A DNA stretch of 63,764 nucleotides, filler included, from Actinomycetota bacterium (lineage in GTDB: Bacteria > Actinomycetota > Actinomycetes > JAKEEW01), in the NCBI GenBank assembly GCA_046725875.1. It is 4 parts of 4 records of this genome, joined end to end, with 100 filler letters (N's around TTAATTAATTAA, not from the genome) between each part and the next. Parts side by side here need not be neighbours in the genome. Positions count along the whole stretch, not along the records: positions 1 to 31,977 come from JBKOZJ010000014.1; 3 more parts are not named here. One strand, 5' to 3'. The notes under the pieces were generated by a model. The model was not told the DNA's origin, ran no database searches, and saw only the letters and a program-made list of their open reading frames with translations. The position numbers and the translations under genes are program-made. Below are positions 1-63,764 of this stretch, one piece after another; position 1 is the stretch's first letter; each line of letters opens with the position of its first letter.

Positions 1-51
1 GCGATAACCATCCCCCGTTCGAATCTGCGGCCCCTCGCCGGGCCGCCTGCA

Positions 52-654
52 TTGTTGCTCGCCGCCTTGATGGCGGGCGGGCTTGTCGCCTGTTCAAACG
101 GTGCCGGCGAGGCTGGGGCAGCACCATCGAATTCGGCTACCACAGCTGGCCCATCGACATCTCAACGACCGACAGGGAGTGCAACAGCGCAACCGAGCCG
201 TGGGCCTACGAGCATTGCTGAAGCGATCGAGACGCCCGTTCCCGGGGCGACGCCGCTGACCGCATCAACCGGACTGCGCAAAACGGTCGAATACAACGAC
301 CAGATAACGGTCAAGCTAACCAAGGTCGAGGGCTACGAGGTTAAGGAGGAGGGTCCAGGAATCATCAAGGGTCAGCAGATCACGATCTTCACGCTGACCT
401 TCACCAACGGTTCGACAAAGCTGCTCGACCTAAACAACGTCAAGGTCACGGCCACCTACGGCGGTCAAGAGAGACAAGCCGAGCCGAGCTATTTCGGTAA
501 TCTCAACGACTTCTTCGGCACGGTTAAGCCCGGCGACTCAAGATCGGCTGCATACGGTTTTGTACTGCCGGAAAGCGGATATGACGATCTGGCCCTCCGT
601 GTCAAATTCGATGATGAGCATTCGACGGCAGTGTTCGTCGGCTCACTTCAATAG
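52..654 (+). CDS. Lipoprotein, probable DUF4352-like beta-sandwich; may start upstream of the window
   Basis: Lipobox LVAC, Ser/Thr/Pro-rich linker, then a beta-rich domain (LTFTNGSTKLLDL, GTVKPGDSRSAAYGF). The frame is open from base 1. Confidence 0.7.
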   Translation: MLLAALMAGGLVACSNGAGEAGAAPSNSATTAGPSTSQRPTGSATAQPSRGPTSIAEAIETPVPGATPLTASTGLRKTVEYNDQITVKLTKVEGYEVKEEGPGIIKGQQITIFTLTFTNGSTKLLDLNNVKVTATYGGQERQAEPSYFGNLNDFFGTVKPGDSRSAAYGFVLPESGYDDLALRVKFDDEHSTAVFVGSLQ

Positions 655-663
655 TCCCCTCGG

Positions 664-1200
664 TTAGACCACAGAAAACTCGAGCAAGGCGCCCAGGATC
701 TGCGTCATCGGCTCGCTGCGGCACCACCAGGTCCGGCTGGCGGTTGCGGCTGGTTGTAGGTCATGGTGAGCCTTCGATTCGGGAGACGTGGAGGCCGGCG
801 GAGCTGCCGACGGCTACTGGCGCCGCCGAGTCCCACTCGTACTGGCCGCCGGCATGAAGGTAGGCATCGACTCTCCCATTGATCACCGCCGCCGCCTTCG
901 CCCCAGCCGAGCCCATCGGACTCGAGGAGAATCCCAGACCGCAGCCGAAGCCGGTAGGTGCTCAGCCCGCGGTGGTGCAGTAGGAGCCAGCGCCTACCGC
1001 GGCGGTGCGAGACCGAGCGGGCGGCGCGGCTCGGCGACCTCGGTGCCGAGTTCAGCCGCGACCGCGTCGATGAAACGGGGAGGCCGGGTGCGGCTTATCG
1101 TTATCCGCAGCCGTTGCCCGGGGACGGGCGCCGGAGCACGGCGGGTCAGGGGTCGAGAGAGTAAGCCCGTGCGTGGGAGATGCAATAGGCCGGATGACCT
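664..1200 (-). pseudogene. cysQ: Degenerate 3' half of a CysQ (PAP phosphatase) paralogue
   Basis: Minus-strand pieces GLTLSTPDPP, RITISRTRPPRFIDAVAAELG and [37 protein letters not shown] match the intact gene at 14670-15461. Broken by frameshifts and a ~115-bp insertion. Confidence 0.85.
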
Positions 1201-1495
1201 GCGGTAACGGGTCTGATGGCGATTTGGATCGGCCACGCATTGTGACATGACTCGGTAGCTACGGCTCGTGTCTACTGGCCGCAGGGTGAGAGCCTGGCGA
1301 GGCGAGTATCCGACTTCACCCGTTCGACCCGGCCGCTACATCTATGCGTCGCCAAAATTTCGCTCTACCATCGCTTGTTGCGCCGGGTTTGCGGTAGCAA
1401 CCGGGCGCGGGGACGGAGTGGGGAGTTCCGTTCCGGTGGGAGGGCCCCCCACCCGGGGGTTCTAGCGCTCCTCCAGTGTGGGTCAGGGGGGTTTG

Positions 1496-2968
1496 ATGGC
1501 TGCTGTCGACACAGCGCAGGTCGGGACCGCGAGTAGCTGGGTTCTCCGGGGGCGAGCGCGTCGCCTAGCCCGTCCTTGGGAACGCACATACGTAACAGCG
1601 TTAATCGTCATCGATGCATGTGCCGCATCGGCGGCCGGCATGATCGCCTACGCATCACGCTTCATGGATCGAGACGCCGAGCACTCGTATATCTCGCTCG
1701 GTGCCCTGTTGCCGGCCTTGTGGCTCGCGTGCGTGGGCGCCAGCCGCGCTTACGAGTCGCGCTATCTCGGAGTTGGCTCGGAGGAGTTCCGTCGGGTCGT
1801 GACGGCCGCGGTCTGGTTGACCGCCGGGGTAGGGACGTTTTCCTGGATCACGAAGGCTGAGCTCGCCCGCGGCTACATGCTCGTGGCGCTGCCGGCCATA
1901 GCAGTCTTCACGCTCGTTGGGCGTTACGCCGCCCGCAAGCGGTTGCACTGGTTGCGGGCACAGGGCGACTGCGTGCAGCGGCTGGTCGTCGTGGGTGAGC
2001 CGGGGCCTACCGCGACTCTCGTACAGAGGCTGCGCAACGAGCCTTACCACGGTCTCGAAGTGGTCGGCGCATGCCTGCCGGCTGGCTCGTCCACTGCACC
2101 AGTCGACGCCGTGAATGTGGAGGTGCTCGGAACGTTCGACACGGTCCTCGAGGCCGTCCGCCGGTCGAGGGCGGACACCGTGGCCGTACTCGCGTGTCCG
2201 GAGATGTATGGGCTCGCTCTTCGCCGGTTGAGCTGGAGCCTGGAGCGGTACGGCACAGACATTCTCGTCGCTCCAACGCTCGTCGAGGTGGCTGGACCGC
2301 GGATCGCAATCCGGCCGATCGCCGGCCTGCCGTTGTTGCATGTCGACCACCCGGAGCTGACCGGCGGCCGCAGGATCATGAAGGCGTTGTTCGACCGCTG
2401 CGTGGCTGGCATCCTGCTGCTCCTGCTCGCACCGGTCCTATTCGCGATTGCGGCGCTGATCAAGCTCACAAGTCCGGGCCCGGTGCTCTTCCGGCAGCTG
2501 CGGATCGGCCGCCACGGCGAGCCGTTCACGATGGTGAAGTTCCGAACGATGGTCACCGATGCCGAGCAGCTGCGCGCCGACCTGATCGACCTCAACCAGC
2601 ACCACGAGGGTCCACTCTTCAAGATCAAGGATGATCCAAGGGTAACAAGAATCGGCGCCTGGCTGCGCCACTACTCGCTCGACGAGTTGCCCCAGCTGGT
2701 CAACGTGCTCCTCGGGGATATGTCGCTGGTTGGACCGCGCCCACCGTTGCCCGCCGAAGTCGCCCAGTACGGTCTGGACGCACGACGGCGGTTGGCCGTC
2801 AAGCCTGGGCTCACCGGGCTTTGGCAGATCAGCGGCCGGTCCAATCTCGACTGGGAGGAGTCCGTCCGGCTCGACCTCCGGTATGTCGAGAACTGGTCGC
2901 TCGCGTTCGATACGCTCATCCTCTGGAAGACCCTCTTCGTGGTCGCCCGCGGGGACGGCGCGTATTAG
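1496..2968 (+). CDS. Exopolysaccharide priming polyprenyl glycosylphosphotransferase (WcaJ/Bac_transf family)
   Basis: N-terminal TM helices; C-terminal KFRTM, DDPRVT, SLDELPQLVNVLLGDMSLVGPRP, KPGLTGLWQISGR motifs. Confidence 0.95.
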   Translation: MAAVDTAQVGTASSWVLRGRARRLARPWERTYVTALIVIDACAASAAGMIAYASRFMDRDAEHSYISLGALLPALWLACVGASRAYESRYLGVGSEEFRRVVTAAVWLTAGVGTFSWITKAELARGYMLVALPAIAVFTLVGRYAARKRLHWLRAQGDCVQRLVVVGEPGPTATLVQRLRNEPYHGLEVVGACLPAGSSTAPVDAVNVEVLGTFDTVLEAVRRSRADTVAVLACPEMYGLALRRLSWSLERYGTDILVAPTLVEVAGPRIAIRPIAGLPLLHVDHPELTGGRRIMKALFDRCVAGILLLLLAPVLFAIAALIKLTSPGPVLFRQLRIGRHGEPFTMVKFRTMVTDAEQLRADLIDLNQHHEGPLFKIKDDPRVTRIGAWLRHYSLDELPQLVNVLLGDMSLVGPRPPLPAEVAQYGLDARRRLAVKPGLTGLWQISGRSNLDWEESVRLDLRYVENWSLAFDTLILWKTLFVVARGDGAY

Positions 2969-3174
2969 ACGCACGCATCCTCCCCGCGATCGGAGGTGAC
3001 CGCGGCGGGGATGAGTTCCAGATCTGACCAGCAGAGACTGTTTCTCCGTAGGCTGTCGAGGCAATCACGCTTCTTTCCGGAGGCGGCTTCTTGCCATGAG
3101 CGGTGTCGCCCTGGACAGGGTCAACCGGCGGAGTCATGCTGCGGTATCGGCTCGGCGCGACCTTGGGGGTCTGT

Positions 3175-3582
3175 ATGAAGCGCCTCTTCTTGCTTGCCAC
3201 TGCCGTCCTGGCTGCGGTGCTATTCGCCACTCCAGTCCATGCCGCCCCGCAGACGACGATCACCTTCAGCGTGGATCCCATAGCGGTTACGACGGCGGAC
3301 GGGACGAGTCTGACAGTCCGGGTGACCGCGGGATGCCCGGCCAACTACGAGGTGCTCGAGGCGTTCGCCTACGTAACGCAGGCTGGCGCGCAAAGCAACT
3401 TCGTCGGCATCCCGCTGATGTGCCGGCCGAAGGGACAGGAGTACACGCTCACGGTGCCCGCTCCGGAAGGGCAGGTCTGGACGGCCGGCCCGGCTTTGCT
3501 ATCCGGCTTCGTGCTGCTCATCCGCAAGTCCGAGACATTGTCGGCATCACCAAGCGCCACACTGGAGATCGTGGTTCCGTAG
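3175..3582 (+). CDS. Small secreted hypothetical protein
   Basis: Sec signal MKRLFLLATAVLAAVLFATPVHA, beta-rich mature part with two Cys, GGGGG upstream of the ATG. Confidence 0.7.
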   Translation: MKRLFLLATAVLAAVLFATPVHAAPQTTITFSVDPIAVTTADGTSLTVRVTAGCPANYEVLEAFAYVTQAGAQSNFVGIPLMCRPKGQEYTLTVPAPEGQVWTAGPALLSGFVLLIRKSETLSASPSATLEIVVP

Positions 3583-3742
3583 GCTCAGAGTGGGGCCGGA
3601 CCCCGCAACGGGGGTACCGGCCCCGACAAGCGTGAGGCCGCGCTGGAAGGCATGCGACGATTTCTTCCTCGATGCGATCGTGTACAAGGTCCGCGACGCC
3701 GGGCCGGCGGCCGACCTCTCTTCGGGCTGACTCTCCCGGTCC

Positions 3743-4432
3743 TTAAAGGTCTCCCGCTGAGATCCTTTGCCGCAACGCCGTGAGCAGGAGCACCACCGCC
3801 AGGGTCACTGCGACGCCCAAACACATGCCACCCACCACGTCTGTTAGGAGGTGCTCCGAGGTAGCCACGCGAGCCCAGGCCATGGTGAGCACCCATATGC
3901 TCCCCAGCGCAGCTACGACTGCCGACACGGACGACTGCACGACGGCGGAGCGCAGGACCAACACGAGCAAAAGGACCAGCGACGTCGCGACCGCCACTCT
4001 CCCCGATGGGTAGCTGAAGCTTTCGACCCCGAGGGAGCGGCGCCCGGCCAGCTTGATCAACATCTCAGCACCGGCCGTGGCCGGAGCTACCAGGCAAGCT
4101 GCGACAACCGCGTCCCAGCGCCGTAGCAGAGCCCAGGCTATGAGGGCAATTGCGAGGCTTCCGGCGATCACGGCCAATAGCCGCGCACTGTCATCGAGCC
4201 GGCTAGCGAATCGGTAGGGAAGTCCAGTACGGGAAACCGTCAGGACTTGGACTGCCCAGGCATCCAGTCTGCTCTGCCGAGTGCTCCACACCAGCGCGCC
4301 GATCACACTGCCCAATGCCAGGGCGAAAATCGCGACGGCCGGTGCCCACACTGGGACAAGACCGCCGGAAGGCGCTCGAGGGCGAACCCGGTCATCCAAG
4401 CCCGCCACCCCCGAGACTCCACCACGCCGCAT
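3743..4432 (-). CDS. PAP2-family membrane phosphatase (start uncertain)
   Basis: KLAGRR, SYPSGR and ARVATSEHLLTDVVGG motifs with several TM helices; PSGH is altered to PSGR. Confidence 0.8.
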   Translation of the reverse strand: MRRGGVSGVAGLDDRVRPRAPSGGLVPVWAPAVAIFALALGSVIGALVWSTRQSRLDAWAVQVLTVSRTGLPYRFASRLDDSARLLAVIAGSLAIALIAWALLRRWDAVVAACLVAPATAGAEMLIKLAGRRSLGVESFSYPSGRVAVATSLVLLLVLVLRSAVVQSSVSAVVAALGSIWVLTMAWARVATSEHLLTDVVGGMCLGVAVTLAVVLLLTALRQRISAGDL

Positions 4433-4654
4433 CCGTTCAGCGACGCCCTGCCCTCGCTTAGGCCCTCATGCATATCATGCGGCCCGGCTGACCTTGGTTC
4501 CGTCGTCGCCGTTTCGTCGGGCGCCAGCCCGCCATGATCGTCCTGCTATTGCTCACATCGTCTAAATTGCCAGTTCTGCTACCACCGGGCTCTGTCCGCA
4601 GGTAGCATCCGACCTGCAAGGGGAGGCATCGCAGCAGCCAACGGGGGCGGCTAG

Positions 4655-6652
4655 TTGGCCATCGTCGCCAGCATGCGTGGGCGTCAATCCAGCGGGTCAG
4701 TCCGCGCTGACGTCCAGGGGTTACGCGCTCTGGCTGTCCTGCTCGTCATGGCCTACCACGCCGGCCTCCCCGTGCCTGCGGGATTCGCCGGTGTCGACAT
4801 CTTCTTCGTCATCTCCGGATTCGTCATCACCGGCCTCATCCTCCGCCAAGCCGACGCCGGCCGATTCTCGCTCGCGATGTTCTACGCCCGCCGCATCAAG
4901 CGGCTATTTCCAGCGCTCATCCTCATGCTTGTCACCGTCCTCGTGCTGTCGTTCCTGCTCGAGTCGCCACTCGGCGCGCAGCAGAATACGGCTAAGACGG
5001 CGCTCGGAGCGACCATCTTCGTCGCAAACATCGTGATCGTACGAACGACCGGCGATTACTTCGACCCGGCAGCAACCACCAACCCGCTGCTACACGTGTG
5101 GACTTTGTCGGTCGAGGAACAGTTCTACCTCTGCTTCCCGACGCTCCTGCTTCTCGCGTGGGCGATCGGCCGGCGCGGCCGGGCAAACATGCGGGCGTCC
5201 GTGGTCATCGCCGTGCTGACAGGGATGAGCTTCGTCCTCGCGCTCGTCCTCACCTACGCCGATGGCCCTCTTTCGTTCGTAGACGACCCGAACGGCTGGG
5301 CTTTCTACTCCTCACCCGCGCGGGCGTGGGAGTTCGGCATCGGCGCGCTCATCGCTTTCTGGGCGCACGGCAGGGCGAGTCGCGGCAAGACCGTAGCGCG
5401 AGGGGCGGCCATGGTCGCGTTCCCGGCGATCCTGCTCATAGTCGCCGCGAATCTACTGGTGGACGACACGACCCGCTGGCCAGGTGTCGCCGCCCTACTC
5501 CCCGTCGCTGGCACCGCCGGCCTCATCCTCGCCGGTGTTCTTGGATCGAATCCGGTCTCGGGGCTCCTCTCTGTACGGCCCGCCGTTTGGGTCGGCGACC
5601 TCTCCTACAGCCTTTACCTGTGGCACTGGCCACTGATCGTCTTCGCAACTCTGCTGTGGCCCGGCGGCACGAGCAAGCTCCTGGCCGCCCTCATCTCGTT
5701 CGTGCCCGCCTGGCTCAGCTACCGCTATGTCGAAAGCCCGCTGCGCGCCGCCCCCGTCCGCTCCGTGGCCAAGGTGTTCGGCTTCGGCGGGGCGACCGCC
5801 GCGGCGACGGCCGGATTCGCGCTAGCCGTCGGTGTCCTCGGCGTAACCGCTGTACCCGACGCGGCGACCTACCGCGCGGAACGTGAAACCCTTCCCGTCG
5901 GCCGGGCTGGTGGTTGCATGATCCGTGACCATCCCTATGTCCCGAGTGACATCGATCGCTGCTACACCCGCGTCGCCCGGCCAAAGGGCTGGATCATGCT
6001 CGTTGGCGATTCTCATGCCGACGCGCTCTCCGACGGGGTCACAGCAGCGGCCCGTCACCTCGGCTACGACGTGCTCTCCCTTACCGGGGCGAGCTGCGAA
6101 TTCGCCCGTAATCCGGCGCCGTCCACCTTTGTTCCCAACTGTGCCGAGATGAACAACGACCTGCTCGATCGGGCAACCGGCAAGAATCCGCCCGGGCTCG
6201 TCATCATGTCGCATTGGAGCGCGCGTCGGATGGGAACACAAGATGACTGGCCACAGTCTCTTGGGCCCACCATTACCGAACTTCGCGAGGCCCGCATTCC
6301 CGTTCTGTTCGTGCTCGATGTGCCAAACTTCGCTGCCTGGGATGCAGGACAGCCGACACCGTGCCGCGGGGGCTTCCTGAACTTCACTTGCACGCTGTCG
6401 CGTAAGAACGTGGAGGCCATCCAGGGTCGAGCCCGAGCAGCCGAGATCGCCCTCATCCGCAACCGCCCCGGCGTAACTACCTACGATCCATGGCCGCATT
6501 TCTGCAACGCGACAGCCTGCTCGTCCGTCGTGAACGGGCGGCTCGCCTACCGGGACTTCGACCACCTCAACGCCATCGGCAGCAGCCTCCTTGCGCCCGA
6601 CCTACAGGAGGCCATACGTGCAGCGATCGGCCAGCCACACTCCGTTCGCTGA
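4655..6652 (+). CDS. OafA-like acyltransferase 3 with C-terminal SGNH domain
   Basis: RADVQGLRALAV, GVDIFFVISGF, HVWTLSVEEQFY, SYSLYLWHWP; SGNH motifs VGDSHA and YRDFDHL. Confidence 0.93.
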   Translation: MAIVASMRGRQSSGSVRADVQGLRALAVLLVMAYHAGLPVPAGFAGVDIFFVISGFVITGLILRQADAGRFSLAMFYARRIKRLFPALILMLVTVLVLSFLLESPLGAQQNTAKTALGATIFVANIVIVRTTGDYFDPAATTNPLLHVWTLSVEEQFYLCFPTLLLLAWAIGRRGRANMRASVVIAVLTGMSFVLALVLTYADGPLSFVDDPNGWAFYSSPARAWEFGIGALIAFWAHGRASRGKTVARGAAMVAFPAILLIVAANLLVDDTTRWPGVAALLPVAGTAGLILAGVLGSNPVSGLLSVRPAVWVGDLSYSLYLWHWPLIVFATLLWPGGTSKLLAALISFVPAWLSYRYVESPLRAAPVRSVAKVFGFGGATAAATAGFALAVGVLGVTAVPDAATYRAERETLPVGRAGGCMIRDHPYVPSDIDRCYTRVARPKGWIMLVGDSHADALSDGVTAAARHLGYDVLSLTGASCEFARNPAPSTFVPNCAEMNNDLLDRATGKNPPGLVIMSHWSARRMGTQDDWPQSLGPTITELREARIPVLFVLDVPNFAAWDAGQPTPCRGGFLNFTCTLSRKNVEAIQGRARAAEIALIRNRPGVTTYDPWPHFCNATACSSVVNGRLAYRDFDHLNAIGSSLLAPDLQEAIRAAIGQPHSVR

Positions 6653-6703
6653 TCAGACCATCCAGCTTCGGCATTGCAAATGCCATGGCTCGGCAGCACT
6701 CCA

Positions 6704-8278
6704 CTAGGCCTTGACCAGCCGTCTGCTGTTTGACAGAACGCTTCGGACCAGATTTCGGCAGGTGCCGTAAAGCACTGCGAAGTAGACGCAGGCTCCGATG
6801 ACAAGCAGCACGACGATCAATGTGAGTCCTGCCACAGCACCGTCGAGGGCCGCCTTCGCCACCATGAGCGCGAGGAGCATCACGAGACCACTCGTCAACG
6901 GTGCGACAAAGAGGCGAAGATACCTGCCTAGGCGGATATCGAGGACCCGAGTGACCGACCAAACCGAGATCGGCGCGAGAAGATAGCCGCATACAACATA
7001 GCTTGTCGCCACCGCGAGAATGCCCCAACGAACCACCAGAATGAAACCGACGACATTGATGGCGGCAGTTAGCACGGCAACGCGGAAGGAGAGACTAGGT
7101 CGGCCGGCCGCGGTCACCATTGCCTTATTGAGATAGATGACGGCATGTGGGATCCCAACCAGGGCGAGGACCCTCATCACTGGTATGGCGTCGGCCCATT
7201 TAGTTCCGAAGGCGACGTTGATTAGCTCTGGTGTGATAACCGCCAGAGTGAGAAAGACCGGAATGGCAACAGCAAAGCAGAGCTGAGTGAGGTTGTAGAA
7301 TGCTCGCTTCGTCCGCTCGGCATCTTCATTTAGCCGGGAGAAGAGGGGAAACGCCACGCCTTCGATCGTCCAGATGATGATTTCCGTGACGATGAGCAAG
7401 ACCCGATAGGCCACAGTGTAAAGCCCTAGGGCAACGGAGCCCAGGACGAGGCCAATGAGAAAGTCATCCGAGCGACGACTCGTAAAGAGCGCCACTCTTT
7501 CCCCTAGAACGTTGGCACCGAAACGGAAGAGTCCACCGAATGTCCCGGCAGATACCTCTCGGCCCGGACGCCATGGGCACGCCAGCCACAGCACGAGAGT
7601 TCCGACGACGACGTTGGCCAACATCTGCCCGACCAGGCTCCAGACCCCGAAGCCGAGGAGAGCCATCCCGACGCCGACAGCCCCACCGGCGAATGTGCCG
7701 GCAAGTCCACGTAAAGCAACCTGGCGGAAGGCGAGCTCGCGGCGCAGCAGCGCTTGCGGGACGCTGGCGAGCGCTGCGAAGACGAACACCACCGAAAGGA
7801 CGCGCAGAACAGGCGCCAAGTCGGGCTGATCGAACGGCGCGGCGATCAGGCCCGCGCTGGCAGCCATGATGGCGGCGAGGATGGCGCCGATCGCATTATT
7901 CGCCCAGAATGCCGTGTCGAGATCGCGCGCAGATATTCGCTTGCGTTGGATCAATGCCTCGCCGAAACCAGACTCGACAAGCAGCGACAGCAGCACCACG
8001 AAAACCGACGCGAGGGCAACGGTGCCGAACGCCTCGGGGTCGAGAAGGCGAGCAAGAACGACGAAGACGAGGCTTCCGATCAGTCGCGACGAGACAGACC
8101 TCAGCACAGTCCAGCCAAGACCCCGTGCGGCCACGCCCTTGAGTCCGCCAGGCGGCGACGGCGGATGCAGCACCGACAGCCCGCCATCCGGTCCGGCGGG
8201 AACGACACGCTGGTCATCGTGAGACGACGCCCGCCTGCCGCGAGCGTGTCCGTTCCCCCTGCCTTCGCCGCCGATCAC
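6704..8278 (-). CDS. Wzx-type polysaccharide flippase (start approximate)
   Basis: LARLLDPEAFG, GFGEALIQR, GFGVWSLV, LGLYTVAYR, many TM helices; GTG preceded by GAGGGGG. Confidence 0.9.
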   Translation of the reverse strand: MIGGEGRGNGHARGRRASSHDDQRVVPAGPDGGLSVLHPPSPPGGLKGVAARGLGWTVLRSVSSRLIGSLVFVVLARLLDPEAFGTVALASVFVVLLSLLVESGFGEALIQRKRISARDLDTAFWANNAIGAILAAIMAASAGLIAAPFDQPDLAPVLRVLSVVFVFAALASVPQALLRRELAFRQVALRGLAGTFAGGAVGVGMALLGFGVWSLVGQMLANVVVGTLVLWLACPWRPGREVSAGTFGGLFRFGANVLGERVALFTSRRSDDFLIGLVLGSVALGLYTVAYRVLLIVTEIIIWTIEGVAFPLFSRLNEDAERTKRAFYNLTQLCFAVAIPVFLTLAVITPELINVAFGTKWADAIPVMRVLALVGIPHAVIYLNKAMVTAAGRPSLSFRVAVLTAAINVVGFILVVRWGILAVATSYVVCGYLLAPISVWSVTRVLDIRLGRYLRLFVAPLTSGLVMLLALMVAKAALDGAVAGLTLIVVLLVIGACVYFAVLYGTCRNLVRSVLSNSRRLVKA

Positions 8279-8346
8279 GCCGGCCCCCTCTTTACACATT
8301 TCTCGCGGCGCCAAGCAGTTCGCAGTTGCTGCCCGGGTGTGGCGTT

Positions 8347-9153
8347 CTAGGCCAGGGCTCCGGGCGTTCGCTCGCTGACCCCACTCCCCAGCTCGTCCCG
8401 CCACTTCTCAGCATCATCCCTCGGCTGGTAGCCGATGTCGCGCCGAGCGTCCTCAATGTCCCAAATACGCCAAGTATTCGCTGAAACGCCGTAGAAGATC
8501 CCGAAGACCAGGTCCTTCGGAGCGACTATGGATCGTCGTACAAGGTGTGCCATGTCGGCATGGGTGATCAACGTTGCCAGGTGCCGGGCGTTGGACGGAC
8601 GGTCTGCCCAAGTCAATGAACCGATTCGTAGGCACAACACGGACAGACCGTGCGCGTCCGCGTAGTAGCGCGCGGCCGCCTCGCCGAACGCCTTCCCCAC
8701 CCCATACGGGGTATCGGGGCGGAGGGCCATCGATGTGTCGATCTTCGGGACCATAGCGGGATCGAGGCCGTCGTATTTTCCGGCGACGATTTGCGCGTAG
8801 GGCGGATCGCGTTCGTACAGGCCGGTCACGTGGTTGGAGCTTGCGTAGATTACGCGGGACACACGACGACGGCGAGCAGCCTCGAGTACGTTCCAGGCGG
8901 CAGGAATGTTGTTGTCCCGCACAGCGTCCCACGGCTGCTGCCAATGGGCGGACGCCAGATCGATGACGACGTCAGCACCCTCGAAGGCCCTTTCCGCCTG
9001 CCTCAGGCGGGTCATATCTGCTCGCGAGACCGATCCGTGGCCCCGCCTCAGATCGACGCCAGCGACATCAAAGTCCGCTGCCAGAGCCTTCCGCAGCACC
9101 TGACCCACGAGGCCGCCTGCCCCCGTGATGATCAGGCGAGGCTTGGCACCCAT
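8347..9153 (-). CDS. NAD-dependent epimerase/dehydratase, uronate dehydrogenase-like SDR
   Basis: TGAGGLVG Rossmann motif, YASSNH, YGVGK (YxxxK), CLRIGS. Confidence 0.88.
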   Translation of the reverse strand: MGAKPRLIITGAGGLVGQVLRKALAADFDVAGVDLRRGHGSVSRADMTRLRQAERAFEGADVVIDLASAHWQQPWDAVRDNNIPAAWNVLEAARRRRVSRVIYASSNHVTGLYERDPPYAQIVAGKYDGLDPAMVPKIDTSMALRPDTPYGVGKAFGEAAARYYADAHGLSVLCLRIGSLTWADRPSNARHLATLITHADMAHLVRRSIVAPKDLVFGIFYGVSANTWRIWDIEDARRDIGYQPRDDAEKWRDELGSGVSERTPGALA

Positions 9154-9246
9154 CGGTTCTCCCAGCTCTGCACTAAACGGACCGACTTGATGCTAAACTC
9201 CGCCAGTTAGCGTGTCGTGTGGGGGCTTTGTTTTGGGGGCTTGACT

Positions 9247-9693
9247 GTGCGCTACCGCGTGAACAATCCGCAAGTGATCCACGAGATGATCGACGGCGAA
9301 GCCATCATGATCAATCTCGCTACAGGCAGCTACTACAGCCTGGACCCTGTTGCGGCCGAGGTGTGGACGTTCGTGGAGGCGTCCCAGCCTATCGATCGCA
9401 TCGTGGCGGAGCTGGATCGACGCTACGACGCCGACCCCGGCGCCATTCGCCGAGGCGTCGACGACCTGATAGAGCGGCTGTCGAGCGAGGGGCTCGTGGT
9501 TCCTTGTTCCGACGAGGAGGCCGCCCACCCGGTTGTGTCGGAGCCGGCGCCTGCCACTCGGGAGCCCTTCCGCGCGCCGCAGCTGGAAAAGTTCACGGAC
9601 ATGCAGGACCTCATCCTGCTTGATCCAGTACATGAGGTCGATTCTCGAGGGTGGCCACACCTGCCCAACGGGCAGGGGGCCACACCGCGATAG
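9247..9693 (+). CDS. PqqD-family (RiPP recognition element) protein with C-terminal extension
   Basis: DGEAIMINLATGSYYSLDPVAAEVW...LIERLSSEGLV winged-helix pattern, followed by the tail FRAPQLEKFTDMQDLILLDPVHEVDSRGWP. Confidence 0.88.
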   Translation: MRYRVNNPQVIHEMIDGEAIMINLATGSYYSLDPVAAEVWTFVEASQPIDRIVAELDRRYDADPGAIRRGVDDLIERLSSEGLVVPCSDEEAAHPVVSEPAPATREPFRAPQLEKFTDMQDLILLDPVHEVDSRGWPHLPNGQGATPR

Positions 9694-10748
9694 TGCAGTC
9701 GGCGGCGACCACCGGTCCGGGCATCGCCCAGCTCGCGGCCGCGTTCGATGAGGCGTTGGCGCGTACCCAACTCCAAGAACACCTGCTTCTAATGGGCGGG
9801 CATCAGGTCCTGATCCGCTTCGCCGGTCCTGGTGCCGTCCCATCGATCCTGCCTGCCTTTGCCCACCTGGCTGCCGCGAGGGATCGCAGACCGGAGCTCG
9901 TCGTCGACGTCTGGGATGCTGCATCGACTGGTGTTCCCGCCCCGCCGCATCCAGAGGTGGACCCACACTCACCGCCAGGCGCTTTTTACTACTTCGAGGA
10001 CCCTCCCCTGCGCGGCGTTTACCAGCCGGGCTTTCGGGCCCTCAGCGCGATAGATCTCGGCAGCGATCGTGCATGGTATTGCGTCGCCGACCCAGCTGAC
10101 CTGCCGTACTGGGAACGAGCGGCACCGATCCGGCAGATTCTGCACTGGTGGATGGCCAGCCGTGGCCACCAGCAGGTCCACGCCGGGGCGGTGGGCATGC
10201 CTGACGGGGGCGTCCTCCTCGTCGGAAAGGGCGGTTCGGGGAAGTCAACCTGTTCGCTCATCTCGCTCACCTCCGTCCTGCGCTACGCGGGCGACGACTA
10301 CACGATGGTGAGCATCGGGCGGCGTCCCTGGGTACACAGTCTCTTCAGCTCGGGAAAGGTCCATCCGGAGAATCTTTGGCGCATGCCCCACCTCCGGTCG
10401 GCTTTGTCGAATGGTGATCGCCTCGCGACCGAGAAGGCTGTCGTCTTTGTGGACCAGCATTTCCCCGACCGGCCGATCGACGGGTTTCCGCTGCAGGCCA
10501 TCCTGCTTCCGACGATCACTGGCGGCAGGCACACCCGGACGGTTGAGGTCACTCGAGCGGCCGCTCTCGCGGCATTAGCTCCCAGCACCGTCTTCCAACT
10601 GCATACGGCCGGCCGGGAGGCGCTGCAGTTCATGGCTCGCCTAGTGCGGGACGTACCGGCATATGCGCTCGAGCTCGGCTCCAACGTCTCTGAGGTTCCA
10701 GATGTGATCCTGACCCTACTGGACCGGCTAAGGCAGGATGTGGCATGA
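9693..10748 (+). CDS. HPr kinase-related P-loop kinase
   Basis: VHAGAV, Walker A GKGGSGKST, AGDDY; the GTG start overlaps the PqqD stop (TAGTG). Confidence 0.85.
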   Translation: MQSAATTGPGIAQLAAAFDEALARTQLQEHLLLMGGHQVLIRFAGPGAVPSILPAFAHLAAARDRRPELVVDVWDAASTGVPAPPHPEVDPHSPPGAFYYFEDPPLRGVYQPGFRALSAIDLGSDRAWYCVADPADLPYWERAAPIRQILHWWMASRGHQQVHAGAVGMPDGGVLLVGKGGSGKSTCSLISLTSVLRYAGDDYTMVSIGRRPWVHSLFSSGKVHPENLWRMPHLRSALSNGDRLATEKAVVFVDQHFPDRPIDGFPLQAILLPTITGGRHTRTVEVTRAAALAALAPSTVFQLHTAGREALQFMARLVRDVPAYALELGSNVSEVPDVILTLLDRLRQDVA

Positions 10749-11458
10749 CGAGACCGCTCGTCACTGTAATCGTCGCGGTCCACAATGGAGAGCGATATCT
10801 TCGGCTCGCTCTAGAGAGTCTCTTCGAACAGGATTACGATCCATTCGAAGTCGTATTCGTCGACGACGGTTCGACCGACGATAGCGCCGCCATTGCCCGA
10901 ACCTTCCCGAGTATTCGCTACGTCTACCAGGAAAACCAGGGACTGGCCGCCGCTCGTAACACAGGTCTCTCATTGGCGCGGGGAGAATTTCTCGCTTACC
11001 TTGACGACGACGATCTGATACCGCCACATAAGCTGGGTCGTCAATCCGATTACCTCATAGCCAATCCGGATGTTGGTTGCGTATTAGCGCGCCAGGAGAT
11101 CTTGCTCGAACCAGGCGTCGAGCCTCCGGAATGGCTGAGCCGCGACCCGATCTTCGGCGATCTTGACGGGATCCCGCTCGTGTCTGCGATGATCCGGACC
11201 AAGGTGCTGCGCGAGGTCGGCGGGTTCGACGTGAGTTATCGCTTCGCCGAGGATCGTGATCTGTTCGTACGACTCAGGGAGCACGGCGTGCGGGTGGACG
11301 TCATACCGGAGGTCCTGCTGTTTCGCCGGTTCCATGGCGAGAACATGAACTTCCGCCTGCGGCCTGCCAAACACCCGCTGCTTCGGTCGCTCAAGGCAAA
11401 GATCGATCGCGAGCGGGCGGCCGACAGCGCAGAGGATCGGGGGCATCGTGGGGATTGA
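10745..11458 (+). CDS. Glycosyltransferase family 2
   Basis: VIVAVHNGERYL, VDDGSTD, AARNTG, YLDDDD, AEDRDL; ATGA overlap with the kinase stop. Confidence 0.93.
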   Translation: MTRPLVTVIVAVHNGERYLRLALESLFEQDYDPFEVVFVDDGSTDDSAAIARTFPSIRYVYQENQGLAAARNTGLSLARGEFLAYLDDDDLIPPHKLGRQSDYLIANPDVGCVLARQEILLEPGVEPPEWLSRDPIFGDLDGIPLVSAMIRTKVLREVGGFDVSYRFAEDRDLFVRLREHGVRVDVIPEVLLFRRFHGENMNFRLRPAKHPLLRSLKAKIDRERAADSAEDRGHRGD

Positions 11459-12200
11459 CCGCTGCCTCATCTCCGTCATGATCCCCGTTTACAACGGTGA
11501 GGCGTATCTGGGTGAGGCCATCGACAGCGTACTGGAGCAGTCATACCATCCGATTGAGATCATCGTCGTCGACGATGGCTCGACCGATGGCACGGACAGT
11601 GTCGCACTCGGCTACGCCGGCGACGTTCGCTACGAACGACAGCCGCGGGCTGGTAACGGCGCCGCCCGCAACCGAGCCGTCCAGTTGGCGAACGGCGATC
11701 TTTTTGCCTTCCTCGACGCCGACGACCGCCTCGTGCCCGGTTCGCTCGAGCGACTGGCGCGCGTGCTTGAGGAGGACCAGTCTCTGCAGGCCGTGTACGG
11801 GCACGTACGGGAGTTCGTGAGCCCGGACATCGATGCCGAGGACCTTGCCCGGCTGCGAGCACCAATCGCAAGGATCGCTGGCTGCCTGCCGACCAACATG
11901 CTGATGCGTCGCGACGCCTTCCGCCGGGTCGGTCGGTTCGCTACGCATCTGCGGGTTGGGGTCACAGTCGACTGGGCGGCGCGAGCGGACGAGATTGGAC
12001 TGCGCAAGATCCTCCTCGACGACGTGTTGTTCGAGCGGCGGCTCCACGGCGACAACAACGGCATCCGGGAGCGAGAGCATCGCAGTCACTACATCCAGGT
12101 CGTCAAGGCCGCCCTCGACCGACGTCGGGCCCTGCAACAGTCGGGATCTGCCCGGACCCTAGACGATGCGGCCTCGTCGCAGCCACAAGAGCGGGACTGA
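11448..12200 (+). CDS. Glycosyltransferase family 2
   Basis: VMIPVYNGEAYL, VDDGSTD, AARNRA, FLDADD. Confidence 0.93.
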   Translation: MGIDRCLISVMIPVYNGEAYLGEAIDSVLEQSYHPIEIIVVDDGSTDGTDSVALGYAGDVRYERQPRAGNGAARNRAVQLANGDLFAFLDADDRLVPGSLERLARVLEEDQSLQAVYGHVREFVSPDIDAEDLARLRAPIARIAGCLPTNMLMRRDAFRRVGRFATHLRVGVTVDWAARADEIGLRKILLDDVLFERRLHGDNNGIREREHRSHYIQVVKAALDRRRALQQSGSARTLDDAASSQPQERD

Positions 12201-12201
12201 T

Positions 12202-13377
12202 ATGAAACGGGCCGGTTTCACCGGTGACATCTGGCCGGATGAGACACAGGAATTACTTCTGCGCTCCGCGCTTCTGCCAGGCCCGGCCGGAACAGCCGCC
12301 TGGTCCGCGCTCCGCCCCAGCATTGACATCGACCATCTGCCAGGTGAGCTCCATCGCCTCATCCCTCTTCTCTCCAAGTCCCTTGCTTCGCATGGGATCA
12401 ACGATCCGGACCTTCCGCGCTTGAAGGGCGTCTACCAGTTCTCCTGGTATCGCAATCAGCGCCTCTTCGCCGACGGCGCAGCATTCCTGGGAGCGTTGGA
12501 CGCTGCTGGGGTTCCCACGATGCTTCTCCGGGGCGCCGCAATGACCATCGCTTATCACGGCGATGTGGGTACGCGACCGATGAACGACCTCGACGTCCTG
12601 CTGCCGGCCGACCAGCTAGACAAGGGTCGGCGTGTAGCGGAGGCCATAGGCTGGTCGCGTTATGCGGAATCCAGGACGCTCGAGCAGCGCGAGGCCGCGA
12701 CGATTCTCAGGAACCAGGACGGGCGCCTGATGCGGCTCCACTGGTCGGCGAGCCGCAATGTGCCGACGCCGGTGGGATTGGAGCACCCAATATGGAGGCG
12801 GGCAACCCAAATCCAGTTCGGCAATACCATCACATGTGTGCCGGGCTCCGCCGACCACTTCGTCTATGCCTGCCTGGACGGGGCACGAGCCAACTCCGGG
12901 TCGACGTTGCGGTGGATCACGGACGCCACTGTCCTCCTGCGTTCGGCGCGTGACCTCGACTGGGACGTCGTAGTGGGGGAGGCGCGTCGACACCGCGTCT
13001 CGCTACTAATCTCCGAGGCGCTGCGCTATCTGGTCGATGTACTCGACGCAGAGGTCCCGAGCGGTCCGATCGAGGCGCTACGCGCGACTCCGGCGACAGC
13101 CCGCGACCGGATCGCCCACCGCCTCAGCCTGACAACGAGTCCTGGTCTCCCTTCTGCCGCCGAGCTACTCGGCCGGTTCACTCGCCTCACCGCTGACCTT
13201 CCGCTGTCGGCGGCGGTCGGTACGCTGCCCGCTTTCCTTCAGACCACGCTCGGAGTGCCACGCCGCCGGGACGTGCCGATAGCCATCGCCCGGAAAGCGA
13301 TTAAGGCCGTGGCGTCCCCCCCGCGTTCGCTCGCGGAGCTCTCGAGGGCCGGACCACCTAGGTCGGGCAGGAAATAG
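12202..13377 (+). CDS. Nucleotidyltransferase (NTP_transf_5-like), copy 1
   Basis: LLRGAA, RPMNDLDVLL, RLHW, RWITDA. Confidence 0.85.
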   Translation: MKRAGFTGDIWPDETQELLLRSALLPGPAGTAAWSALRPSIDIDHLPGELHRLIPLLSKSLASHGINDPDLPRLKGVYQFSWYRNQRLFADGAAFLGALDAAGVPTMLLRGAAMTIAYHGDVGTRPMNDLDVLLPADQLDKGRRVAEAIGWSRYAESRTLEQREAATILRNQDGRLMRLHWSASRNVPTPVGLEHPIWRRATQIQFGNTITCVPGSADHFVYACLDGARANSGSTLRWITDATVLLRSARDLDWDVVVGEARRHRVSLLISEALRYLVDVLDAEVPSGPIEALRATPATARDRIAHRLSLTTSPGLPSAAELLGRFTRLTADLPLSAAVGTLPAFLQTTLGVPRRRDVPIAIARKAIKAVASPPRSLAELSRAGPPRSGRK

Positions 13378-13378
13378 C

Positions 13379-14611
13379 GTGCGGCAGCAGATCGGCACGG
13401 TTGGTCCGCACCCCGCCTTGATCGAGGTCGCGGCTGGTCGCGGCCTGCCGGTCGTGCCTGATCCGCTGCCGCTGGTGCGCTCGGCGCTCGCGCATGGCAT
13501 GGGGGGTCTCCTCCTCACTGAGGTGGAACAAACGGGCCAGCCATGGCATCGGCTTACCCTGGCTGCGCTCACCGCCAGGCAGGCAAAGGTTCGGGCCTGG
13601 CACGAGCGGCTGTGGGATACCTCGACCCGCATCGCCGCCGTCTTTGACGATCTCGCTGTCGAGGTAGCTATCGCGAAGGGAGTCGCGGCGGAGACACGGT
13701 GGTACACCCGGATGGGTGAGCGGCCGTGCAGCGACATCGATCTCCTCCTGTCGCCGGCACACGTCGCTCGCATCGACGACGTGGTGGCCGCGATCGAGCC
13801 GCGGCACCCACTTTGTGGAAAGGTCCGCCGACTGGCCGAGCGCGGACTCCTCCAATCGATCGATCTCGAGTACGACGGCGTTCCTATCGACTTGCACTGG
13901 GACATCTTCAAGCTTGGGGTTCCGTCACGGAACGTAGAGGCGATCTGGGACCGGACGGTGCCATTCGCTCTCCGCGACGGCCGCTCGATTCGGGCGCTCG
14001 ACGCCACATCGTCCTACATCCACTTCCTCATCCATCTGAACAAGGATCGCTTCAGGCGACTGCTGGGATTTGTCGACGCGGCTCGGGTATATGCGAGCGA
14101 TCAGGTGGATCATTCCGCCGTCGATCGGCTGATTCGGGCCGACGGGATCGAGACCAGCGTCAGCGCCTCCTGGGAGGTCGTGATTCGCACACTCGACCTG
14201 TCCGTTCCGAACCAGATCAAGCGCCAGCCGGTCAGGTCCCTCATATGGCATCTTGCCTGGCGTCCATCGGTTAGGCTGCGTGCGGCCGAGTCGACCGTCC
14301 GCTTTCGCCATCGCCAATGGCTGATTGCAGCGCTAAGCCGGGGCAGGGCTATGGAGGCGGCTAGGTCCTGGATACGGGGACGGTTCCCACCAGGCGAGCT
14401 GTTGGCTTATGTCCATTCTGGCTATGCGACCCGCTGGGGGGGCGAGCCGGTATCGACCTCCCGCCGATCCCGTATCTGGTCACTGACCGTGGGCCGCCTG
14501 ATGGCGGCGCTTGGCAGACGGCGACACCTTGCTCAGGTGACCGGCCCTGCCGGGACCAGACGGCCGGGAGCAGACGATGGGAGGCCGCGCCGCAGCCGAG
14601 GCGCACCGTAG
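13379..14611 (+). CDS. Nucleotidyltransferase (NTP_transf_5-like), copy 2
   Basis: IAKGVA, RPCSDIDLLL, IDLHW, LLGFVDA. Confidence 0.85.
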   Translation: MRQQIGTVGPHPALIEVAAGRGLPVVPDPLPLVRSALAHGMGGLLLTEVEQTGQPWHRLTLAALTARQAKVRAWHERLWDTSTRIAAVFDDLAVEVAIAKGVAAETRWYTRMGERPCSDIDLLLSPAHVARIDDVVAAIEPRHPLCGKVRRLAERGLLQSIDLEYDGVPIDLHWDIFKLGVPSRNVEAIWDRTVPFALRDGRSIRALDATSSYIHFLIHLNKDRFRRLLGFVDAARVYASDQVDHSAVDRLIRADGIETSVSASWEVVIRTLDLSVPNQIKRQPVRSLIWHLAWRPSVRLRAAESTVRFRHRQWLIAALSRGRAMEAARSWIRGRFPPGELLAYVHSGYATRWGGEPVSTSRRSRIWSLTVGRLMAALGRRRHLAQVTGPAGTRRPGADDGRPRRSRGAP

Positions 14612-14669
14612 CGGCCGCGGCAAACGCCTCAGAGCAGCACAGGGGTGAGCGCAAGGATTACCGCGCACT

Positions 14670-15461
14670 CTAGAGAACGGCCGCGAGGTGCGCCAGAAGC
14701 AAGTCACCGAGCTCGTGTCGGCACACAAGCAAGTCCGGTAGAGCGGGGTTCACCTGGTTATAGGAAAGCTCGGAGGCATCGATCCGGGAGACGTGAAGAC
14801 CGGCGGCGAGGGCGACGGCAACCGGGGCAGCAGAGTCCCATTCGTACTGACCGCCGGCATGGATGTAGGCGTCTGCCGCGCCAGTGATCACTGCACCGAC
14901 TTTGGCGCCGGCCGAACCCATTGGGACAAGCTCGGCGCCGAGTTCGCCCGCGACGGCCTCGATGAACCGGGGCGGTCGGGTGCGGCTGACGGTTATCCGC
15001 AACAGTCGCTCGGGTTCGCGCCGCGGTGCAATCTGGGGCGGGCCAGCGGTCGAAAGGGTGAGTCCTTGCGCCGGCAGGGCAACCGCTCCCGCCACGAGTC
15101 CGCCCTCGTGCGCTCCTGCCGGCATCGCGGAATGGCCCTCGAAGCCGCCCCGTACCCAGAGCGCAACATGGACGGCCCAATCGGTGCGCCCGGACTCGCC
15201 GTACTCGCGCGTCCCATCCAGCGGATCGATGATCCATACACGGTCGGCTGTGAGCCGGCGCGGATCGTCCTTGCCTTCTTCAGACAGGATCGCGTCCCGG
15301 GGGCGGGCCGCGGCCAGTTCGGCCATCAAGAGCTCGTGCGACTCGCGATCCCCGGCCTTGCCAAGATCCTCCACGTCATCCCGTTGGCGCAGGGCGAGCA
15401 AGCGACGCCCAGCCTCCGCGGCCAGGTCGCATGCGAGCAGATGATCTTCACGACGGGGCAT
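14670..15461 (-). CDS. cysQ: 3'(2'),5'-bisphosphate nucleotidase CysQ
   Basis: [28 protein letters not shown]; lies directly downstream of cysDN. Confidence 0.92.
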   Translation of the reverse strand: MPRREDHLLACDLAAEAGRRLLALRQRDDVEDLGKAGDRESHELLMAELAAARPRDAILSEEGKDDPRRLTADRVWIIDPLDGTREYGESGRTDWAVHVALWVRGGFEGHSAMPAGAHEGGLVAGAVALPAQGLTLSTAGPPQIAPRREPERLLRITVSRTRPPRFIEAVAGELGAELVPMGSAGAKVGAVITGAADAYIHAGGQYEWDSAAPVAVALAAGLHVSRIDASELSYNQVNPALPDLLVCRHELGDLLLAHLAAVL

Positions 15462-15526
15462 CGCGACAGCCTAACCTCCGAGCGCCCAGCCAGCGTGCCG
15501 GACACACCAGAGACCAGCTAAGGCTA

Positions 15527-16858
15527 CTAACCGATGATCATGCCGGCGGCGACTGTGCCGTTGGTGACCTCGTCGATGAGGATGAATCCGCCGGTCTGGC
15601 GATTCCGGGAGTACGCGTCGGAAAGCAGCGGCTGGGTAGTCCGCAGCCGGATTCGCCCGATGTCGTTCAACCCAAGCTGGGTGACGCTCTCCTCGCGATG
15701 GAGGGTGTTGACGTCAAGCCGGTAGGCGAACTCCTTGACCAGTGCTCGCACGGAACGAGTGGTGTGCTTGAGCACATACTTTCCGCCCGCCGTGAGCACC
15801 CGCCGGTCGTCCATCCAGCACACCATCGCGTCGATGTCTTGGATGACATCCGGCTGGTTGCCGGGCCGGCAGATCATGTCGCCGCGCGAGATGTCGATTT
15901 CATCGTCGAGCCGCAACACGACCGACATCGGCGGGTACGCTTCCTCGACCGGCCCATCGGCCGTGTCGATGCCGACGATCCGACTGGTGTAGCCAGATGG
16001 GAGCAACAAGACCTCGTCGCCCGGTTTCAGCACACCGCCCGCCACCGTGCCCGCATAGCCGCGATAGTCCGGAAACGCCGAGGACTTCGGTCGGATGACG
16101 TACTGCACCGGAAAGCGCACGTCAACCAGGTTCCGGTCTGAGGTGATGTGTACCTGTTCCAGATGCGACAGCAGCGACGGGCCCTCGTACCAGGGCATGT
16201 TCGCGGATCCGTCGACCACGTTGTCGCCGTGCAGCGCGCTGATCGGAATGACGGCGAGGTCGGGCACGGCGAGTCGGGCCGCAAAGCTCTCGAACTCCGC
16301 GCTGATCTCCTCGAAGACCTCGGGCGACCAGCCGACCAGATCCATCTTGTTGATACAGAGCACGATGTGCGGCACCCGCAGCAGCGAAACCAGGAAGGCG
16401 TGCCGGCGGCTCTGCTCGACCAGGCCCTTCCGCGCGTCCACCAGGATGATCGCAAGGTCGGCGGTAGATGCGCCGGTGACCATGTTGCGGGTGTACTGCT
16501 GGTGCCCGGGGGTGTCAGCGATGATGAACTTCCGCCGCGGGGTGGCGAAATACCGGTACGCGACATCGATCGTGATGCCTTGCTCCCGCTCCGCGCGCAG
16601 GCCGTCGGTGAGCAGCGCCAGGTCCGTGTAGTCGTCGCCGCGCTCCCGGCTGGTTCGTTCCACCGCGTCGAGCTGGTCCTCGAAGATCGACTTCGAGTCG
16701 TACAGTAGCCGGCCGATCAGCGTGCTCTTGCCGTCGTCGACCGAGCCCGCCGTCGCGAAGCGCAGGATGTCGTGGCGCCGCCCCCAGCGGCCGGACTCGA
16801 CCGGGTCAGCGGACACCGAAAAGTCGGACAGCTCCGACGAGCCAGGCAGCAGGGTCAT
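15527..16858 (-). CDS. cysN: Sulfate adenylyltransferase subunit 1, without a fused APS kinase
   Basis: TAGSVDDGKSTLIGRLL, AEREQGITIDVAYRYF, DTPGH, NKMD; ends at VAAGMIIG. Confidence 0.96.
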   Translation of the reverse strand: MTLLPGSSELSDFSVSADPVESGRWGRRHDILRFATAGSVDDGKSTLIGRLLYDSKSIFEDQLDAVERTSRERGDDYTDLALLTDGLRAEREQGITIDVAYRYFATPRRKFIIADTPGHQQYTRNMVTGASTADLAIILVDARKGLVEQSRRHAFLVSLLRVPHIVLCINKMDLVGWSPEVFEEISAEFESFAARLAVPDLAVIPISALHGDNVVDGSANMPWYEGPSLLSHLEQVHITSDRNLVDVRFPVQYVIRPKSSAFPDYRGYAGTVAGGVLKPGDEVLLLPSGYTSRIVGIDTADGPVEEAYPPMSVVLRLDDEIDISRGDMICRPGNQPDVIQDIDAMVCWMDDRRVLTAGGKYVLKHTTRSVRALVKEFAYRLDVNTLHREESVTQLGLNDIGRIRLRTTQPLLSDAYSRNRQTGGFILIDEVTNGTVAAGMIIG

Positions 16859-17766
16859 CAGAAGTAGCCCTCCCGCTTGCGGTCCTCCATTGCTGCCTCG
16901 GACGTTCGGTCGTCCGCCCTGGTTGCCCCGCGTTCGGTGATCCGCGTCGCGGCAACCTCCTGGATCACCTCGGCGATGGTCGACGCGGACGAGAGCACGG
17001 CACCTGTGCAGGACATGTCCCCGACCGTCCGAAACCGCACCATGCTCGTCGAGACCGGCTCACCCTCCCGCGGGCGCACATGCTCACCGACCGCCAGCAG
17101 CATGCCGTCGCGTTCGACGACCTCCCGCTGATGCGCGAAGTAGATCCGCGGCAGCTCGATCCCCTCGCGCTCGATGTACTGCCAGATGTCCAGCTCGGTC
17201 CAGTTGGACAACGGGAAAACCCGGATGTGTTCGCCCGGATGGATCCGTCCGTTATAGATGTCCCATAGCTCCGGCCGCTGGTTCTTTGGGTCCCACTGTC
17301 CAAACTCATCCCGGAATGAGAAGAACCGCTCCTTCGCTCGGGCCTTCTCCTCGTCCCGGCGGGCGCCGCCGAAGAGCGCATCGAACCTGTACCCCTCGAT
17401 CGCCTCGAGCAGCACGGGCGTCTGCAGCCGGTTGCGGCCGGCCGGATCCCGGGACTCCGCGAGCCGGCCGGCGCGGATCGCCTCGTCTACGGAGGCCACG
17501 ACCAGCCGGACCCCAAGGTCCCGCACCCGCCCGTCACGGAAGTCCAGGACTTCAGGGAAGTTGTGACCGGTGTCCACATGCAGCACTGCGAACGGGATCG
17601 GCGCCGGCCAGAACGCCTTTGCCGCGACATGCAGCAGCACGGCCGAGTCCTTGCCACCGGAGAAGAGCAGTGCCGGGCGCTCGAACTCGGCGGCCACCTC
17701 CCGGATCACATGGATGGCCTCCGACTCGAGCACGTCCAGCTGACTGAGCCGATAGTCAATGCGCAC
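16858..17766 (-). CDS. cysD: Sulfate adenylyltransferase subunit 2
   Basis: LFSGGKDS, DTGHNFPE, GGARRDEEKARAKER, MEDRKREGYF. Confidence 0.96.
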   Translation of the reverse strand: MRIDYRLSQLDVLESEAIHVIREVAAEFERPALLFSGGKDSAVLLHVAAKAFWPAPIPFAVLHVDTGHNFPEVLDFRDGRVRDLGVRLVVASVDEAIRAGRLAESRDPAGRNRLQTPVLLEAIEGYRFDALFGGARRDEEKARAKERFFSFRDEFGQWDPKNQRPELWDIYNGRIHPGEHIRVFPLSNWTELDIWQYIEREGIELPRIYFAHQREVVERDGMLLAVGEHVRPREGEPVSTSMVRFRTVGDMSCTGAVLSSASTIAEVIQEVAATRITERGATRADDRTSEAAMEDRKREGYF

Positions 17767-17994
17767 CTGATCCCCGATCCGAGCTAATTCTGGTCGCGTC
17801 GCCGCACGAGGCTCGATCCCGCTGCTCACCCCGCCGTGGCGGTGACGCGCAAGTCCCCGATAGTACGGGGGAGCCCACAGGCGCGGAAATCGTACGGCAA
17901 CGGGCCCGGCAAGTATGGCCGAACGCGAGCGTTTCCGGCTACGCATAGTAAGAACGGGCGCGAAAGGATAATGGGCGTAGTCGGTGGGAGTCCA

Positions 17995-19362
17995 CTAGTC
18001 GCGCGCCGCCACCACCGCACGCTCCACCGCGACCGCGGCCGGGAGGACGAGACGGACAACCAAGCCACCCTCGGGGCGTGGCTCGGCGGTGATCTCACCA
18101 TTGTGCGCACGGACTATCGAGCGAACGATCGACAGACCCAAGCCGAGTCCACGGTTGCCGGTCGTGCGTTCCTCCTGGAGCCGCCGGAACGGCTCGAATA
18201 TCGACTCGACCTCGTAGGACGGCACCACCGGACCACTGTTCGTGACAACAAGACCCTCGGGTCCGGTCGTTAGCTGGACCCAGCCTCCCGGCTCGTTGTG
18301 CCTGATGCCGTTCTGCACCAGGTTCTGCACCAGGCGCTCCAGAAGGACTGGGTCGCCGTCGACCGTGACGGTATCGAACCGATGCCGCACGTCGACGCCG
18401 GCTGACCGCGCCTCGTCGGCGAGCAGTCCCACGACATGTTCCCCGATCTCCGCCATATCTACGGGTTTGCGTTCCACGAGCTCATTGTCTGAGCGCGCAA
18501 GCAGGAGCAAACCCTCGATCAGCCGCTGGCTGCGGTCATTGGTGGCAAGCAGGGTGCGGGCGAGCTGGCGGGTGTCTCCGGAGGCCTCTGGATCCGTGAG
18601 CGCAACCTCCAGGACCGTCCGGTTGATGGCGAGCGGTGTACGCAGCTCGTGCGACGCGTTATCGACGAAGCGACGCTGCCCGGCGAACGACTCGTCCAGG
18701 CGCTCCAGCATGTCGTCGAAGGTGTCGGCGAGCTCCTTGAGCTCGTCCGCCGGTCCGTCGAGCGCGATGCGCTCGTGCAGTCCGCGACCAGAGCTTGCCG
18801 CGACCCGGCGCGCGGTCGCGGTCATGTCGTTGATCGGCCGAAGCACCCGACCGGCCATCAGCCACCCGAAGCCGACCGCGCCGAGGCCGATCAGTGCTAT
18901 CGCTCCGCCCGACTGCCTGAGCAGCGACTGCAGCGCCTCGTTCCGCCGGTCCTCCTCGGCCTGCCGAACCCGCTCCTGGAAGTCGGTGATGGCTGCGTTG
19001 AAGGCCTTCGAAAAGTCGCGACATGCGACGGTGGAGGTGACTCCGGTGAAGGGGTTCTGGAACGGCACCATCTGGTTGGGGTTCTGGGTGGGACCACAAG
19101 TCGGGGAGAACGCAAGCACCTCCTCCGGGCCTCGTATCATTGTCCCTGCGACCCCCGCGCGCAGTACCTTGGGCTGGTTGCCCTCCAGACTGTTCCTGAC
19201 GAAGTAGTACGTGACTGCGAGAATCACGAGTCCGGCGAGAAAGAACATCCCGCCATACCAGAGGGTGAGGCGCGCCCGCAGCGACGGCGTCGACCCGGTG
19301 GATGGCCATTTGATCAGGCGCCGACGACCCGGCTCGGCGCTCGCGCTGGGCCGTGTGCTCAT
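17995..19362 (-). CDS. HAMP sensor histidine kinase (CutS-like)
   Basis: Two TM helices, HAMP domain, NASHELRTPL H-box, NLVQNG, GLGLGLSIV; two Cys in the extracytoplasmic loop. Confidence 0.93.
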   Translation of the reverse strand: MSTRPSASAEPGRRRLIKWPSTGSTPSLRARLTLWYGGMFFLAGLVILAVTYYFVRNSLEGNQPKVLRAGVAGTMIRGPEEVLAFSPTCGPTQNPNQMVPFQNPFTGVTSTVACRDFSKAFNAAITDFQERVRQAEEDRRNEALQSLLRQSGGAIALIGLGAVGFGWLMAGRVLRPINDMTATARRVAASSGRGLHERIALDGPADELKELADTFDDMLERLDESFAGQRRFVDNASHELRTPLAINRTVLEVALTDPEASGDTRQLARTLLATNDRSQRLIEGLLLLARSDNELVERKPVDMAEIGEHVVGLLADEARSAGVDVRHRFDTVTVDGDPVLLERLVQNLVQNGIRHNEPGGWVQLTTGPEGLVVTNSGPVVPSYEVESIFEPFRRLQEERTTGNRGLGLGLSIVRSIVRAHNGEITAEPRPEGGLVVRLVLPAAVAVERAVVAARD

Positions 19363-20018
19363 CGGATCTGATATCCCGCGCCCGGCACAGTGTGGATCAC
19401 TTGCGGTTCACCAAGCTTCTTGCGCAACGTCATCATTGTCACCCGGACCACGTTCGTGAACGGATCGATGTTCTCGTCCCATGCCTTTTCGAGGAGGTGC
19501 TCGGCGCTGACCATCCCACCCTCGGCGCGCATCAACTCCTCCAGGACGGCGAACTCCTTGTTGGACAGCACAATCAGATGGCCATCTCTGGTCACGCCGT
19601 GGCGCGCGGGATCAAGACGGATCCCGGCCCGGGTGAGAATCGGCGGCGCGGCCGGACGTGATCGCCGCGCCAGTGCCCGGATGCGCGCCACGAGCTCGGA
19701 AAACGCGAACGGTTTGCCGAGGTAGTCGTCGGCGCCGATACCCAGCCCCTCGACCCGGGATGCCACCTCCGCGGCCGCGGTAAGCATCAGGATCCGCGGA
19801 TGCGCTTCTCCGGTGTCGACGAGACGGCGGCACACCTCGTCACCGTGAACTCTCGGAATGTCCCGATCGAGGACAACGACGTCGTAGTCGTTGACCGCGG
19901 TTCGTTCCAGCGCCGCATCCCCGTCGTACACGACGTCGACGGCAAGCGCCTCGCGGCGTAGCCCCGTGGCGATCGCGTCGGCGAGCACGTCTTCGTCCTC
20001 AACGATGAGAACCCGCAT
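19359..20018 (-). CDS. OmpR-family response regulator (CutR-like)
   Basis: MRVLIVEDE, VVLDRDIP, GADDYLGKPF, DPFTNVVRVTMMTLRKKLGEPQVIHTVPGAGY. Confidence 0.94.
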   Translation of the reverse strand: MRVLIVEDEDVLADAIATGLRREALAVDVVYDGDAALERTAVNDYDVVVLDRDIPRVHGDEVCRRLVDTGEAHPRILMLTAAAEVASRVEGLGIGADDYLGKPFAFSELVARIRALARRSRPAAPPILTRAGIRLDPARHGVTRDGHLIVLSNKEFAVLEELMRAEGGMVSAEHLLEKAWDENIDPFTNVVRVTMMTLRKKLGEPQVIHTVPGAGYQIR

Positions 20019-20117
20019 CTTTCCGCCCGATTCGGTTGGATTTGGCAACCGCGCATGGAACGACCTGGTGTGTTACCGCACGTCAGGCGCCTGCCGGTTC
20101 ATTGTCGCAGAGCCCTC

Positions 20118-20134
20118 GATAAGCACGGGATAAG
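20118..20134 (+). promoter_or_regulatory. Candidate response-regulator direct-repeat site (GATAAG-N5-GATAAG)
   Basis: 11-bp-period repeat between the divergent regulator and lipoprotein genes; a copy is kept at 20991-21007. Confidence 0.5.
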
Positions 20135-20239
20135 TGATCAGGTTGAGGTTCCTGCCGGTCTTTACGCCGTTCATACGGCACGGGGCGTGGACTCCTCCAG
20201 AGCCGGGGGACCGCCGGCTCCGAAGGGAGATCACGGATC

Positions 20240-20779
20240 ATGCAAAGGCGACGGTTGACGGTGCTCTGGGCCGTACCGCTCCTGCTGCTCGGCCTGGCCG
20301 CCTGCGGCAGCTCGGGGGACGGATCCGGAGGCGCCGCCGGCGATCCCGCAAGCGACACAGCAAGCGCGGATCCCCAGGAGGAGGCCGTCAAGTGGGCCCA
20401 GTGCATGCGCGAGAACGGCGTCGACGTCCCAGACCCTGAGGTTGACGACGAGGGAAGAGTACAGCTGCGGATGCGCAGTAACGCCAACATCGACGAGGAC
20501 AAGGTCGATGCGGCAATGAAGGCGTGCGAGGAGTTCTCACCCATCGGTGACAGCGGCCGCCTGGCGGATCTTCAGAACGACCCGGAGTTCCAGGAGGCGC
20601 AGCTGCGGTTTGCCCGATGCATGCGTGACCACGGCGTCGACGTGCCCGACCCGAGCGGTGACCACGGCGGGCTCTTCCGCTTGGAGGGGCAGAACCAGGA
20701 AAAGGTCGAGGCGGCGCTGGAGGCGTGCCAGCCGATCATGCGGGACTTCCTCGGCGACGCGGGCGGGGAACCATCCTGA
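20240..20779 (+). CDS. Lipoprotein with two AxCMRxxGVDVPDP...AC repeats (copy 1)
   Basis: Lipobox LAAC, internal duplication, RBS AAGGGAGA. Confidence 0.88.
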   Translation: MQRRRLTVLWAVPLLLLGLAACGSSGDGSGGAAGDPASDTASADPQEEAVKWAQCMRENGVDVPDPEVDDEGRVQLRMRSNANIDEDKVDAAMKACEEFSPIGDSGRLADLQNDPEFQEAQLRFARCMRDHGVDVPDPSGDHGGLFRLEGQNQEKVEAALEACQPIMRDFLGDAGGEPS

Positions 20780-20990
20780 GCCGGCGAACGGATCGCACAA
20801 CCTGCCAAGCGTCGCCCTGACGTGTCCGGTCTTGGCCCGGGTTCACCGGCGGCGATTCAAGCGCGCCGGAACCGTCCCGCCCGTGAACGGGCGGAGCATC
20901 CATCACAAACGTGATGAAAGCAGCAATGTGGAGACCAGTCTACAAGTTACTGCAGGTCAGCGCGAGCCGATTCATCGTCACCGAGTCCTG

Positions 20991-21007
20991 CGTAAGCCGG
21001 GGATAAG
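20991..21007 (+). promoter_or_regulatory. Second copy of the direct-repeat site (CGTAAG-N5-GATAAG)
   Basis: Same relative position upstream of the paralogous lipoprotein gene. Confidence 0.5.
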
Positions 21008-21112
21008 CGATCACGTTCAGGCTCGCCCTCTTCTTTACGACCGTCATACCGCGACGGGCGTGGACTCCTCTGTACGCCGGTGCCCACCGGCCATGAAAGG
21101 AGATCACGGATC

Positions 21113-21643
21113 ATGCGGAGGCAATGGTTCGCGGCGCTGGTGGCCGTACCCCTCCTGCTGCTCGGCCTCGCGGCCTGCGGCGGCTCGGGGAACGGCTCCG
21201 CCGGCGCCGCCAGCGATACATCAAGCGAGGACCCGCAGGAGCAGGCGGTCAAGTGGGCGCAGTGCATGCGCGAGCACGGTGTCGACGTCGAGGATCCGCA
21301 GGCCGACGACAACGGCCGGGTGCGCCTCGACATGCGCGGCCGTGCGGCCGACCAGGACAAGGTCGACGCGGCGATGGACGCGTGCAAGGAGTACCTCCCG
21401 GCCAACGACAAGCTGGAAGACCTCCAGGACGACCCCGAGTTCCAAGAGGCGCAGCTGCGCTGGGCGCAATGCATGCGTGATCACGGCGTCGACGTCGAGG
21501 ACCCCAGCAGCGGTGAGGGCGGTATCCGAATCCAGGGCGACAAGCAGGACGAGGACAAGGTCGAGGCAGCCGTCGAAGCCTGCGATCCGATCTTGCGCGA
21601 CTTCATGCCCGACAACACGTCCAGCGGCTCGGCGGAGGGGTGA
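21113..21643 (+). CDS. Lipoprotein with two CMR repeats (copy 2, tandem paralogue)
   Basis: Lipobox LAAC; colinear with 20240-20779. Confidence 0.88.
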   Translation: MRRQWFAALVAVPLLLLGLAACGGSGNGSAGAASDTSSEDPQEQAVKWAQCMREHGVDVEDPQADDNGRVRLDMRGRAADQDKVDAAMDACKEYLPANDKLEDLQDDPEFQEAQLRWAQCMRDHGVDVEDPSSGEGGIRIQGDKQDEDKVEAAVEACDPILRDFMPDNTSSGSAEG

Positions 21644-21645
21644 CC

Positions 21646-22854
21646 ATGAGCCAGACGACTGAGCGAGTCGAACCCGGCGACGGCGAGGTGACTAGCCGGG
21701 TCCCACCCGAGGGTTCGCTGGCCACCGGTCGGGCGCCGGACAGCGCCGCTACCGGACGGGCGAGGGGCCCACGCCGACGACGCACCAAGATCGTAGCGGT
21801 CACCGCAGCGGTGGCGGTGGCGGGCGCCGGCGGGGTCGCCTGGGCGACGGGCTGGTTCGACGGCGACGACAACGGCGGTACGGCCACCCCGGCCTCCCGA
21901 CTGTCGAGGGCGGAGGTGGAGCGCGGCGACCTGGTGGAGACCGAGGGGGTGGACGGCACGCTCGGTTATGGCGACCCGTGGGGGGTGGCGAGCTCGGCGC
22001 AGGGCACGGTGACCTGGCTGCCGGCCGAGGGCAGCCGGATCACCCGGGGCGGGTCCCTGTTCGAGGTGGACGAGAAGCCGGTGACGTTGATGTACGGCGC
22101 GGTCCCGTTGTACCGGACGCTCGGCGAGGGCGACGAAGGGTCCGACGTCGGGCAGCTAGAGGAGAACCTGTCTGCGCTCGGCTACGCCGGCTTCGAGGTC
22201 GACGACGAGTACACCGACGCCACCGCGGCGGCGGTCGAGGACTGGCAGGCCGACCGCGGCCTGGACGAGACCGGGCGGGTGGACCCGAGCCAGGTCGTGT
22301 TCGCCACAGGTGCAGTGCGGGTGGCGTCGCAGGAGGCCAGGGTCGGCGACCGGGCCGGCCAGGGTCCGGCGATCACGGTGACCTCGACGACGCAGGTTGT
22401 GACGGTCGACCTCGATGTGGCCGACCGCGATCTGGCCAAGAAGGGCCGGGCTGTCACGATCGACCTTCCGGGCGGGCAGACCATCAAGGGCCACATCACC
22501 AGCATCGGCACGGTCGCCGAGATCCCGTCGGACCAAGGAGGCTCCGACGAGCCGACCTCCGACGATGCCACGATCGAGGTCGTCGTGACCATCGACAAGG
22601 GAGAATCGGCCGCGGGGCTGGACCAGGCACCGGTCACGGTCAACATGGAGAGCAGCCGGGTCGAGGACGTCCTGTCCGTTCCGGTGGCCGCGCTGCTGGC
22701 CACCTCCGATGACGCGTACGCAGTCCAGGTGATCCAGCCGGACGGCACCACGAAGATGGTGCCCGTCGAGATCGGTAAATTCGCCGACGGCCGGGTCGAG
22801 GTCGAGGGCGACGGCATCCGTGCGGGCACCGTGGTGGGGGTGCCGAAGTCATGA
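21646..22854 (+). CDS. MacA-like adaptor subunit with a peptidoglycan-binding domain
   Basis: TM anchor, [37 protein letters not shown] (PG_binding_1), VLSVPVAAL. Confidence 0.87.
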
Positions 22855-23690
22855 GCATCGACACCTCCGTCGCGGCCGAGGCTGGGCAAGGTGACCAGGC
22901 CAAGACGCTGGACATCGACACTGATCACGTTGTGCGGCTGGAGCGGGTGTCGCGGGCCTACCCCGGCAGCCCTCCGGTCGTGGCCCTGGACGAGGTCAGT
23001 CTCCGGATCGACCGGGGCGAGCTGCTGGCCATCGTCGGCCCGTCCGGGTCGGGCAAGTCGACGATGCTGCACCTGGTCGGTACCCTCGACCGCCCGTCGT
23101 CGGGAGCGATTTGGATCGACGGGTTCGAGATCGCAGCGCTGTCCGACCGGGAGGTCTCCGCGCTGCGCGCAACCCGGATCGGCTTCGTGTTCCAGCAGTT
23201 CTTCCTCGCCGGCGGCATGCGGGCGCTGGACAACGTCGCGGACGGGCTGCTCTATTCGGGCCGGACGCTCGGCGAGCGACGCGACCGCGCCGCCGACGTG
23301 CTCGACCGGGTCGGGCTGCGACACCGGCTGGACCATCGCCCGCACCAGCTGTCCGGCGGGGAGAAACAGCGGGTGGCGATCGCGCGGGCCGTGGTGGCCA
23401 ACCCGGCCATCCTGCTCGCCGACGAGCCGACCGGGAACCTCGACTCTGCGTCCGGGTCCGAGGTGGTGCAGCTGCTCAAGGAGCTGAACGCCGCAGGCAC
23501 AACCGTCGCGGTGATCACGCACGACCACGACATCGCCCGGCGGTTCCCTCGCCGGGTCTCGCTGCACGACGGTCGGGTCGTCGCAGACACGACCGGCGCC
23601 GGCGGGTCGGCCGGCGACGCGGGCGCCGCGCAGCAGCCGGCCGGGCCGTCTTCCGGCGCAACGCCGCCGGAGGGGGTGGCCGACCGATGA
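22851..23690 (+). CDS. ABC transporter ATP-binding protein (MacB/LolD type)
   Basis: [41 protein letters not shown]. Confidence 0.95.
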
Positions 23691-24901
23691 CCACACCATC
23701 GCGAATCGGCCGGCTGCGCCCGGCGCGGCTGTCACCGCGTGACGTCGTCCGGGTCGGCAGCTCGGGGCTGCGGACCCGGCCGCTTCGCGTCGTCCTGTCC
23801 GCGCTGGGCATCGCCATCGGGATCGCCGCCATGGTCGCCGTTCTCGGCATCTCCACGTCGAGCAAGGCGCAGGTCAACGCGGAGCTGGACAAGCTCGGCA
23901 CCAACCTGCTCGTCGTTTCCCCCGGCCAGTCGCTGTTCGGTGAGGAGTCCAGCCTGCCCGACGACTCCGTCGACATGATCGCCCGGCTGCCGGAGGTGGA
24001 GCAGGTAAGCGCGGTCGGAAGCGTCGACGCCAACGTCTACCGCAATGACAAGATCCCCACCGAGGAGTCCGGCGGGATCGCGGTCAAGGCCGCCCGCACC
24101 GACCTAACCGGCACCGTCGGCGCGACCGTGCGCAGCGGCACCTGGCTGAACCCGGCCACCTCGAAATATCCCGCCGTCGTGCTGGGCAGCACGGCCGCGC
24201 GCCGGCTCGGCATCGCCGCGGCCGGGCCGGGTGTCCGGGTATGGCTGGGCGACCAATGGTTCACCGTCGTCGGCATCCTCGAACCGGTCTCTCTCGTGCC
24301 GGCGCTCGACGCCTCGGCGCTGGTCGGCTGGAGCGTCGCCGAGCAGCGGCTGGGGTTCGACGGGAGTCCGACCAGCGTGTACGAGCGGTCGGCGGACGAC
24401 GCGGTGGACCACGTGCGCTCCCTGCTCCCCGCCACGGCGAACCCCGAGCACCCCGACGAGGTCGACGTGAGCCGGCCCTCCGACGCCCTCGCCGCCCGCG
24501 CGGCCGTGGACGAGACGCTGACCAGCCTCCTGCTCGGCCTGGGTGCGGTCGCGCTGCTCGTCGGCGGGGTCGGCGTGGCCAACACGATGGTCATCTCCGT
24601 CCTCGAACGGCGCAGCGAGATCGGGCTGCGCCGCTCCCTCGGCGCGACCAAGGGCCAGATCCGCGGCCAGTTCCTCACCGAGTCCGTGCTGCTGTCCGGG
24701 CTCGGCGCGACCTGCGGTGTCCTCATCGGCGCGGTCGTCACCTACGTCTACGCCCGCAGCCAGGACTGGTTGGTCTCCATCCCGCCGATAGCCCTTGGCG
24801 GCGCGGCCGCCGCGACCCTGCTGATCGGTTCGATGGCCGGCCTCTACCCAGCGGTGCGGGCCGCCCGCATGGACCCCACTGCAGCCTTGGCGACCACATG
24901 A
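23687..24901 (+). CDS. ABC transporter permease (MacB_PCD/FtsX)
   Basis: [56 protein letters not shown] overlap. Confidence 0.94.
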
Positions 24902-24905
24902 ACAG

Positions 24906-24954
24906 GTCTGTACGGTGCCGGACGCTCCGCCGTGGCGCCCGGCGCCGTACAGAC
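24906..24954 (+). terminator. Long stem-loop directly after the permease stop
   Basis: GTCTGTACGGTGCCGG...CCGGCGCCGTACAGAC 16-bp stem with one G-U pair; no U-tract. Confidence 0.6.
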
Positions 24955-25121
24955 TCCGCCGCGCCCTCCGGGTGCCGACGCAGATCAGGCCAGCGGGCGG
25001 GGTGCCAGACGCCGCTCCCCGGTGGCGGCCGAGGTCGGCTGCCGGCCGGCACAGAACGGGGAGCGGACCACGTGGCGCCGTCGGCTAGACCAGCCACAGC
25101 CGCGCGGCGTCGGTAAGGAAG

Positions 25122-25262
25122 GGGTGACCGCACCTCCCCCTGCAACGCGGTCACCCAGGCGGCCCACAACGCCGCCCCCAGTGCCCGGTGGCGCCCGACC
25201 CAGCCACCGGGCACCAGCGGATCCCGTACCACACCGCTCGGGGGCCGGCTCGGGTGACCGAG
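25122..25262 (+). ncRNA. Candidate multi-hairpin RNA with C-rich loops (6C-like); strand inferred
   Basis: Five consecutive perfect stems (10, 6, 12, 5 and 5 bp); first four loops are ACCTCCCCCTGCAAC, CCACAAC, GCCCGACCCA, ATCCCGTACCACA. Confidence 0.45.
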
Positions 25263-25352
25263 TGGGGAGCCAGGAGCTGCACTGATCGGGCCGGGTCGTG
25301 CTGCCACCGGGCCGAACGGTTCGCGCGAACTTCAACGACATGATTGGGAGAG

Positions 25353-25688
25353 CTAGCGCATCTGCTCCAGGACATCCGTACTGATCGCGCAACGGCGGGC
25401 CTCCGGATCAGCCTCCAAAGGGGCGACGCCGTCGACGCCTTTGGTGGTCAGCGGGGCCAGCAAATTCGGGTCGCTTTGGAGCGACCGGTAATAGGCCTTC
25501 ACGACCGCGATGCAGGAGCGGTCCGACACAGTCACCGCCAGACCAGAGCCGTCATCGGGCGTGCCACCGCTGTTGTCGCCCGTCAGGAGTGCTCCGATCA
25601 GCGCGAGGACACTCCCAATGACGCTGGCCACGCCAGTAATGAGGCCAGCTGCGACGGTTCGGTCAGTAGCAGCCCCCGCGTATGGCAC
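25353..25688 (-). CDS. Hypothetical membrane-anchored protein
   Basis: Hydrophobic N-terminal segment, two Cys, GTG a few bases after the upstream stop with a GGGGG RBS. Confidence 0.55.
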   Translation of the reverse strand: MPYAGAATDRTVAAGLITGVASVIGSVLALIGALLTGDNSGGTPDDGSGLAVTVSDRSCIAVVKAYYRSLQSDPNLLAPLTTKGVDGVAPLEADPEARRCAISTDVLEQMR

Positions 25689-25692
25689 TGCG

Positions 25693-26202
25693 TCACCCCC
25701 CGTCTGCCCAGTCGGACTCGCCTCGGGGGTGCCGTGGTCGGGCAGCGCCCGCGCTAACCACACCCGCCCGGTGCAACGCCTCCCTTAGTCGTTCAGCCAT
25801 CTCGAAATCGCCACTCATGATGAGCGCTTCACGTCGTTCGACGGCTTCCCGCGCGAGGCCTGGTTGTCTGCGTTCAATCGATGCGGACTCGTCGAGTTCC
25901 ACGAGCAGCAGCCTCGTCTCTCCGAGAAAGGCCCGTCGACGACTTACCAAGATCCCCCCGAGTCCGAGCGCGCTCAGAGCAAGCCCTCCGGATACCGCAA
26001 TTACCACCCACCAGCCCCAGCTGCTCGGCTCATCCCTGGCAAGCAGCACCGCCGTGGCAGCGAGCGTCACGACGATCGCAGTTGCCCCAGCCACAAGCAC
26101 GAGGATGGTGTCTGACGCCCGGGGGGGCAGTCGCTCAACCCTTGGAGGCTCTTCCGCGGCAGCGCTAGCTCCTACCTCATCACCAGGCTCGCTGATCGCC
26201 AC
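25693..26202 (-). CDS. Hypothetical membrane protein (2 TM)
   Basis: Two hydrophobic helices; RBS GAGGTGG; paired with the downstream ORF. Confidence 0.6.
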   Translation of the reverse strand: MAISEPGDEVGASAAAEEPPRVERLPPRASDTILVLVAGATAIVVTLAATAVLLARDEPSSWGWWVVIAVSGGLALSALGLGGILVSRRRAFLGETRLLLVELDESASIERRQPGLAREAVERREALIMSGDFEMAERLREALHRAGVVSAGAARPRHPRGESDWADGG

Positions 26203-26319
26203 GGGCCCACCCTCTCATGGAACTGAGTAGCACGAGCCGGCCCACCAGCATTACCAAGGTCCGCCTCGCTTCAGTTGACACCTAAGATCGGCGGACCGGC
26301 TGGAGGATGAGAGGTTTGT

Positions 26320-27686
26320 ATGCCCACCACGATCGATCAGGCTCGCCTGACCGACCTGCTGCTCCGCGAGCGGAGAACCTACCGCGAACGCCATCCACGC
26401 TCGGCGGCGGCATATGCGGAGGGTAGGCAGCACCTGTTCGGTGGGGTGCCGATGACATGGATGAACAAGGCCGCCGGGGGATTCCCGCTGTACCTTTCGG
26501 CGGCGCGTGGCGCCCGAGTGACCGACATCGACGGCCACCCGTACATCGACCTGTGCCTTGGCGACACGGGCGCGATGGCGGGCCACTCCCTCCGGCGACC
26601 GTCGATGCGGTAGCGGCTCGTTTCGGCTCCATCGGCGGTGCCACCGCAATGATGCCCACCGAGGACGCGACCTGGGTTGGCGCCGAACTACATCGCCGGT
26701 TCGGCCTTCCGCTGTGGAGCTTCTCGCTGACCGCCACCGATGCAAACCGGTGGGCCATCCGGCTCGCCCGCGCGGTCACTGGCCGACCCAAAATTCTTGT
26801 AAATGCCTACTGCTACCACGGCTCGGTCGACGAGGTCCTTCTGGTGATCGGCCCGGATGGGCAGGCCAGGTCACGGGAGGGGAACGTCGGCGCGCCGGTC
26901 GACCCTGCGGTCACCTCGCGGGTGGTTGAGTTCAATGACCTGGAGGGGCTCGCCGAGCAACTCGCCTTCGGTGATGTTGCGGCTGTCCTCATGGAACCGG
27001 CGCTGACCAACATCGGCATCGTGCTGCCCGCGCCTGGCTACCTCGACGGCGTCCGCAACCTCACCCGCCGGCGCGGCGTGCTTCTCATCAACGATGAGAC
27101 ACATACCCTCTCGGCCGGGCCTGGCGGCGCGACGAGGGCATGGGGCTTAGATCCGGACGTCGTCACACTTGGCAAGGCCATTGGCGGCGGCATCCCGGTC
27201 GGCGCGTACGGACTAAGCGCTGATGTCGCGGCCCGCATCGAAGCAATGGACGGTCTGGACCTCGTGGACATGGGGGACGTCGGAGGGACTCTGGCTGGGA
27301 ACGCCCTGTCGATGGCGGCCGCTCGGGCCACGCTCGCGCAGGTGCTGACCGATGAGGCGTTCATGGGGATGACGACGCTCGCCTCGCGCTTCGCCTACGG
27401 CGTCCGGGAGGTCATCGCCGAGTACGACCTCCCGTGGTCAATCGTCCAGCTCGGCGCCCGTGCGGAGTATCGCTTCACCAACCCGGCACCGCGCAACGGC
27501 ACAGAGTCCCACGCAGCCGCGGACCCGGACCTGGAGGACTTCCTGCATGTGTACCTGGCGAACCGAGGCGTTCTGCTGACCCCGTTCCACAACATGGCGC
27601 TCATGTCGCCCGAAACGATGCCGTCGGACGTGGACCGCCATCGAGATGTCTTCGCTGCCGCGATCGCCGAGCTGGTCAACCGGTAA
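26320..27686 (+). pseudogene. Class III aminotransferase (GSA aminomutase-like), frameshifted near 26590
   Basis: DIDGHPYIDLCLGDTGAMAGHS in one frame continues as PATVDAV..INDETHT..DVVTLGKAIGGG in another; one C is missing in CACTCCCTCCG. Confidence 0.88.
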
Positions 27687-27921
27687 TCAGTCGCCCGGGA
27701 AGCCAATTTGCACCCGAGACGTTCCAGCCGCGCGCCCGGCTGGCTTGGGCATGGCCGGCCGATCGGCCTGGACAAGATCGGCAACGCCATCGAGTGGCCT
27801 CGCTGGTGGACACCCTCATTCGAATGATGGATGGCACATTCCACCAGACGACTGGTTGACGGACAGTATCCGCGACATCACGATCTGCGCGTAGTCATCC
27901 CACCTTCAACGGAGGTGCGGC

Positions 27922-29556
27922 ATGCATCGACGGTCCAAGATCGGCGCGCTCGCCGCCGTGGTGCTCGTCCTGGGCACGCTCGCGGCGGGCAGCAGCGGCA
28001 GCGCGACCGCCCCGGCCGCCGGCAAGCCGACCAGGCAGGAGATCGCCCGGCACCTGCGCGCCGGCCACCGGCCCCAGTTCATGACGCCGCACGAGCTGGC
28101 CGCCGTCACCATGGTGGCGAACGACTCCAGGGCGCTCTCCCCCGCCGGACCCAACCCGGCGGAAGGCCAGCAGGCCGGGACCAGGGCGGCGCCGAGGGCT
28201 ACACCTCTCGGCCGGTCGCCGCTGCGCAACGTGCGGGTAAACGACCCCAGACGCGACCGCCAGTTCATCGACCAGACCACCCAAAGCGAGACCACGATCG
28301 CGGTCCACGGGCGGAGGGTGGCCGTCGGCTACAACGACTCCCAGAACACCCTGCTGGCACTGACCGCGGGCAGCAACCTAGCGGGCTACTCCTTCTCCAC
28401 CAATGGCGGCCGCACCTTCACCGACGGCGGGGTGCTGCCCAACGCGCCCGGCTACATCAACCTCAGCGACCCGTGGATGGCCAGCACCGGGGGCGGGCGC
28501 TTCTTCTACGCCACCCTCGCCATCACCCCCGAGTTCAACCTTGGCGTGTCGGTGGCCCGCTCGGGCAACGGCGGCCGCACCTGGACCAACCCGGTGGAGG
28601 TGTCGCCCAGCGCCGGCACGCTGATTTACTTCGGCGACAAAGAGGCCATCACTACCGGACGCGACCCAGTGGTGGCTGGCCGCGACAACGCCTACGTGGC
28701 CTGGGACGACTTCTTCTGCGACCAGAGCGGCACCTGCTTCGACGGGCTGCCGGTGGCCCGCTCCACCAACGGCGGCCTGACCTGGAAGGTCACCTACGCC
28801 GACAAGTTCGAGGAGGGCCCCCAGGGCTGCTCCTTCCAGCAGTACATCGGGGCGCAGCCGTTCGTCGACAGCCGCAACGGCACCCTCCACGTCGCCGCCG
28901 AGCGCATCCGGGTCGACGACCCGACCTGCTCGGGCGGGACCGTGCAGTTCAGCCAGTACGTGTTCAAGTCCACCGACGGCGGCAAGAGCTTCGGCCCCGG
29001 GGTGAAGATCGCCGACGTCACCCCCGCCACCCCGCTGGGGTTCCTGCCCCTCGGCCTGGGCAGGGCCATGCGCACCATCGAGTTCCCCTCCCTGGCCCGC
29101 GTCGGCAACACCCTCTACGCGGCGTGGAACGATGGCGGGCAGGGCCGAAGCCACATTCGCCTGGCGACATCGACCAACGGTGGCGCGACCTGGTCGCTCG
29201 CGTGGGCGACCAGCGGGGTCAACAACCAGCTGCAACCGGCCCTGTCCAGCAGCGGCGGCGTTCTGCACATCGCCTACTACCGCATCACCCCCAGCAAACT
29301 GATCGACGTGCTGCTGCAGGACCGCCGGGGCTCGACCGTGACCACCACCAGGGTGACCACCAGGTCGTTCCCGGGCGTGTTCACCCTTCCGCAGTTCGAT
29401 CCGATCATCGCCCCGGCCTACATGGGCGACTACATCGCCAACGTCAGCGCCGGCGGCCATCAGTACCTGGCCTGGGGCGACAACCGCGACAAGGTCCGGA
29501 ACTTTCTATGGCCTGCGGGCCGCAACGACCCGGACGTATTCTTCGCCAGGCGGTAG
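27922..29556 (+). CDS. Secreted BNR/Asp-box beta-propeller (sialidase-like) protein
   Basis: Signal peptide; five Asp-boxes (STNGGRTF, SGNGGRTW, STNGGLTW, STDGGKSF, STNGGATW); C-terminal GDY motif. Confidence 0.85.
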   Translation: MHRRSKIGALAAVVLVLGTLAAGSSGSATAPAAGKPTRQEIARHLRAGHRPQFMTPHELAAVTMVANDSRALSPAGPNPAEGQQAGTRAAPRATPLGRSPLRNVRVNDPRRDRQFIDQTTQSETTIAVHGRRVAVGYNDSQNTLLALTAGSNLAGYSFSTNGGRTFTDGGVLPNAPGYINLSDPWMASTGGGRFFYATLAITPEFNLGVSVARSGNGGRTWTNPVEVSPSAGTLIYFGDKEAITTGRDPVVAGRDNAYVAWDDFFCDQSGTCFDGLPVARSTNGGLTWKVTYADKFEEGPQGCSFQQYIGAQPFVDSRNGTLHVAAERIRVDDPTCSGGTVQFSQYVFKSTDGGKSFGPGVKIADVTPATPLGFLPLGLGRAMRTIEFPSLARVGNTLYAAWNDGGQGRSHIRLATSTNGGATWSLAWATSGVNNQLQPALSSSGGVLHIAYYRITPSKLIDVLLQDRRGSTVTTTRVTTRSFPGVFTLPQFDPIIAPAYMGDYIANVSAGGHQYLAWGDNRDKVRNFLWPAGRNDPDVFFARR

Positions 29557-29861
29557 ACCCCGGCGAGCCAGCAAGGCCAACGTGGTCCGCGCCGCGCTGG
29601 CCTTGCATAAAGCGGGCTAGATTTGGCCGCCTGGGAGAAGTACCGATCTGCCTCACGGTCGCGGCTTCGGCGGTCCTGGCCGCCGGTGACCTCATCCTCC
29701 GCCACTACGGGCGGGACGGTGCTGTGGCTGCCAGCCGCGCGACCGCGGACGCGCCTTTTCGCTAGCGCATGCGTGGCCGGGAGGGTCCCCCGCATTGCCG
29801 AACTGCTCACCGGCGCCGGCCGGGCGCGCACTGATCCGCGCTCAGGAGGCGATGGTGCCTA

Positions 29862-30980
29862 TTAGCCGAATCCCAATCCCGCGCCGATCAGATCAGGCAC
29901 CTCGAGACTCCAGACATCCTTGCCCTGGGCCAGGTAGAGCACGGTCTCCATCCGGAACGTCACGGGCACACCTTTCGGCAGGACGTGATCCGGGACGGCG
30001 TCGCAGTTGAGCGCGTAGCGCTGCTCGTCCCACTCCGAGGAGGTCGGGGTGCCCCTTTGCTGACCGATCGTGAAGTCCGGACAGATGTCGAGCGAGATGT
30101 CGGCCCTGGTGGCGGTCAAGGTGACGGCGAAGGCGAACGCCTGTCCCTCGACGGGCTGGCTCAGGTCCCGCTCGGTCACGTCGACGTCGTGGAAGGCGCT
30201 GCGCTCCTCCGCCTCCCGCACGTGCTCCGGCGCGAACGACCCGACCGTGACCGGGGTCGGCTCTCCTACCTCCGGACTGCAGTAGGTGTGCCCGAAGCCG
30301 TCGAACTCCAGCGTCCCGCCCTCGTCGGGGAGCGTTGCTCGGATGCGGTCGTTGTCGACCTGAACTCCGCGCCACGACGAACCCCACGACAGCGACAGCA
30401 CCGCGGCGTCGTCCGGCATCACGCGGACCGGCTGGCGGTAGTCACTGGTTTCGCGGGAGTGCTCGATGGGTCGGTCCAGAGGCGCCAGGTCGAGGGGCGA
30501 CCCGTGGTCGAGCAACGTGATCTCCGGGTAGCCCTCCAGCCGGCACGCGACGCCCGCCTTCCCGCGGATCCGAACCGTAATGCCCCGGGTTCCCAGTGCG
30601 AGGCCCATCCGCTGGGTGATGGTGAGGTCCCCCGCCCGGCATGGTGGCAGGTCCGCCGCCAGTGCCGGGTCCGGGCTGGCCGGGATGGTCTCGCTGGGAA
30701 TCTTCGGGTAGGTCGGCGGCAGCGGCACGAACGGCACCATCCCGTCCACCAGTCCGGTCGGTCACGCCGCCGGAGGAGTCGGGCGCGCGCGGGTCCCGGC
30801 GGGGCGGATCAGGAGCGCGCCCACCCCGACCAGCGCCACAACGAGGACCACAGCGACGACCGCGGGCCACCACCGCCGCTTCGGCGCGGTGAGCGTCGTC
30901 GGGTCGAGCGTGAACGTTGGGACGGTCGAGCGCCAGCGTTCGGCGTACCTGCGCAGCCGCCGGTCGAGGTCGTCGCTCAT
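29862..30980 (-). pseudogene. Anti-sigma-like membrane protein with a DUF4232-like domain, split by an in-frame TGA at 30762-30764
   Basis: MSDDLDRRLR, TM helix, PTPPAA*PTGLVDG, then PCRAGDL...CRLEGYPEITL, all in one frame. Confidence 0.72.
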
Positions 30981-31454
30981 GTTCCCGCCTCCTCGGCGAG
31001 CAGCCCGCGAAGCCTTCCCCGAGCCTGATGCAGGGTCGCCTTGACGGTGCCCTCGGCGCAGCCCATCACCTGAGCGCAGGTGGGCACGTCGAGGCCGACG
31101 AAGTAGTACAGGCCGACGGCCAGCCGCTGCCGGTCGGCGAGCAGGCCGAGGGCTCGTTCGAGGTCGAGGTCACGAGGGCTCGGCGTGGTTGCGACCTCGA
31201 CCAGGCTCAGCGCTGCACGCGGGCGGGTGCGATGCCGGCGAGCCCGGTCGGCCACGATGGCCAGCAGCCAGGCCAGCTCCGAGCCACGCGCAGCGTCGTA
31301 CGTCGACCGGCGTCGCCAGGCACGCACCAGGGCCTCTTGTACGACGTCCTCGGCATCGGAGTGGGACACCAGGCGAGCGGCAAGTCGGGTCATTGCGGGA
31401 AGATGCGGCTGCACCCAGGCGTCGAACTCCTCCGCCTCCCCCGGCCTTAACCAC
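30977..31454 (-). pseudogene. ECF sigma factor with an apparent +1 frameshift in a G5 run near the 5' end
   Basis: DAEDVVQEALVRAWR and AQVMGCAEGTVKATLHQAR motifs. The GGAGG-preceded GTG at 31454 is in frame only if one G is removed at 31438-31442. Confidence 0.75.
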
Positions 31455-31820
31455 GGTCGCCTCCACGCCCGAATAGACCCGGCTGAGGGGGTACTGGTTT
31501 AGTGTCGGGCCAAGGGTGCTTGGAAGCCAGCGGATCGCCTGGGGGGCCGTGCCTTCAGCACTATCGATCGTCGGCGCCCTCGGGTGCTTAGCGTTGCTGC
31601 CTTCACTGAGAGCTGGCGAGCGGGGCAGGTGCTTGCCCACGGTTCTGAGCCCAACCTCTGCCAGGCTAGGGAAGCATGTGCGGGCGGTCCTGGCCATCGC
31701 GGGTGCTGTGCCATCCGCATCCGAAGACGAGGCGCGCCCCGGGACGTGCGTGGTCCAGCACCGCCGCGCCCGTTCCCGAAACTTGGGCCTACGACACCGG
31801 GCCGGACAGGAGCGAACGCC

Positions 31821-31977
31821 ATGGGTGACCCACTCGGCGAGCAGGACGCGACGCGTGCCGCACTGCAGCAGGTCTTCGACGCCGCTGAGCCATACCTAGA
31901 CACGCTCTCCGATCGCCTCGTCTGGGACAGCTCGGAAGAATCGCAGCTGGGCGCACTGGGTGGTCCACTGCCGGAGG
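31821..31977 (+). CDS. N-terminus of a probable PLP-dependent decarboxylase, truncated by the contig end
   Basis: RBS AGGAG; MGDPL..AAEPYLDTLSDRLV..LGGPLPE resembles group II decarboxylase N-termini. Confidence 0.5.
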
Positions 31978-32077
31978 NNNNNNNNNNNNNNNNNNNNNNN
32001 NNNNNNNNNNNNNNNNNNNNNTTAATTAATTAANNNNNNNNNNNNNNNNNNNNNNNNNNNNNNNNNNNNNNNNNNNN
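31978..32077. other. Artificial contig linker
   Basis: N44-TTAATTAATTAA-N44, with stops in all six frames. Confidence 0.98.
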
Positions 32078-32266
32078 TGGCCCCGGCCTGACGGGGTCCG
32101 GGCCGCGGCTTGGGCGCCACCTCTGCAGCACTCCCCTAGCACCGCCCCGCAAGCGGTCCGGCCTGGTCTCCTTATCCAGGGTTGGGCCGCCGTCGGTTGT
32201 ACCGGCTTTGCTACCCCCGCCACCGGTTGGAAGCGGGGTAACCCGAGCCTCCGCCATTAGTGTCAC
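32078..32266 (-). CDS. N-terminal fragment, probably the FecCD/BtuC permease (truncated)
   Basis: Start overlaps the binding-protein stop; the call rests on operon context only. Confidence 0.35.
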
Positions 32267-33216
32267 CCGCCGGTGCTCGCAGGCGCTGCCGCCACCGCGC
32301 CGGCGACCGTACGGAGGAAATCGACAACGCGCGGTCCCCAGCGGGATGCAATGTCATCGTCGAGCGGGATGACCCGGCCCTCCTTCACCGCGCTCAGGTT
32401 GGCGAACCCGCTGCGCTTCGCAACGGCCTGTGGGTTCTGCCCGCAGCACTTCGTGTCCGCCAGGAAGATGAAGTCGGGGTCGGCCTTGACGAGATACTCC
32501 CGGGACAGCTGCGGGTAGCCGTTGCCGTCCTTGTCCGCCTCGTCGGCGATGTTCTGCAGACCGGCGAGTATGTAGATCTGGCCGATGAAGGTCTTGGACG
32601 TGACCGTGAACAGGTTGTCGTCAAGCTCATGGTAGTAGGTGAGCGCCGTGGATCGATCGGGGATCGTCGCGACGATTGCCTCGATGTCCGCTCTCATCTT
32701 TCCCGTCGTGGCAGCCGCGTCAGCTTCGTGCCCGGTTGCCCTCCCAAGCAGCTCGATCTGACCGTACGTGTCGTCGAGCTTCTGTGCCGCGGGTAGCAGC
32801 AGTGTCGGGATCGAGATCCTACTGAGTCCGGCCACGACCTCGTTCTCGTCGTCGCTCAGCACGACCAAGTCGGGTCGGTAGCCGGCGATCGCTTCGACGT
32901 TCGGCTGAAAACCCGACAGCTTCGTGCGCGGCGCGCCGGCCGGGAAGTTCGACTGGTCGTCGACCGCCGCGACCTGCTCGCCCGCGCCGATCGCATACAG
33001 CATCTCGGTCGCGGTCGGCGAGAGCGACACGATCCGTTCGGGCTGCTTATCGAGGGTCAGCGGCTGCCCGTTGGCGCCTTGGACGGTGACCGGGAAGGCC
33101 CCCTGGGTCGGCGTGTTCGGGGCATCAGCTGCCTGCTCGCCGTCGTCTCCGCCGCATCCGCCGAGCAACAGCGCCACGGCGGAGAGGATCGGGATGGAAC
33201 GTAGGAAAGGACGCAT
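32263..33216 (-). CDS. Cobalamin ABC transporter substrate-binding lipoprotein (BtuF-like)
   Basis: Lipobox LGGC, PERIVSLSPTATEMLYAIGA, SRWGPRV; lies downstream of a B12 riboswitch. Confidence 0.9.
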   Translation of the reverse strand: MRPFLRSIPILSAVALLLGGCGGDDGEQAADAPNTPTQGAFPVTVQGANGQPLTLDKQPERIVSLSPTATEMLYAIGAGEQVAAVDDQSNFPAGAPRTKLSGFQPNVEAIAGYRPDLVVLSDDENEVVAGLSRISIPTLLLPAAQKLDDTYGQIELLGRATGHEADAAATTGKMRADIEAIVATIPDRSTALTYYHELDDNLFTVTSKTFIGQIYILAGLQNIADEADKDGNGYPQLSREYLVKADPDFIFLADTKCCGQNPQAVAKRSGFANLSAVKEGRVIPLDDDIASRWGPRVVDFLRTVAGAVAAAPASTGG

Positions 33217-33317
33217 CGGCTACCTCCTGTCGATCGAGGAGGAGCGCTCGACGACAGGGGCAACGCCCGGTCGTACGAGCCTCACTCTTGCCTCGAGAGC
33301 TGGCTCGTCACCGGACT

Positions 33318-33412
33318 CGCAGGCGACCTGGCTCACCTCTTGTGGATGATCATCCAGCAGGGGCATCACAGTTGCGGGACAGCGCCGGGATCTCACCGGA
33401 CTTCGCTGCGGT
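33318..33412 (-). promoter_or_regulatory. Cobalamin riboswitch (compact)
   Basis: GAAGTCCGGTGAGATCCCGGCGCTGTCCCGCAACTGTGA...GAGCCAGGTCGCCTGC, i.e. core plus B12 box. Confidence 0.92.
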
Positions 33413-33600
33413 CAGGCAGACGCCCAGAGATTACCATCCCGATAACCCGTAGGCCGGTCGGTTGTGGTGCCCGGGGTGGGTCGTAGTTGCGATTCCGTCG
33501 CCCTGTCCGCTCGCCTTGTCCGTCCACAGCTACGGCCTTCCGCGCAACGCGCCAAGGTTTGATCGTTTGGATTCCAGACACCACGCGAGGTCGCCGAAAC

Positions 33601-33636
33601 TGTCGGACCCTTTTCCTAGAATCGAACATGGTTTCG
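33601..33636 (+). promoter_or_regulatory. PafBC/RecA-NDp promoter motif followed by a LexA SOS box
   Basis: TGTCGG-N10-TA-N3-T exact at 33601-33622, then CGAAC-ATGG-TTTCG (one mismatch to CGAAC-N4-GTTCG). Confidence 0.75.
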
Positions 33637-33788
33637 ATGGGAGGTGGGACCGCTTCATCTGGACCAGCCCCACCGGCAAACACTACGAGCAACAACCGGC
33701 GCAGATCGGGCCGATCATCGCCGCATCACCAACGACCAACGCCGACGACAAGGCCAACGTCGACGCGGCCGACAAGCCGCCCTCCTGA
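33628..33788 (+). pseudogene. Internally deleted HNH/DUF222 (13E12-like) gene remnant
   Basis: RFIWTSPTGKHY...DKPPS* tail joined out of frame to the ATG inside the SOS box. Confidence 0.65.
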
Positions 33789-33913
33789 GTCGCCGTCCTC
33801 CGCTTGCAGCGGTTATGCCATCGCCGTCTAGTCCGTTCGGGTATTGGCGTCCTCCCGGTTGCTCTCGATCATGACCACGCGTGACTCGCGCGAGCCTCTG
33901 CGCCGCCGGGCTG

Positions 33914-35197
33914 TTAAGTCGCGGACCTGACGGACGCGTCGCTGAGCTCGGGCCGGAGTTCCGCGGCTTCGAGGGGTTCGGTGGTCGTGGTGAAAATCTC
34001 CTGCCGGGCGTTCTCCAGAGCGGTCAGCAACGCGCCCTGCAGGACCGGGTTACCGTCGACCGTCGATGCGACGACGCGCGGGCGCACTGGGGAGATCCGT
34101 GCCACGGCCTCCGCGACACGCTCGGCCAGCGCCGAGCCGCCGGCACGGCTGATCTCGCCAGCCAGGACCACCAGCCCCGGATCGACGACGAGGCAGGCCG
34201 ACGTGACACCTAGGGCGAGCCGCTCGGCGAGTTCCTTAAGGAACGCTTCCCCGGCTTGGCCGGCAGTCACGGCGGCCCGGACTGCCGCGGCAGCGGCGGT
34301 CGGCCCGTCGTCTCCTTCGACCGGAAGGCCGTGCCGTCGAGCCAGCTCCTCGACCGGCGGCGGCCCGACCAGCGACTGGAAACCACCCTTCAATGCCCAG
34401 GCGGGGGTTCCAGGAGGACGTCCCTCCGGGCCTTTGATACGGCCACCCGTGGGCGGCTCTGCCCCGGACACCGGCAGCCAGCCGATCTCACCGGCGCCGC
34501 CGGTCGTGCCGCGATGAAGCCGACCGCCGAGCACGGTCGCAAGCCCGATGCCCCGGCCCACCCAGAGCAGGACGAAGTTGTCGTGGCCTCCGGCGCCATA
34601 GTGCTTCTCGGCAACGCCGACGAGGTTGACATCGTTCTCCAGGGTTACCATGCGGCGCAGGTCGCTGCGCAGGGCCGCGAGCAGACCGCGGTGCCAGCTT
34701 GGTAGGTCGTAGGCGAAGCCGATGTCACCGGTGTTCGGGTCGACCAAGCCGGGGGTGCCGATGACGATTTGGTTGACCTGGGCGATTGTAATGCCGGCCG
34801 CAACGGTGGCCCGCTCCACCGAGTCGTGAACGACCGATACCGGGTCGTCCACCCCGGCGACCGCAAGGTCCGCTTCGCCGATCGTGAGACCCGTGATGTT
34901 GGCTACGGCCGACTGGATGCGGTCCGGGCCTACGTCGACCCCGATGACATATGCCGCCGACGGCTTCACCCCGTACAAACGTGCATTGGGACCCCGCCCG
35001 CCGGCCTGCTCGCCGACCGTCTCGACCAGCCCCCGCTCCTCCAGCCGGGCGAGGAGCTGCGAGGCGGTGGGCTTAGATAGGCCGGTCAGCGCGCCCAGCT
35101 GGGGCCGGGTCAGCGGTCCACGCTCGAGCAGCAGCTCGAGCGCAGCCTGATCGTTGATCGCCCGAAGCAGCCGGGGCGTCCCAGGTCGTTGCCGCAT
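33914..35197 (-). CDS. ROK-family transcriptional repressor (CsnR-like)
   Basis: PGTPRLLRAIND..GLSKPTASQLL HTH, ENDVNL, GAGEIG. Confidence 0.92.
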   Translation of the reverse strand: MRQRPGTPRLLRAINDQAALELLLERGPLTRPQLGALTGLSKPTASQLLARLEERGLVETVGEQAGGRGPNARLYGVKPSAAYVIGVDVGPDRIQSAVANITGLTIGEADLAVAGVDDPVSVVHDSVERATVAAGITIAQVNQIVIGTPGLVDPNTGDIGFAYDLPSWHRGLLAALRSDLRRMVTLENDVNLVGVAEKHYGAGGHDNFVLLWVGRGIGLATVLGGRLHRGTTGGAGEIGWLPVSGAEPPTGGRIKGPEGRPPGTPAWALKGGFQSLVGPPPVEELARRHGLPVEGDDGPTAAAAAVRAAVTAGQAGEAFLKELAERLALGVTSACLVVDPGLVVLAGEISRAGGSALAERVAEAVARISPVRPRVVASTVDGNPVLQGALLTALENARQEIFTTTTEPLEAAELRPELSDASVRSAT

Positions 35198-35220
35198 CGT
35201 AATAAGACCCCGTATCCATT

Positions 35221-35233
35221 AGGAAGGTTTCCT
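35221..35233. promoter_or_regulatory. CsnR-type operator
   Basis: AGGAAGGTTTCCT versus the Streptomyces CsnR consensus AGGAAANTTTCCT; located between the divergent ROK and ABC genes. Confidence 0.75.
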
Positions 35234-35405
35234 GTTAGATTCCTGAACGCTAGGTCGCTACGCCTGGTCAGTCAAGCGGACGCTATCGCTGGTGACCATG
35301 CACCGTCGTTCCGGCCCGAACCGGCCGGAACGGGGAGCGGAAGCGGTGTCCCGCCGCGCGGTGGGACGAGAAGCACACGGTTCCGGAGCATCCGGGAGGG
35401 ATGGC

Positions 35406-36713
35406 GTGAAGAAGAAGCTCCTCGCCGCGGCGGCCGGTCTCGCCGCGGCGTCGCTTGTCCTCGCCGCCTGCGGCGGCGACGACGATGACAATGCGCCCTC
35501 GGCCGCCGAGCGGACGGGCACATTGAACGTGTGGCTGATGCAGGACGCAGGCGGCGAGAAGTGGGCGCCGATCGTCACGCAAACCACCGCCGAGTTCAAC
35601 AAGAAGTACCCGAAGGTCCAGGTCAAGCTCACCACGCTGCAGTGGACCGACGGGCAGCAGCGGCTCCAGACGGCACTCGCCGGCAACACTCCCCCAGACG
35701 TGGCCGAGGTGGGCAATACATGGGCGTCTGGCTTCGCCGCGACCGGGGCCCTCGCCGACCTCACGCAATACAAAGGTGAGTTCCCGAACTCGGGCACCTG
35801 GCTCAAGAGTCTCGAGGACGCTGGCACCTACAACGGCAAGCTGTACGCCGTGCCCTACTACGCCGGCAGCCGGGTCCTGACATACCGGAAAGACATGTTC
35901 GAGCAGGCGGGCATTACCAGTCTCCCGACGAGCATGGATGAGCTGAAGGTGGCCCTGGACAAGCTCAACGCCACCTTCGCGTCGAAGATCAAGAACTTCT
36001 CGGCGTTCTACATCCCCGGCCAGCACTGGTATCTCGCCGGCACCCTAATCGCGGACCAGGGCGTCGCCCAGCCATGGGCGGAGTTCAAGGACGGCAAGTG
36101 GGTGGCGAACGTCAACTCACCGGCCTCCATCCAAGGCCTGGAGCTCTTCAAGGAGCTGCAGTCGAGGTACTCGAAGGCTGACCCGCGCGGTGAGGAGGCC
36201 GACCAGGCGTACCGGATGGGCGGCCAGAAGAACATCGCGATGTTCTACGGAGCGGGCTGGGAGCTCGGTGAGGTCGGTAACAAGGAGCAGGGCGGCGACC
36301 CGAAGATGCTCGACAAGCTCGCCCAGTTCCCGCTTCCGTCGGTGAACGCCGGCGACACCGCTCCGGCATTCCTCGGCGGCTCGCATCTAGTCGTCCCGGT
36401 CAAATCGAAGCAGCAGGACCTCGCGCGGGATTGGATCAGCACCTACACCAGCAACCAGATCCAGACGGCGCTCGTCAACGACGTGGGCGTCATCCCGAAC
36501 ACCACAAGTCTGCTCAGCCTTAAGGCCGACGACCCGTCCTTCCAGTCGTCACAGAACTCCTGGTTCGTCCCGACATCGAAGAACTGGGCCGCGGTTGAGG
36601 GCCAGCGCATCCTCCAGAACACGCTGGTTGACATCTCGACCGGCAGCAAGTCGGTCCAGGAGGCGGCTGACACCGCAACCCAGGAGATCCAGGAGGCACT
36701 GGACCGCACGTAA
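35406..36713 (+). CDS. Sugar ABC transporter substrate-binding lipoprotein (DasA-like)
   Basis: Lipobox LAAC, LNVWLM, PDVAEVGNT, YAVPYYAG, FLGGSHL. Confidence 0.92.
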   Translation: MKKKLLAAAAGLAAASLVLAACGGDDDDNAPSAAERTGTLNVWLMQDAGGEKWAPIVTQTTAEFNKKYPKVQVKLTTLQWTDGQQRLQTALAGNTPPDVAEVGNTWASGFAATGALADLTQYKGEFPNSGTWLKSLEDAGTYNGKLYAVPYYAGSRVLTYRKDMFEQAGITSLPTSMDELKVALDKLNATFASKIKNFSAFYIPGQHWYLAGTLIADQGVAQPWAEFKDGKWVANVNSPASIQGLELFKELQSRYSKADPRGEEADQAYRMGGQKNIAMFYGAGWELGEVGNKEQGGDPKMLDKLAQFPLPSVNAGDTAPAFLGGSHLVVPVKSKQQDLARDWISTYTSNQIQTALVNDVGVIPNTTSLLSLKADDPSFQSSQNSWFVPTSKNWAAVEGQRILQNTLVDISTGSKSVQEAADTATQEIQEALDRT

Positions 36714-37047
36714 GGTCCCGACCGCCGCGGGGGTTATGCCTCTGCGCGGACGCTCGGACCTTGCTAGATCAAAGGCTCGTGGCGCCCTCGGGCACGTGGG
36801 CGCCATGAGTCCGGGCAAAGTGGAACGGACCTAGGCGCGCCGGACATCGATCGTGCCGGCCGATCGTGGCTCTCAGTCAACGCCCGGTTTTGGGCAGCTT
36901 GCCGCCCCCCTCATGATGCGACCCTTCGATCCAGGAAGACGCAACCTCTGGGCCGGCGAAGGAGGCAGCAGTGCGGGAACGACGGTCCGCCGCTCTGGAT
37001 CACCCCAGTTGCCCCGGCTCCCGGGCGGCCGCGCCGGAGGAGTCGCT

Positions 37048-38052
37048 ATGAGTACGCTGGGCGCGTCCGACATAGACGCGACGGACGACCTGATCGCCAA
37101 CGGGTTGGAACCCGCGCCCGGCCGCCGCTCTGGCCGCCGGCGAAGCGCGCGGAGCCGCCGTGGGCCGCGCTCACTGCCCTACCTCCTCATCGTTCCGAGC
37201 GTCGCCGTGCTCCTCGGAATATTCGGATATCCGGCTCTCTACCTCGTGCGGATCTCATTCCAGAAGTTCGACCTGCCTCAGCTGTTCGGGGCCGAGCCGG
37301 CGAAGTGGATCGGATTCGACAACTACGTCGAGTTCATCACGGGAGACAACTTCATCCCGATTGTCATCCGGACGCTCGCTTTCACCACTGCCTGTGTCGC
37401 ACTCACGATCGGCCTCGGTCTCTTCATCGCGCTGCTCATGCAGCGGATCAGTAGCTTGGTCCGGATCCCACTGCTGATCGCGATGATGTTCGCCTGGGCA
37501 ATGCCCCCGCTCTCCGCGGTCGCTGTCTTCGGCTGGCTCGTCGACTACCAAACGGGCGTCGTCAACTGGCTCATCGACCAGCTGCCCGGCGTCGACTTCA
37601 GCCAGCACAACTGGTTCGTCAACCCGATCGAAGGCTTCAGCGTGATCGTGGCACTGATTGTGTGGGGCGCCATCCCCTTTGTCGCCGTCACGTTCTATGC
37701 CGCTCTCACCCAGGTACCGCAGGATCTGATCGAGGCGGCGCGGATCGACGGCGCCGGGCGGTGGGCCGTTTTCCGGAATGTCGTCTATCCGGTCATCAAG
37801 CCAGTGGTGATCATCGCTACCACCCTGTCGATCATCTGGGATTTCCAGGTCATCGTCCAGATCCTGGCCATGCTCGACGGCACGCCGAACGAGGACTACT
37901 TCACGTTGCCTCTCTACGCGTACATGACGTCGATCGTCGGGGGCTACTACGGGCTCGGTGCGGCCGCGGCTGTGATCATGATTCTCGGGTTGATCGGACT
38001 CAGCTTCTTCTACATCCGGCAGGTCGTGCGCATACAGGAGATCGACCGATGA
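37048..38052 (+). CDS. Carbohydrate ABC permease (DasB-like)
   Basis: PYLLIVPS, IGFDNY, EAARIDGA loop; RBS GGAGGAG. Confidence 0.93.
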   Translation: MSTLGASDIDATDDLIANGLEPAPGRRSGRRRSARSRRGPRSLPYLLIVPSVAVLLGIFGYPALYLVRISFQKFDLPQLFGAEPAKWIGFDNYVEFITGDNFIPIVIRTLAFTTACVALTIGLGLFIALLMQRISSLVRIPLLIAMMFAWAMPPLSAVAVFGWLVDYQTGVVNWLIDQLPGVDFSQHNWFVNPIEGFSVIVALIVWGAIPFVAVTFYAALTQVPQDLIEAARIDGAGRWAVFRNVVYPVIKPVVIIATTLSIIWDFQVIVQILAMLDGTPNEDYFTLPLYAYMTSIVGGYYGLGAAAAVIMILGLIGLSFFYIRQVVRIQEIDR

Positions 38053-38960
38053 GCCAGGAAGCCGCACTCGATGTCGGCCGCACTCGTCGCCGAGAAGTCG
38101 ACGCAGCGGCGGTGCGCACGGGCGTCCGCACCCCCCGCCGTCGGCCACGCCGCCTGCTCGCCAACCTCGTCGGCATCGGCGTCTTTTTGGTGATGGTGTT
38201 CCCGACGTACTGGATGGTCGCGACCGCGCTCAAGACGAATGCGGACATCTTCTCGACCACGCCCAAGTTCGTGCCCACGCACCCGACCCTGTCGAACTTC
38301 GGCCGTGCGATGGACAAAGCCTACTTTTGGGACTCGCTGCGGAACAGTCTGGTGATCGGAGCAAGCGCCGTGATCGCTTCACTGGTCATCGGCTTCCTCG
38401 CCGCACTGGCGATCGCGAGGTTCCGCTTCTACGGCCGCCGAGCGTTCTTGGTCATGATCATCGTGGTCCAGATGATTCCGGCGAACTCGCTATTCATCCC
38501 GCTCTATCTCTTGCTGAACAAGGCCGAGTTGACCGACAAGCTGCTCGGCGCGGCGCTCACCTATCTCGCCCTTACGTTGCCATTCACCGTCTGGTTGCTC
38601 CGCGGCTTCGTCGCCGGCATCCCGGTCGAGCTGGAGGAAGCAGCGCAGGTGGACGGCTGCAGCCGGATGGGTGCATTCTTCCGGATCATCCTGCCGTTGG
38701 TCGCCCCTGGCCTCGTGGCCACCTCGATCTTTGCGTTCATCCAAGCGTGGAACGAGTTCCTGCTCGCAAACGTGCTGCTCACGTCGGAGCAGAACCGGAC
38801 CGTGTCGCTGTGGCTGTTCAACTTCATCACGTTGCGCGGCACCGATTGGACCGGGCTAATGGCGGGTTCGACGCTTGTCGCGCTGCCGGTCGTCATCTTC
38901 TTCATGGTCCTGCACCGCAGGATCGCCAGCGGCCTGGTTGCGGGCGCGGTGAAGGGATGA
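38049..38960 (+). CDS. Carbohydrate ABC permease (DasC-like)
   Basis: FPTYWM, ELEEAAQVDGCS, AWNEF, GLVAGAVKG; ATGA overlap. Confidence 0.93.
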   Translation: MSQEAALDVGRTRRREVDAAAVRTGVRTPRRRPRRLLANLVGIGVFLVMVFPTYWMVATALKTNADIFSTTPKFVPTHPTLSNFGRAMDKAYFWDSLRNSLVIGASAVIASLVIGFLAALAIARFRFYGRRAFLVMIIVVQMIPANSLFIPLYLLLNKAELTDKLLGAALTYLALTLPFTVWLLRGFVAGIPVELEEAAQVDGCSRMGAFFRIILPLVAPGLVATSIFAFIQAWNEFLLANVLLTSEQNRTVSLWLFNFITLRGTDWTGLMAGSTLVALPVVIFFMVLHRRIASGLVAGAVKG

Positions 38961-40477
38961 CCGACCGGCGAGCCCTGCGCCGGTTGGCGGCCGGCACTGT
39001 TCTCGTCGCATTCGACGGTACGCAGGCACCCGGCTGGCTGCTTACTGCGCTCGGTGACGACGGATACGCCGGCGTGTGCCTGTTCGGCAGCAACATCGCG
39101 TCCGATGAACAGGTCGCCGGCCTGACCGCCCGGCTGCGGGCAGCCTCCCCGCACACCATCGTCTCGGTCGACGAGGAGGGCGGTGACGTCACCCGGCTCG
39201 CCCACGCCTACGGCAGCCCATACCCCGGGAACGCAGCATTGGGAGCCGTGGACGACCCGGAGCTGACCGAGCGGGTCTACCACGCGATCGGCGCCGACCT
39301 CGGCGCCCTCGGTTTCACCCTCGACTTCGCGCCGAGCGCCGATGTGAACAGCGCGGACGACAATCCTGTCATCGGAACCCGCAGCTTCGGCGCGGATCCG
39401 GACCTGGTCGCCCGGCACACCGCGGCTGCGGTGCGAGGGCTGCACCGGGCCGGCATCAGGGCTTGTGTGAAGCACTTCCCTGGGCACGGCGCGACGAGCG
39501 TGGACTCACATTTCGCCGTTCCTACCGTGGACATAGCTCTCGACGTGCTGCACAAGCGTGAGCTTGCACCATTCGTCGCGGCCATCGAGGCGGGGGTCGA
39601 CGTGGTGATGACCGGTCATGTACGGGTCCCGGTCGTCACCGGCGACGTGCCGGCCACGCTCAGCCGCGCCGCACTCACCGACCTGCTTCGCGGCGAGCTC
39701 GATTTCGATGGCGTGGTCGTCTCCGATTCGATGGAAATGGCCGCGATCCGCGCCACTGTAGGTATGGCTGACGGTGCCGCCCTCGCTCTGGCGGCCGGCG
39801 CGGACCTGTTGTGTACGGGTGGCGAGCTGCGCGGGCGTGACATCGTCGATCCCATGGTCGAGGCGATCGTCCGCGCGGTCGAGAAGGGCACGCTTTCGGA
39901 GGAGCGGCTGGTCGAAGCGAGCGTGCGAGTCCGGCGCCTCGGCGCACCATCGGCCGGCGCGAAGGCGTCCGGATCGAGTGCAGATCCCAACAGTGTGTCG
40001 GGTGCGGCAGCACCGGGCGGCGCGATCGCGGACGGAGCCGTCGGCCTTCAGGCCGCGCGCCGGGCCGTTCGGGTGCTTGCGGGCTACCCCCACCCATTGC
40101 GTGCGCCGCTCGTCGTCGAGCTGAACGCACGGCCTGGCATGGCGGTCGGCTTCGTGCCGTGGGGCCTTGCGGCGTCGCTGTCCGACCTGCTTGCTGGAAC
40201 CGAGGTACGCCGGGTCACCGAGGACACCGCCGACGTTGCGACGCTCCTCGATGCCGCGGTCGGCCGCTCGCTCGTTGTCGTCACCCGGGACGCCCACCGC
40301 TTCGACTGGCAGCACCGCCTGGTCGCCGCGCTCACCGCCCGGCGAAGCGACGTCGTGGTCGTCGAGATGGGCCTGCCGGCCTGGCGCCCCAGTGGTGCCG
40401 CCGCCTTCGTCGCAACCTACGGCGCCGGCCGGTCCAACGGCCGGGCCGCTGCAGAACTGCTCGCCGGCGCGCGCTAG
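38957..40477 (+). CDS. GH3 beta-N-acetylhexosaminidase (DasD/NagZ-like)
   Basis: VDEEGGDVTRL, NPVIGTRSFG, KHFPGHGATSVDSH, VVSDSMEM. Confidence 0.93.
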   Translation: MTDRRALRRLAAGTVLVAFDGTQAPGWLLTALGDDGYAGVCLFGSNIASDEQVAGLTARLRAASPHTIVSVDEEGGDVTRLAHAYGSPYPGNAALGAVDDPELTERVYHAIGADLGALGFTLDFAPSADVNSADDNPVIGTRSFGADPDLVARHTAAAVRGLHRAGIRACVKHFPGHGATSVDSHFAVPTVDIALDVLHKRELAPFVAAIEAGVDVVMTGHVRVPVVTGDVPATLSRAALTDLLRGELDFDGVVVSDSMEMAAIRATVGMADGAALALAAGADLLCTGGELRGRDIVDPMVEAIVRAVEKGTLSEERLVEASVRVRRLGAPSAGAKASGSSADPNSVSGAAAPGGAIADGAVGLQAARRAVRVLAGYPHPLRAPLVVELNARPGMAVGFVPWGLAASLSDLLAGTEVRRVTEDTADVATLLDAAVGRSLVVVTRDAHRFDWQHRLVAALTARRSDVVVVEMGLPAWRPSGAAAFVATYGAGRSNGRAAAELLAGAR

Positions 40478-40534
40478 CTCGCGGGCCTCGCCCGAGGCTC
40501 CCGCGTCGGGCGGTTCCCCTGCGAGGATCGTGAC

Positions 40535-41323
40535 ATGCCCGAAGGCGACGTGGTGTGGCGCACCGCGCGACGGCTGCATGAGGCGCTGGGCGGCCACACC
40601 CTCGCGGTCTCCGACTTTCGGGTGCCGCGCTTCGCCACCGCATCGCTGGCCGGCCAAGACGTCACCGAAGTCGTCTCCCGCGGAAAGCACTTGCTGCTGC
40701 GGACGTCGGCTCGGATCACGCTCCACACTCATCTGCAAATGGATGGTCGCTGGATGTCCGGTCCAGTCGGGCGGGCCCGGCGGGCCGGGCCATGGCGCGA
40801 GATCCGGGTGGTCCTCGCGAACGATACGTACGAGGCGGTCGGCTACCGGTTGCCTGTCGTCGAGTTGTTGCACAGTAGGACCGAGCATTCCGTCGTTGGG
40901 CATCTTGGCCCGGACCTGCTCGGCCCCGACTGGGACCCGGACACCGCGGTGTCGAACATCCGCGCCGGACCGGAACGCAGAGTGGGCGAAGCCCTGCTCG
41001 ACCAGCGAAATCTCGCCGGTATCGGCACGATCTACCGGGCCGAGAGCTGCTTCGTCGCCGGCGTCTCGCCGTTCTCGCCGGTTGCCGCCATCACCGACCT
41101 GCGAGAACTCGTCGTCGTGGCCCAGCGGCAACTCGCGGCCGGTGCGCGCAATCCGCAGGGTGGTACCAGAGGAGATCCGCGCGCCCGCTATTGGGTGTAC
41201 GGACGGGCGGGGCTACCGTGTCGGCGCTGCGGCACTCTGATCTCCTCCCGGGAACTGGGTCCGGCCGGCATGGCGCGGATCGTCTACTGGTGCGCGCGCT
41301 GCCAGCCGGCGCATAGTGGCTAA
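40535..41323 (+). CDS. nei: Fpg/Nei DNA glycosylase (endonuclease VIII-like)
   Basis: N-terminal PEG, RGKHLL, LLDQRNLAGIG, CxxC...CxxC zinc finger. Confidence 0.93.
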   Translation: MPEGDVVWRTARRLHEALGGHTLAVSDFRVPRFATASLAGQDVTEVVSRGKHLLLRTSARITLHTHLQMDGRWMSGPVGRARRAGPWREIRVVLANDTYEAVGYRLPVVELLHSRTEHSVVGHLGPDLLGPDWDPDTAVSNIRAGPERRVGEALLDQRNLAGIGTIYRAESCFVAGVSPFSPVAAITDLRELVVVAQRQLAAGARNPQGGTRGDPRARYWVYGRAGLPCRRCGTLISSRELGPAGMARIVYWCARCQPAHSG

Positions 41324-41354
41324 GAGACGTTCGTCGCATCCGCACCGTTATCAA

Positions 41355-41412
41355 CGAGCTCTGAAGCGGCGACGCCTGTACGCCGAGCTTTGAAGCGGCG
41401 ACGCCCGTACGC
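41355..41412. repeat. 29-bp tandem duplication (x2)
   Basis: CGAGCTCTGAAGCGGCGACGCCTGTACGC / CGAGCTTTGAAGCGGCGACGCCCGTACGC. Confidence 0.9.
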
Positions 41413-41475
41413 GTCCGGACGTTTCCGTTCGCTGCTCGCGGGCACTGACAAATCGGCTGCCGAAGGAGGTAGGCC

Positions 41476-41946
41476 ATGCCGGATCGAGCGATTGTCGTTC
41501 TCATCCTCGCCGCTGTGGCACTTGTCATGACCCTCGCCCTCATGAACGCCAACAGCGTTATGCGCATCGGTCGGCCACGGCCCGACCAAGAGAGTGCATA
41601 TGGGTCTGAACCCGTGTCATCCGCGCGGCGCGGCCGGGTCGTGCGAGTCGTGCGGACCAGGCGGCGCATCCCTGGCCGGCGGCGTCCAGCGGACGAGGAG
41701 ATTTACGCAGACCACGACCCGCGCTTCATCGGGCCGCCTCCGGTTGACCCATGGTATGGCCGCGGGTGGCGGACGCGACTGCGCCGCCGCATCACGTCGT
41801 CTGCGACCGTGCCCGTGGTGGAGCGCGTCGAACCAGCACCGGTCGACGGCGACGACGGAACCGGCAACCCACTGGCCGAACCTGAAGAGGATCGACCAGC
41901 GGTCGACGACATCGAGCGGCAGGACGAGCACGACCGGCTGATTTAG
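41476..41946 (+). CDS. Hypothetical membrane-anchored protein
   Basis: RBS AGGAGG, N-terminal hydrophobic helix, Arg-rich then acidic tail. Confidence 0.6.
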   Translation: MPDRAIVVLILAAVALVMTLALMNANSVMRIGRPRPDQESAYGSEPVSSARRGRVVRVVRTRRRIPGRRRPADEEIYADHDPRFIGPPPVDPWYGRGWRTRLRRRITSSATVPVVERVEPAPVDGDDGTGNPLAEPEEDRPAVDDIERQDEHDRLI

Positions 41947-42008
41947 GGCCGATAGCGCGACCCACCCGAGCCGGGGGGATCCCGTACCAGAAAGCGCTCA
42001 GGCAGCGC

Positions 42009-42362
42009 TCAGACACCGGCGAAGGCGTCTGGCATTCGAACCGAGCCATCCGGGTTGCTTGGCACCCGGTCGGGCTGCGGCGCCGGAATTTGCTCGAAGA
42101 CCGAGCGAAGCTCTTCTGCCGTGGTCAGCTCGGCGATGGCGATCCGATCGCTTACCTCGCGGAATACCTCGGACATCCGGACGCCGAGGGCCTCGCAGAT
42201 GCTGGCAAGCAGCTCGGACGACGCCTCCTTCTGGCCTCGCTCGACCTCTGATAGGTAGCCAAGGGAGACCTTTGCGGCTTTGGACACCTCACGAAGGGTG
42301 CGTCCCTGGCCCTGCCGATGGCGGCGAAGAACATCGCCGAGCAGTCGACGAAGCAAGATCAC
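42009..42362 (-). CDS. clgR: XRE-family regulator ClgR
   Basis: [45 protein letters not shown]; conserved position after cinA. Confidence 0.9.
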
Positions 42363-42526
42363 CGGCACGCACCCCCTTCGACAGGGTCGATCAACCCATC
42401 CGACTCCTCTACCGTACCCGCTCCGGCCGACAACCGGCCGGATGGAGGCCTGTACAAAGACATTCGAAGGCGTCCTATCTCGGGCCCGGCCCGGCTCACG
42501 GCGACGACGGAGAGCCTGTAGCCGAG

Positions 42527-43048
42527 TCAACGCCTCGGGTCGCGGCGGTCATTCCGCCCGAAGGTCCGGTCGAGGAGGGCGAGCGCCTGGCTCACGGCCG
42601 CGGCGCGGATCTGTCGCCGGTCGCCGGTAAGTTCCAACCGCTGAACCGATCGCTCGGTCGGGCCGCTGACCGCGACGAAGACGGTCCCGACCGGCTGACC
42701 GTCCTGGCTGTCCGGTCCCGCGACGCCGGTAGTCGCAACGCCGTACGTTGCGCCGAGCCGCCGCCGAACGCCATCGGCCATCGCCATGGCGACCTCGGGG
42801 TCCACGGCACCCCTAGCGGCGAGGAGCGTTCCGGCGACTCCGAGCAGTCGCTCCTTGATCGCTGTCGCGTAAGCGGTCACCGACCCCATGAAGACCTCCG
42901 ATGCGCCCGGCCGCTCTGTGATCGCCGCCGCGAGGAGGCCGCCGGTAAGGGATTCGGCGATTGCGATGGATTCCCCACGCTCGAGCAGGACCTCAAGGAT
43001 TCGGGCGACCAGCTCCGCGTCAGGCCGGCCGGATCCGCTACCGGTCAT
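42527..43048 (-). CDS. cinA: CinA C-terminal domain / NMN deamidase PncC
   Basis: [25 protein letters not shown]. Confidence 0.92.
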
Positions 43049-43728
43049 GACTCGGCCCGGCGACGACGAAGGCGCAGGGCGCGGAGGACGTAGTCGATGC
43101 CTGTCGCTACCGTCACTACCACGGCCACGGCCATCACCCCGGCCGCGATGGTATGAGCAACGCCCTCGAGCGGGAGGACGTACAGCCCGATCGCAAGGAT
43201 CTGCAGCGCCGTCTTAACCTTGCCGCCTCGGCTAGCCGGGATGACCCCATGCCGGATGACCCAGAACCGCAGCAGTGTGACGCCGATTTCGCGGACGAGC
43301 ACGACGACCGTCACCCACCAGGGCAGTTCGCCTAGCACCGAGAGGCCGACGAGCGCCGTCCCGGTCAGCGCCTTGTCCGCGATTGGGTCCGCGATCTTGC
43401 CGAAATCCGTGATCAATCCGCGGCGGCGGGCCAGATCCCCGTCGATGTGGTCGGTCGCGGAGGCGACGACGAAGACGACGAAGGCGACGATCCGCCAGGC
43501 CGTGGCGTCGCCGCCGTCGTGGAAGAGCAAGACCGCGAATAGCGGTACGAGCAGCAGCCGCAGCACGGTCAACCCGTTCGCGATGTTCCAGGTGCTCACC
43601 GAGGGCGCGACGGGGGCCCCGAGCGGATCCGGCCGGCCACCCCGATCCAGCCGCGGGCGTCGCTGCGCCGGGTGGGTCAGGTCCGGGACTCCAGCTGTGG
43701 AGTCGTCCTGGCGAGATTGAGCGGTCAC
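43045..43728 (-). CDS. pgsA: CDP-diacylglycerol--glycerol-3-phosphate 3-phosphatidyltransferase
   Basis: [38 protein letters not shown]. Confidence 0.95.
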
Positions 43729-45224
43729 TGGGGCTCGCCAAGCGGCCGGGCGATCAGGTCGACCCCGATCGCGTCGACGACCCTAGCCGGGACGACCGAG
43801 CCGACCGGAAAGGATGCATCGGAGTGGAGGGACGTCGTCCCATCGACCTCGGGCGCCTGATGCCTGGAGCGCCCCTCGGCGGTCCCCTCGACCAGCACGT
43901 CCACGGTCTCGCCAAGCCGCTCGCGGGCGCGCTCGGCGACAACCAGGTCGGCGAGCGCGGTGAGTCGCGCGACCCGGTCGCGGATCTCGTCCGCCGGCAG
44001 CTTCCCCTCCATCCGGACTGCCTCGGTCCCGTCCTCGTCCGAGTAGCCGAACACGCCGATCGCGTCGAGATGCGCCTCCGCCAGGAACCGCTCGAGCTCA
44101 GCAAGATCGTCGTCGGTCTCGCCGGGGAATCCGACAATGAAGTTCGAGCGCGCGCCCGCCGCTGGGCACCGCTTCCTAATCGTGTCTAGGAGCTCGAGAA
44201 AGCGTTCGGTCCCGCCGAATCGGCGCATCCGCCGCAGCACCGGCTGGCTCGCATGCTGGAATGACAGATCGAAATAGGGCACGACACCTGGCGTGTCGAT
44301 AAGGACGTCCACCAAACCGGGCCGCAGCTCGGCCGGCTGCAGGTAGCTCACCCGCACCCATTCGATGCCGTCGACCGCCGCGAGCTGTGGCAGCAGCGTC
44401 TCGAGCAACCGCAGGTCACCGAGGTCCTTGCCATAGGAAGTGGAGTTCTCCGAAACCAGGACGATCTCCCGTACACCCTGGTCGGCGAGCCAGCGCGCTT
44501 CCGCGACGATCTCCGCCGGAGGGCGGGAGACAAAGGCGCCGCGGAAGCTCGGGATCGCGCAGAAGCTGCACCGGCGGTCACAGCCCGAGGCGATCTTCAA
44601 TGGCGCGACGGGTCCGCTCCCGAGCCGCCGCCGCAATACCCGCTGCACCTCGAGCGGCGAACCCGCTCGGCCACCACCCGTCGCCCCCGCACGGCGCCCA
44701 CCCGCATCGGGGGAGCCCTGAGTCGACCGGAGCGCGGGCGGGTGCCCTTGAGATGTCTCCGGATCGAGTGCGGATTCCCTCCTATCGACATGTCGCTGGA
44801 CCGGTGTGATCGGCAGGAGGGTCCGTCGGTCGCGCGGCACATGTGGAGTGATCCGCTCGCCGGCGAGCACCGAACGCAGCCGGGCCGAAATGTCCCCATA
44901 GTGGTCGAAGCCGAGAACGGCGTCGGCTTCGGGCAGCGCCGCGGCCAGCTGGTCTCCGTAACGCTCCGCAAGACAGCCGACGGCCACAACTGCCCGCGGC
45001 CCCCCGTCCGCCTTAAGGTTGGCCGCCTCAAGCAGGGTCTGGATCGACTCGTTCTTCGCGGCCTCGATGAAGCCGCAGGTGTTGACGAGGGCCACCTCGG
45101 CCGCTTCGGGATCGTCGACCAGCTCCCAACCGTCTGCCGCCAGGCGGCCGGCGAGCTCCTCCGAGTCGACCTCGTTCCTGGCGCACCCGAGTGTCGTGAC
45201 CGCGATCGTTCGGGTGCTGGGCAT
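43725..45224 (-). CDS. rimO: Ribosomal protein S12 methylthiotransferase
   Basis: [37 protein letters not shown]. Confidence 0.96.
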
Positions 45225-45294
45225 ACCGCGAAGCCTACGGGCTCGGTACTCGCGACCGCCGCGAAGCGGGACAGATAGGGCGCTCTACGCGGCG

Positions 45295-47862
45295 CTATTC
45301 GCCGCGGATGGTTGAGAGAACATCCTCGAGATCGTCCGGCTTGACCAGGACGTCCCGCGCCTTCGGACCCTCGGACGGGCCGACGATGCCGCGTGACTCC
45401 ATGAGATCCATGAGCCGACCGGCCTTCGCGAAGCCGACCCGCAGCTTTCGCTGCAACATCGACGTAGAGCCGAACTGGGTAGCCACCACGTGCTCGATCG
45501 CCTGGCAGAGCAGGTCGACATCGTCGCCGATGTCCTCGTCAATGTCTCGCTTCTCGGTGGATCCGGTCATGATGTCTTCTCGGTAGGACGGCTGCAGCTG
45601 GCGCTTGCAGTGCGCGACCACCGCCTGTACCTCGGTCTCCGTTACGAGAGCGCCCTGGAGGCGGATCGGTTTGGCGGCGCCCATCGGCAGGAAGAGGGCA
45701 TCACCGAGTCCCACGAGCTTCTCCGCCCCGGGTTGATCGAGGATGACCCGGGAGTCCATCAGGGAGGATGTCGCAAAGGCGAGCCTGGACGGGACGTTCG
45801 CCTTGATCAGACCGGTAACGACGTCGACCGACGGTCGCTGAGTGGCGAGCACGAGGTGGATCCCGGCGGCCCGGGCCAACTGGGTGATCCGGACGATCGC
45901 GTCCTCCACGTCCCGCGGCGCGATCATCATGAGGTCGGCCAGCTCGTCCACGATCACCAGGAGGTACGGATAGGTCTGGTAGACGCGCTCGCTTCCGGGC
46001 GGCGCGGCGAGCCGGCCGGCCCGGACGGCCTTGTTGAAGTCGTCGATGTGCCGGAACCCGGTGCCAGCCAGGTCGTCGTAGCGCATGTCCATCTCACGCA
46101 CGACCCATTGCAGCGCCTCGGCGGCCTTCTTCGGACTGGTAATGATCGGCGTAATGAGGTGCGGGATGCCGTCATAGTGGGTCAGCTCGACCCGCTTCGG
46201 GTCGATGAGCACCATCCGCACCTCGTCGGGCGTCGCGCGAGCCAGCACCGACGTGACGAGGGTGTTGATGCAGGTCGACTTGCCGGAGCCGGTCGCGCCC
46301 GCGACGAGGATGTGCGGCATCTTTGTCAGGTTGGCGACGACATGCTGCCCCTCCACGTCCTTGCCGAGCCCGACGACCAGCGGATGATGGTCCGCTCGCG
46401 CGGCCGGAGAGCGGAGAATGTCGCCGAGACTGACCAGCTCTCGGTCGCGGTTGGGGATCTCTATCCCAATCGCCGATTTGCCCGGGATCGGCGACAAGAT
46501 GCGTACGTCCGCGGACGCGACCGCGTAAGCGATGTTCTTTGAAAGGGCTGTGACCCGCTCGACCTTCACTGCCGGGCCGAGCTCGACTTCGTAGCGGGTG
46601 ACCGTGGGACCTCGGCTGAAGCCGGTGACCTGAGCATCGATCTCGAATTGGTCGAACACCTCCGTTAGCGCGTCGACGACCGATTCGTTGGCCTTGCTAC
46701 GCACCCGATGCGGCGTCCCCGACTTCAGCAGCTCTGGCGGTGGCAGGTGGTAAGTGATGTCGCCGGAGAGGAGAAGCTGCTCGCTGCGCGGCGGCGGCAT
46801 GGTGTGCTGCGGCGGGTCGCTGGGCGGCGCGCTCGGCAGGCTCCTACGCAGCGCGGCTCCTTCAAGTACCGTCGCGACGTCGGATCGCGGCTTCCCAGCC
46901 AAGGCCACTGCGCCGGTGGCATCCGCGTTGGGGCCGCTCACCGCGCGGAGGGTGTCGCCGGTCCGGCCCACGCCGGCGAGCGCACCGATCCGCCGGCGAG
47001 GTCGGGTGCGCCGCAACCGCCCCGTCGTCGCAGGCGCAGCCGCGGCCTCGCCGATGGCCTCGGCCTCGCCGATGGCATCGGTACGCTTCGTTTCGGGAAA
47101 GCCGATGATCAATCCGGCAAGGAGTCGCAGGCGTTCCGGCAGCGCGTACACCGGTGTCGCCGTAACCACGAGGACGCCGAACGTCGCGAGCAGTCCGAGC
47201 AACGCGAGCGCGACGTATTGCGTCAAGGCCGTGACTAGCGGCCACGCCAGCACGAAGCCAATCGCACCGCCCGCGTCCCTAAGGTCAGCTCCGTCGTTTG
47301 GCTCCGGGGTTCCGGCGTAGACGTGGACCAGCCCAACCACGCCGAGCAGGAGGGCGGTCCAGCCGATCACGATCCTGCCGGTTTCGGGGGTCTGGTCCGG
47401 GTGCCGCAGGAACCGCACGCCAAGCGCGGCGACGAGCACCGGAACCGCCCACGCCACCACGCCGAACGTCGCGCTCACCCCCTGCGCAACCGTTTCCGGG
47501 ACCGCGCCTTTGTCCTGCAGCCAGATCGCCGAAGCGAGGACGACCGCAAGGCCCACCAAGCCCAGCCCAAGCCCGTCCCTACGGTGCGCCGGGTCGAGCT
47601 CCCGCGCACTGTTACCGAAGCCACGTGCGATTCCACCAACGACGTGGGCGATGCCGAGCCACCCGCTGCGAATCAGAAGTCCAATGCCACAGAACAGCGC
47701 GAGAAGCAGGTTCCGTCGTCGCGGGGTCCGCTTGCGCCGTGAGCTCGCCGCCCGCGCCTTTGCCGGGCGCGCCTTCCTTCCGGTACGCCCCGACGCGGAG
47801 CCACCACCTCGGCTCGACTCCGAAGTGCGGCTCCGCGCGCTCGCCGACGTACGCGCCGCCAC
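45295..47862 (-). CDS. ftsK: DNA translocase FtsK
   Basis: N-terminal TM block, GPTVTRYE, AGATGSGKS, VDELADLM, ATQRPS, gamma domain STSMLQRKLRVGFAKAGRLMD. Confidence 0.97.
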   Translation of the reverse strand: MAARTSASARSRTSESSRGGGSASGRTGRKARPAKARAASSRRKRTPRRRNLLLALFCGIGLLIRSGWLGIAHVVGGIARGFGNSARELDPAHRRDGLGLGLVGLAVVLASAIWLQDKGAVPETVAQGVSATFGVVAWAVPVLVAALGVRFLRHPDQTPETGRIVIGWTALLLGVVGLVHVYAGTPEPNDGADLRDAGGAIGFVLAWPLVTALTQYVALALLGLLATFGVLVVTATPVYALPERLRLLAGLIIGFPETKRTDAIGEAEAIGEAAAAPATTGRLRRTRPRRRIGALAGVGRTGDTLRAVSGPNADATGAVALAGKPRSDVATVLEGAALRRSLPSAPPSDPPQHTMPPPRSEQLLLSGDITYHLPPPELLKSGTPHRVRSKANESVVDALTEVFDQFEIDAQVTGFSRGPTVTRYEVELGPAVKVERVTALSKNIAYAVASADVRILSPIPGKSAIGIEIPNRDRELVSLGDILRSPAARADHHPLVVGLGKDVEGQHVVANLTKMPHILVAGATGSGKSTCINTLVTSVLARATPDEVRMVLIDPKRVELTHYDGIPHLITPIITSPKKAAEALQWVVREMDMRYDDLAGTGFRHIDDFNKAVRAGRLAAPPGSERVYQTYPYLLVIVDELADLMMIAPRDVEDAIVRITQLARAAGIHLVLATQRPSVDVVTGLIKANVPSRLAFATSSLMDSRVILDQPGAEKLVGLGDALFLPMGAAKPIRLQGALVTETEVQAVVAHCKRQLQPSYREDIMTGSTEKRDIDEDIGDDVDLLCQAIEHVVATQFGSTSMLQRKLRVGFAKAGRLMDLMESRGIVGPSEGPKARDVLVKPDDLEDVLSTIRGE

Positions 47863-47965
47863 GATTGCGAGGCTAGCTGCTCGCGCCAGCCCTCCGCCGC
47901 ATCCCGCCACGGTCACCCACCCGTGTCGCCGGGCACAACGATGCGGCGGAGCTTGGCTCTCTCCG

Positions 47966-49651
47966 TCACACTTCGACAATGACGGGGACGATCATGGGGC
48001 GGCGGCGGAACTTCTCGCTGACCCAGCGGCCCACCGTGCGGCGCACGAGCTGGCGCAGCTGATAGATGTCGGAGACGCCCTCCCGGGCCGCGTCGGCGAG
48101 AGCCACCTCGATCAGGCTGCGCGCCTCGTCGAAGACCGCATCGTCCTCGGCGAAACCGCGGGCGTGGATCTCCGGCCCGCCAGTCAGCTTTCCGGTCGCC
48201 GAATCGACGACGACGAAGACGGAGACGAATCCCTCCTCGCCCAGGATCCGACGGTCCTTCAGCTCCGCGTCGCTCACGTCACCGATCGACAGCCCGTCCA
48301 CGTAGACGTATCCACACTGGACGGCGCCGGCGACCCGGGCCAGGCCGTTGACGAGGTCGACGACTACACCATCGTCGGCGAGCACCATCCGGCTCACCGG
48401 GACACCCGTGGAGGCGGCTAGCTCGCCGGCTGCGCGCAGGTGGCGCCATTCTCCGTGGATCGGCATGAGGTTGCGCGGCCGCAGCAGGTTGAATACGTAC
48501 AACAGCTCCCCGGCCGGAGCGTGCCCGGACACGTGCACCAACGCGTTGTTCCTGTGCACGACCCGCGCGCCCCACCGGCTCAGCCCGTTGACGACCCGGT
48601 TTACGTCGGCCTCGTTGCCCGGAATCATCGACGATGCGAGGATCACCGTGTCCCCGTCCACGATTCGAATCGGGTGGTCGCGGTTGGCCATCCGAGACAG
48701 GACGGACATCGGCTCCCCTTGGGAACCCGTACAGATCAGAGCCACGTCGGAGGGTGGCAGCTCGTCGAGCTCCCGGACGTCGACGACCAGGCCCGCCGGC
48801 ACCCGAAGGTAACCAAGGTCGCGCGCCACGCCCATGTTGCGGATCATCGACCGCCCGACGAAGGCGACCCTCCGGCCGCACTCCGCGGCCGCGTCGAGAA
48901 TCTGCTGCACGCGGTGCACATGGCTGGCGAACGACGCGACGATGACCCGGCGCTCGGCCTGAGCGAACACCTGCCGCAGCACGGGTGCGATCTCCCGCTC
49001 GCTCGTGATGAAGCCCGGGACCTCGGCGTTCGTCGAGTCGCACAGGAGCAGGTCGACGCCCTCCTCGCCTAGCCTGGCGAACGCGTGCAGATCGGTGAGC
49101 CGGCCATCAAGCGGGAGCTGGTCCATCTTGAAGTCACCGGTGTGAAGCACCAGTCCCGCCGGGGTTCGGATGGCAACGGCCAGCGCGTCTGGGATCGAGT
49201 GGTTCACGGCGACGAACTCGCAGTCGAACGGGCCGATGCGTTCGCGCTGCCCCTCCTTGACCTCGAGCGTGTAGGGCGTGATCCGGTGCTCGACCAGCTT
49301 CGACTCGACGAAGGCGAGGGTGAGCCGGGAGCCTACGAGAACGATGTCCGGCTTCTCCCGCAGCAGGTACGGGACCGCGCCGATATGGTCCTCGTGCGCG
49401 TGGGTGAGCAGAAGCGCGTCGACCTGGTCCAAGCGGGGACGGAGATACTCGAAGTCCGGCAGGATCAGGTCCACCCCCGGCTGCTCGGTGTCGGGGAAGA
49501 GGACGCCGCAGTCGACCACGAGCAGGCGGCCGGCGTACTCGAACACCGTCATGTTGCGGCCGATCTCGCCAAGACCGCCGAGGGCAACGACCCGGAGCCC
49601 ACCCACGGGCAACTCGGGCGGTGGTCCGAGCTCGGGATGTGGATGACTCAT
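47966..49651 (-). CDS. rnj: Ribonuclease J
   Basis: LGGLGEIGRNM, THAHEDHIG, GSQGEP, HVSGH, PIHGE. Confidence 0.97.
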   Translation of the reverse strand: MSHPHPELGPPPELPVGGLRVVALGGLGEIGRNMTVFEYAGRLLVVDCGVLFPDTEQPGVDLILPDFEYLRPRLDQVDALLLTHAHEDHIGAVPYLLREKPDIVLVGSRLTLAFVESKLVEHRITPYTLEVKEGQRERIGPFDCEFVAVNHSIPDALAVAIRTPAGLVLHTGDFKMDQLPLDGRLTDLHAFARLGEEGVDLLLCDSTNAEVPGFITSEREIAPVLRQVFAQAERRVIVASFASHVHRVQQILDAAAECGRRVAFVGRSMIRNMGVARDLGYLRVPAGLVVDVRELDELPPSDVALICTGSQGEPMSVLSRMANRDHPIRIVDGDTVILASSMIPGNEADVNRVVNGLSRWGARVVHRNNALVHVSGHAPAGELLYVFNLLRPRNLMPIHGEWRHLRAAGELAASTGVPVSRMVLADDGVVVDLVNGLARVAGAVQCGYVYVDGLSIGDVSDAELKDRRILGEEGFVSVFVVVDSATGKLTGGPEIHARGFAEDDAVFDEARSLIEVALADAAREGVSDIYQLRQLVRRTVGRWVSEKFRRRPMIVPVIVEV

Positions 49652-49706
49652 CCGCCGCGTCCGATCTTGTACGAGGCCGAGCCCGACCGGCCGTGCGCCG
49701 GAAAGG

Positions 49707-50642
49707 TCATGTCAGTAGCCCGGCGGCCGCCAACACGTCACGCAGCTCGGCCACCTGCTCGTTGGTCGCGTCGATCAGCGGCGAGCGCACCGCTCGTGAC
49801 TCGAGGACGCCGATGAGCTGGAGTGCCGCCTTCGCCATGATCGCACCCTGTGACTTCTTGGTCATGATTGCGGAGACTGCGGGGATCAGCTCCCGGTGCA
49901 ACCGAAGCGCGGTTGCGACGTCGCCTTCACGGTAGGCCTGGACCATCGCCGCGTAGCGGGTCGCGGCCACATGTGCCACGACACTCACCATCCCGACCGC
50001 ACCTACGGACAGCCAGGGCAGGTTGAGCGCGTCGTCGCCGCAGTAGAAGGCGAGGTTCGTGCTCGCGATCACCGTTGAACCGGCAAACAGGTCCGCCTTT
50101 GCGTCCTTTACCGCGACGATCTTGGGGTGGTCGGCAAGCTGCAGAAGGGTAGCGGCCTCGATCGGTGTGCCCGTGCGCCCGGGAATGTCGTACAGCATCA
50201 TCGGCAGTCCGGTCGCGTCGGCCACGGTCCGGAAGTGGCGGACCAGGCCGGCCTGCGGCGGCTTGTTGTAATACGGCGTCACTACGAGCAGGGCGTGTGC
50301 GCCAGCCTTCTCCGCCTGCTCGGCCAGCTCCACGCTGTGGTGCGTGTCGTATGTGCCTACTCCGGCGACGACGCTGGCCCGGTGCCCGACCGCGTCGACA
50401 ACCGCCCGTACGAGCTGTTCTTTCTCCGCATCTGACGTGGTCGGCGACTCGCCGGTGGTTCCGCTCACCACCAAGCCGTCGCACCCGGTGTCGACCAGGT
50501 GGGCGGCGACGCGCTGCGCGGCGGCGAGATCGAGCGACCCGTCCGGGGTGAATGGGGTGACCATGGCGGTTAGTACACGGCCAAAAGGAGCTGGGCTCGA
50601 GGCGGTTGTGTCGGTCCCCGCTGCACTCATAGTCGAAGCCAT
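49707..50642 (-). CDS. dapA: 4-hydroxy-tetrahydrodipicolinate synthase
   Basis: TAMVTPF, GTTGESPT, TPYYNKP, YDIPGRT, AVKDA. Confidence 0.97.
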   Translation of the reverse strand: MASTMSAAGTDTTASSPAPFGRVLTAMVTPFTPDGSLDLAAAQRVAAHLVDTGCDGLVVSGTTGESPTTSDAEKEQLVRAVVDAVGHRASVVAGVGTYDTHHSVELAEQAEKAGAHALLVVTPYYNKPPQAGLVRHFRTVADATGLPMMLYDIPGRTGTPIEAATLLQLADHPKIVAVKDAKADLFAGSTVIASTNLAFYCGDDALNLPWLSVGAVGMVSVVAHVAATRYAAMVQAYREGDVATALRLHRELIPAVSAIMTKKSQGAIMAKAALQLIGVLESRAVRSPLIDATNEQVAELRDVLAAAGLLT

Positions 50643-50729
50643 ACCGGCGAGGCTACTCGTCCGGCCAACTACGGGGGCAGTCCCGGCACGCGTGTGCGCA
50701 CCGGGTCATCACGCACCACGACAAGTGGA

Positions 50730-50769
50730 CCCCGCCGTCGCCCGCTCGGGGGGTCAGGCGACGACGAGG
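50730..50769 (-). ncRNA. Hairpin with a C6 loop in the thyX-dapA spacer (6C-like element)
   Basis: CCTCGTCGTCGCCTG-ACCCCCCGAG-CGGGCGACGGCGGGG; 15-bp stem including G-U pairs. Confidence 0.5.
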
Positions 50770-50931
50770 CCTTACCTAGACATCGTGAAAACAGCAGAAA
50801 GCGTTACACCAAGGGGCGAACAAGTTACCCAGCGGCACCATCCGACCAGGAGGGCGCGACAAGGAACCCACCCGTCGTGACCGGCCGTCCGGATGCTCAG
50901 CCGACCAAAACGCTGGCTATTCAGCGGCCTC

Positions 50932-51126
50932 TTAGGGTGCTACCCGGCCGTACTCCTCGAAGGCGGCGTAGGTCAGGGGCATGAGACGGGCCCACTCGGC
51001 CTCCATCTTCTCGGCCACCATCTCGATCTCCCGCTGCGGATAGGACGGGTAGGCGGCGTTCTCGCGTTTGGTACGCAGCGACAGGAAATTCATCAGCGAC
51101 CGGGCGTTGACCGTGACGTACATCGT
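50932..51126 (-). CDS. thyX: FAD-dependent thymidylate synthase, 3' end
   Basis: TVNARSLMNFLSLRT..SYPQREIEMVAE; upstream of dapA. Confidence 0.9.
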   Translation of the reverse strand, partial: TMYVTVNARSLMNFLSLRTKRENAAYPSYPQREIEMVAEKMEAEWARLMPLTYAAFEEYGRVAP

Positions 51127-51127
51127 C

Positions 51128-51227
51128 NNNNNNNNNNNNNNNNNNNNNNNNNNNNNNNNNNNNNNNNNNNNTTAATTAATTAANNNNNNNNNNNNNNNNN
51201 NNNNNNNNNNNNNNNNNNNNNNNNNNN
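51128..51227. other. Artificial contig linker
   Basis: N44-TTAATTAATTAA-N44. Confidence 0.98.
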
Positions 51228-51449
51228 CCCGGCGCTGGTGGTGAGGTCCAGGTGCACGCGGTTCTTGACCACCTTCCGTTCGGTGACTGGCATAAAGCAC
51301 ATACCGACGGTGGCGTTCTCGTCCGGTCCGATGACGATCTCGCGCTCACGCTCGGACAGAACCTGCCAACCGAGCACTTGGGCCCAGAACCGGGCCAGCC
51401 GGGTTAGGTCGTGAGCGTCAACAACGATGTGGTGGAGCCGAACAGGCAT
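51228..51449 (-). CDS. VOC/glyoxalase-like protein (3' truncated)
   Basis: IVVDAHD..LARFWAQVLGW..KNRVHLDL. Confidence 0.85.
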
Positions 51450-51551
51450 GCGGTAAGTATGCGCGAGCACGCTTCAATGCATCTCGCGCCTACGCTCGCT
51501 AAGCGCCTACGCGCCCACACGTCGTCTTGTCAAGAGATAACGTCACCTTCC

Positions 51552-52076
51552 ATGGCTAAGCGCCTGCCAAAGCCGCCTCAGCGACTCGATGACACGAAGG
51601 CACTGTTCCTGGCGTATCTGGATCAGTACCGGTCGATCATTGTGGACAAGCTTGACGGGATGTCCGACGCGGAGCTCCGTACCAGTCGGCTGCCGTCGGG
51701 CTGGACCCCGATCGAACTGCTCAAGCACCTGATCTTCATGGAGCGCCGCTGGTTGAGATGGGGCTTTGCGGCCGAGCAAGTCGTGGCTCCATGGGGCGAC
51801 AACCGTGATGGCCTTCCGGATGAGGCGTGGTACGTCGGCGCGGATGAGACCGCCGATGAACTGACCGCCGCGCTGCGCAAAGGCGGCGATCAGACCCGGG
51901 CGATTGTGGAGTCTGCAGACTTAACAGCCATCAGTGCCGCCGGCGGCCGGTTTGTCGGCGGCGGCCAGCGGCCAACGCTGAATTGGATCCTGTTCCATGT
52001 ATTCCAGGAATACGCGCGACATGCCGGCCATCTAGACGTCGCCCGCGAACTCTCCGACGGCCGAGTCGGTGAGTAG
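51552..52076 (+). CDS. DinB/DUF664 family protein
   Basis: PSGWTPIELLKHLIFMERRW, HVFQEYARHAGHLDVARELSDG. Confidence 0.9.
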   Translation: MAKRLPKPPQRLDDTKALFLAYLDQYRSIIVDKLDGMSDAELRTSRLPSGWTPIELLKHLIFMERRWLRWGFAAEQVVAPWGDNRDGLPDEAWYVGADETADELTAALRKGGDQTRAIVESADLTAISAAGGRFVGGGQRPTLNWILFHVFQEYARHAGHLDVARELSDGRVGE

Positions 52077-52126
52077 TCCGATCACGATGCGTGCCTCTCG
52101 GCGGCCACTTCGTGGCGGGCCAGGGG

Positions 52127-53125
52127 TTAGATGCGTCGCTGCCAGCTGATGGCTCGCCCGACTACCTCGTAGCCGACGACTTCGTTGATCCTGATCATGT
52201 GTGTGTTCGAGGCAGCGTTCCAGGTGTCGAGCGTACGCAGTTGCGGCTCCTCTTCCGCCAGCCACCGCAACATCCCGATCTTCAAGTACACACCTAGGCG
52301 GCGACCGCGGTGAACGCGCAGCACGCTTGTGTCGTACTGCCACCCGTGCCACGGTCGCTCGTTGTCCACGCCGACCATCGTGTGGCCCGCGAGCTCGCCG
52401 CTGTCACGATGATGGGCGACGAGGCGGTAGAGCCGCCGACCGCGGCCCTTCTGAGCGGCTTCGAAGGCCCGAATCCGGGCAGGTGTGAAGACTTCGTCCT
52501 CGATTTGGAGGTCGTCGGTTGGTGCATCATTGATCGCTTCGGTCATCCGGGCGATCTCACCGAGCATGGCTTCTGGCGTGTCGCCCGGGATCCGCAACAG
52601 CTCGTACGCGGCCGCTCGGCGTTCGGCCTCCGCGTACTGGCGGTCGAGTGGTGCCCAGTCCATGGTCGCAATGTGAAGGCGGCGATTGACCTCCTCGGAG
52701 GCGCGTTCGAGCCCCATCGCGTTGGCGAAACCGATCGCTGGAGTCCGGTCGTATCCATCTATGAGAACCAACCTGCGACCTTCGGCGCGGATCCGCTCGA
52801 CGGCCGCCTGGAAGAGGTCGCGGCCCAGACCGCGGCGCCTTAGGAGCGGGTCCACGGTGATGCTGAGAGATGCGAGATGGGTGTTGTCCCAGCGCGAGAA
52901 GAAGATCTGCGCCAGCCCGGACACCCGGCCGTGATTGTCCCTGGTGAAGGCGCTGAGGCCGCGGTCACCGTCCCATCCGTACCGGAGGTCAGCCGCGAAT
53001 GACGAGACCGTCGGGGAGAGCTCGTGCGGGGAGTCGACGACGCGTGCGGCCTCGAGCAGTGCCACAGCGCCGGCCATGTCGGCGGTGTCGACCTCATCCA
53101 CGTCGAGCCAGGTAGGTTCCACCAA
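52127..53125 (-). CDS. Tandem-domain GNAT acetyltransferase
   Basis: VDPLLRRRGLGR and TSVLRVHRGRRLG motifs; TWNAASNTHMIRINEVVGY. Confidence 0.88.
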   Translation of the reverse strand: MVEPTWLDVDEVDTADMAGAVALLEAARVVDSPHELSPTVSSFAADLRYGWDGDRGLSAFTRDNHGRVSGLAQIFFSRWDNTHLASLSITVDPLLRRRGLGRDLFQAAVERIRAEGRRLVLIDGYDRTPAIGFANAMGLERASEEVNRRLHIATMDWAPLDRQYAEAERRAAAYELLRIPGDTPEAMLGEIARMTEAINDAPTDDLQIEDEVFTPARIRAFEAAQKGRGRRLYRLVAHHRDSGELAGHTMVGVDNERPWHGWQYDTSVLRVHRGRRLGVYLKIGMLRWLAEEEPQLRTLDTWNAASNTHMIRINEVVGYEVVGRAISWQRRI

Positions 53126-53304
53126 TCCATGTAAGCCCAGAGCAGCCTTCTACGCGACCGAATAATCGGGGCGGAGACGCGTCACTGATCCGACGCGTGA
53201 TGCAGGCGCCGGATACCGGCGCCGCCGAACGGTCGGCGCCCAGCGGTCCAACCAACGCCAATTACGGACATCTGCCGGCGCATGCTCGTCCCGGTCCACC
53301 GGAG

Positions 53305-54963
53305 CTAGGGGCTGGGGGCCTCGAACACTTTCTCGCCGGCGACCAGCGTGAGCTGCACCTGGCTATCGAGGAGGACGCTCGGGTCCGTGGTCAGGTCGCC
53401 GTCGACTACGACCAGGTCGGCGAACTTGCCCACCTCGATGGACCCGGTCTCCGCGTCCAGATGGCTGACGTACGCCGAGCCCATCGTGACGGCGTGCAGC
53501 GCCTGTTCGAGGCTGAGCCGCTCTGCTGGGACGAAGACTTCACCCGCCGCACCCGCATGGGGCTCGGTGCGGGTGACCGCAACGTAAAGCAGCTGCAGCG
53601 GATCCGGTGATGACACCGGCCAGTCGCTCCCAAATGCGAGCCGTGCGCCATGCGCTGCTAGCGAACCGAACGGATACTGCCGCGCGGCGCGGGAACCGAG
53701 GAATGGGATCGTGAGATCTACCATCTGCGGGTCGAGGCACGCCCACAGCGGCTGGACCGTGGCACACACGTCCAGCTCGGCGAAGCGCCGGTAGTCGCCA
53801 GGATCGACGACCTGTAGATGGGCCAGGTGGTGGCGCAGGTCGTTTCGCCCGTTAGCGCGTCGGGCAGCGTCGATCGCGTTCAGGGCCTCGCGCACCGCAC
53901 GGTCGCCGAGAGCGTGAAAGTGGATCTGAAAGCCTGCTCCGTCCAGCGTGGTGACATAGCTGTCGAGCGCGGCCGGATCGATGAAGCTCAGCCCGCGATT
54001 GCCGGTCTCGTCACCGTGCTCGTCGAGATAGGGATCCAGCATGGCAGCGGTGAACGTTTCGCACACGCCGTCCTGCATGATCTTCACAGTGTCGCCGCGG
54101 AACCGCCGGCCAGCAGCGTGTGCTTCATTTCGCCGTTCGATGAGACCGGGGATCTGCTCGATACCGCGGTCGCGCTGCCACCAAAGGGCGCCGACAACCC
54201 GCGCCGTCAGCTGGCCATGGCTGTCGAGGTGCCGATAGGTGTCGTACGAATCCACCATGCCGGGCCCGCTCCCGACCCAGGCGTCCTGCCAGGCCGTGAC
54301 GCCCAGACTGTGCAGGTAGGCCTGGGCCACCAGGAGAGCCCGCCGTCGCTCGTCCTCGCCGGGCACCGGAATAAGCTCTTCGACCATGCGCATCGCACTC
54401 TCATGCAGGACGCCGGTCGGCTCGCCGACCTCGCTTCGCTCGATCCGCCCGCCCGGCGGATCGGAGGTATCGGCGGTGATGCCGGATAGGGCGAGGGCGC
54501 GGGAGTTCACCCAGGCGCTGTGGTGGTCACGGTTCGGCAGGAAGACCGGACGGTCGGGCACGATCGGATCCAGTGAGCGCCGCTCTGGAAGGCCGCGGGG
54601 GAACGCGGCCATCGACCAGCCACCGCCCAGAATCCATTCGGCGTTCGGGTTCGCCGCGGCATATTCGCCGATGGTCCGCAGATAGTCGTGGCGCGTGTCA
54701 GCACGCGTCAGGTCGCAGCGGAGACGTTCAAGGCCACCTTGCTGCGCATGCACGTGGGCATCCTGGAAGCCGGGCAGCAGCATCCGACCGCGCAGGTTTA
54801 CGACCTCCGTACGCGGGCCGACTTGCGTACGGATGTGATCGTCGGTACCGACCGCGACGATCCGGCCCTGTCGCACGGCCACCGCTTCCGTGGCCGGGCC
54901 GGCATTGCTGGCGGCGCAGATGCGTCCACCGACGAACACCAGATCTGCATCCCCGCTCGACAC
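53305..54963 (-). CDS. Amidohydrolase 3 (YtcJ-like)
   Basis: PGFQDAHVH, KIMQDG, HFHALGDRA, FGSDWPV, GSIEVGKFADLVV. Confidence 0.93.
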   Translation of the reverse strand: MSSGDADLVFVGGRICAASNAGPATEAVAVRQGRIVAVGTDDHIRTQVGPRTEVVNLRGRMLLPGFQDAHVHAQQGGLERLRCDLTRADTRHDYLRTIGEYAAANPNAEWILGGGWSMAAFPRGLPERRSLDPIVPDRPVFLPNRDHHSAWVNSRALALSGITADTSDPPGGRIERSEVGEPTGVLHESAMRMVEELIPVPGEDERRRALLVAQAYLHSLGVTAWQDAWVGSGPGMVDSYDTYRHLDSHGQLTARVVGALWWQRDRGIEQIPGLIERRNEAHAAGRRFRGDTVKIMQDGVCETFTAAMLDPYLDEHGDETGNRGLSFIDPAALDSYVTTLDGAGFQIHFHALGDRAVREALNAIDAARRANGRNDLRHHLAHLQVVDPGDYRRFAELDVCATVQPLWACLDPQMVDLTIPFLGSRAARQYPFGSLAAHGARLAFGSDWPVSSPDPLQLLYVAVTRTEPHAGAAGEVFVPAERLSLEQALHAVTMGSAYVSHLDAETGSIEVGKFADLVVVDGDLTTDPSVLLDSQVQLTLVAGEKVFEAPSP

Positions 54964-55364
54964 GCCCGCATGCTACGACGGTCGCATCGGTTGTGTTCAC
55001 TCCTTCGAACCTCAGCGCCGCGTCACGGCTGCGGTCTAGCGAAGCAGTGCCGCGCCCTCTGGCTGTCGCCCCGCTCTACAAGCGACCGGTGATGGCCGGG
55101 CGCGCCGATCAGTCGTGATCAACTTCCAACGGCGCATACTGTCACCTGCCGGGACTTCGTTGACTCGCCAGCAGGGGCGGAGGACACTCGGGACTGCTAC
55201 GACGAAGGGGGGACACCGCCTCTCGGCGGGGCAGGTGTACGCAGCCGGTCCGGTATGACGAAGCGCACCGTGCTGCGTGCTGGCAGGGGACCGGCACCGC
55301 TATCCGCGCGCCTCCGCTGGGATTCTCAGGCAGATGTCGCCGCGAATCTCGAAAGGAGCAGCGT

Positions 55365-55850
55365 ATGCGCAAGCTAACGGTGGCAATCGGCCTTGTCGCA
55401 ACGGTGCTGTCGGTCATGGTGGCAGCACCGCCCCCGTCGACCGCAGCGGCGCCGCCGTCGCCCGCCAGTGGAACCGGGACGATCACGAGTACGAGCACAA
55501 CGGTCCTCCGAACGGCCGACGGCAACACCATCGCCGCGAATGGCGACGCGGGAACGGTTGCGGGAAGCCTCACCGGAACATGGGAGACGGAATATTCGGT
55601 GATCGTGCATTCGTCGGGACAGGTGAATGCCGTGCACGGCACGTTCACCTGCAGCTGTTCATTCGAGGGCAGATCCGGTTCGGCCACCTTCCGGTTCGAG
55701 GGCACAGCTTCGCCCGCCGGTCTCCTCGAGCTCAATGCTGAGACCATCGGCGGGACCGGAGGCCTCGCTGGCCTGCACTCGAATCTGACGGTCGAGGTCG
55801 TCTTCGGGACCGGCTTTACCTATTCGGGGACCGCCCGCTTCGCTCCCTAA
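55365..55850 (+). CDS. Secreted beta-rich hypothetical protein (DUF3224-like)
   Basis: RBS AAGGAG, signal peptide, GGTGGLAGLH..YSG. Confidence 0.7.
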   Translation: MRKLTVAIGLVATVLSVMVAAPPPSTAAAPPSPASGTGTITSTSTTVLRTADGNTIAANGDAGTVAGSLTGTWETEYSVIVHSSGQVNAVHGTFTCSCSFEGRSGSATFRFEGTASPAGLLELNAETIGGTGGLAGLHSNLTVEVVFGTGFTYSGTARFAP

Positions 55851-55967
55851 TGGGACGGGAGGGCCAAACGGTGCGATTGAAAGGGCATTCCATGGTGCCG
55901 CTGTCGGTGAGCTCGTGATTGAGGGTTAAGTCCTCGAATGCGCTGAGCACATCTTGGTCCATCGTAG

Positions 55968-57049
55968 TTACGCCCGGGCGACCTTGAGTCCCAGCCAGGC
56001 CGCGAGTGCCTCGATCTCTGCGTCAATATCGGTGCGTATCGCTCTGGTGAAGCGCACGTCTTCGTGCAGGGCGTTGACGGTGAAGGTCCCGGCCTTACGG
56101 TCGGCCTGGCGTCGAGCTTGCCCACGAGCCGGTCGTGGTGCAGCACCGGCAGCGCGAAGTAGCCCCAGCGCCGCTGCGCCGCAGGCTTGTACATCTCGAG
56201 GACATAGTCGAAGTCGAAGAGACTCCTGGTGCGGTCGCGATCGTGGACCAGGCGGTCGAACGGCGATAGCAGCCTCGTTCGACCGGTAAAGGGCCCGCCG
56301 AGTGCGTCAGGGTCCACCCGCCACTCCCCGTCCAGCCCCTCGACCGTCATCGGGACGCCAGCATCCCCCACCGAGATCGATTCACCGGGGAGCACGGCTG
56401 GCCTAGCACGGGCGATGCCGAGCGAGCGTAGCCTTCGCTCCTCGCGGTGCCGCCGGGCCTGGTCGGGCGGAAGGGGCTCGAAGCTCGGGTAGACGCGATC
56501 CGCCACATCCCAAAGCCGTTGCCGTCCGACCCGTCCGGCCACCGCGACCTCTCCATTCGCCGACAGGAACTCCAGCATCTGGGTGACGTTGCGGTTGTTG
56601 GTCCAGCCGGTCGACCCCCACGGGACCCGACCAGTGTCCGGCACGTCCCGCGAGAGCAGTGGCCCGGCGTCGCGGAGGCGGGCGACGACATCGCGCCGGA
56701 AGCCGTCGTTCGCCTCGAGCCACTGCCGGACTTTAGGTTGCGCGAGGTACCTCGTCTCCTCGGGCACGTGAAACGCCACGGCGGTCATCGGCCGGATGAA
56801 GGCACGTAGCTCGAACAGAGTCCGGTCCACCTCCAGTGCGCGGGTCAGGTCGGCAGGTTGGTAGGACGCCCCGAGCCGGCTCCACGCGACGAGATCAGCG
56901 TTCGGCGCGATCGTGGCCGTCGGGTCTACCTGCAGCAAGGTCAGGTGGTCGACGAGCTCGACCAGGCCAGCCGGCCGGCTGCCGTCGAGCAGCTGGGCTC
57001 GCACGGCAAGCTGCCGCGCCTCGTCGCGGTCGAGCCGTCGCACGCCCAT
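55968..57049 (-). pseudogene. AlkZ/YcaQ-like (HTH_42) DNA glycosylase, frameshifted near 56107
   Basis: LQVDPT, WSRLG, LLSPFDRLV, RRWGYFALPVL. After VGKLDA the expected tail ADRKAGTFTVNALHED..LAAWLGL lies in another frame. Confidence 0.85.
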
Positions 57050-57277
57050 GCCCCGAGGTTAGTGGTCGGATGGCGCTTCGAGATCGGCAAGCTGTCGACT
57101 CGCGGATTTCTCGAGATCGCGGCCGTGGTCGCTTCATATGGGCCGCCGGCAAGCCCGCCCATGGCGCAGCCGCGCGATTCCCATATACGCCTTGGGCTGC
57201 CGACGCGTCGAGGACACGATCGAGTGACCCGTGGGACAGTGGTCTGGTACCCACTGGCCGGGGTTGAGCGGAGTGCC

Positions 57278-57844
57278 ATGCCGACGCACGTCGCGCTTTT
57301 GCGCGGGATCAATCTCGCCGGACGAAACAAGATCGCGATGGCCGAGCTGCGGGGGCTGATGTCGGGCCTTGGGCACACCGACGTCGCCACGTACATCCAA
57401 AGCGGCAATGTTGTCTTTAGCGCCACGACCACCGAGACCTCCGCGCTCGCCGCAGGCATCGAGCGAGCGATCTCAGACGCGCTTGGCCTGTCCGTGCGGG
57501 TTGTCGTCCTGTCGCGTGCGGAGCTTGAACAGGTCCTCAAGGACAACCCGTTTCCGGACGAGCCGGATCCCAAGCTCGTTCATGCAATGTTTCTTAACGG
57601 CGAGCCAACGAAGGCGATGCGGGACTTTGTCGCGACCGCCATCCGCGAGGTCGCTGCGCAGGGCAGCCGGGATGCGGCCCAGTTCGTCGGGCGGACGCTC
57701 TATCTCCACACGCCTGACGGCTACGGGCGAAGCGAGTTGGCGGCACGGCTCGCGCGCCCCGGATTCAGCAATGCGGCCGGCGTCGCCGGCACCGCGCGCA
57801 ATTGGGCGACGGTCACCCGCCTACATGCGATGTGCCAATCCTGA
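57278..57844 (+). CDS. DUF1697 family protein
   Basis: VALLRGINLAG, TYIQSGNVVF, NPF, TARNWATV. Confidence 0.92.
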   Translation: MPTHVALLRGINLAGRNKIAMAELRGLMSGLGHTDVATYIQSGNVVFSATTTETSALAAGIERAISDALGLSVRVVVLSRAELEQVLKDNPFPDEPDPKLVHAMFLNGEPTKAMRDFVATAIREVAAQGSRDAAQFVGRTLYLHTPDGYGRSELAARLARPGFSNAAGVAGTARNWATVTRLHAMCQS

Positions 57845-57973
57845 TCCGATGTGGCTGGGGTTGCTGCTGCCCGGCCGGCGGCGGCTCCGTTGCCCTGGCG
57901 CCGAGAGCGTCCCGTCAGGCTCAGCCTGGGGGCCGTCAGCTGCGCGGGGAGCGATCGTGATCTCCTGTGCTGG

Positions 57974-58424
57974 TCAGCCCACAATCGAGGCGACATCGAC
58001 CGCGACTTTGGTGCCGCCGCCCTCGTGCCCGGCTTGACCAAGGGATCGCACCTCGAGCACGTGCGTCGTCGTAAGACTGAGGCTGTTGCGGATGTAGAGC
58101 GGCTGCCGTGCCTCTGCCGCGGACGACCACTGGTTTAGGGTTGCGACGCGAACCCCGTCGAGGTAGATCGCCGACAGACGGAGCGAGGCTGCCCGCGGAC
58201 CAGCGAGAGCCACCGAGCGGCTATGGAAGGTCAGCTGGCCGTATGCCCCGGGCGTGCCGGTCAGCTTGACATAGCCACCCGAGGCGCTTAGCCAAGCTGT
58301 GCGTCTCCAGCCCGTAGACCAGCGCCAGGCCGTGGACGTCTCCTGGGCGAGGTTAACAGCGAACGTCGGTCCATAAGCCCACGCCGAGACGTTGCCGGCC
58401 CAGTCCCAAGCGCGGACGCGGAAG
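57974..58424 (-). pseudogene. C-terminal fragment of a secreted protein (end of an FN3-like domain plus a beta-sandwich tail)
   Basis: FRVRAWDWAGNVSAW..IYLDGVRVATL..THVLEV..VAVDV; no credible 5' end. Confidence 0.65.
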
Positions 58425-58562
58425 GAGGTCGGTGCCCTGCATACCCGATTGGAACGCGACGGCGTGCCGATCGTCGAGCGTGATGATGAACCGCAGCTGG
58501 TCTCGTTCAAGTGTCTCGATACCGACGGTTGGCGGGTGGAGGTGTACTGGGAGCCATCGTGA
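58425..58562 (+). pseudogene. C-terminal fragment of a VOC/glyoxalase protein (absent from the ORF track)
   Basis: EVGALHTRLERDGVPIVERDDEPQLVSFKCLDTDGWRVEVYWEPS*. Confidence 0.75.
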
Positions 58563-58691
58563 CCAGTCGGAATCTCGTTCACGAGCAGTTGTTCCCTGCC
58601 GGGTCCTGATTTGCCACGATGACAATATCGCTGAAGGCAGTGGGTCCGGCTGCGGCCGACCGGGGTCTTCAGGCGTCCCTTCCTCATCTGA

Positions 58692-58823
58692 TCAACTCAG
58701 ATAGGCCAAAGCCCGGTTCATCAGATCGGCCTTGTCCGTGGCGGTGCCGTATGCCTCGAACGGGAAGGCGAGGAAGACGACCTTGTATGCCCCCGCGGTC
58801 ACGATGAGCGCATCGGGCGCGGA
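58692..58823 (-). CDS. C-terminus of a protein truncated by the contig end
   Basis: SAPDALIVTAGAYKVVFLAFPFEAYGTATDKADLMNRALAYLS* with high-GC3 codon use. Confidence 0.6.
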   Translation of the reverse strand, partial: SAPDALIVTAGAYKVVFLAFPFEAYGTATDKADLMNRALAYLS

Positions 58824-58824
58824 C

Positions 58825-58924
58825 NNNNNNNNNNNNNNNNNNNNNNNNNNNNNNNNNNNNNNNNNNNNTTAATTAATTAANNNNNNNNNNNNNNNNNNNN
58901 NNNNNNNNNNNNNNNNNNNNNNNN
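58825..58924. other. Artificial contig linker
   Basis: N44-TTAATTAATTAA-N44. Confidence 0.98.
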
Positions 58925-58925
58925 G

Positions 58926-59159
58926 GTCTTGTCCGAGCCGTGGGACGAGGCCGGCGTGCCACCGAAACGGGTGGCAACCGCCTACCTCGTCTTTGTTGCC
59001 GTCGACGCAGACGGCAAGCCTCGTGACGTACCGCCGGTCGCCCCGGAGACCGACGAGGACCGGCGGCGGTTCGCGGAGGCCGAAATCCGTCGGCAGCATC
59101 GACTTGCTCGCCGGTCGGCGATCCTCCGGTCGCGGGCGACGAAGACCCCGACCGGCTGA
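58926..59159 (+). CDS. Acyl-CoA thioesterase, 3' end
   Basis: VATAYLVFVAVDADGKPRDVPPVAPETDEDRRRFAEAEIRR. Confidence 0.85.
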   Translation, partial: VLSEPWDEAGVPPKRVATAYLVFVAVDADGKPRDVPPVAPETDEDRRRFAEAEIRRQHRLARRSAILRSRATKTPTG

Positions 59160-59317
59160 CGGGGAGCTGAGCCCGAAGTACAGGCCGGCCAATCCACGGT
59201 CCCTATTTCATATGGTTTGCGCGAGCTGCATCTCCTCTTGCCACCGTCCGCCGGCCTGACTAAGGAGCTCGGCGTGGCGTTGTGACTGCTGTGACAATTG
59301 TGATCTAAGTTGACGCT

Positions 59318-61225
59318 GTGTCTCCTGCACCGACTCGCCCAGCCGGCTGGCCTAGTGAGCCTGATCATCCGGGCGAGCGGCCGGTCATCGGACGCACCGG
59401 CGCCCCGGGGGATTCGGACGCCAGCCGGCAGCGGATGTCGCCTCGGATGTCAAGCTCGCCGTCGATTGCCGGCAGTGCGGAATCATCCGGTATCACTATC
59501 CGTGGGGACGAGGATGGGATGCCCGCGACGCCCGCTGGGCAGCGGATCGGCTCCAGTTCGCCATCGACAACCGTCACTGCGGAATCACCGGGTAGTACAA
59601 ACCGTGGCGACGGGGATGGGATGCCTGCGGCGCCCGGTGGGCGGCGGATCGGCTCGAGCTCGCCTTCGGTGACCGGCACTGCGGAATCACCGGGTAGTAC
59701 AAACCATGGCGACGGCGATGCGATGCCCGCGGCTCCCGGTGGGCAGCGGATCGGCTCGAAGCAGCACCGAGCGGCTAGCCCAAGGCCGGCCGATCCGGCC
59801 CGTGCCTTTCGGCAGGTGACGACGCTCGCCGCCGTTTCGACAATCGTTCCCGGGCTGGCCCATATGCTGGTTGGCCGCGAGCAAATCGGCCGGCTGATCC
59901 TCCGGGTCTACATCTGCGTGCTGGCAGTGGCTGCGGTGCTGCTGGTCCTCGGGCTTTTCTCGAAGCGGATTCTGCTCGAGCTGGCGGTCCGGCCCGGCCC
60001 GCTCCAGCTGCTCGAATACGCGTCGATCATCGTTGCGATCTGTTGGTGTCTGGTGATCGTCAACGGCGCCTTCCTCGGCCGGCCGGCCCGGCTGGACCCG
60101 GCCCGGCAGCGGATGGCCGCCGTCGTCGTACTGGCGTTGTGTGTCGCGGTTGCGCTGCCGCTACTGCTTACGGCTCGCTACGCCGAGGCGCAGCGCGGAC
60201 TCATCACCAGCGTCTTCGCGGACACCGGCGGCGCCTCCGAACTTCCCGAGCGGCTGAATGTTTTGCTGCTCGGCGGTGACGCCGGCGACGGACGGATAGG
60301 CACGCGCACCGATAGCGTCAACCTCGCAAGCATCGACACAAAGACCGGCAATGCGGTCGTGTTCAGCCTGCCGCGCAATCTCCAGAACGTGCCGTTCCCG
60401 TCCGGGTCGCCGATGGAGCGGCCCTTCCCGAACGGCTTCGACTGCGGGGACGAGTGCTTGCTCAACGCCGTCTACACCTATGCGACGAGCCATCCAGAGC
60501 TCTTTCCAGGCGTACGGGACCCGGGGGCCGAGGCCGTCAAGCAGGCGGTGAGCGCGACGCTCGGCGTCCCCGTCCATTACTACGTGCTGGTGAACCTCGA
60601 AGGCTTCCAGCAAATCGTCGACGCACTCGGCGGCGTCACGATGCGCATCGACAGGCGGGTGCCGATCGGCGGCATCGCGCCCGACGGTACCCGGGTGCCG
60701 GTAACCGGCTACATCGAGCCCGGGCTGCAGGAGCTCGACGGGTACGAGGCGCTGTGGTATTCCAGGTCGCGCACCGACAGCGACGACTATGCCCGGATGG
60801 CACGGCAGCGCTGCGTCATGGGGGCGATCCTGCACGAGGCGGACCCATGGTCGGTCCTCCGCAACTACCAGAAGTTGGCGAACAGCGCCAAGCACCTCTT
60901 CAGCACGGACATCCCGCGCAATCTCCTGCCCGACCTCGTCGGGGTTGCTCTCGCGGCCAAGGATGCGAAGATCACAAACCTGCAGTTCGTGCCGCCGCTG
61001 ATCGTGACCGCCGACCCTGACTTCGGGTTGCTGAGGGGCAAGGTCGCCCAGGCGATCCGGGACTCGGAGCATCCACCTACCACGTCCGGGCCGAGCTCCG
61101 AACAATCGAGCACGCCGAGCGTGCCGGAGGTGCGGCCCGCCGACTCGACTAGCCCAGGCGGCGGTGGCGACAGTGCCTCGGCCACGCAACCGGTTGACCT
61201 GGGTTCGGTCTGCCACTTTAGCTGA
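59318..61225 (+). CDS. LCP (LytR-CpsA-Psr) family protein (start uncertain)
   Basis: TM block, NVLLLGGDAG, RTDS, SLPRNL, LNAVY, SRSR..DDYARMARQRCV. Confidence 0.93.
   Translation: MSPAPTRPAGWPSEPDHPGERPVIGRTGAPGDSDASRQRMSPRMSSSPSIAGSAESSGITIRGDEDGMPATPAGQRIGSSSPSTTVTAESPGSTNRGDGDGMPAAPGGRRIGSSSPSVTGTAESPGSTNHGDGDAMPAAPGGQRIGSKQHRAASPRPADPARAFRQVTTLAAVSTIVPGLAHMLVGREQIGRLILRVYICVLAVAAVLLVLGLFSKRILLELAVRPGPLQLLEYASIIVAICWCLVIVNGAFLGRPARLDPARQRMAAVVVLALCVAVALPLLLTARYAEAQRGLITSVFADTGGASELPERLNVLLLGGDAGDGRIGTRTDSVNLASIDTKTGNAVVFSLPRNLQNVPFPSGSPMERPFPNGFDCGDECLLNAVYTYATSHPELFPGVRDPGAEAVKQAVSATLGVPVHYYVLVNLEGFQQIVDALGGVTMRIDRRVPIGGIAPDGTRVPVTGYIEPGLQELDGYEALWYSRSRTDSDDYARMARQRCVMGAILHEADPWSVLRNYQKLANSAKHLFSTDIPRNLLPDLVGVALAAKDAKITNLQFVPPLIVTADPDFGLLRGKVAQAIRDSEHPPTTSGPSSEQSSTPSVPEVRPADSTSPGGGGDSASATQPVDLGSVCHFS
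59450..59755 (+). repeat. 102-bp (34-aa) tandem repeat x3 in the LCP N-terminal region
   Basis: Units start at 59450, 59552 and 59654: SSSPSxxxxAESxGxTxxGDxDxMPAxPxGxRIG. Confidence 0.92.
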
Positions 61226-61305
61226 CCCTCTCGCGGACGTCGGGTCGACGAACGCGGTCCGGAGTGCCTACGAAACCCCGACTGCTGCGGGTAAGGTGCG
61301 CGGCG

Positions 61306-62403
61306 ATGAGTGCGCGCCACGCGAGAACCTACGAGGGCGGGACGTGGGGGTCGGGCATCCCCGACGTTTCGGTGATCATGACTGTGTTGAACGAGTCGAC
61401 GCATCTGCCGGACGCGGTGGCGCGCACCCTCGGGCAGGACTACCCGGGCGAGATCGAGGTCGTCATCGCGCTCGGTCCCTCCCGAGACGGCACCGATGCA
61501 ATCGCGGCCGAGCTGGCCGCCGCCGATCCGCGCGTGCGTACAGTCCCTAATCCAAGCGGATCGACGCCGGCCGGGCTGAACGCGGCGCTCGCGGCGAGCA
61601 AGTACGAGATCGTCGCCCGGGTCGACGGCCATGCGGTCATCCCGCCCGACTACCTCAGCATCGCCGTGGAGACGCTGGAAGCGACGGGCGCCGACAACGT
61701 CGGCGGGATCATGTGGGCGGAAGGTAAGACCCCGTTTGAGCAGGCTGTCGCCAGGGCGATGACGACCAAGCTCGGTGTGGGGAACGCACGCTTCCACACC
61801 GGGGGGCATGCCGGACCGACCGACACGGTCTACCTCGGCGTGTTCCGGCGAGCTGCGCTTGAACAGGTCGGCGGCTACGACGAGGCGTTCCACCGCGCGC
61901 AAGACTGGGAGATGAACTACCGGATCCGGCGCGCCGGCGGGCTTGTTTGGTTCCAGCCCAAGATGCGGGTCTCCTACCGGCCGCGATCCACGGTCCGGAC
62001 CCTCGCACGCCAGTATTTCCACTACGGCCAATGGCGCCGCGTCGTCATGCGTCAGCACCGCAGGTCCGGCAGCCTGCGCTATCTGGCCGCTCCGCTTGCG
62101 GTGGGGGCCGGTGGAGTCGGACTCCTCGCCGGAGTTTTTGGCGTCGTAACCGGCCCGGCGTGGCTCACGCTCGGCTTCCTCGCACCTGCCGGGTATGCGC
62201 TCGGAGTCGTCGTGGGTTCCCTGCTCACCGGCCGCGGTCTAGCGGTGCGGTCGTGGCGGTGGCTGCCAGTCGTATACGCCACGATGCATGGTGCTTGGGG
62301 TCTCGGCTTCCTCACCAGCCCTCGGTCGCTTGGCCGCGGCGCGAAGAGCGCCGACGCCAGGCACCCGGGGAGGACTAGACCCGCGGACGCCCCCGAGGAG
62401 TAG
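61306..62403 (+). CDS. Glycosyltransferase family 2 (ExoA-like)
   Basis: VSVIMTVLNE, GLNAAL, RVDGH, DTVYLGVFRR, AQDWEMNYR, LARQYFHYG. Confidence 0.93.
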   Translation: MSARHARTYEGGTWGSGIPDVSVIMTVLNESTHLPDAVARTLGQDYPGEIEVVIALGPSRDGTDAIAAELAAADPRVRTVPNPSGSTPAGLNAALAASKYEIVARVDGHAVIPPDYLSIAVETLEATGADNVGGIMWAEGKTPFEQAVARAMTTKLGVGNARFHTGGHAGPTDTVYLGVFRRAALEQVGGYDEAFHRAQDWEMNYRIRRAGGLVWFQPKMRVSYRPRSTVRTLARQYFHYGQWRRVVMRQHRRSGSLRYLAAPLAVGAGGVGLLAGVFGVVTGPAWLTLGFLAPAGYALGVVVGSLLTGRGLAVRSWRWLPVVYATMHGAWGLGFLTSPRSLGRGAKSADARHPGRTRPADAPEE

Positions 62404-62585
62404 CCCGGCCGCTTGCAAGACATGTCCAGCCGGCTCCGTGGTGCGGTAGCGTTCCGCTCTGTCCGTACTCACCCGTCGCGTCGCGCTCGCGTGAGATCGG
62501 TTGGGACGAAGGGGGGCTGAGCCACGGTGGCGGCGGGATCACTGGGGAGCTGGAGCTGACAACGCTGCTGGTCGCAGTTGGCGGG

Positions 62586-63764
62586 ATGGATGGCAGCCAG
62601 CCGTCCGCCCTCTTCGAGCGCGGCAGCACGACAGTCCTCGGCGCCCTCGTCGGCCAGCTCGGACAAATCGCTCCAGACGCTCGGGTTGCGGTTCTCGCTC
62701 CCGAATGGGCGGCCGAGTCGATCCGAAGCACGTTACCGTCGACGATTTCGGTGACCGCGTGCCGCACGATCAGGATTTCCCTGGACGAGGTCGTCAGACA
62801 CGCCTACGAGGCGTTGGCCAGGGGCGACGAGGTCGCTGTCCTCGACGCCGGGATCGTCGCGCACAACGAAGCGCTGGCCGCCGTGCTTACGGGCCCGTCG
62901 GGCGGGACGTCGCTTCTGGTGGGCGAACATTCCGCCGGACCTGGCGTAAGAACCGCCGACGAAATCGTGGTCTCGGCCGGGTCGAGCGTCCACACCGTCA
63001 CCGAACCGGACCGAGACGGGCTCGGGGTGTTGCGCGTCGCTCAAGCCGACCTCGGCAGCCTTGCCGAAGCCGCGCGCGGCATCTCCAGCGTCGGCCGGGT
63101 GTCCGACACAGCAAGCGACCTTGTCGACCTCGTGACCGTCGGATTAGTGCGACTCGGGACGCGGATTCGCGCGGTGCCGGTGGAGCCCTATCTTCTGGTC
63201 CGTCCACATACCCAGCTCGAGGTGGGCGCCGCGCTGGTCGACCTCACCGACGTGGATGAGGAGCGGCTTCGCCTGGTGTCGATCGCGCGTGCCGAGGACG
63301 GTTTCTACGGGCAGTTCGTTGGGCGCCGGTTGTCGAGATTCGTAACTCGGCGAGCGGTTCGGACTGGGATCGGCGCCAACCAGGTGACATTTGCGTCCGC
63401 AGCCGTGGCCCTTCTCGCCGGAGTCGTGTTCGCGACGGGTACTCGGACCGGCCTCGTCACCGGAGCTGTGCTCCTCCAGGTGTCGTTCGTGCTCGGCTGC
63501 GCCGACGGCGAGATCGCCCGATACCTGCGCCGCGATACCCCCTTCGGCGGGTGGCTCGATGCGGTGAGCGAACGGCTCAAGGAGTACGCCGTCTACGCCG
63601 GGCTTTGCATCGGCGCGGCGCGCAGCGGCGACGAAGTGTGGACGCTGGCCGCCGCGATGCTCGCCGTACTCGCTTATCGGCAGATGGTGGACGCCGGGTT
63701 TGCGGTGCGCCAAGCCGAGTGGCGAGCAGAGGAGGCGCCCGAGCCACTCACGCTGCCTATCAAC
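62586..63764 (+). CDS. CDP-alcohol phosphotransferase-family protein with an N-terminal extension; runs off the window end and is absent from the ORF track
   Basis: Open frame: VVSAGSSVHTV..DEERLRL..EDGFY..GANQVT..LGCADGEIARY..GGWLDAVSERLKEY. Confidence 0.85.
   Translation, partial: MDGSQPSALFERGSTTVLGALVGQLGQIAPDARVAVLAPEWAAESIRSTLPSTISVTACRTIRISLDEVVRHAYEALARGDEVAVLDAGIVAHNEALAAVLTGPSGGTSLLVGEHSAGPGVRTADEIVVSAGSSVHTVTEPDRDGLGVLRVAQADLGSLAEAARGISSVGRVSDTASDLVDLVTVGLVRLGTRIRAVPVEPYLLVRPHTQLEVGAALVDLTDVDEERLRLVSIARAEDGFYGQFVGRRLSRFVTRRAVRTGIGANQVTFASAAVALLAGVVFATGTRTGLVTGAVLLQVSFVLGCADGEIARYLRRDTPFGGWLDAVSERLKEYAVYAGLCIGAARSGDEVWTLAAAMLAVLAYRQMVDAGFAVRQAEWRAEEAPEPLTLPIN

Follow-up and report, generated by a model that had tools for sequence, protein, structure and literature searches.

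The window, i.e. the whole stretch of DNA analysed here (63,764 nucleotides, filler included), comes from the genome of an Actinomycetota bacterium; its positions 1-31977 correspond to contig C14, and positions 31978-63764 are N or lie off that contig. A gene coding for a PqqD/RRE domain with a C-terminal tail (the tail gene, and its product the RRE-tail protein) is followed in the same orientation by kinase, glycosyltransferase and nucleotidyltransferase genes, with the following features:

8347..9153, minus strand: divergent gene of the NAD-dependent epimerase/dehydratase family (PF01370, E 4.8e-21)
9247..9693, plus strand: RRE-plus-tail gene, 148 aa (longest ORF starting at 9217; stop codon TAG at 9691-9693)
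9298..9498, plus strand: PqqD/RRE domain, lasso-B1-like winged helix (PF05402, Foldseek)
9508..9564, plus strand: variable acidic Pro/Ala linker, residues 98-116 (low column information, length variation)
9565..9594, plus strand: leader-like docking motif P117-F118-x-x-P121-x-L123-E-K-F126 (conservation, AlphaFold2)
9595..9660, plus strand: near-invariant core T127-D-M-Q-D-L-I-L-L-D-P-V-H-E-V-D-S-R-G-W-P-H148 (conservation, synonymous codons)
9661..9693, plus strand: variable C-terminal end and stop codon (last residue differing among homologues)
9693..10748, plus strand: HprK-type (PEPCK-fold) kinase (profile match, invariant motif, AlphaFold2)
10554..10652, plus strand: helices 288-302 and 308-320 of the kinase, on which the RRE sheet is predicted to dock (complex model)
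10745..11458, plus strand: GT2 glycosyltransferase, 237 aa, soluble GT-A only (PF00535, E 3.3e-33)
11448..12200, plus strand: second GT2 glycosyltransferase, 250 aa (PF00535, E 4e-35)
12166..13377, plus strand: NTP_transf_5 nucleotidyltransferase with NDLDVLL (PF14907, E 2.6e-32)
13379..14611, plus strand: second NTP_transf_5 nucleotidyltransferase with SDIDLLL (PF14907, E 1.3e-23)

The longest ORF of the tail gene (9217..9693, plus strand) codes for 158 aa, and its translation matches exactly the one quoted in the original prediction, which had described an RRE, a linker and a FRAPQL tail; these parts are real, with the F118 codon starting at 9568 and the TAG stop codon ending at 9693. Residues are numbered here according to the 158-aa ORF, the numbering of the models being 10 lower. 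The true start is probably the GTG codon at 9247 (VRYRVN), since the homologues begin with MRYRVN and the protein called in the window is 148 aa long. A search with the whole protein returned 471 matches at E<=0.001 among 548 candidates, and most of these homologues are 145-150 aa long. From the N-terminus, the protein consists of the RRE, the acidic, Pro/Ala-rich linker PCSDEEAAHPVVSEPAPATRE, which differs in sequence and length among homologues, the segment PFRAPQLEKF and then TDMQDLILLDPVHEVDSRGWPH. The single Pfam domain detected was PqqD (PF05402) at residues 28-94 (E 3.7e-14; 53.2 bits against a gathering cut-off of 23.4), and the tail was covered by no Pfam or NCBIfam model. The best NCBIfam matches were two lasso B1 chaperone models, both under their cut-offs (NF033536, 46.4 against 80; NF033530, 35.9 against 70), which leaves the protein outside these chaperone families.

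The genes from 9247 to 14611 abut or overlap, in the order tail gene, kinase, two GT2 and two NTP_transf_5 genes, and this operon leaves no room for a separate precursor gene. The probable GTG start of the kinase and the stop codon of the tail gene share one base (TAGTG). Both nucleotidyltransferases score well above the PF14907 cut-off (112.8 and 84.3 bits against 31.2), and the Asp-x-Asp metal site is present. The tail gene is the sole PqqD gene of the genome. No B2 leader protease (Transglut_core3, PF13471) was found in this genome (89% complete) or among the ORFs of the cluster, and no Asn-synthetase-like macrolactam cyclase was found in the 21 ORFs of the window scanned, from 1478 to 23690.

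A polysaccharide locus lies upstream (1478-8404), with a Bac_transf priming transferase (1478-2968), PAP2 (3743-4432, minus strand), an AT3-SGNH acyltransferase (4655-6652) and a Wzx/MOP flippase (6704-8404, minus strand). Because the cluster sits within this locus, its GT2 enzymes might serve a lipid-linked glycan. Directly after the cluster, genes for a CysQ-like 3'(2'),5'-bisphosphate nucleotidase, a CysN-like GTPase and a CysD-like PAPS_reduct protein are found on the minus strand (14670-17946), and it is possible that these sulfate-activation genes are tied to sulfation of the product of the cluster. They are adjoined by genes for a histidine kinase and an OmpR-type response regulator (17995-20048, minus strand).

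An alignment of 26 sequences with identities as low as 52% had its invariant columns concentrated in P117...P147, and a loose regular-expression form of the tail motif was present in 118 of 120 close homologues among the matches listed. When the 51-aa tail alone was searched with phmmer against 1.84 billion cluster representatives, 2006 representatives, each standing for a cluster at 50% identity, were retrieved at E<=0.001 and 20 at E<=1e-10. Most of the best 150 of these 2006 matches were 140-160 aa long with the match at the C-terminus, 28 were shorter than 100 aa and 11 longer than 170 aa. Nearly all of the 2006 representatives appear to be RRE fusions of ~147 aa. The tail had no match among PDB sequences at E<=10, no fused form above 277 aa was found among 2 candidates, and a search of the ESM Atlas returned solely unnamed PqqD clusters.

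The original prediction counted on a conserved tail, and this expectation was borne out by the number of representatives as well as by an alignment of 98 rows (97 representatives of 130-170 aa and the protein of the window), in which D136, H139, G145, W146 and P147 were identical throughout and P121, D128 and P137 were kept in 97 rows. The tail-protein alignment A2 omits P0001 (the window's own protein, entered by reference) and P0104 (216 aa, with a long N-terminal extension). Position 118 was mostly aromatic (F84/Y12) and position 123 aliphatic or Phe (L77/I8/V7/F4), position 127 was T76 S13 N3 D2, and position 143 was E52 A17 D11 S7. The proline at position 121 was missing in 7/47 loci, all of the Acidimicrobiia type. 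Beyond GWP, a median of 10 residues followed and the last residue varied (R66 G45 A29 N26 S22 ... of 269), with no enrichment in Ser. The invariant residues are encoded by several synonymous codons (in 49 copies, GAC 25 and GAT 24 for D136 and four codons for V138), and selection therefore acts on the protein. The tail is the most conserved part of the RRE-tail protein, above the RRE itself, and the recurrence of its motif goes well beyond what chance would produce.

Stand-alone tail peptides were represented by 6 short matches only, each on one contig. Remnants of RRE helix 3 can still be recognised in most of the 28 short representatives, which are therefore regarded as fragments truncated at the N-terminus. 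A split system made of an RRE and a separate tail peptide was not established. In one locus (L034), a second ORF of the cluster (10734-11249) carries a tail (...LEKYTDLADIIMLDPVHDVSDAGWP...) with no RRE detectable upstream in any frame. Either this ORF codes for a stand-alone tail peptide, or it is an artefact, since many frames are broken in this assembly.

A scan of one genome per species yielded 48 tail-gene loci, from Actinomycetota, Binatia, Deltaproteobacteria, Thermoflexales, Hyphomicrobiales, Burkholderiales and others, and their neighbours were tallied by tblastn with the proteins of the window. The kinase lay beside the tail gene in 43/48 loci, GT2 genes were present in 45/48 (one to six copies) and the nucleotidyltransferase in 32/48; the three occurred together in 31 loci. 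An epimerase was found in 18 loci and a Wzx flippase in 8, leaving 40 without. Three of the five kinase-less loci are on contigs that end just past the GT2 genes, and the other two are from Thermoflexales, with the kinase and GT2 genes on another contig of the same genomes. In these two Thermoflexales loci (in L011 at 6189-10360), the tail gene stands between a Wzz/ParA-type (BY-kinase-like) gene and a gene for a 639-aa ABC exporter. A sulfotransferase gene was found upstream of the tail gene in seven Binatia-type loci. Among 301 genomes sampled from the phylum, the kinase family was detected in 4 (E<=1e-30), 3 of which were also matched by the tail query (E<=1e-5), and in the fourth (G093) a divergent tail gene directly precedes the kinase gene, so that all four carry a tail gene just upstream of the kinase. 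This rarity within one phylum suggests that the tail gene and its partners are a mobile accessory trait.

The RRE-tail protein was modelled with AlphaFold2 from a 119-row alignment (mean pLDDT 84, pTM 0.74). The RRE part, with pLDDT values of 90-98, shows the three strands followed by three helices that characterize a PqqD/RRE domain (strands 10-15, 18-23 and 28-32, helices 34-44, 49-59 and 64-80 of the 148-aa model). Foldseek returned six matches at E<=0.001, namely 5v1v_A, four chains of 5v1u and 6jx3_B, all of them crystal structures of lasso B1 proteins in complex with their leader peptides (E 4.4e-6 to 7.8e-4, TM on target 0.86-0.91), at a sequence identity of only 17-26%.

The likening of FxxPxL to the YxxPxL of lasso leaders held, as the aromatic-x-x-Pro-x-Leu spacing is present (F118, P121, L123) and kept in the family (F84/Y12, P97 and L77 of 98). 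Lasso leaders also have a Gly four and a penultimate Thr ten residues after the Leu; in the window's protein T127 and I133 occupy these positions instead (L72/I20 at position 133 in the 98 rows). The absence of the cleavage-site Thr noted in the original prediction is thereby confirmed, and no B2 protease was found in the genome or the cluster. As for the proposal that FRAPQL adds a strand to the RRE sheet, the model gave pLDDT 90 for ORF residues 111-120 and 85 for residues 121-130, with a DSSP strand at L123-F126 inside FxxPxLEKF. Since DSSP cannot call a lone strand, this segment is paired with the domain in the model; its partner would be the free edge of the sheet, strand beta3, which is where leaders pair in solved complexes with RREs. 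Structures of B1-leader complexes exist, so that the predicted cis-docking may in part stem from the predictor having learned them. Further on, pLDDT dropped to ~53 at residues 131-150 and to 39 at the extreme end, and the distal invariant tail is predicted to be disordered when alone, as also in the complex model described below.

The product of the gene following the tail gene scored 30.5 bits with the model of HprK-related kinase A (TIGR04352), against a curated cut-off of 200. Its profile matched the HprK/P structures 1jb1/1kkl (E 6.8e-6) in the region that holds the His, the P-loop and the Asp-Asp pair. The motif H-x14-G-x2-G-x-G-K-S-x15-D-D of lasso-type HprK-like peptide kinases is present, and its residues H163, G178, G181, G183, K184, S185, D201 and D202 are invariant in 31/31 kinase sequences. 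The kinase alignment (A3) comprises 30 segments from 30 loci and the window, and omits kinases with partial tblastn coverage (e.g. L010, L017, L021, L027, L032, L034, L035, L044-L048); where a locus has a second copy of the kinase (L006, L013 and L043), that copy is likewise omitted. The AlphaFold2 model of the kinase (pLDDT 93) was closest to PEPCK; as a whole it resembles two-domain PEPCK more than HprK/P alone (TM on query about 0.55), and it has an N-terminal domain of about 130 residues.

The kinase was also modelled in complex with the full RRE-tail protein, with ipSAE values of 0.83, 0.83 and 0.84 against 0.00 for the best of three controls. In the calibration of the modelling tool, this mark was reached by 116/157 solved complexes and 2/215 mismatched pairs, counts that hold only roughly here because alignments prepared for this analysis were used. 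The runs share at least 41% of their contacts, with a partner pLDDT of at least 76. The confident interface links kinase residues 287-319 to RRE residues 18, 21-28, 30, 32, 34, 37, 39 and 41. On the kinase helices A291, A294, A296 and P297 are nearly invariant, and the RRE side consists of the most conserved RRE positions. P-loop residue 179 of the kinase and tail residues F126, D128 and M129 also belong to the confident interface, whereas the invariant DPxH...GWP segment does not. In the original prediction, the docked motif presents LLDPVHEVDSRGWP as a substrate or as an enzyme-binding or autoinhibitory arm; the confident tail contacts with the kinase fall instead on F126, D128 and M129, which follow closely on the leader-like strand. 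Taken as a whole, the interpretation in the original prediction is partly supported.

Ser143, listed in the original prediction among the available residues, was rejected as acceptor of a modification, being a minority residue at its position (7 of 98), and a C-terminal Ser as for PadeK and PsmK was rejected as well, since the last residue is varied (Ser in 22/269). Thr127 is the only mostly conserved hydroxyl and stands between tail residues that share the confident interface with P-loop residue 179. As an obligatory acceptor it is weakened by the loci: position 127 is T36 S1 D6 E2 M1 N1 in 47 loci, i.e. D, E, N or M in 10/47 loci with intact kinases, and the kinases of the loci with D or E retain every catalytic residue. 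Phosphomimicry by the acidic replacements is conceivable and would point to a charge switch, not to an anchor for a glycan; another possible target is the invariant D128.

In the usual view, an RRE is a domain to which the leader of a separate peptide binds, so that the core can be passed on to enzymes. The complexes of TbiB1 with the TbiA leader (5V1V, 5V1U) and 6JX3, the best structural matches of the RRE, share the motif spacing with the RRE-tail protein; there the binding takes place in trans between two chains, whereas here the motif is on the same chain. HprK binds HPr through the C-terminal helices of HprK. As with HPr kinase/phosphorylase and HPr (1JB1, 1KKL, 1KKM), in which HPr is a small protein substrate, the P-loop, His and Asp-Asp region of the kinase aligns; unlike HprK/P, only about 54 residues align and the whole fold is nearer to two-domain PEPCK. 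The LysW amino-group carrier and pearlin scaffold peptides have a conserved flexible end that is passed from enzyme to enzyme, and these systems use the C-terminal residue itself. Unlike them, the RRE-tail protein has an internal conserved motif and a varied end, and its cluster is without an ATP-grasp or PEARL enzyme.

A close parallel is the lasso system BsfB1/BsfK/BsfA of Bradymonas sediminis, with a discrete PqqD-type RRE, an HprK-like kinase of equal motif spacing (H148-G163-G166-G168-K169-S170-D186-D187, residues shown to matter in BsfK), a YxxPxL-type recognition motif and a nucleotidyltransferase gene (PMC10368454). According to the same paper, the aromatic-x-x-P-x-L motif of lasso leaders sits at positions -17 to -12, BsfB1 greatly accelerates BsfK on the YxxPxL-bearing precursor, and leader and core form a separate peptide that is cleaved, cyclised and phosphorylated at Ser3, 14 residues after the leader Leu (PMC10368454). 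The system described here differs in that the motif is fused to the RRE, B2 protease, cyclase and a conserved Ser are missing, and GT2 genes are added; T127 lies 4 residues after L123 rather than 14. The predicted docking of kinase and RRE is a model and not a measurement, and it agrees with the acceleration of BsfK by BsfB1.

An HprK-type kinase and an uncharacterised nucleotidyltransferase are likewise shared with pseudomycoidin PsmK/PsmN and paeninodin PadeK (PMC6993621, PMC8498205). PsmK phosphorylates, and PsmN is required for the addition of hexoses to the phosphate (PMC6993621); the NDLDVLL and SDIDLLL motifs of the NTP_transf_5 proteins are comparable to D134/D136 of PsmN (PMC6993621). 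PsmK and PadeK act on the C-terminal Ser of the lasso precursor, and lasso clusters sometimes have a sulfotransferase gene at their edge (PMC6993621, PMC8498205), sulfotransferase and nucleotidyltransferase genes flanking those of Firmicutes (PMC8498205). In contrast, the C-terminus of the RRE-tail family is varied and not enriched in Ser, and its loci add 1-6 GT2 genes, with two nucleotidyltransferase genes here.

The B1-type RRE, the YxxPxL motif, the HprK-type peptide kinase and NTP_transf_5 are therefore of known kinds. What is new is the fusion of an RRE with a recognition motif and an invariant core, the lack of cyclase and protease, and the fixed GT2 partnership: a recognition motif and a near-invariant "core" occur on the RRE's own chain, without the enzymes that define any RiPP class. 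In a literature search, no description of the RRE-tail family was found, and the arrangement points to a self-contained protein-modification system, undescribed so far. In a 2025 survey, 21% of PF05402 proteins exceed a discrete RRE with no other annotation, and orphan PqqD genes above 110 aa were flagged as unexplored (PMC12710340); such genes can hide their own putative substrate. The arrangement is common in environmental bacteria, with 2006 clusters at 50% identity in several phyla, and may connect RiPP-type recognition logic with cell-surface glycan loci. The RRE-tail protein offers a defined, easily expressed putative substrate for RRE-dependent HprK-type kinases and NTP_transf_5 enzymes, whose chemistry is poorly known.

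The balance of the evidence tips slightly towards an RRE with its leader in cis, whose own arm would be offered first to the kinase and afterwards to the nucleotidyltransferase and GT2 enzymes. A lasso-B1-type RRE would bear its own leader-like recognition motif (aromatic-x-x-P-x-L-E-K-F) on the same chain, and this motif would fold back onto the RRE, to be followed by a presumably disordered, near-invariant arm (D-M-x-D/E-L-L-L-L-D-P-V/I-H-E/D-V-x3-4-G-W-P). With its conserved face, the RRE sheet would dock on the two conserved C-terminal helices of the adjoining HprK-type kinase, bringing F126-T127-D128-M129 to the kinase P-loop; from this docking the RRE-tail protein would be a dedicated, self-presenting substrate or arm of an enzyme line made of kinase, NTP_transf_5 and GT2, with a sulfotransferase added in some lineages. 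Like PsmK and PsmN acting on pseudomycoidin, this line would probably build a sugar decoration linked through phosphate. Since no cyclase, leader protease or cleavage motif is present, it is not a lasso pathway. Against this reading speaks above all that no tail residue fits a universal hydroxyl acceptor, its weakest point; further points against it are the longer distance from leader Leu to modified site in BsfK, the DPxH...GWP segment lying outside the confident kinase interface, the seven loci without Pro at position 121, the surrounding polysaccharide locus, and docking and binding evidence that is all from models. The conservation, the gene linkage, the fold, the docking and the kinase-complex models are computational results; the presumed covalent modification of the tail and its position, like the presumed ligand of the invariant DPxH...GWP part, are what we infer. 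It is rather doubtful, though conceivable, that the arm D-P-V/I-H-E/D-V-x3-4-G-W-P is a covalent handle on which the kinase, the nucleotidyltransferases, a variable set of GT2 enzymes and sometimes a sulfotransferase build up a phospho-linked, sometimes sulfated, glycan or small molecule. If so, it would amount to a protein-primed, carrier-style assembly line in which the RRE keeps its leader bound in cis and shuttles the arm between enzymes, and to a new class of ribosomally templated glycoconjugate, patchy across at least six bacterial phyla.

Among the other readings, the one that most deserves attention, although we consider it unlikely, is that of an unmodified adaptor, a non-catalytic subunit whose invariant arm would be a short linear motif that recruits or activates the kinase, nucleotidyltransferase or GT2 enzymes. 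Their substrate would not be a protein but, for instance, a sugar, a nucleotide-sugar or a lipid-linked glycan belonging to the polysaccharide locus around the cluster, and the leader-like strand bound in cis would merely rigidify the RRE. It would account for a tail without a universally conserved Ser or Thr, disordered when alone, whose invariant Asp, His, Trp, Pro and hydrophobic residues are typical of a binding motif, and for a kinase whose overall fold is nearest to PEPCK, a small-molecule kinase. Polysaccharide genes are also near (a Wzx gene in 8 of the 48 loci and an epimerase gene in 18, a Wzz/BY-kinase-like gene at L011, Bac_transf in the window), but the flippase is missing in 40/48 loci. 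Moreover, the complex model sets tail residues at the kinase P-loop, and a GT2 count of 1 to 6 facing an invariant tail agrees with a glycan that varies on an attachment point that stays the same. Where relatives of this kinase type that occur with an RRE have been characterised, they all phosphorylate peptides (PMC8498205, PMC6993621, PMC10368454).

The tail might instead be the core peptide of a RiPP precursor in reverse order, modified, cut by a housekeeping protease and released or exported. The leader-like motif followed by a conserved core, the RiPP-type tailoring enzymes and the ABC exporter directly downstream in two Thermoflexales loci fit this idea, which is nevertheless improbable: the conserved gene set of the 48 loci includes no protease, no cleavage motif is conserved and the end after GWP is varied, and the exporter is not a regular neighbour. 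Quite improbable, too, is an autoinhibited RRE, in which the cis motif would be a pseudo-substrate that blocks the cleft until displaced by a precursor encoded elsewhere. The cleft does appear filled in cis, and the second ORF of L034 and a few short proteins from metagenomes carry a tail without recognisable RRE, but the assembly of L034 has many broken frames, and the short proteins number 6, each from one contig, most of the 28 short representatives being fragments. The operon leaves no space for a precursor gene, and a mere plug would not need the invariant part beyond the docking motif.

Two irregular forms of the RRE-tail protein were also observed. One locus (L044) contains a second, frameshifted RRE-tail copy at 8721-9189, and a protein of 284 aa (P0165) is a tandem of two RRE-tail units, the first tail of which is degenerate.

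Follow-up and report, generated by a model that had tools for sequence, protein, structure and literature searches.

Analysis of a 63,764-nucleotide stretch of DNA from an Actinomycetota bacterium (GCA_046725875.1), filler included and here called the window, revealed a six-gene cassette at 9247-14611 on the plus strand that is conserved as a unit and widespread. We put at roughly 45% the probability that it is a self-standing, cyclase-less RRE-kinase-GT-nucleotidyltransferase module that would build a phosphate-linked glycoconjugate, as judged by analogy with known systems; the same figure covers its evolutionary relationship to the paeninodin-type tailoring sets and the linear LPP family. 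New here are the C-terminal [FY]xxPxL strand of the RRE protein, the invariant, predicted-disordered motif behind it, the fusion of RRE and kinase, and a model of their complex. Positions 1-31977 of the window are a single contig and the rest consists of other contigs joined by N runs. The features, with flanking assignments from Pfam/NCBIfam, are as follows.

1478-2968: Bac_transf priming GT
3743-4432, minus strand: PAP2
4655-6652: AT3-SGNH
6704-8404, minus strand: Wzx-type flippase
8347-9153, minus strand: SDR, Epimerase family, Azf-like, divergently transcribed (PF01370, E 4.8e-21)
9154-9246, no strand: divergent intergenic region of 93 bp separating the cassette from the SDR/Wzx genes
9247-9693, plus strand: PqqD/RRE (Pfam PF05402, E 3.7e-14)
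9565-9585, plus strand: leader-like motif P-F-x-x-P-x-L, residues 107-113 of the RRE protein, with strand LEKF at 113-116
9598-9657, plus strand: invariant tail motif D-M-Q-D-L-I-L-L-D-P-V-H-E-V-D-S-R-G-W-P, residues 118-137
9651-10748, plus strand: kinase, PEPCK/HPrK superfamily, two-domain P-loop, 365 aa as longest ORF
10745-11458, plus strand: GT2a, small and soluble, 237 aa (PF00535, E 3.3e-33)
11448-12200, plus strand: GT2b, small, 250 aa (PF00535, E 4e-35)
12202-13377 (alternative start 12166), plus strand: NT1, NTP_transf_5, PsmN/LppN-type nucleotidyltransferase fold (PF14907, E 2.6e-32)
13379-14611, plus strand: NT2, second nucleotidyltransferase-fold protein (PF14907, E 1.3e-23)
14670-15461, minus strand: CysQ-like, below the NCBIfam cut-off
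15527-16858, minus strand: CysN
16858-17946, minus strand: CysD

The first-pass annotation had described six genes with overlapping or 1-bp junctions, and this arrangement was confirmed. The RRE and kinase genes overlap by 43 nt with GTG at 9651 as the kinase start, kinase and GT2a share an ATGA overlap, GT2a and GT2b overlap by 11 nt, and 1-bp spacers separate GT2b from NT1 (with ATG at 12202) and NT1 from NT2. The longest ORF of the RRE runs from 9217, but the length of its homologues (~147 aa) points to GTG 9247 as the more likely start. The sequence and ORF list leave no room for a precursor gene in the 9154-9246 intergenic region or for a small precursor ORF inside the window's cassette, and no MsbA-like exporter adjoins the cassette in the window.

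In a comparison with 80 related loci, the RRE was accompanied by the kinase and one or more GT2 genes in 48/48 of those flanked by 5 kb or more in each direction, and by a nucleotidyltransferase in at least 40/48 (40 by tblastn), with further ones found by Pfam in the L053/L061/L067 group. The annotation had proposed this neighbourhood check, and the loci screened showed the co-occurrence it expected with kinase, GT2 and nucleotidyltransferase, a conserved unit, and no cyclase, B2 protease or precursor nearby, so that the outcome it had named as refuting its idea did not arise. The kinase lay within 6 kb of the RRE in 78/80 loci, the two misses being contig ends. About a dozen phylum-level labels were represented, covering Actinomycetota and many Gram-negative phyla. 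At least one GT2 was present in 74/80 loci and at least two in 49/80. Nucleotidyltransferase homologues were detected by tblastn in 53/80 loci, to which Pfam adds further ones; a second PF14907 copy was detected by tblastn in only 4/80, an undercount since Pfam recovers copies that tblastn missed. NT1 contains 'NDLDVLL', read as a DxD signature, and NT2 contains 'SDIDLLL'. The genes inserted in other cassettes were GTs, methyltransferases, a deacetylase and MsbA-like exporters (ABC_membrane+ABC_tran, inside or beside the cassette in only 7/80 loci), and never peptidases.

The flanking genes were less constant. The flippase, acyltransferase, priming GT and cysDNQ genes named in the annotation are all present in the window, and its surface-glycan setting held for the window and several loci; however, a Wzx flippase lay near the cassette in only 8/48 well-flanked loci and cysDNQ gave 0 tblastn matches in the 80 loci. 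The cysDNQ adjacency is not conserved and is not part of the system. The commonest accessory gene was the SDR, which lay close to the cassette in 28/80 loci overall and in 21/48 of the well-flanked ones; the window's copy matched the NCBIfam Azf model with E 1.2e-41, below the cut-off.

We also examined the assembly and the loci for lasso and RiPP partners. The annotation's description of lasso-type tailoring proteins lacking a cyclase, a B2 protease and a separate precursor was borne out. Asn_synthase (PF00733, the cyclase) and the B2 leader peptidase (Transglut_core3, PF13471) each gave 0 matches in the organism's own assembly (3.76 Mb, 197 contigs; a control search for Asn_synthase matched in 11/14 genomes) and occurred in 0/55 recurrent-cluster representatives and 0/105 large ORFs from the 80 loci, absences that are not absolute given the 89% complete genome and the ORF filters on the loci. 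No conserved small ORF was identified among 1,345 candidates from the 80 loci and the window. No archaeal-type SpI exceeded the cut-off in the organism's genome (best TIGR02228 match 21 bits, cut-off 51.85, on another contig), and no peptidase was found among the recurrent or inserted genes of related loci. The cassette's PqqD is the only copy in the assembly. The annotation had seen no radical SAM partner in the window; the 9 radical SAM matches of the assembly all lie on contigs other than that of the cassette.

The RRE protein (148 aa) has the lasso-B1 fold. A winged-helix RRE at about residues 1-84 is followed by a variable linker, the [FY]xxPxL strand and the invariant motif, and a short variable stretch closes the protein. 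The top Foldseek match was TbiB1 (5v1v_A, E 2.9e-6, TM 0.91 on the target), with a further match to 6jx3_B, and the NCBIfam lasso_PqqD models scored below cut-off. There were 471 close homologues, and a profile search recovered 1,386 cluster representatives at E<=1e-30. These best structural and family matches to lasso B1 proteins are what a decayed lasso cluster, having lost its cyclase, protease and precursor, would offer. That origin is highly improbable and already contradicted by the conservation data: all 48 well-flanked loci, across the phylum-level labels, carry the cyclase-less set with its catalytic motifs intact and its genes tightly joined, and the tail is invariant in a family of the size just given.

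In alignment A2, the [FY]xxPxL motif retained P111 in 55/58 sequences, L113 in 52/58 and F or Y at position 108 in 51/58, and it recurred behind every RRE unit of multi-RRE proteins. AF2 returned pLDDT 84-92 at residues 101-120 with a strand at 113-116, and a confident cis strand was also present in the model of a fused homologue, making two independent models. The strand is predicted to dock on its own RRE; packed there, it probably leaves the leader site self-occupied. RREs are treated as a hallmark of peptide pathways that read a separate leader, and here a leader-like strand sits on the RRE itself.

The annotation had singled out the PqqD tail, aptly, since no other part of the protein is as conserved (mean top-residue frequency 0.88 at residues 118-137 versus 0.52 for the RRE). 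Its family form is D-M-Q-D-L-x-L-L-D-P-V-H-E-V-D-x-x-G-W-P, with D118, L125, D126, P127, H129, V131 and D132 kept in 58/58 sequences of A2 and G135, W136 and P137 in 57/57. The motif is predicted to be disordered, with AF2 pLDDT of 41-56 alone and 40-56 when fused to the kinase. Free-standing tail-only proteins amounted to only 4 fragments among 5.8 billion sequences. No universally conserved Ser or Thr was found in the tail alignments. Residue 117, just before the invariant Asp, was S or T in 162/185 family sequences, a sample dominated by close actinobacterial sequences, and D or E in 7/23 of the exceptions; the residue at this position is non-phosphorylatable in Planctomycetota (Y-N), the Kaistia/Aquibium group (F-G) and others.

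The kinase has the His, the Walker-A GxxGxGKS/T, the downstream DD and the C-terminal fold of the PEPCK/HPrK superfamily, with the curated cut-offs unreached. It had no Pfam match, and NCBIfam HprK_rel_A matched residues 164-222 with E 1.9e-7 and 30.5 bits against a 200-bit cut-off. The His, the P-loop (GKGGSGKS; residues 192-199, nt 10224-10247) and the GDD signature align to HPrK/P 1knx. H177, G192, G195, G197, K198, D216 and K262 were invariant in 32 homologues (alignment A3), in which the Kaistia and Dongia kinases keep the His, P-loop and DD; the fused planctomycete kinases lie outside this alignment. Foldseek analysis of the kinase fold of a fused homologue revealed ATP-PEPCK 1j3b_B (E 6.1e-10) together with HPrK/P 1ko7_A (E 1.2e-5) and 1knx_D, a fold at least as PEPCK-like as HPrK/P-like. 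We call the enzyme HprK-like on the strength of the weak family match, the conserved His, P-loop and DD, and the fold.

The RRE-tail protein and the kinase form a single in-frame fusion in 11/80 loci, and RRE and kinase are adjacent in 67/80. A model of their complex gave an ipSAE of 0.81 in each of three runs, compared with 0.01 for the best of three controls; the mark used is reached by 116/157 solved complexes and 2/215 mismatched pairs, counts that are only roughly valid here because our own alignments were used. The runs shared at least 44% of contacts, with partner pLDDT of at least 76. The model supports binding of the two proteins, with the β-sheet face of the RRE predicted to contact the C-terminal helices of the kinase and RRE residues 116, 118-119 and 122-123 in the predicted interface; tail residues 116-123 would thereby share a predicted interface with the kinase P-loop. 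The LLDPVHEVDxxGWP segment was not among the confident contacts of the model. We know of no solved complex between an RRE and an HprK-like kinase.

The closest known system is the LPP (linear polyphosphorylated peptide) family, which changes the annotation's view that there was no characterised example. As described by Popov et al. (Nat Commun 2026, PMC13381572), LPP combines a cyclase-less RRE, an HprK-like kinase and an NTP-transferase family in capsule loci, is presented as restricted to Bacillota, comprises LppA/K/B/S/D/N, and had an inactive LppN in its only reconstitution. LPP and the cassette share a discrete lasso-type RRE, an HprK-like kinase, a PF14907-type NTP transferase, the lack of a macrolactam cyclase, a frequent location within capsule or exopolysaccharide loci and a [Y/W]xxP-type RRE-binding motif. 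LPP has a separate precursor, LppA, with leader YxxPxVLxHQxIxFETxxS, whereas the cassette has the shorter [FY]xxPxL fused to its RRE; the archaeal-type SpI leader peptidase (LppS) and the MsbA-like exporter are LPP core genes, whereas the cassette has no SpI and its family has the exporter in the few loci counted above. Further differences from LPP are the cassette's obligatory 1-3 GT2 genes, the invariant 20-residue motif on its RRE and its occasional RRE-kinase fusion. The LPP kinase polyphosphorylates a core-peptide Ser; the cassette tail has no conserved Ser.

The core common to both would also suit an LPP-like RiPP pathway in which the precursor gene lies elsewhere or escapes recognition through its shortness or divergence, and the RRE binds the precursor's leader in trans, displacing a regulatory tail. 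Such genes could escape the small-ORF screen, and the seven loci with exporters are consistent with it. We consider this pathway improbable: the 1,345 candidates contained no conserved small ORF, the window's cassette has no room for one, no leader peptidase was found and no SpI passed the cut-off in the organism's genome, and the cis [FY]xxPxL strand is kept behind every RRE unit.

The paeninodin and pseudomycoidin lasso clusters (PadeK/PsmK, PsmN) resemble the cassette in the B1-type RRE fold, the HprK-like signature and the PF14907-type protein. In contrast, cyclase, B2 protease and precursor are all missing from the cassette and related loci. In pseudomycoidin, PsmK places a phosphate on a Ser, and adding a hexose to this phosphate requires PsmN (PMC6993621). 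A PqqD-family protein with an HprK-related kinase also occurs in the HprK-related kinase A/B systems (TIGR04352, TIGR04355) and SynChlorMet ScmC/ScmD, pairings that exist only as protein-family definitions; matches of our kinase to TIGR04352/TIGR04355 and of our RRE to ScmD were weak and far below cut-offs. These systems are tied to other partners, which for SCM are radical SAM enzymes, and no radical SAM partner of that kind lies near the cassette. Atlas look-alike clusters carried ScmC or Hpr_kinase_C on 11-43% of members, and serve as a lead only.

In the favoured module, the kinase would phosphorylate an acceptor presented by the RRE-kinase complex, one or both PsmN-like nucleotidyltransferases would cap the phosphate with a sugar, as for PsmN, and the GT2s would extend it, with further GTs and methyltransferases added in other loci. 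All of these enzymatic steps are proposed by analogy. The product would be a phosphate-linked glycoconjugate assembled in the cytoplasm, and the conserved set without a peptidase suggests that it probably stays on its carrier. The best acceptor candidate in this organism may be Thr117 of the RRE tail; it is not a family-wide acceptor, because the residue is non-phosphorylatable in the Kaistia group, whose kinases keep the His, P-loop and DD. LLDPVHEVDxxGWP may be the element that is recognised or modified, or it may serve the GT2 or nucleotidyltransferase enzymes as a docking peptide. Several observations count against this explanation: RiPP products seldom have a 'core' conserved to this extreme, LppN was inactive in the only LPP reconstitution, the kinase matches HprK models weakly and is at least as PEPCK-like in fold, the tail has no universal Ser or Thr, and the invariant segment keeps a low pLDDT and stays outside the confident contacts.

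The tailed RRE might itself unite a precursor and the element that recognises it in one protein, which becomes a phosphate-linked glycan carrier or primer; we regard this as doubtful. With the tail presented to it by the cis strand, the bound kinase would phosphorylate the tail or the adjacent Thr117, and the phosphate would be capped and extended with sugars by the PsmN-like nucleotidyltransferases and GT2s. If this were so, bacteria of many phyla would have a system of protein phosphoglycosylation or of protein-primed glycans that, to our knowledge, has not been described before.

Somewhat unlikely is a module that places phosphate-linked sugars on a glycan or lipid-linked intermediate such as a Wzx-dependent repeat unit, with the tailed RRE as a non-substrate scaffold or regulatory adaptor assembling the kinase with other enzymes via its invariant tail. 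The window and several loci contain a priming GT, Wzx, Wzy_C, Wzz/BY-kinase, AT3 and PAP2, the inserted accessory genes are all carbohydrate-active, and sulfotransferase genes are a repeated feature of the surroundings, one of them fused to PF14907 in L063. The PEPCK-like fold belongs to a family acting on small molecules, the tail has no universal Ser or Thr, and the RRE leader groove is apparently self-filled. However, beyond the scarcity of Wzx, obvious machinery for lipid-linked glycans is missing from the surrounding 10 kb in many loci (e.g., in Alphaproteobacteria and Planctomycetota), RREs have no known role in glycan synthesis, and peptides are the substrates of the only kinase-NTase relatives characterised so far.

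If the protein itself is the acceptor, the favoured module would represent a type of phospho-glyco modification new to bacteria; if a glycan is, RRE domains would have a role outside RiPP biosynthesis. With either acceptor, the just-described LPP logic would extend beyond Bacillota. T117, D118, H129, the GWP motif and the cultured Kaistia and Dongia carriers provide a handle on the function of PF14907 enzymes.

Six same-direction genes within positions 9247-14611 of the window form a cassette that we read as a self-standing module for RRE-guided phospho- and glyco-tailoring, at slightly under an even chance (roughly 0.45), its RRE-kinase complex being well supported in silico. The features of the window used here were as follows.

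9247-14611 (+), six-gene cassette: tailed RRE protein, kinase, two GT2 glycosyltransferases, two PF14907 nucleotidyltransferases
8347-9153 (-), Azf-like SDR gene
6704-14611, Wzx, SDR and cassette genes taken together
1-31977, contig C14, the only part contiguous with the cassette; the rest is other contigs joined by N runs
31978-32077, 51128-51227 and 58825-58924, paired N runs; at least four contigs are concatenated

The six-gene observation of the first-pass annotation was confirmed, and the neighbours it named were all real genes by Pfam and NCBIfam. Pfam identified the PqqD/RRE protein (E 3.7e-14), the two GT2 glycosyltransferases (E 3.3e-33 and 4e-35) and two PF14907 'uncharacterised nucleotidyltransferases' (E 2.6e-32 and 1.3e-23). 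No Pfam match was obtained for the second gene, the kinase, which had only a weak match to NCBIfam HprK-related kinase A (E 1.9e-7; 30.5 bits, where the cut-off is 200). When this kinase was aligned to HPrK/P 1knx, the His, GKGGSGKS and GDD signature was visible, and H177, G192, G195, G197, K198 and D216 were invariant across 32 homologues. The gene junctions comprised one ATGA overlap, one 11-nt overlap and two 1-bp spacers.

To gauge conservation, a pattern was run against one genome for each species; this recovered 97 relatives of the RRE protein, and 80 loci were kept. By record title these included Actinomycetota (Gaiellaceae, Acidimicrobiia, Solirubrobacterales) together with Binatia, a 'Deltaproteobacteria' MAG, Verrucomicrobiota, Cyanobacteria, Chloroflexota, Gemmatimonadota, Acidobacteriota, Bacteroidota, Planctomycetota, and Alpha- and Gammaproteobacteria, with cultured strains of Kaistia, Dongia and Aquibium among the proteobacterial carriers. 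Genes were counted at each locus by tblastn with the window's proteins.

Table. Genes at loci related to the cassette (all 80 loci; the 48 of these with at least 5 kb on both sides).
Kinase within 6 kb: 78/80 (2 misses at contig ends); 48/48
Kinase directly downstream of RRE, same strand: 67/80
At least one GT2: 74/80; 48/48
At least two GT2: 49/80; 34/48
PF14907 (tblastn): 53/80; 40/48
Azf-like SDR: 28/80; 21/48
Wzx: 11/80; 8/48
cysD, cysN or cysQ: 0/80; 0/48

Pfam, reaching beyond tblastn, revealed additional divergent PF14907 copies upstream in one group of loci (L053/L061/L067). The proposal that cysDNQ belongs to the system was rejected on its absence from all 80 loci.

The genome of the window (3.76 Mb, 197 contigs, 89% complete) yielded no match to Asn_synthase or Transglut_core3 and no archaeal-type signal peptidase above cut-off. 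Its single PqqD gene was that of the cassette, and none of its nine radical SAM genes lay on the cassette contig. AsnB-type asparagine synthetase likewise seems absent or unassembled, with no PF00733 homologue in this 89%-complete assembly. For the related loci, greedy longest-ORF calls were clustered and Pfam was run on three sets: 55 representatives (clusters 5-59, each recurring in at least two loci); 105 more ORFs, each 430 aa or longer, which a length cut and, in GC-rich loci, a filter on third-position GC had left from 258 unannotated ORFs of 380 aa or more; and 24 inserted or unexplained ORFs. Among these 55 + 105 + 24 filtered ORFs, Pfam identified no Asn-synthetase-like cyclase, transglutaminase-like protease or other peptidase. 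The recurrent extra genes encoded further PF14907 proteins, GT1/GT4, GT2_4, GT32- and GT47-like enzymes, methyltransferases and sulfotransferases, as well as MsbA-like and ABC-2 transporters, Wzz/BY-kinase, Wzy_C, sortase and LuxR regulators. No conserved precursor-like family emerged among 1,345 small ORFs screened; the top families were rejected as lineage-specific or as shadows antisense to the RRE gene, and a small membrane protein from four Gaiellaceae-type loci was not precursor-like. A separately encoded tail peptide was also rejected, the four short proteins recovered resembling fragments of full-length genes. Kinase and GT2 were present at 48/48 loci with long flanks and, in the ORFs screened, no cyclase, protease or precursor was found. 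The related loci therefore show neither of the patterns that the first-pass annotation named as refuting its idea (cyclase, B2 protease and precursor consistently nearby, or no conservation as a unit), and the cassette stands as a conserved unit that lacks a cyclase.

The RRE protein had 471 close homologues, each of about 147 aa, and when 1.84 billion cluster representatives were searched with a profile built from 58 diverse members, 1,386 matched at E<=1e-30. Its N-terminal ~85 residues modelled as a lasso B1 RRE, with TbiB1 (5v1v_A) as the top Foldseek match (E 2.9e-6, TM 0.91 on the target). The domain was followed by a variable linker, the block P-[FY]-x-x-P-x-L, and then the tail motif D-M-Q-D-L-x-L-L-D-P-V-H-E-V-D-x-x-G-W-P. 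Seven positions of this motif were identical in all 58 sequences, and G-W-P was kept in 57/57; the mean top-residue frequency was 0.88 for residues 118-137, whereas the RRE domain averaged 0.52 and the linker 0.29. In the AlphaFold2 model, residues 101-120 reached pLDDT 84-92 with a strand at 113-116, and residues 121-148 had pLDDT 41-56. In a natural RRE-kinase fusion, the YxxPxL block likewise scored high (pLDDT 91) and the invariant motif low (40-42). Lasso and LPP (linear polyphosphorylated peptide) RREs read a [Y/W]xxPx[L/V/I] leader motif (PMC13381572), which the P-[FY]-x-x-P-x-L block resembles. We read the [FY]xxPxL strand as an intrinsic part of the protein that probably fills the leader site in cis, its docking position being taken only from model confidence and secondary structure, and the invariant tail motif as a flexible functional element. 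Tandem forms with two or three RRE units made up 20 of the 150 best profile matches; each unit was followed by its own PFxxPx-hydrophobic stretch, and one unit only carried the full invariant motif. The multi-RRE proteins P0127-P0141 comprised forms of ~270-400 aa with two or three units and forms of ~780-850 aa with three units and a kinase.

Three lines of evidence, namely gene adjacency, in-frame fusion and complex prediction, agree on the coupling of RRE and kinase. The two genes were adjacent at 67/80 loci and fused in frame at 11/80 (Planctomycetota, a Gemmatimonadota MAG, Cyanobium and a Sphingobacterium-labelled MAG). A word-indexed search for longer fused forms scored none, which counts for little since fusions did turn up by other routes. 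The kinase part of a fused homologue matched the folds of ATP-dependent PEPCK (1j3b_B, E 6.1e-10, ~390 aligned columns) and HPrK/P (1ko7_A, E 1.2e-5). The predicted RRE-kinase complex gave an ipSAE of 0.81 in 3/3 runs (best control, 0.01), with contact agreement between runs of at least 44% and partner pLDDT of at least 76. The ipSAE mark was reached by 116/157 solved complexes and 2/215 mismatched pairs, counts that are rough because our own alignments were used. The confident predicted interface paired one face of the RRE sheet (residues 8-31) with kinase residues 301-333. From the tail, residues 116, 118-119 and 122-123 also took part, as did residues 193-194 of the kinase P-loop. Binding of the kinase by tail motif residues 125-137 was not adopted, as these were not confident in the fused AlphaFold2 model and were absent from the confident complex contacts.

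In the predicted complex, the kinase-touching segment of the window's RRE includes Thr117, which precedes the invariant Asp118. Position 117 was S or T in 162/185 family sequences, a sample dominated by close actinobacterial sequences, and D or E in 7 of the 23 exceptions, which would be compatible with phosphomimicry. Position 117 was non-phosphorylatable in other members, where the residues before the invariant Asp were Y-N in planctomycete fused forms, F-G in the Kaistia/Aquibium group and Y-E or F-V in the Dongia group (one among the D/E exceptions). No other conserved hydroxyl residue was present in the tail in the alignment of 58 members. Thr117 was rejected as a universal acceptor because a non-phosphorylatable residue occupies its position in Kaistia and Dongia members, whose aligned kinases keep all catalytic residues; it is kept as a candidate in this organism only. 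Candidate acceptors are the tail, at sites that differ between members, a different protein, or a glycan. The main competing explanation, which we consider rather unlikely, is that the cassette decorates a glycan and the RRE acts as an adaptor. The first-pass annotation had proposed a repurposed RiPP-like system building a phosphoglycan on a peptide or protein carrier, or modifying or regulating exported polysaccharide; we regard that interpretation as partly supported, with a peptide or protein carrier as one candidate acceptor.

The cassette, read as an RRE-guided tailoring module, was set against known systems. PsmK and PadeK, lasso-cluster kinases, are described as phosphorylating a C-terminal Ser of lasso precursors, and the nucleotidyltransferase PsmN as needed for the phosphorylated form to gain one or two hexoses (PMC6993621). 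LPP clusters lack a cyclase, often lie inside capsule loci and are described as Bacillota-restricted; their LppN was inactive in the expression host used (Popov et al. 2026, PMC13381572). The cassette shares the RRE/kinase/nucleotidyltransferase core and the missing cyclase, but lacks the peptidase, the separate precursor and the exporter that belong to the LPP core, and adds obligatory GT2s, a tailed RRE and RRE-kinase fusions; we therefore class it apart from LPP members. Literature searches, within the library covered, found no paper describing the cassette, containing the invariant tail motif strings or linking PqqD, HPr kinase and exopolysaccharide; HprK with RRE and glycosyltransferase returned the LPP paper alone, and PF14907 only an unrelated phosphonate survey.

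Several further observations were made around the cassette. Third-position GC was 0.67-0.78 for the genes at 6704-14611 versus 0.81-0.87 for cysN, cysD and a histidine kinase gene, which would fit the unusual base composition often seen in transferred loci or in those for surface glycans. The SDR, the commonest accessory gene, had NAD-dependent glucose-6-phosphate dehydrogenase Azf as its best NCBIfam match (E 1.2e-41, below cut-off), a likeness that hints at action on a sugar phosphate. Sulfotransferases recurred near the cassette in other loci (L063:15920-18037, a Sulfotransfer_3-NTP_transf_5 fusion protein; L060:14581-15330; L061:15451-16158; L006:20009-20440; L049:3400-4977, an arylsulfotransferase), in place of which the window has adjoining cysD, cysN and cysQ-like genes; a link between module and sulfation is possible. 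A sortase gene adjoined the tailed RRE gene in seven actinobacterial loci (L017:9192-10025 (-), L004, L007, L008, L009, L015 and L032), and actinobacterial tails often ended ...GWPHLP[DE]G..., loosely like a sorting signal and not conserved across phyla. A conserved small single-pass membrane protein (...SWLGVALAVGT[IL]VGH.IA.G...) lay 3' of the cassette at L004:15732-16037, L013:6119-6241, L017:15891-16058 and L046:15896-16054. Some loci carried a further RRE-kinase pair that was more divergent, or a whole second cassette (L031:16191-17873 (-), L051:1982-4828 (-)), and split tblastn matches at L042:12522-12945 may mark a frameshifted second RRE copy.
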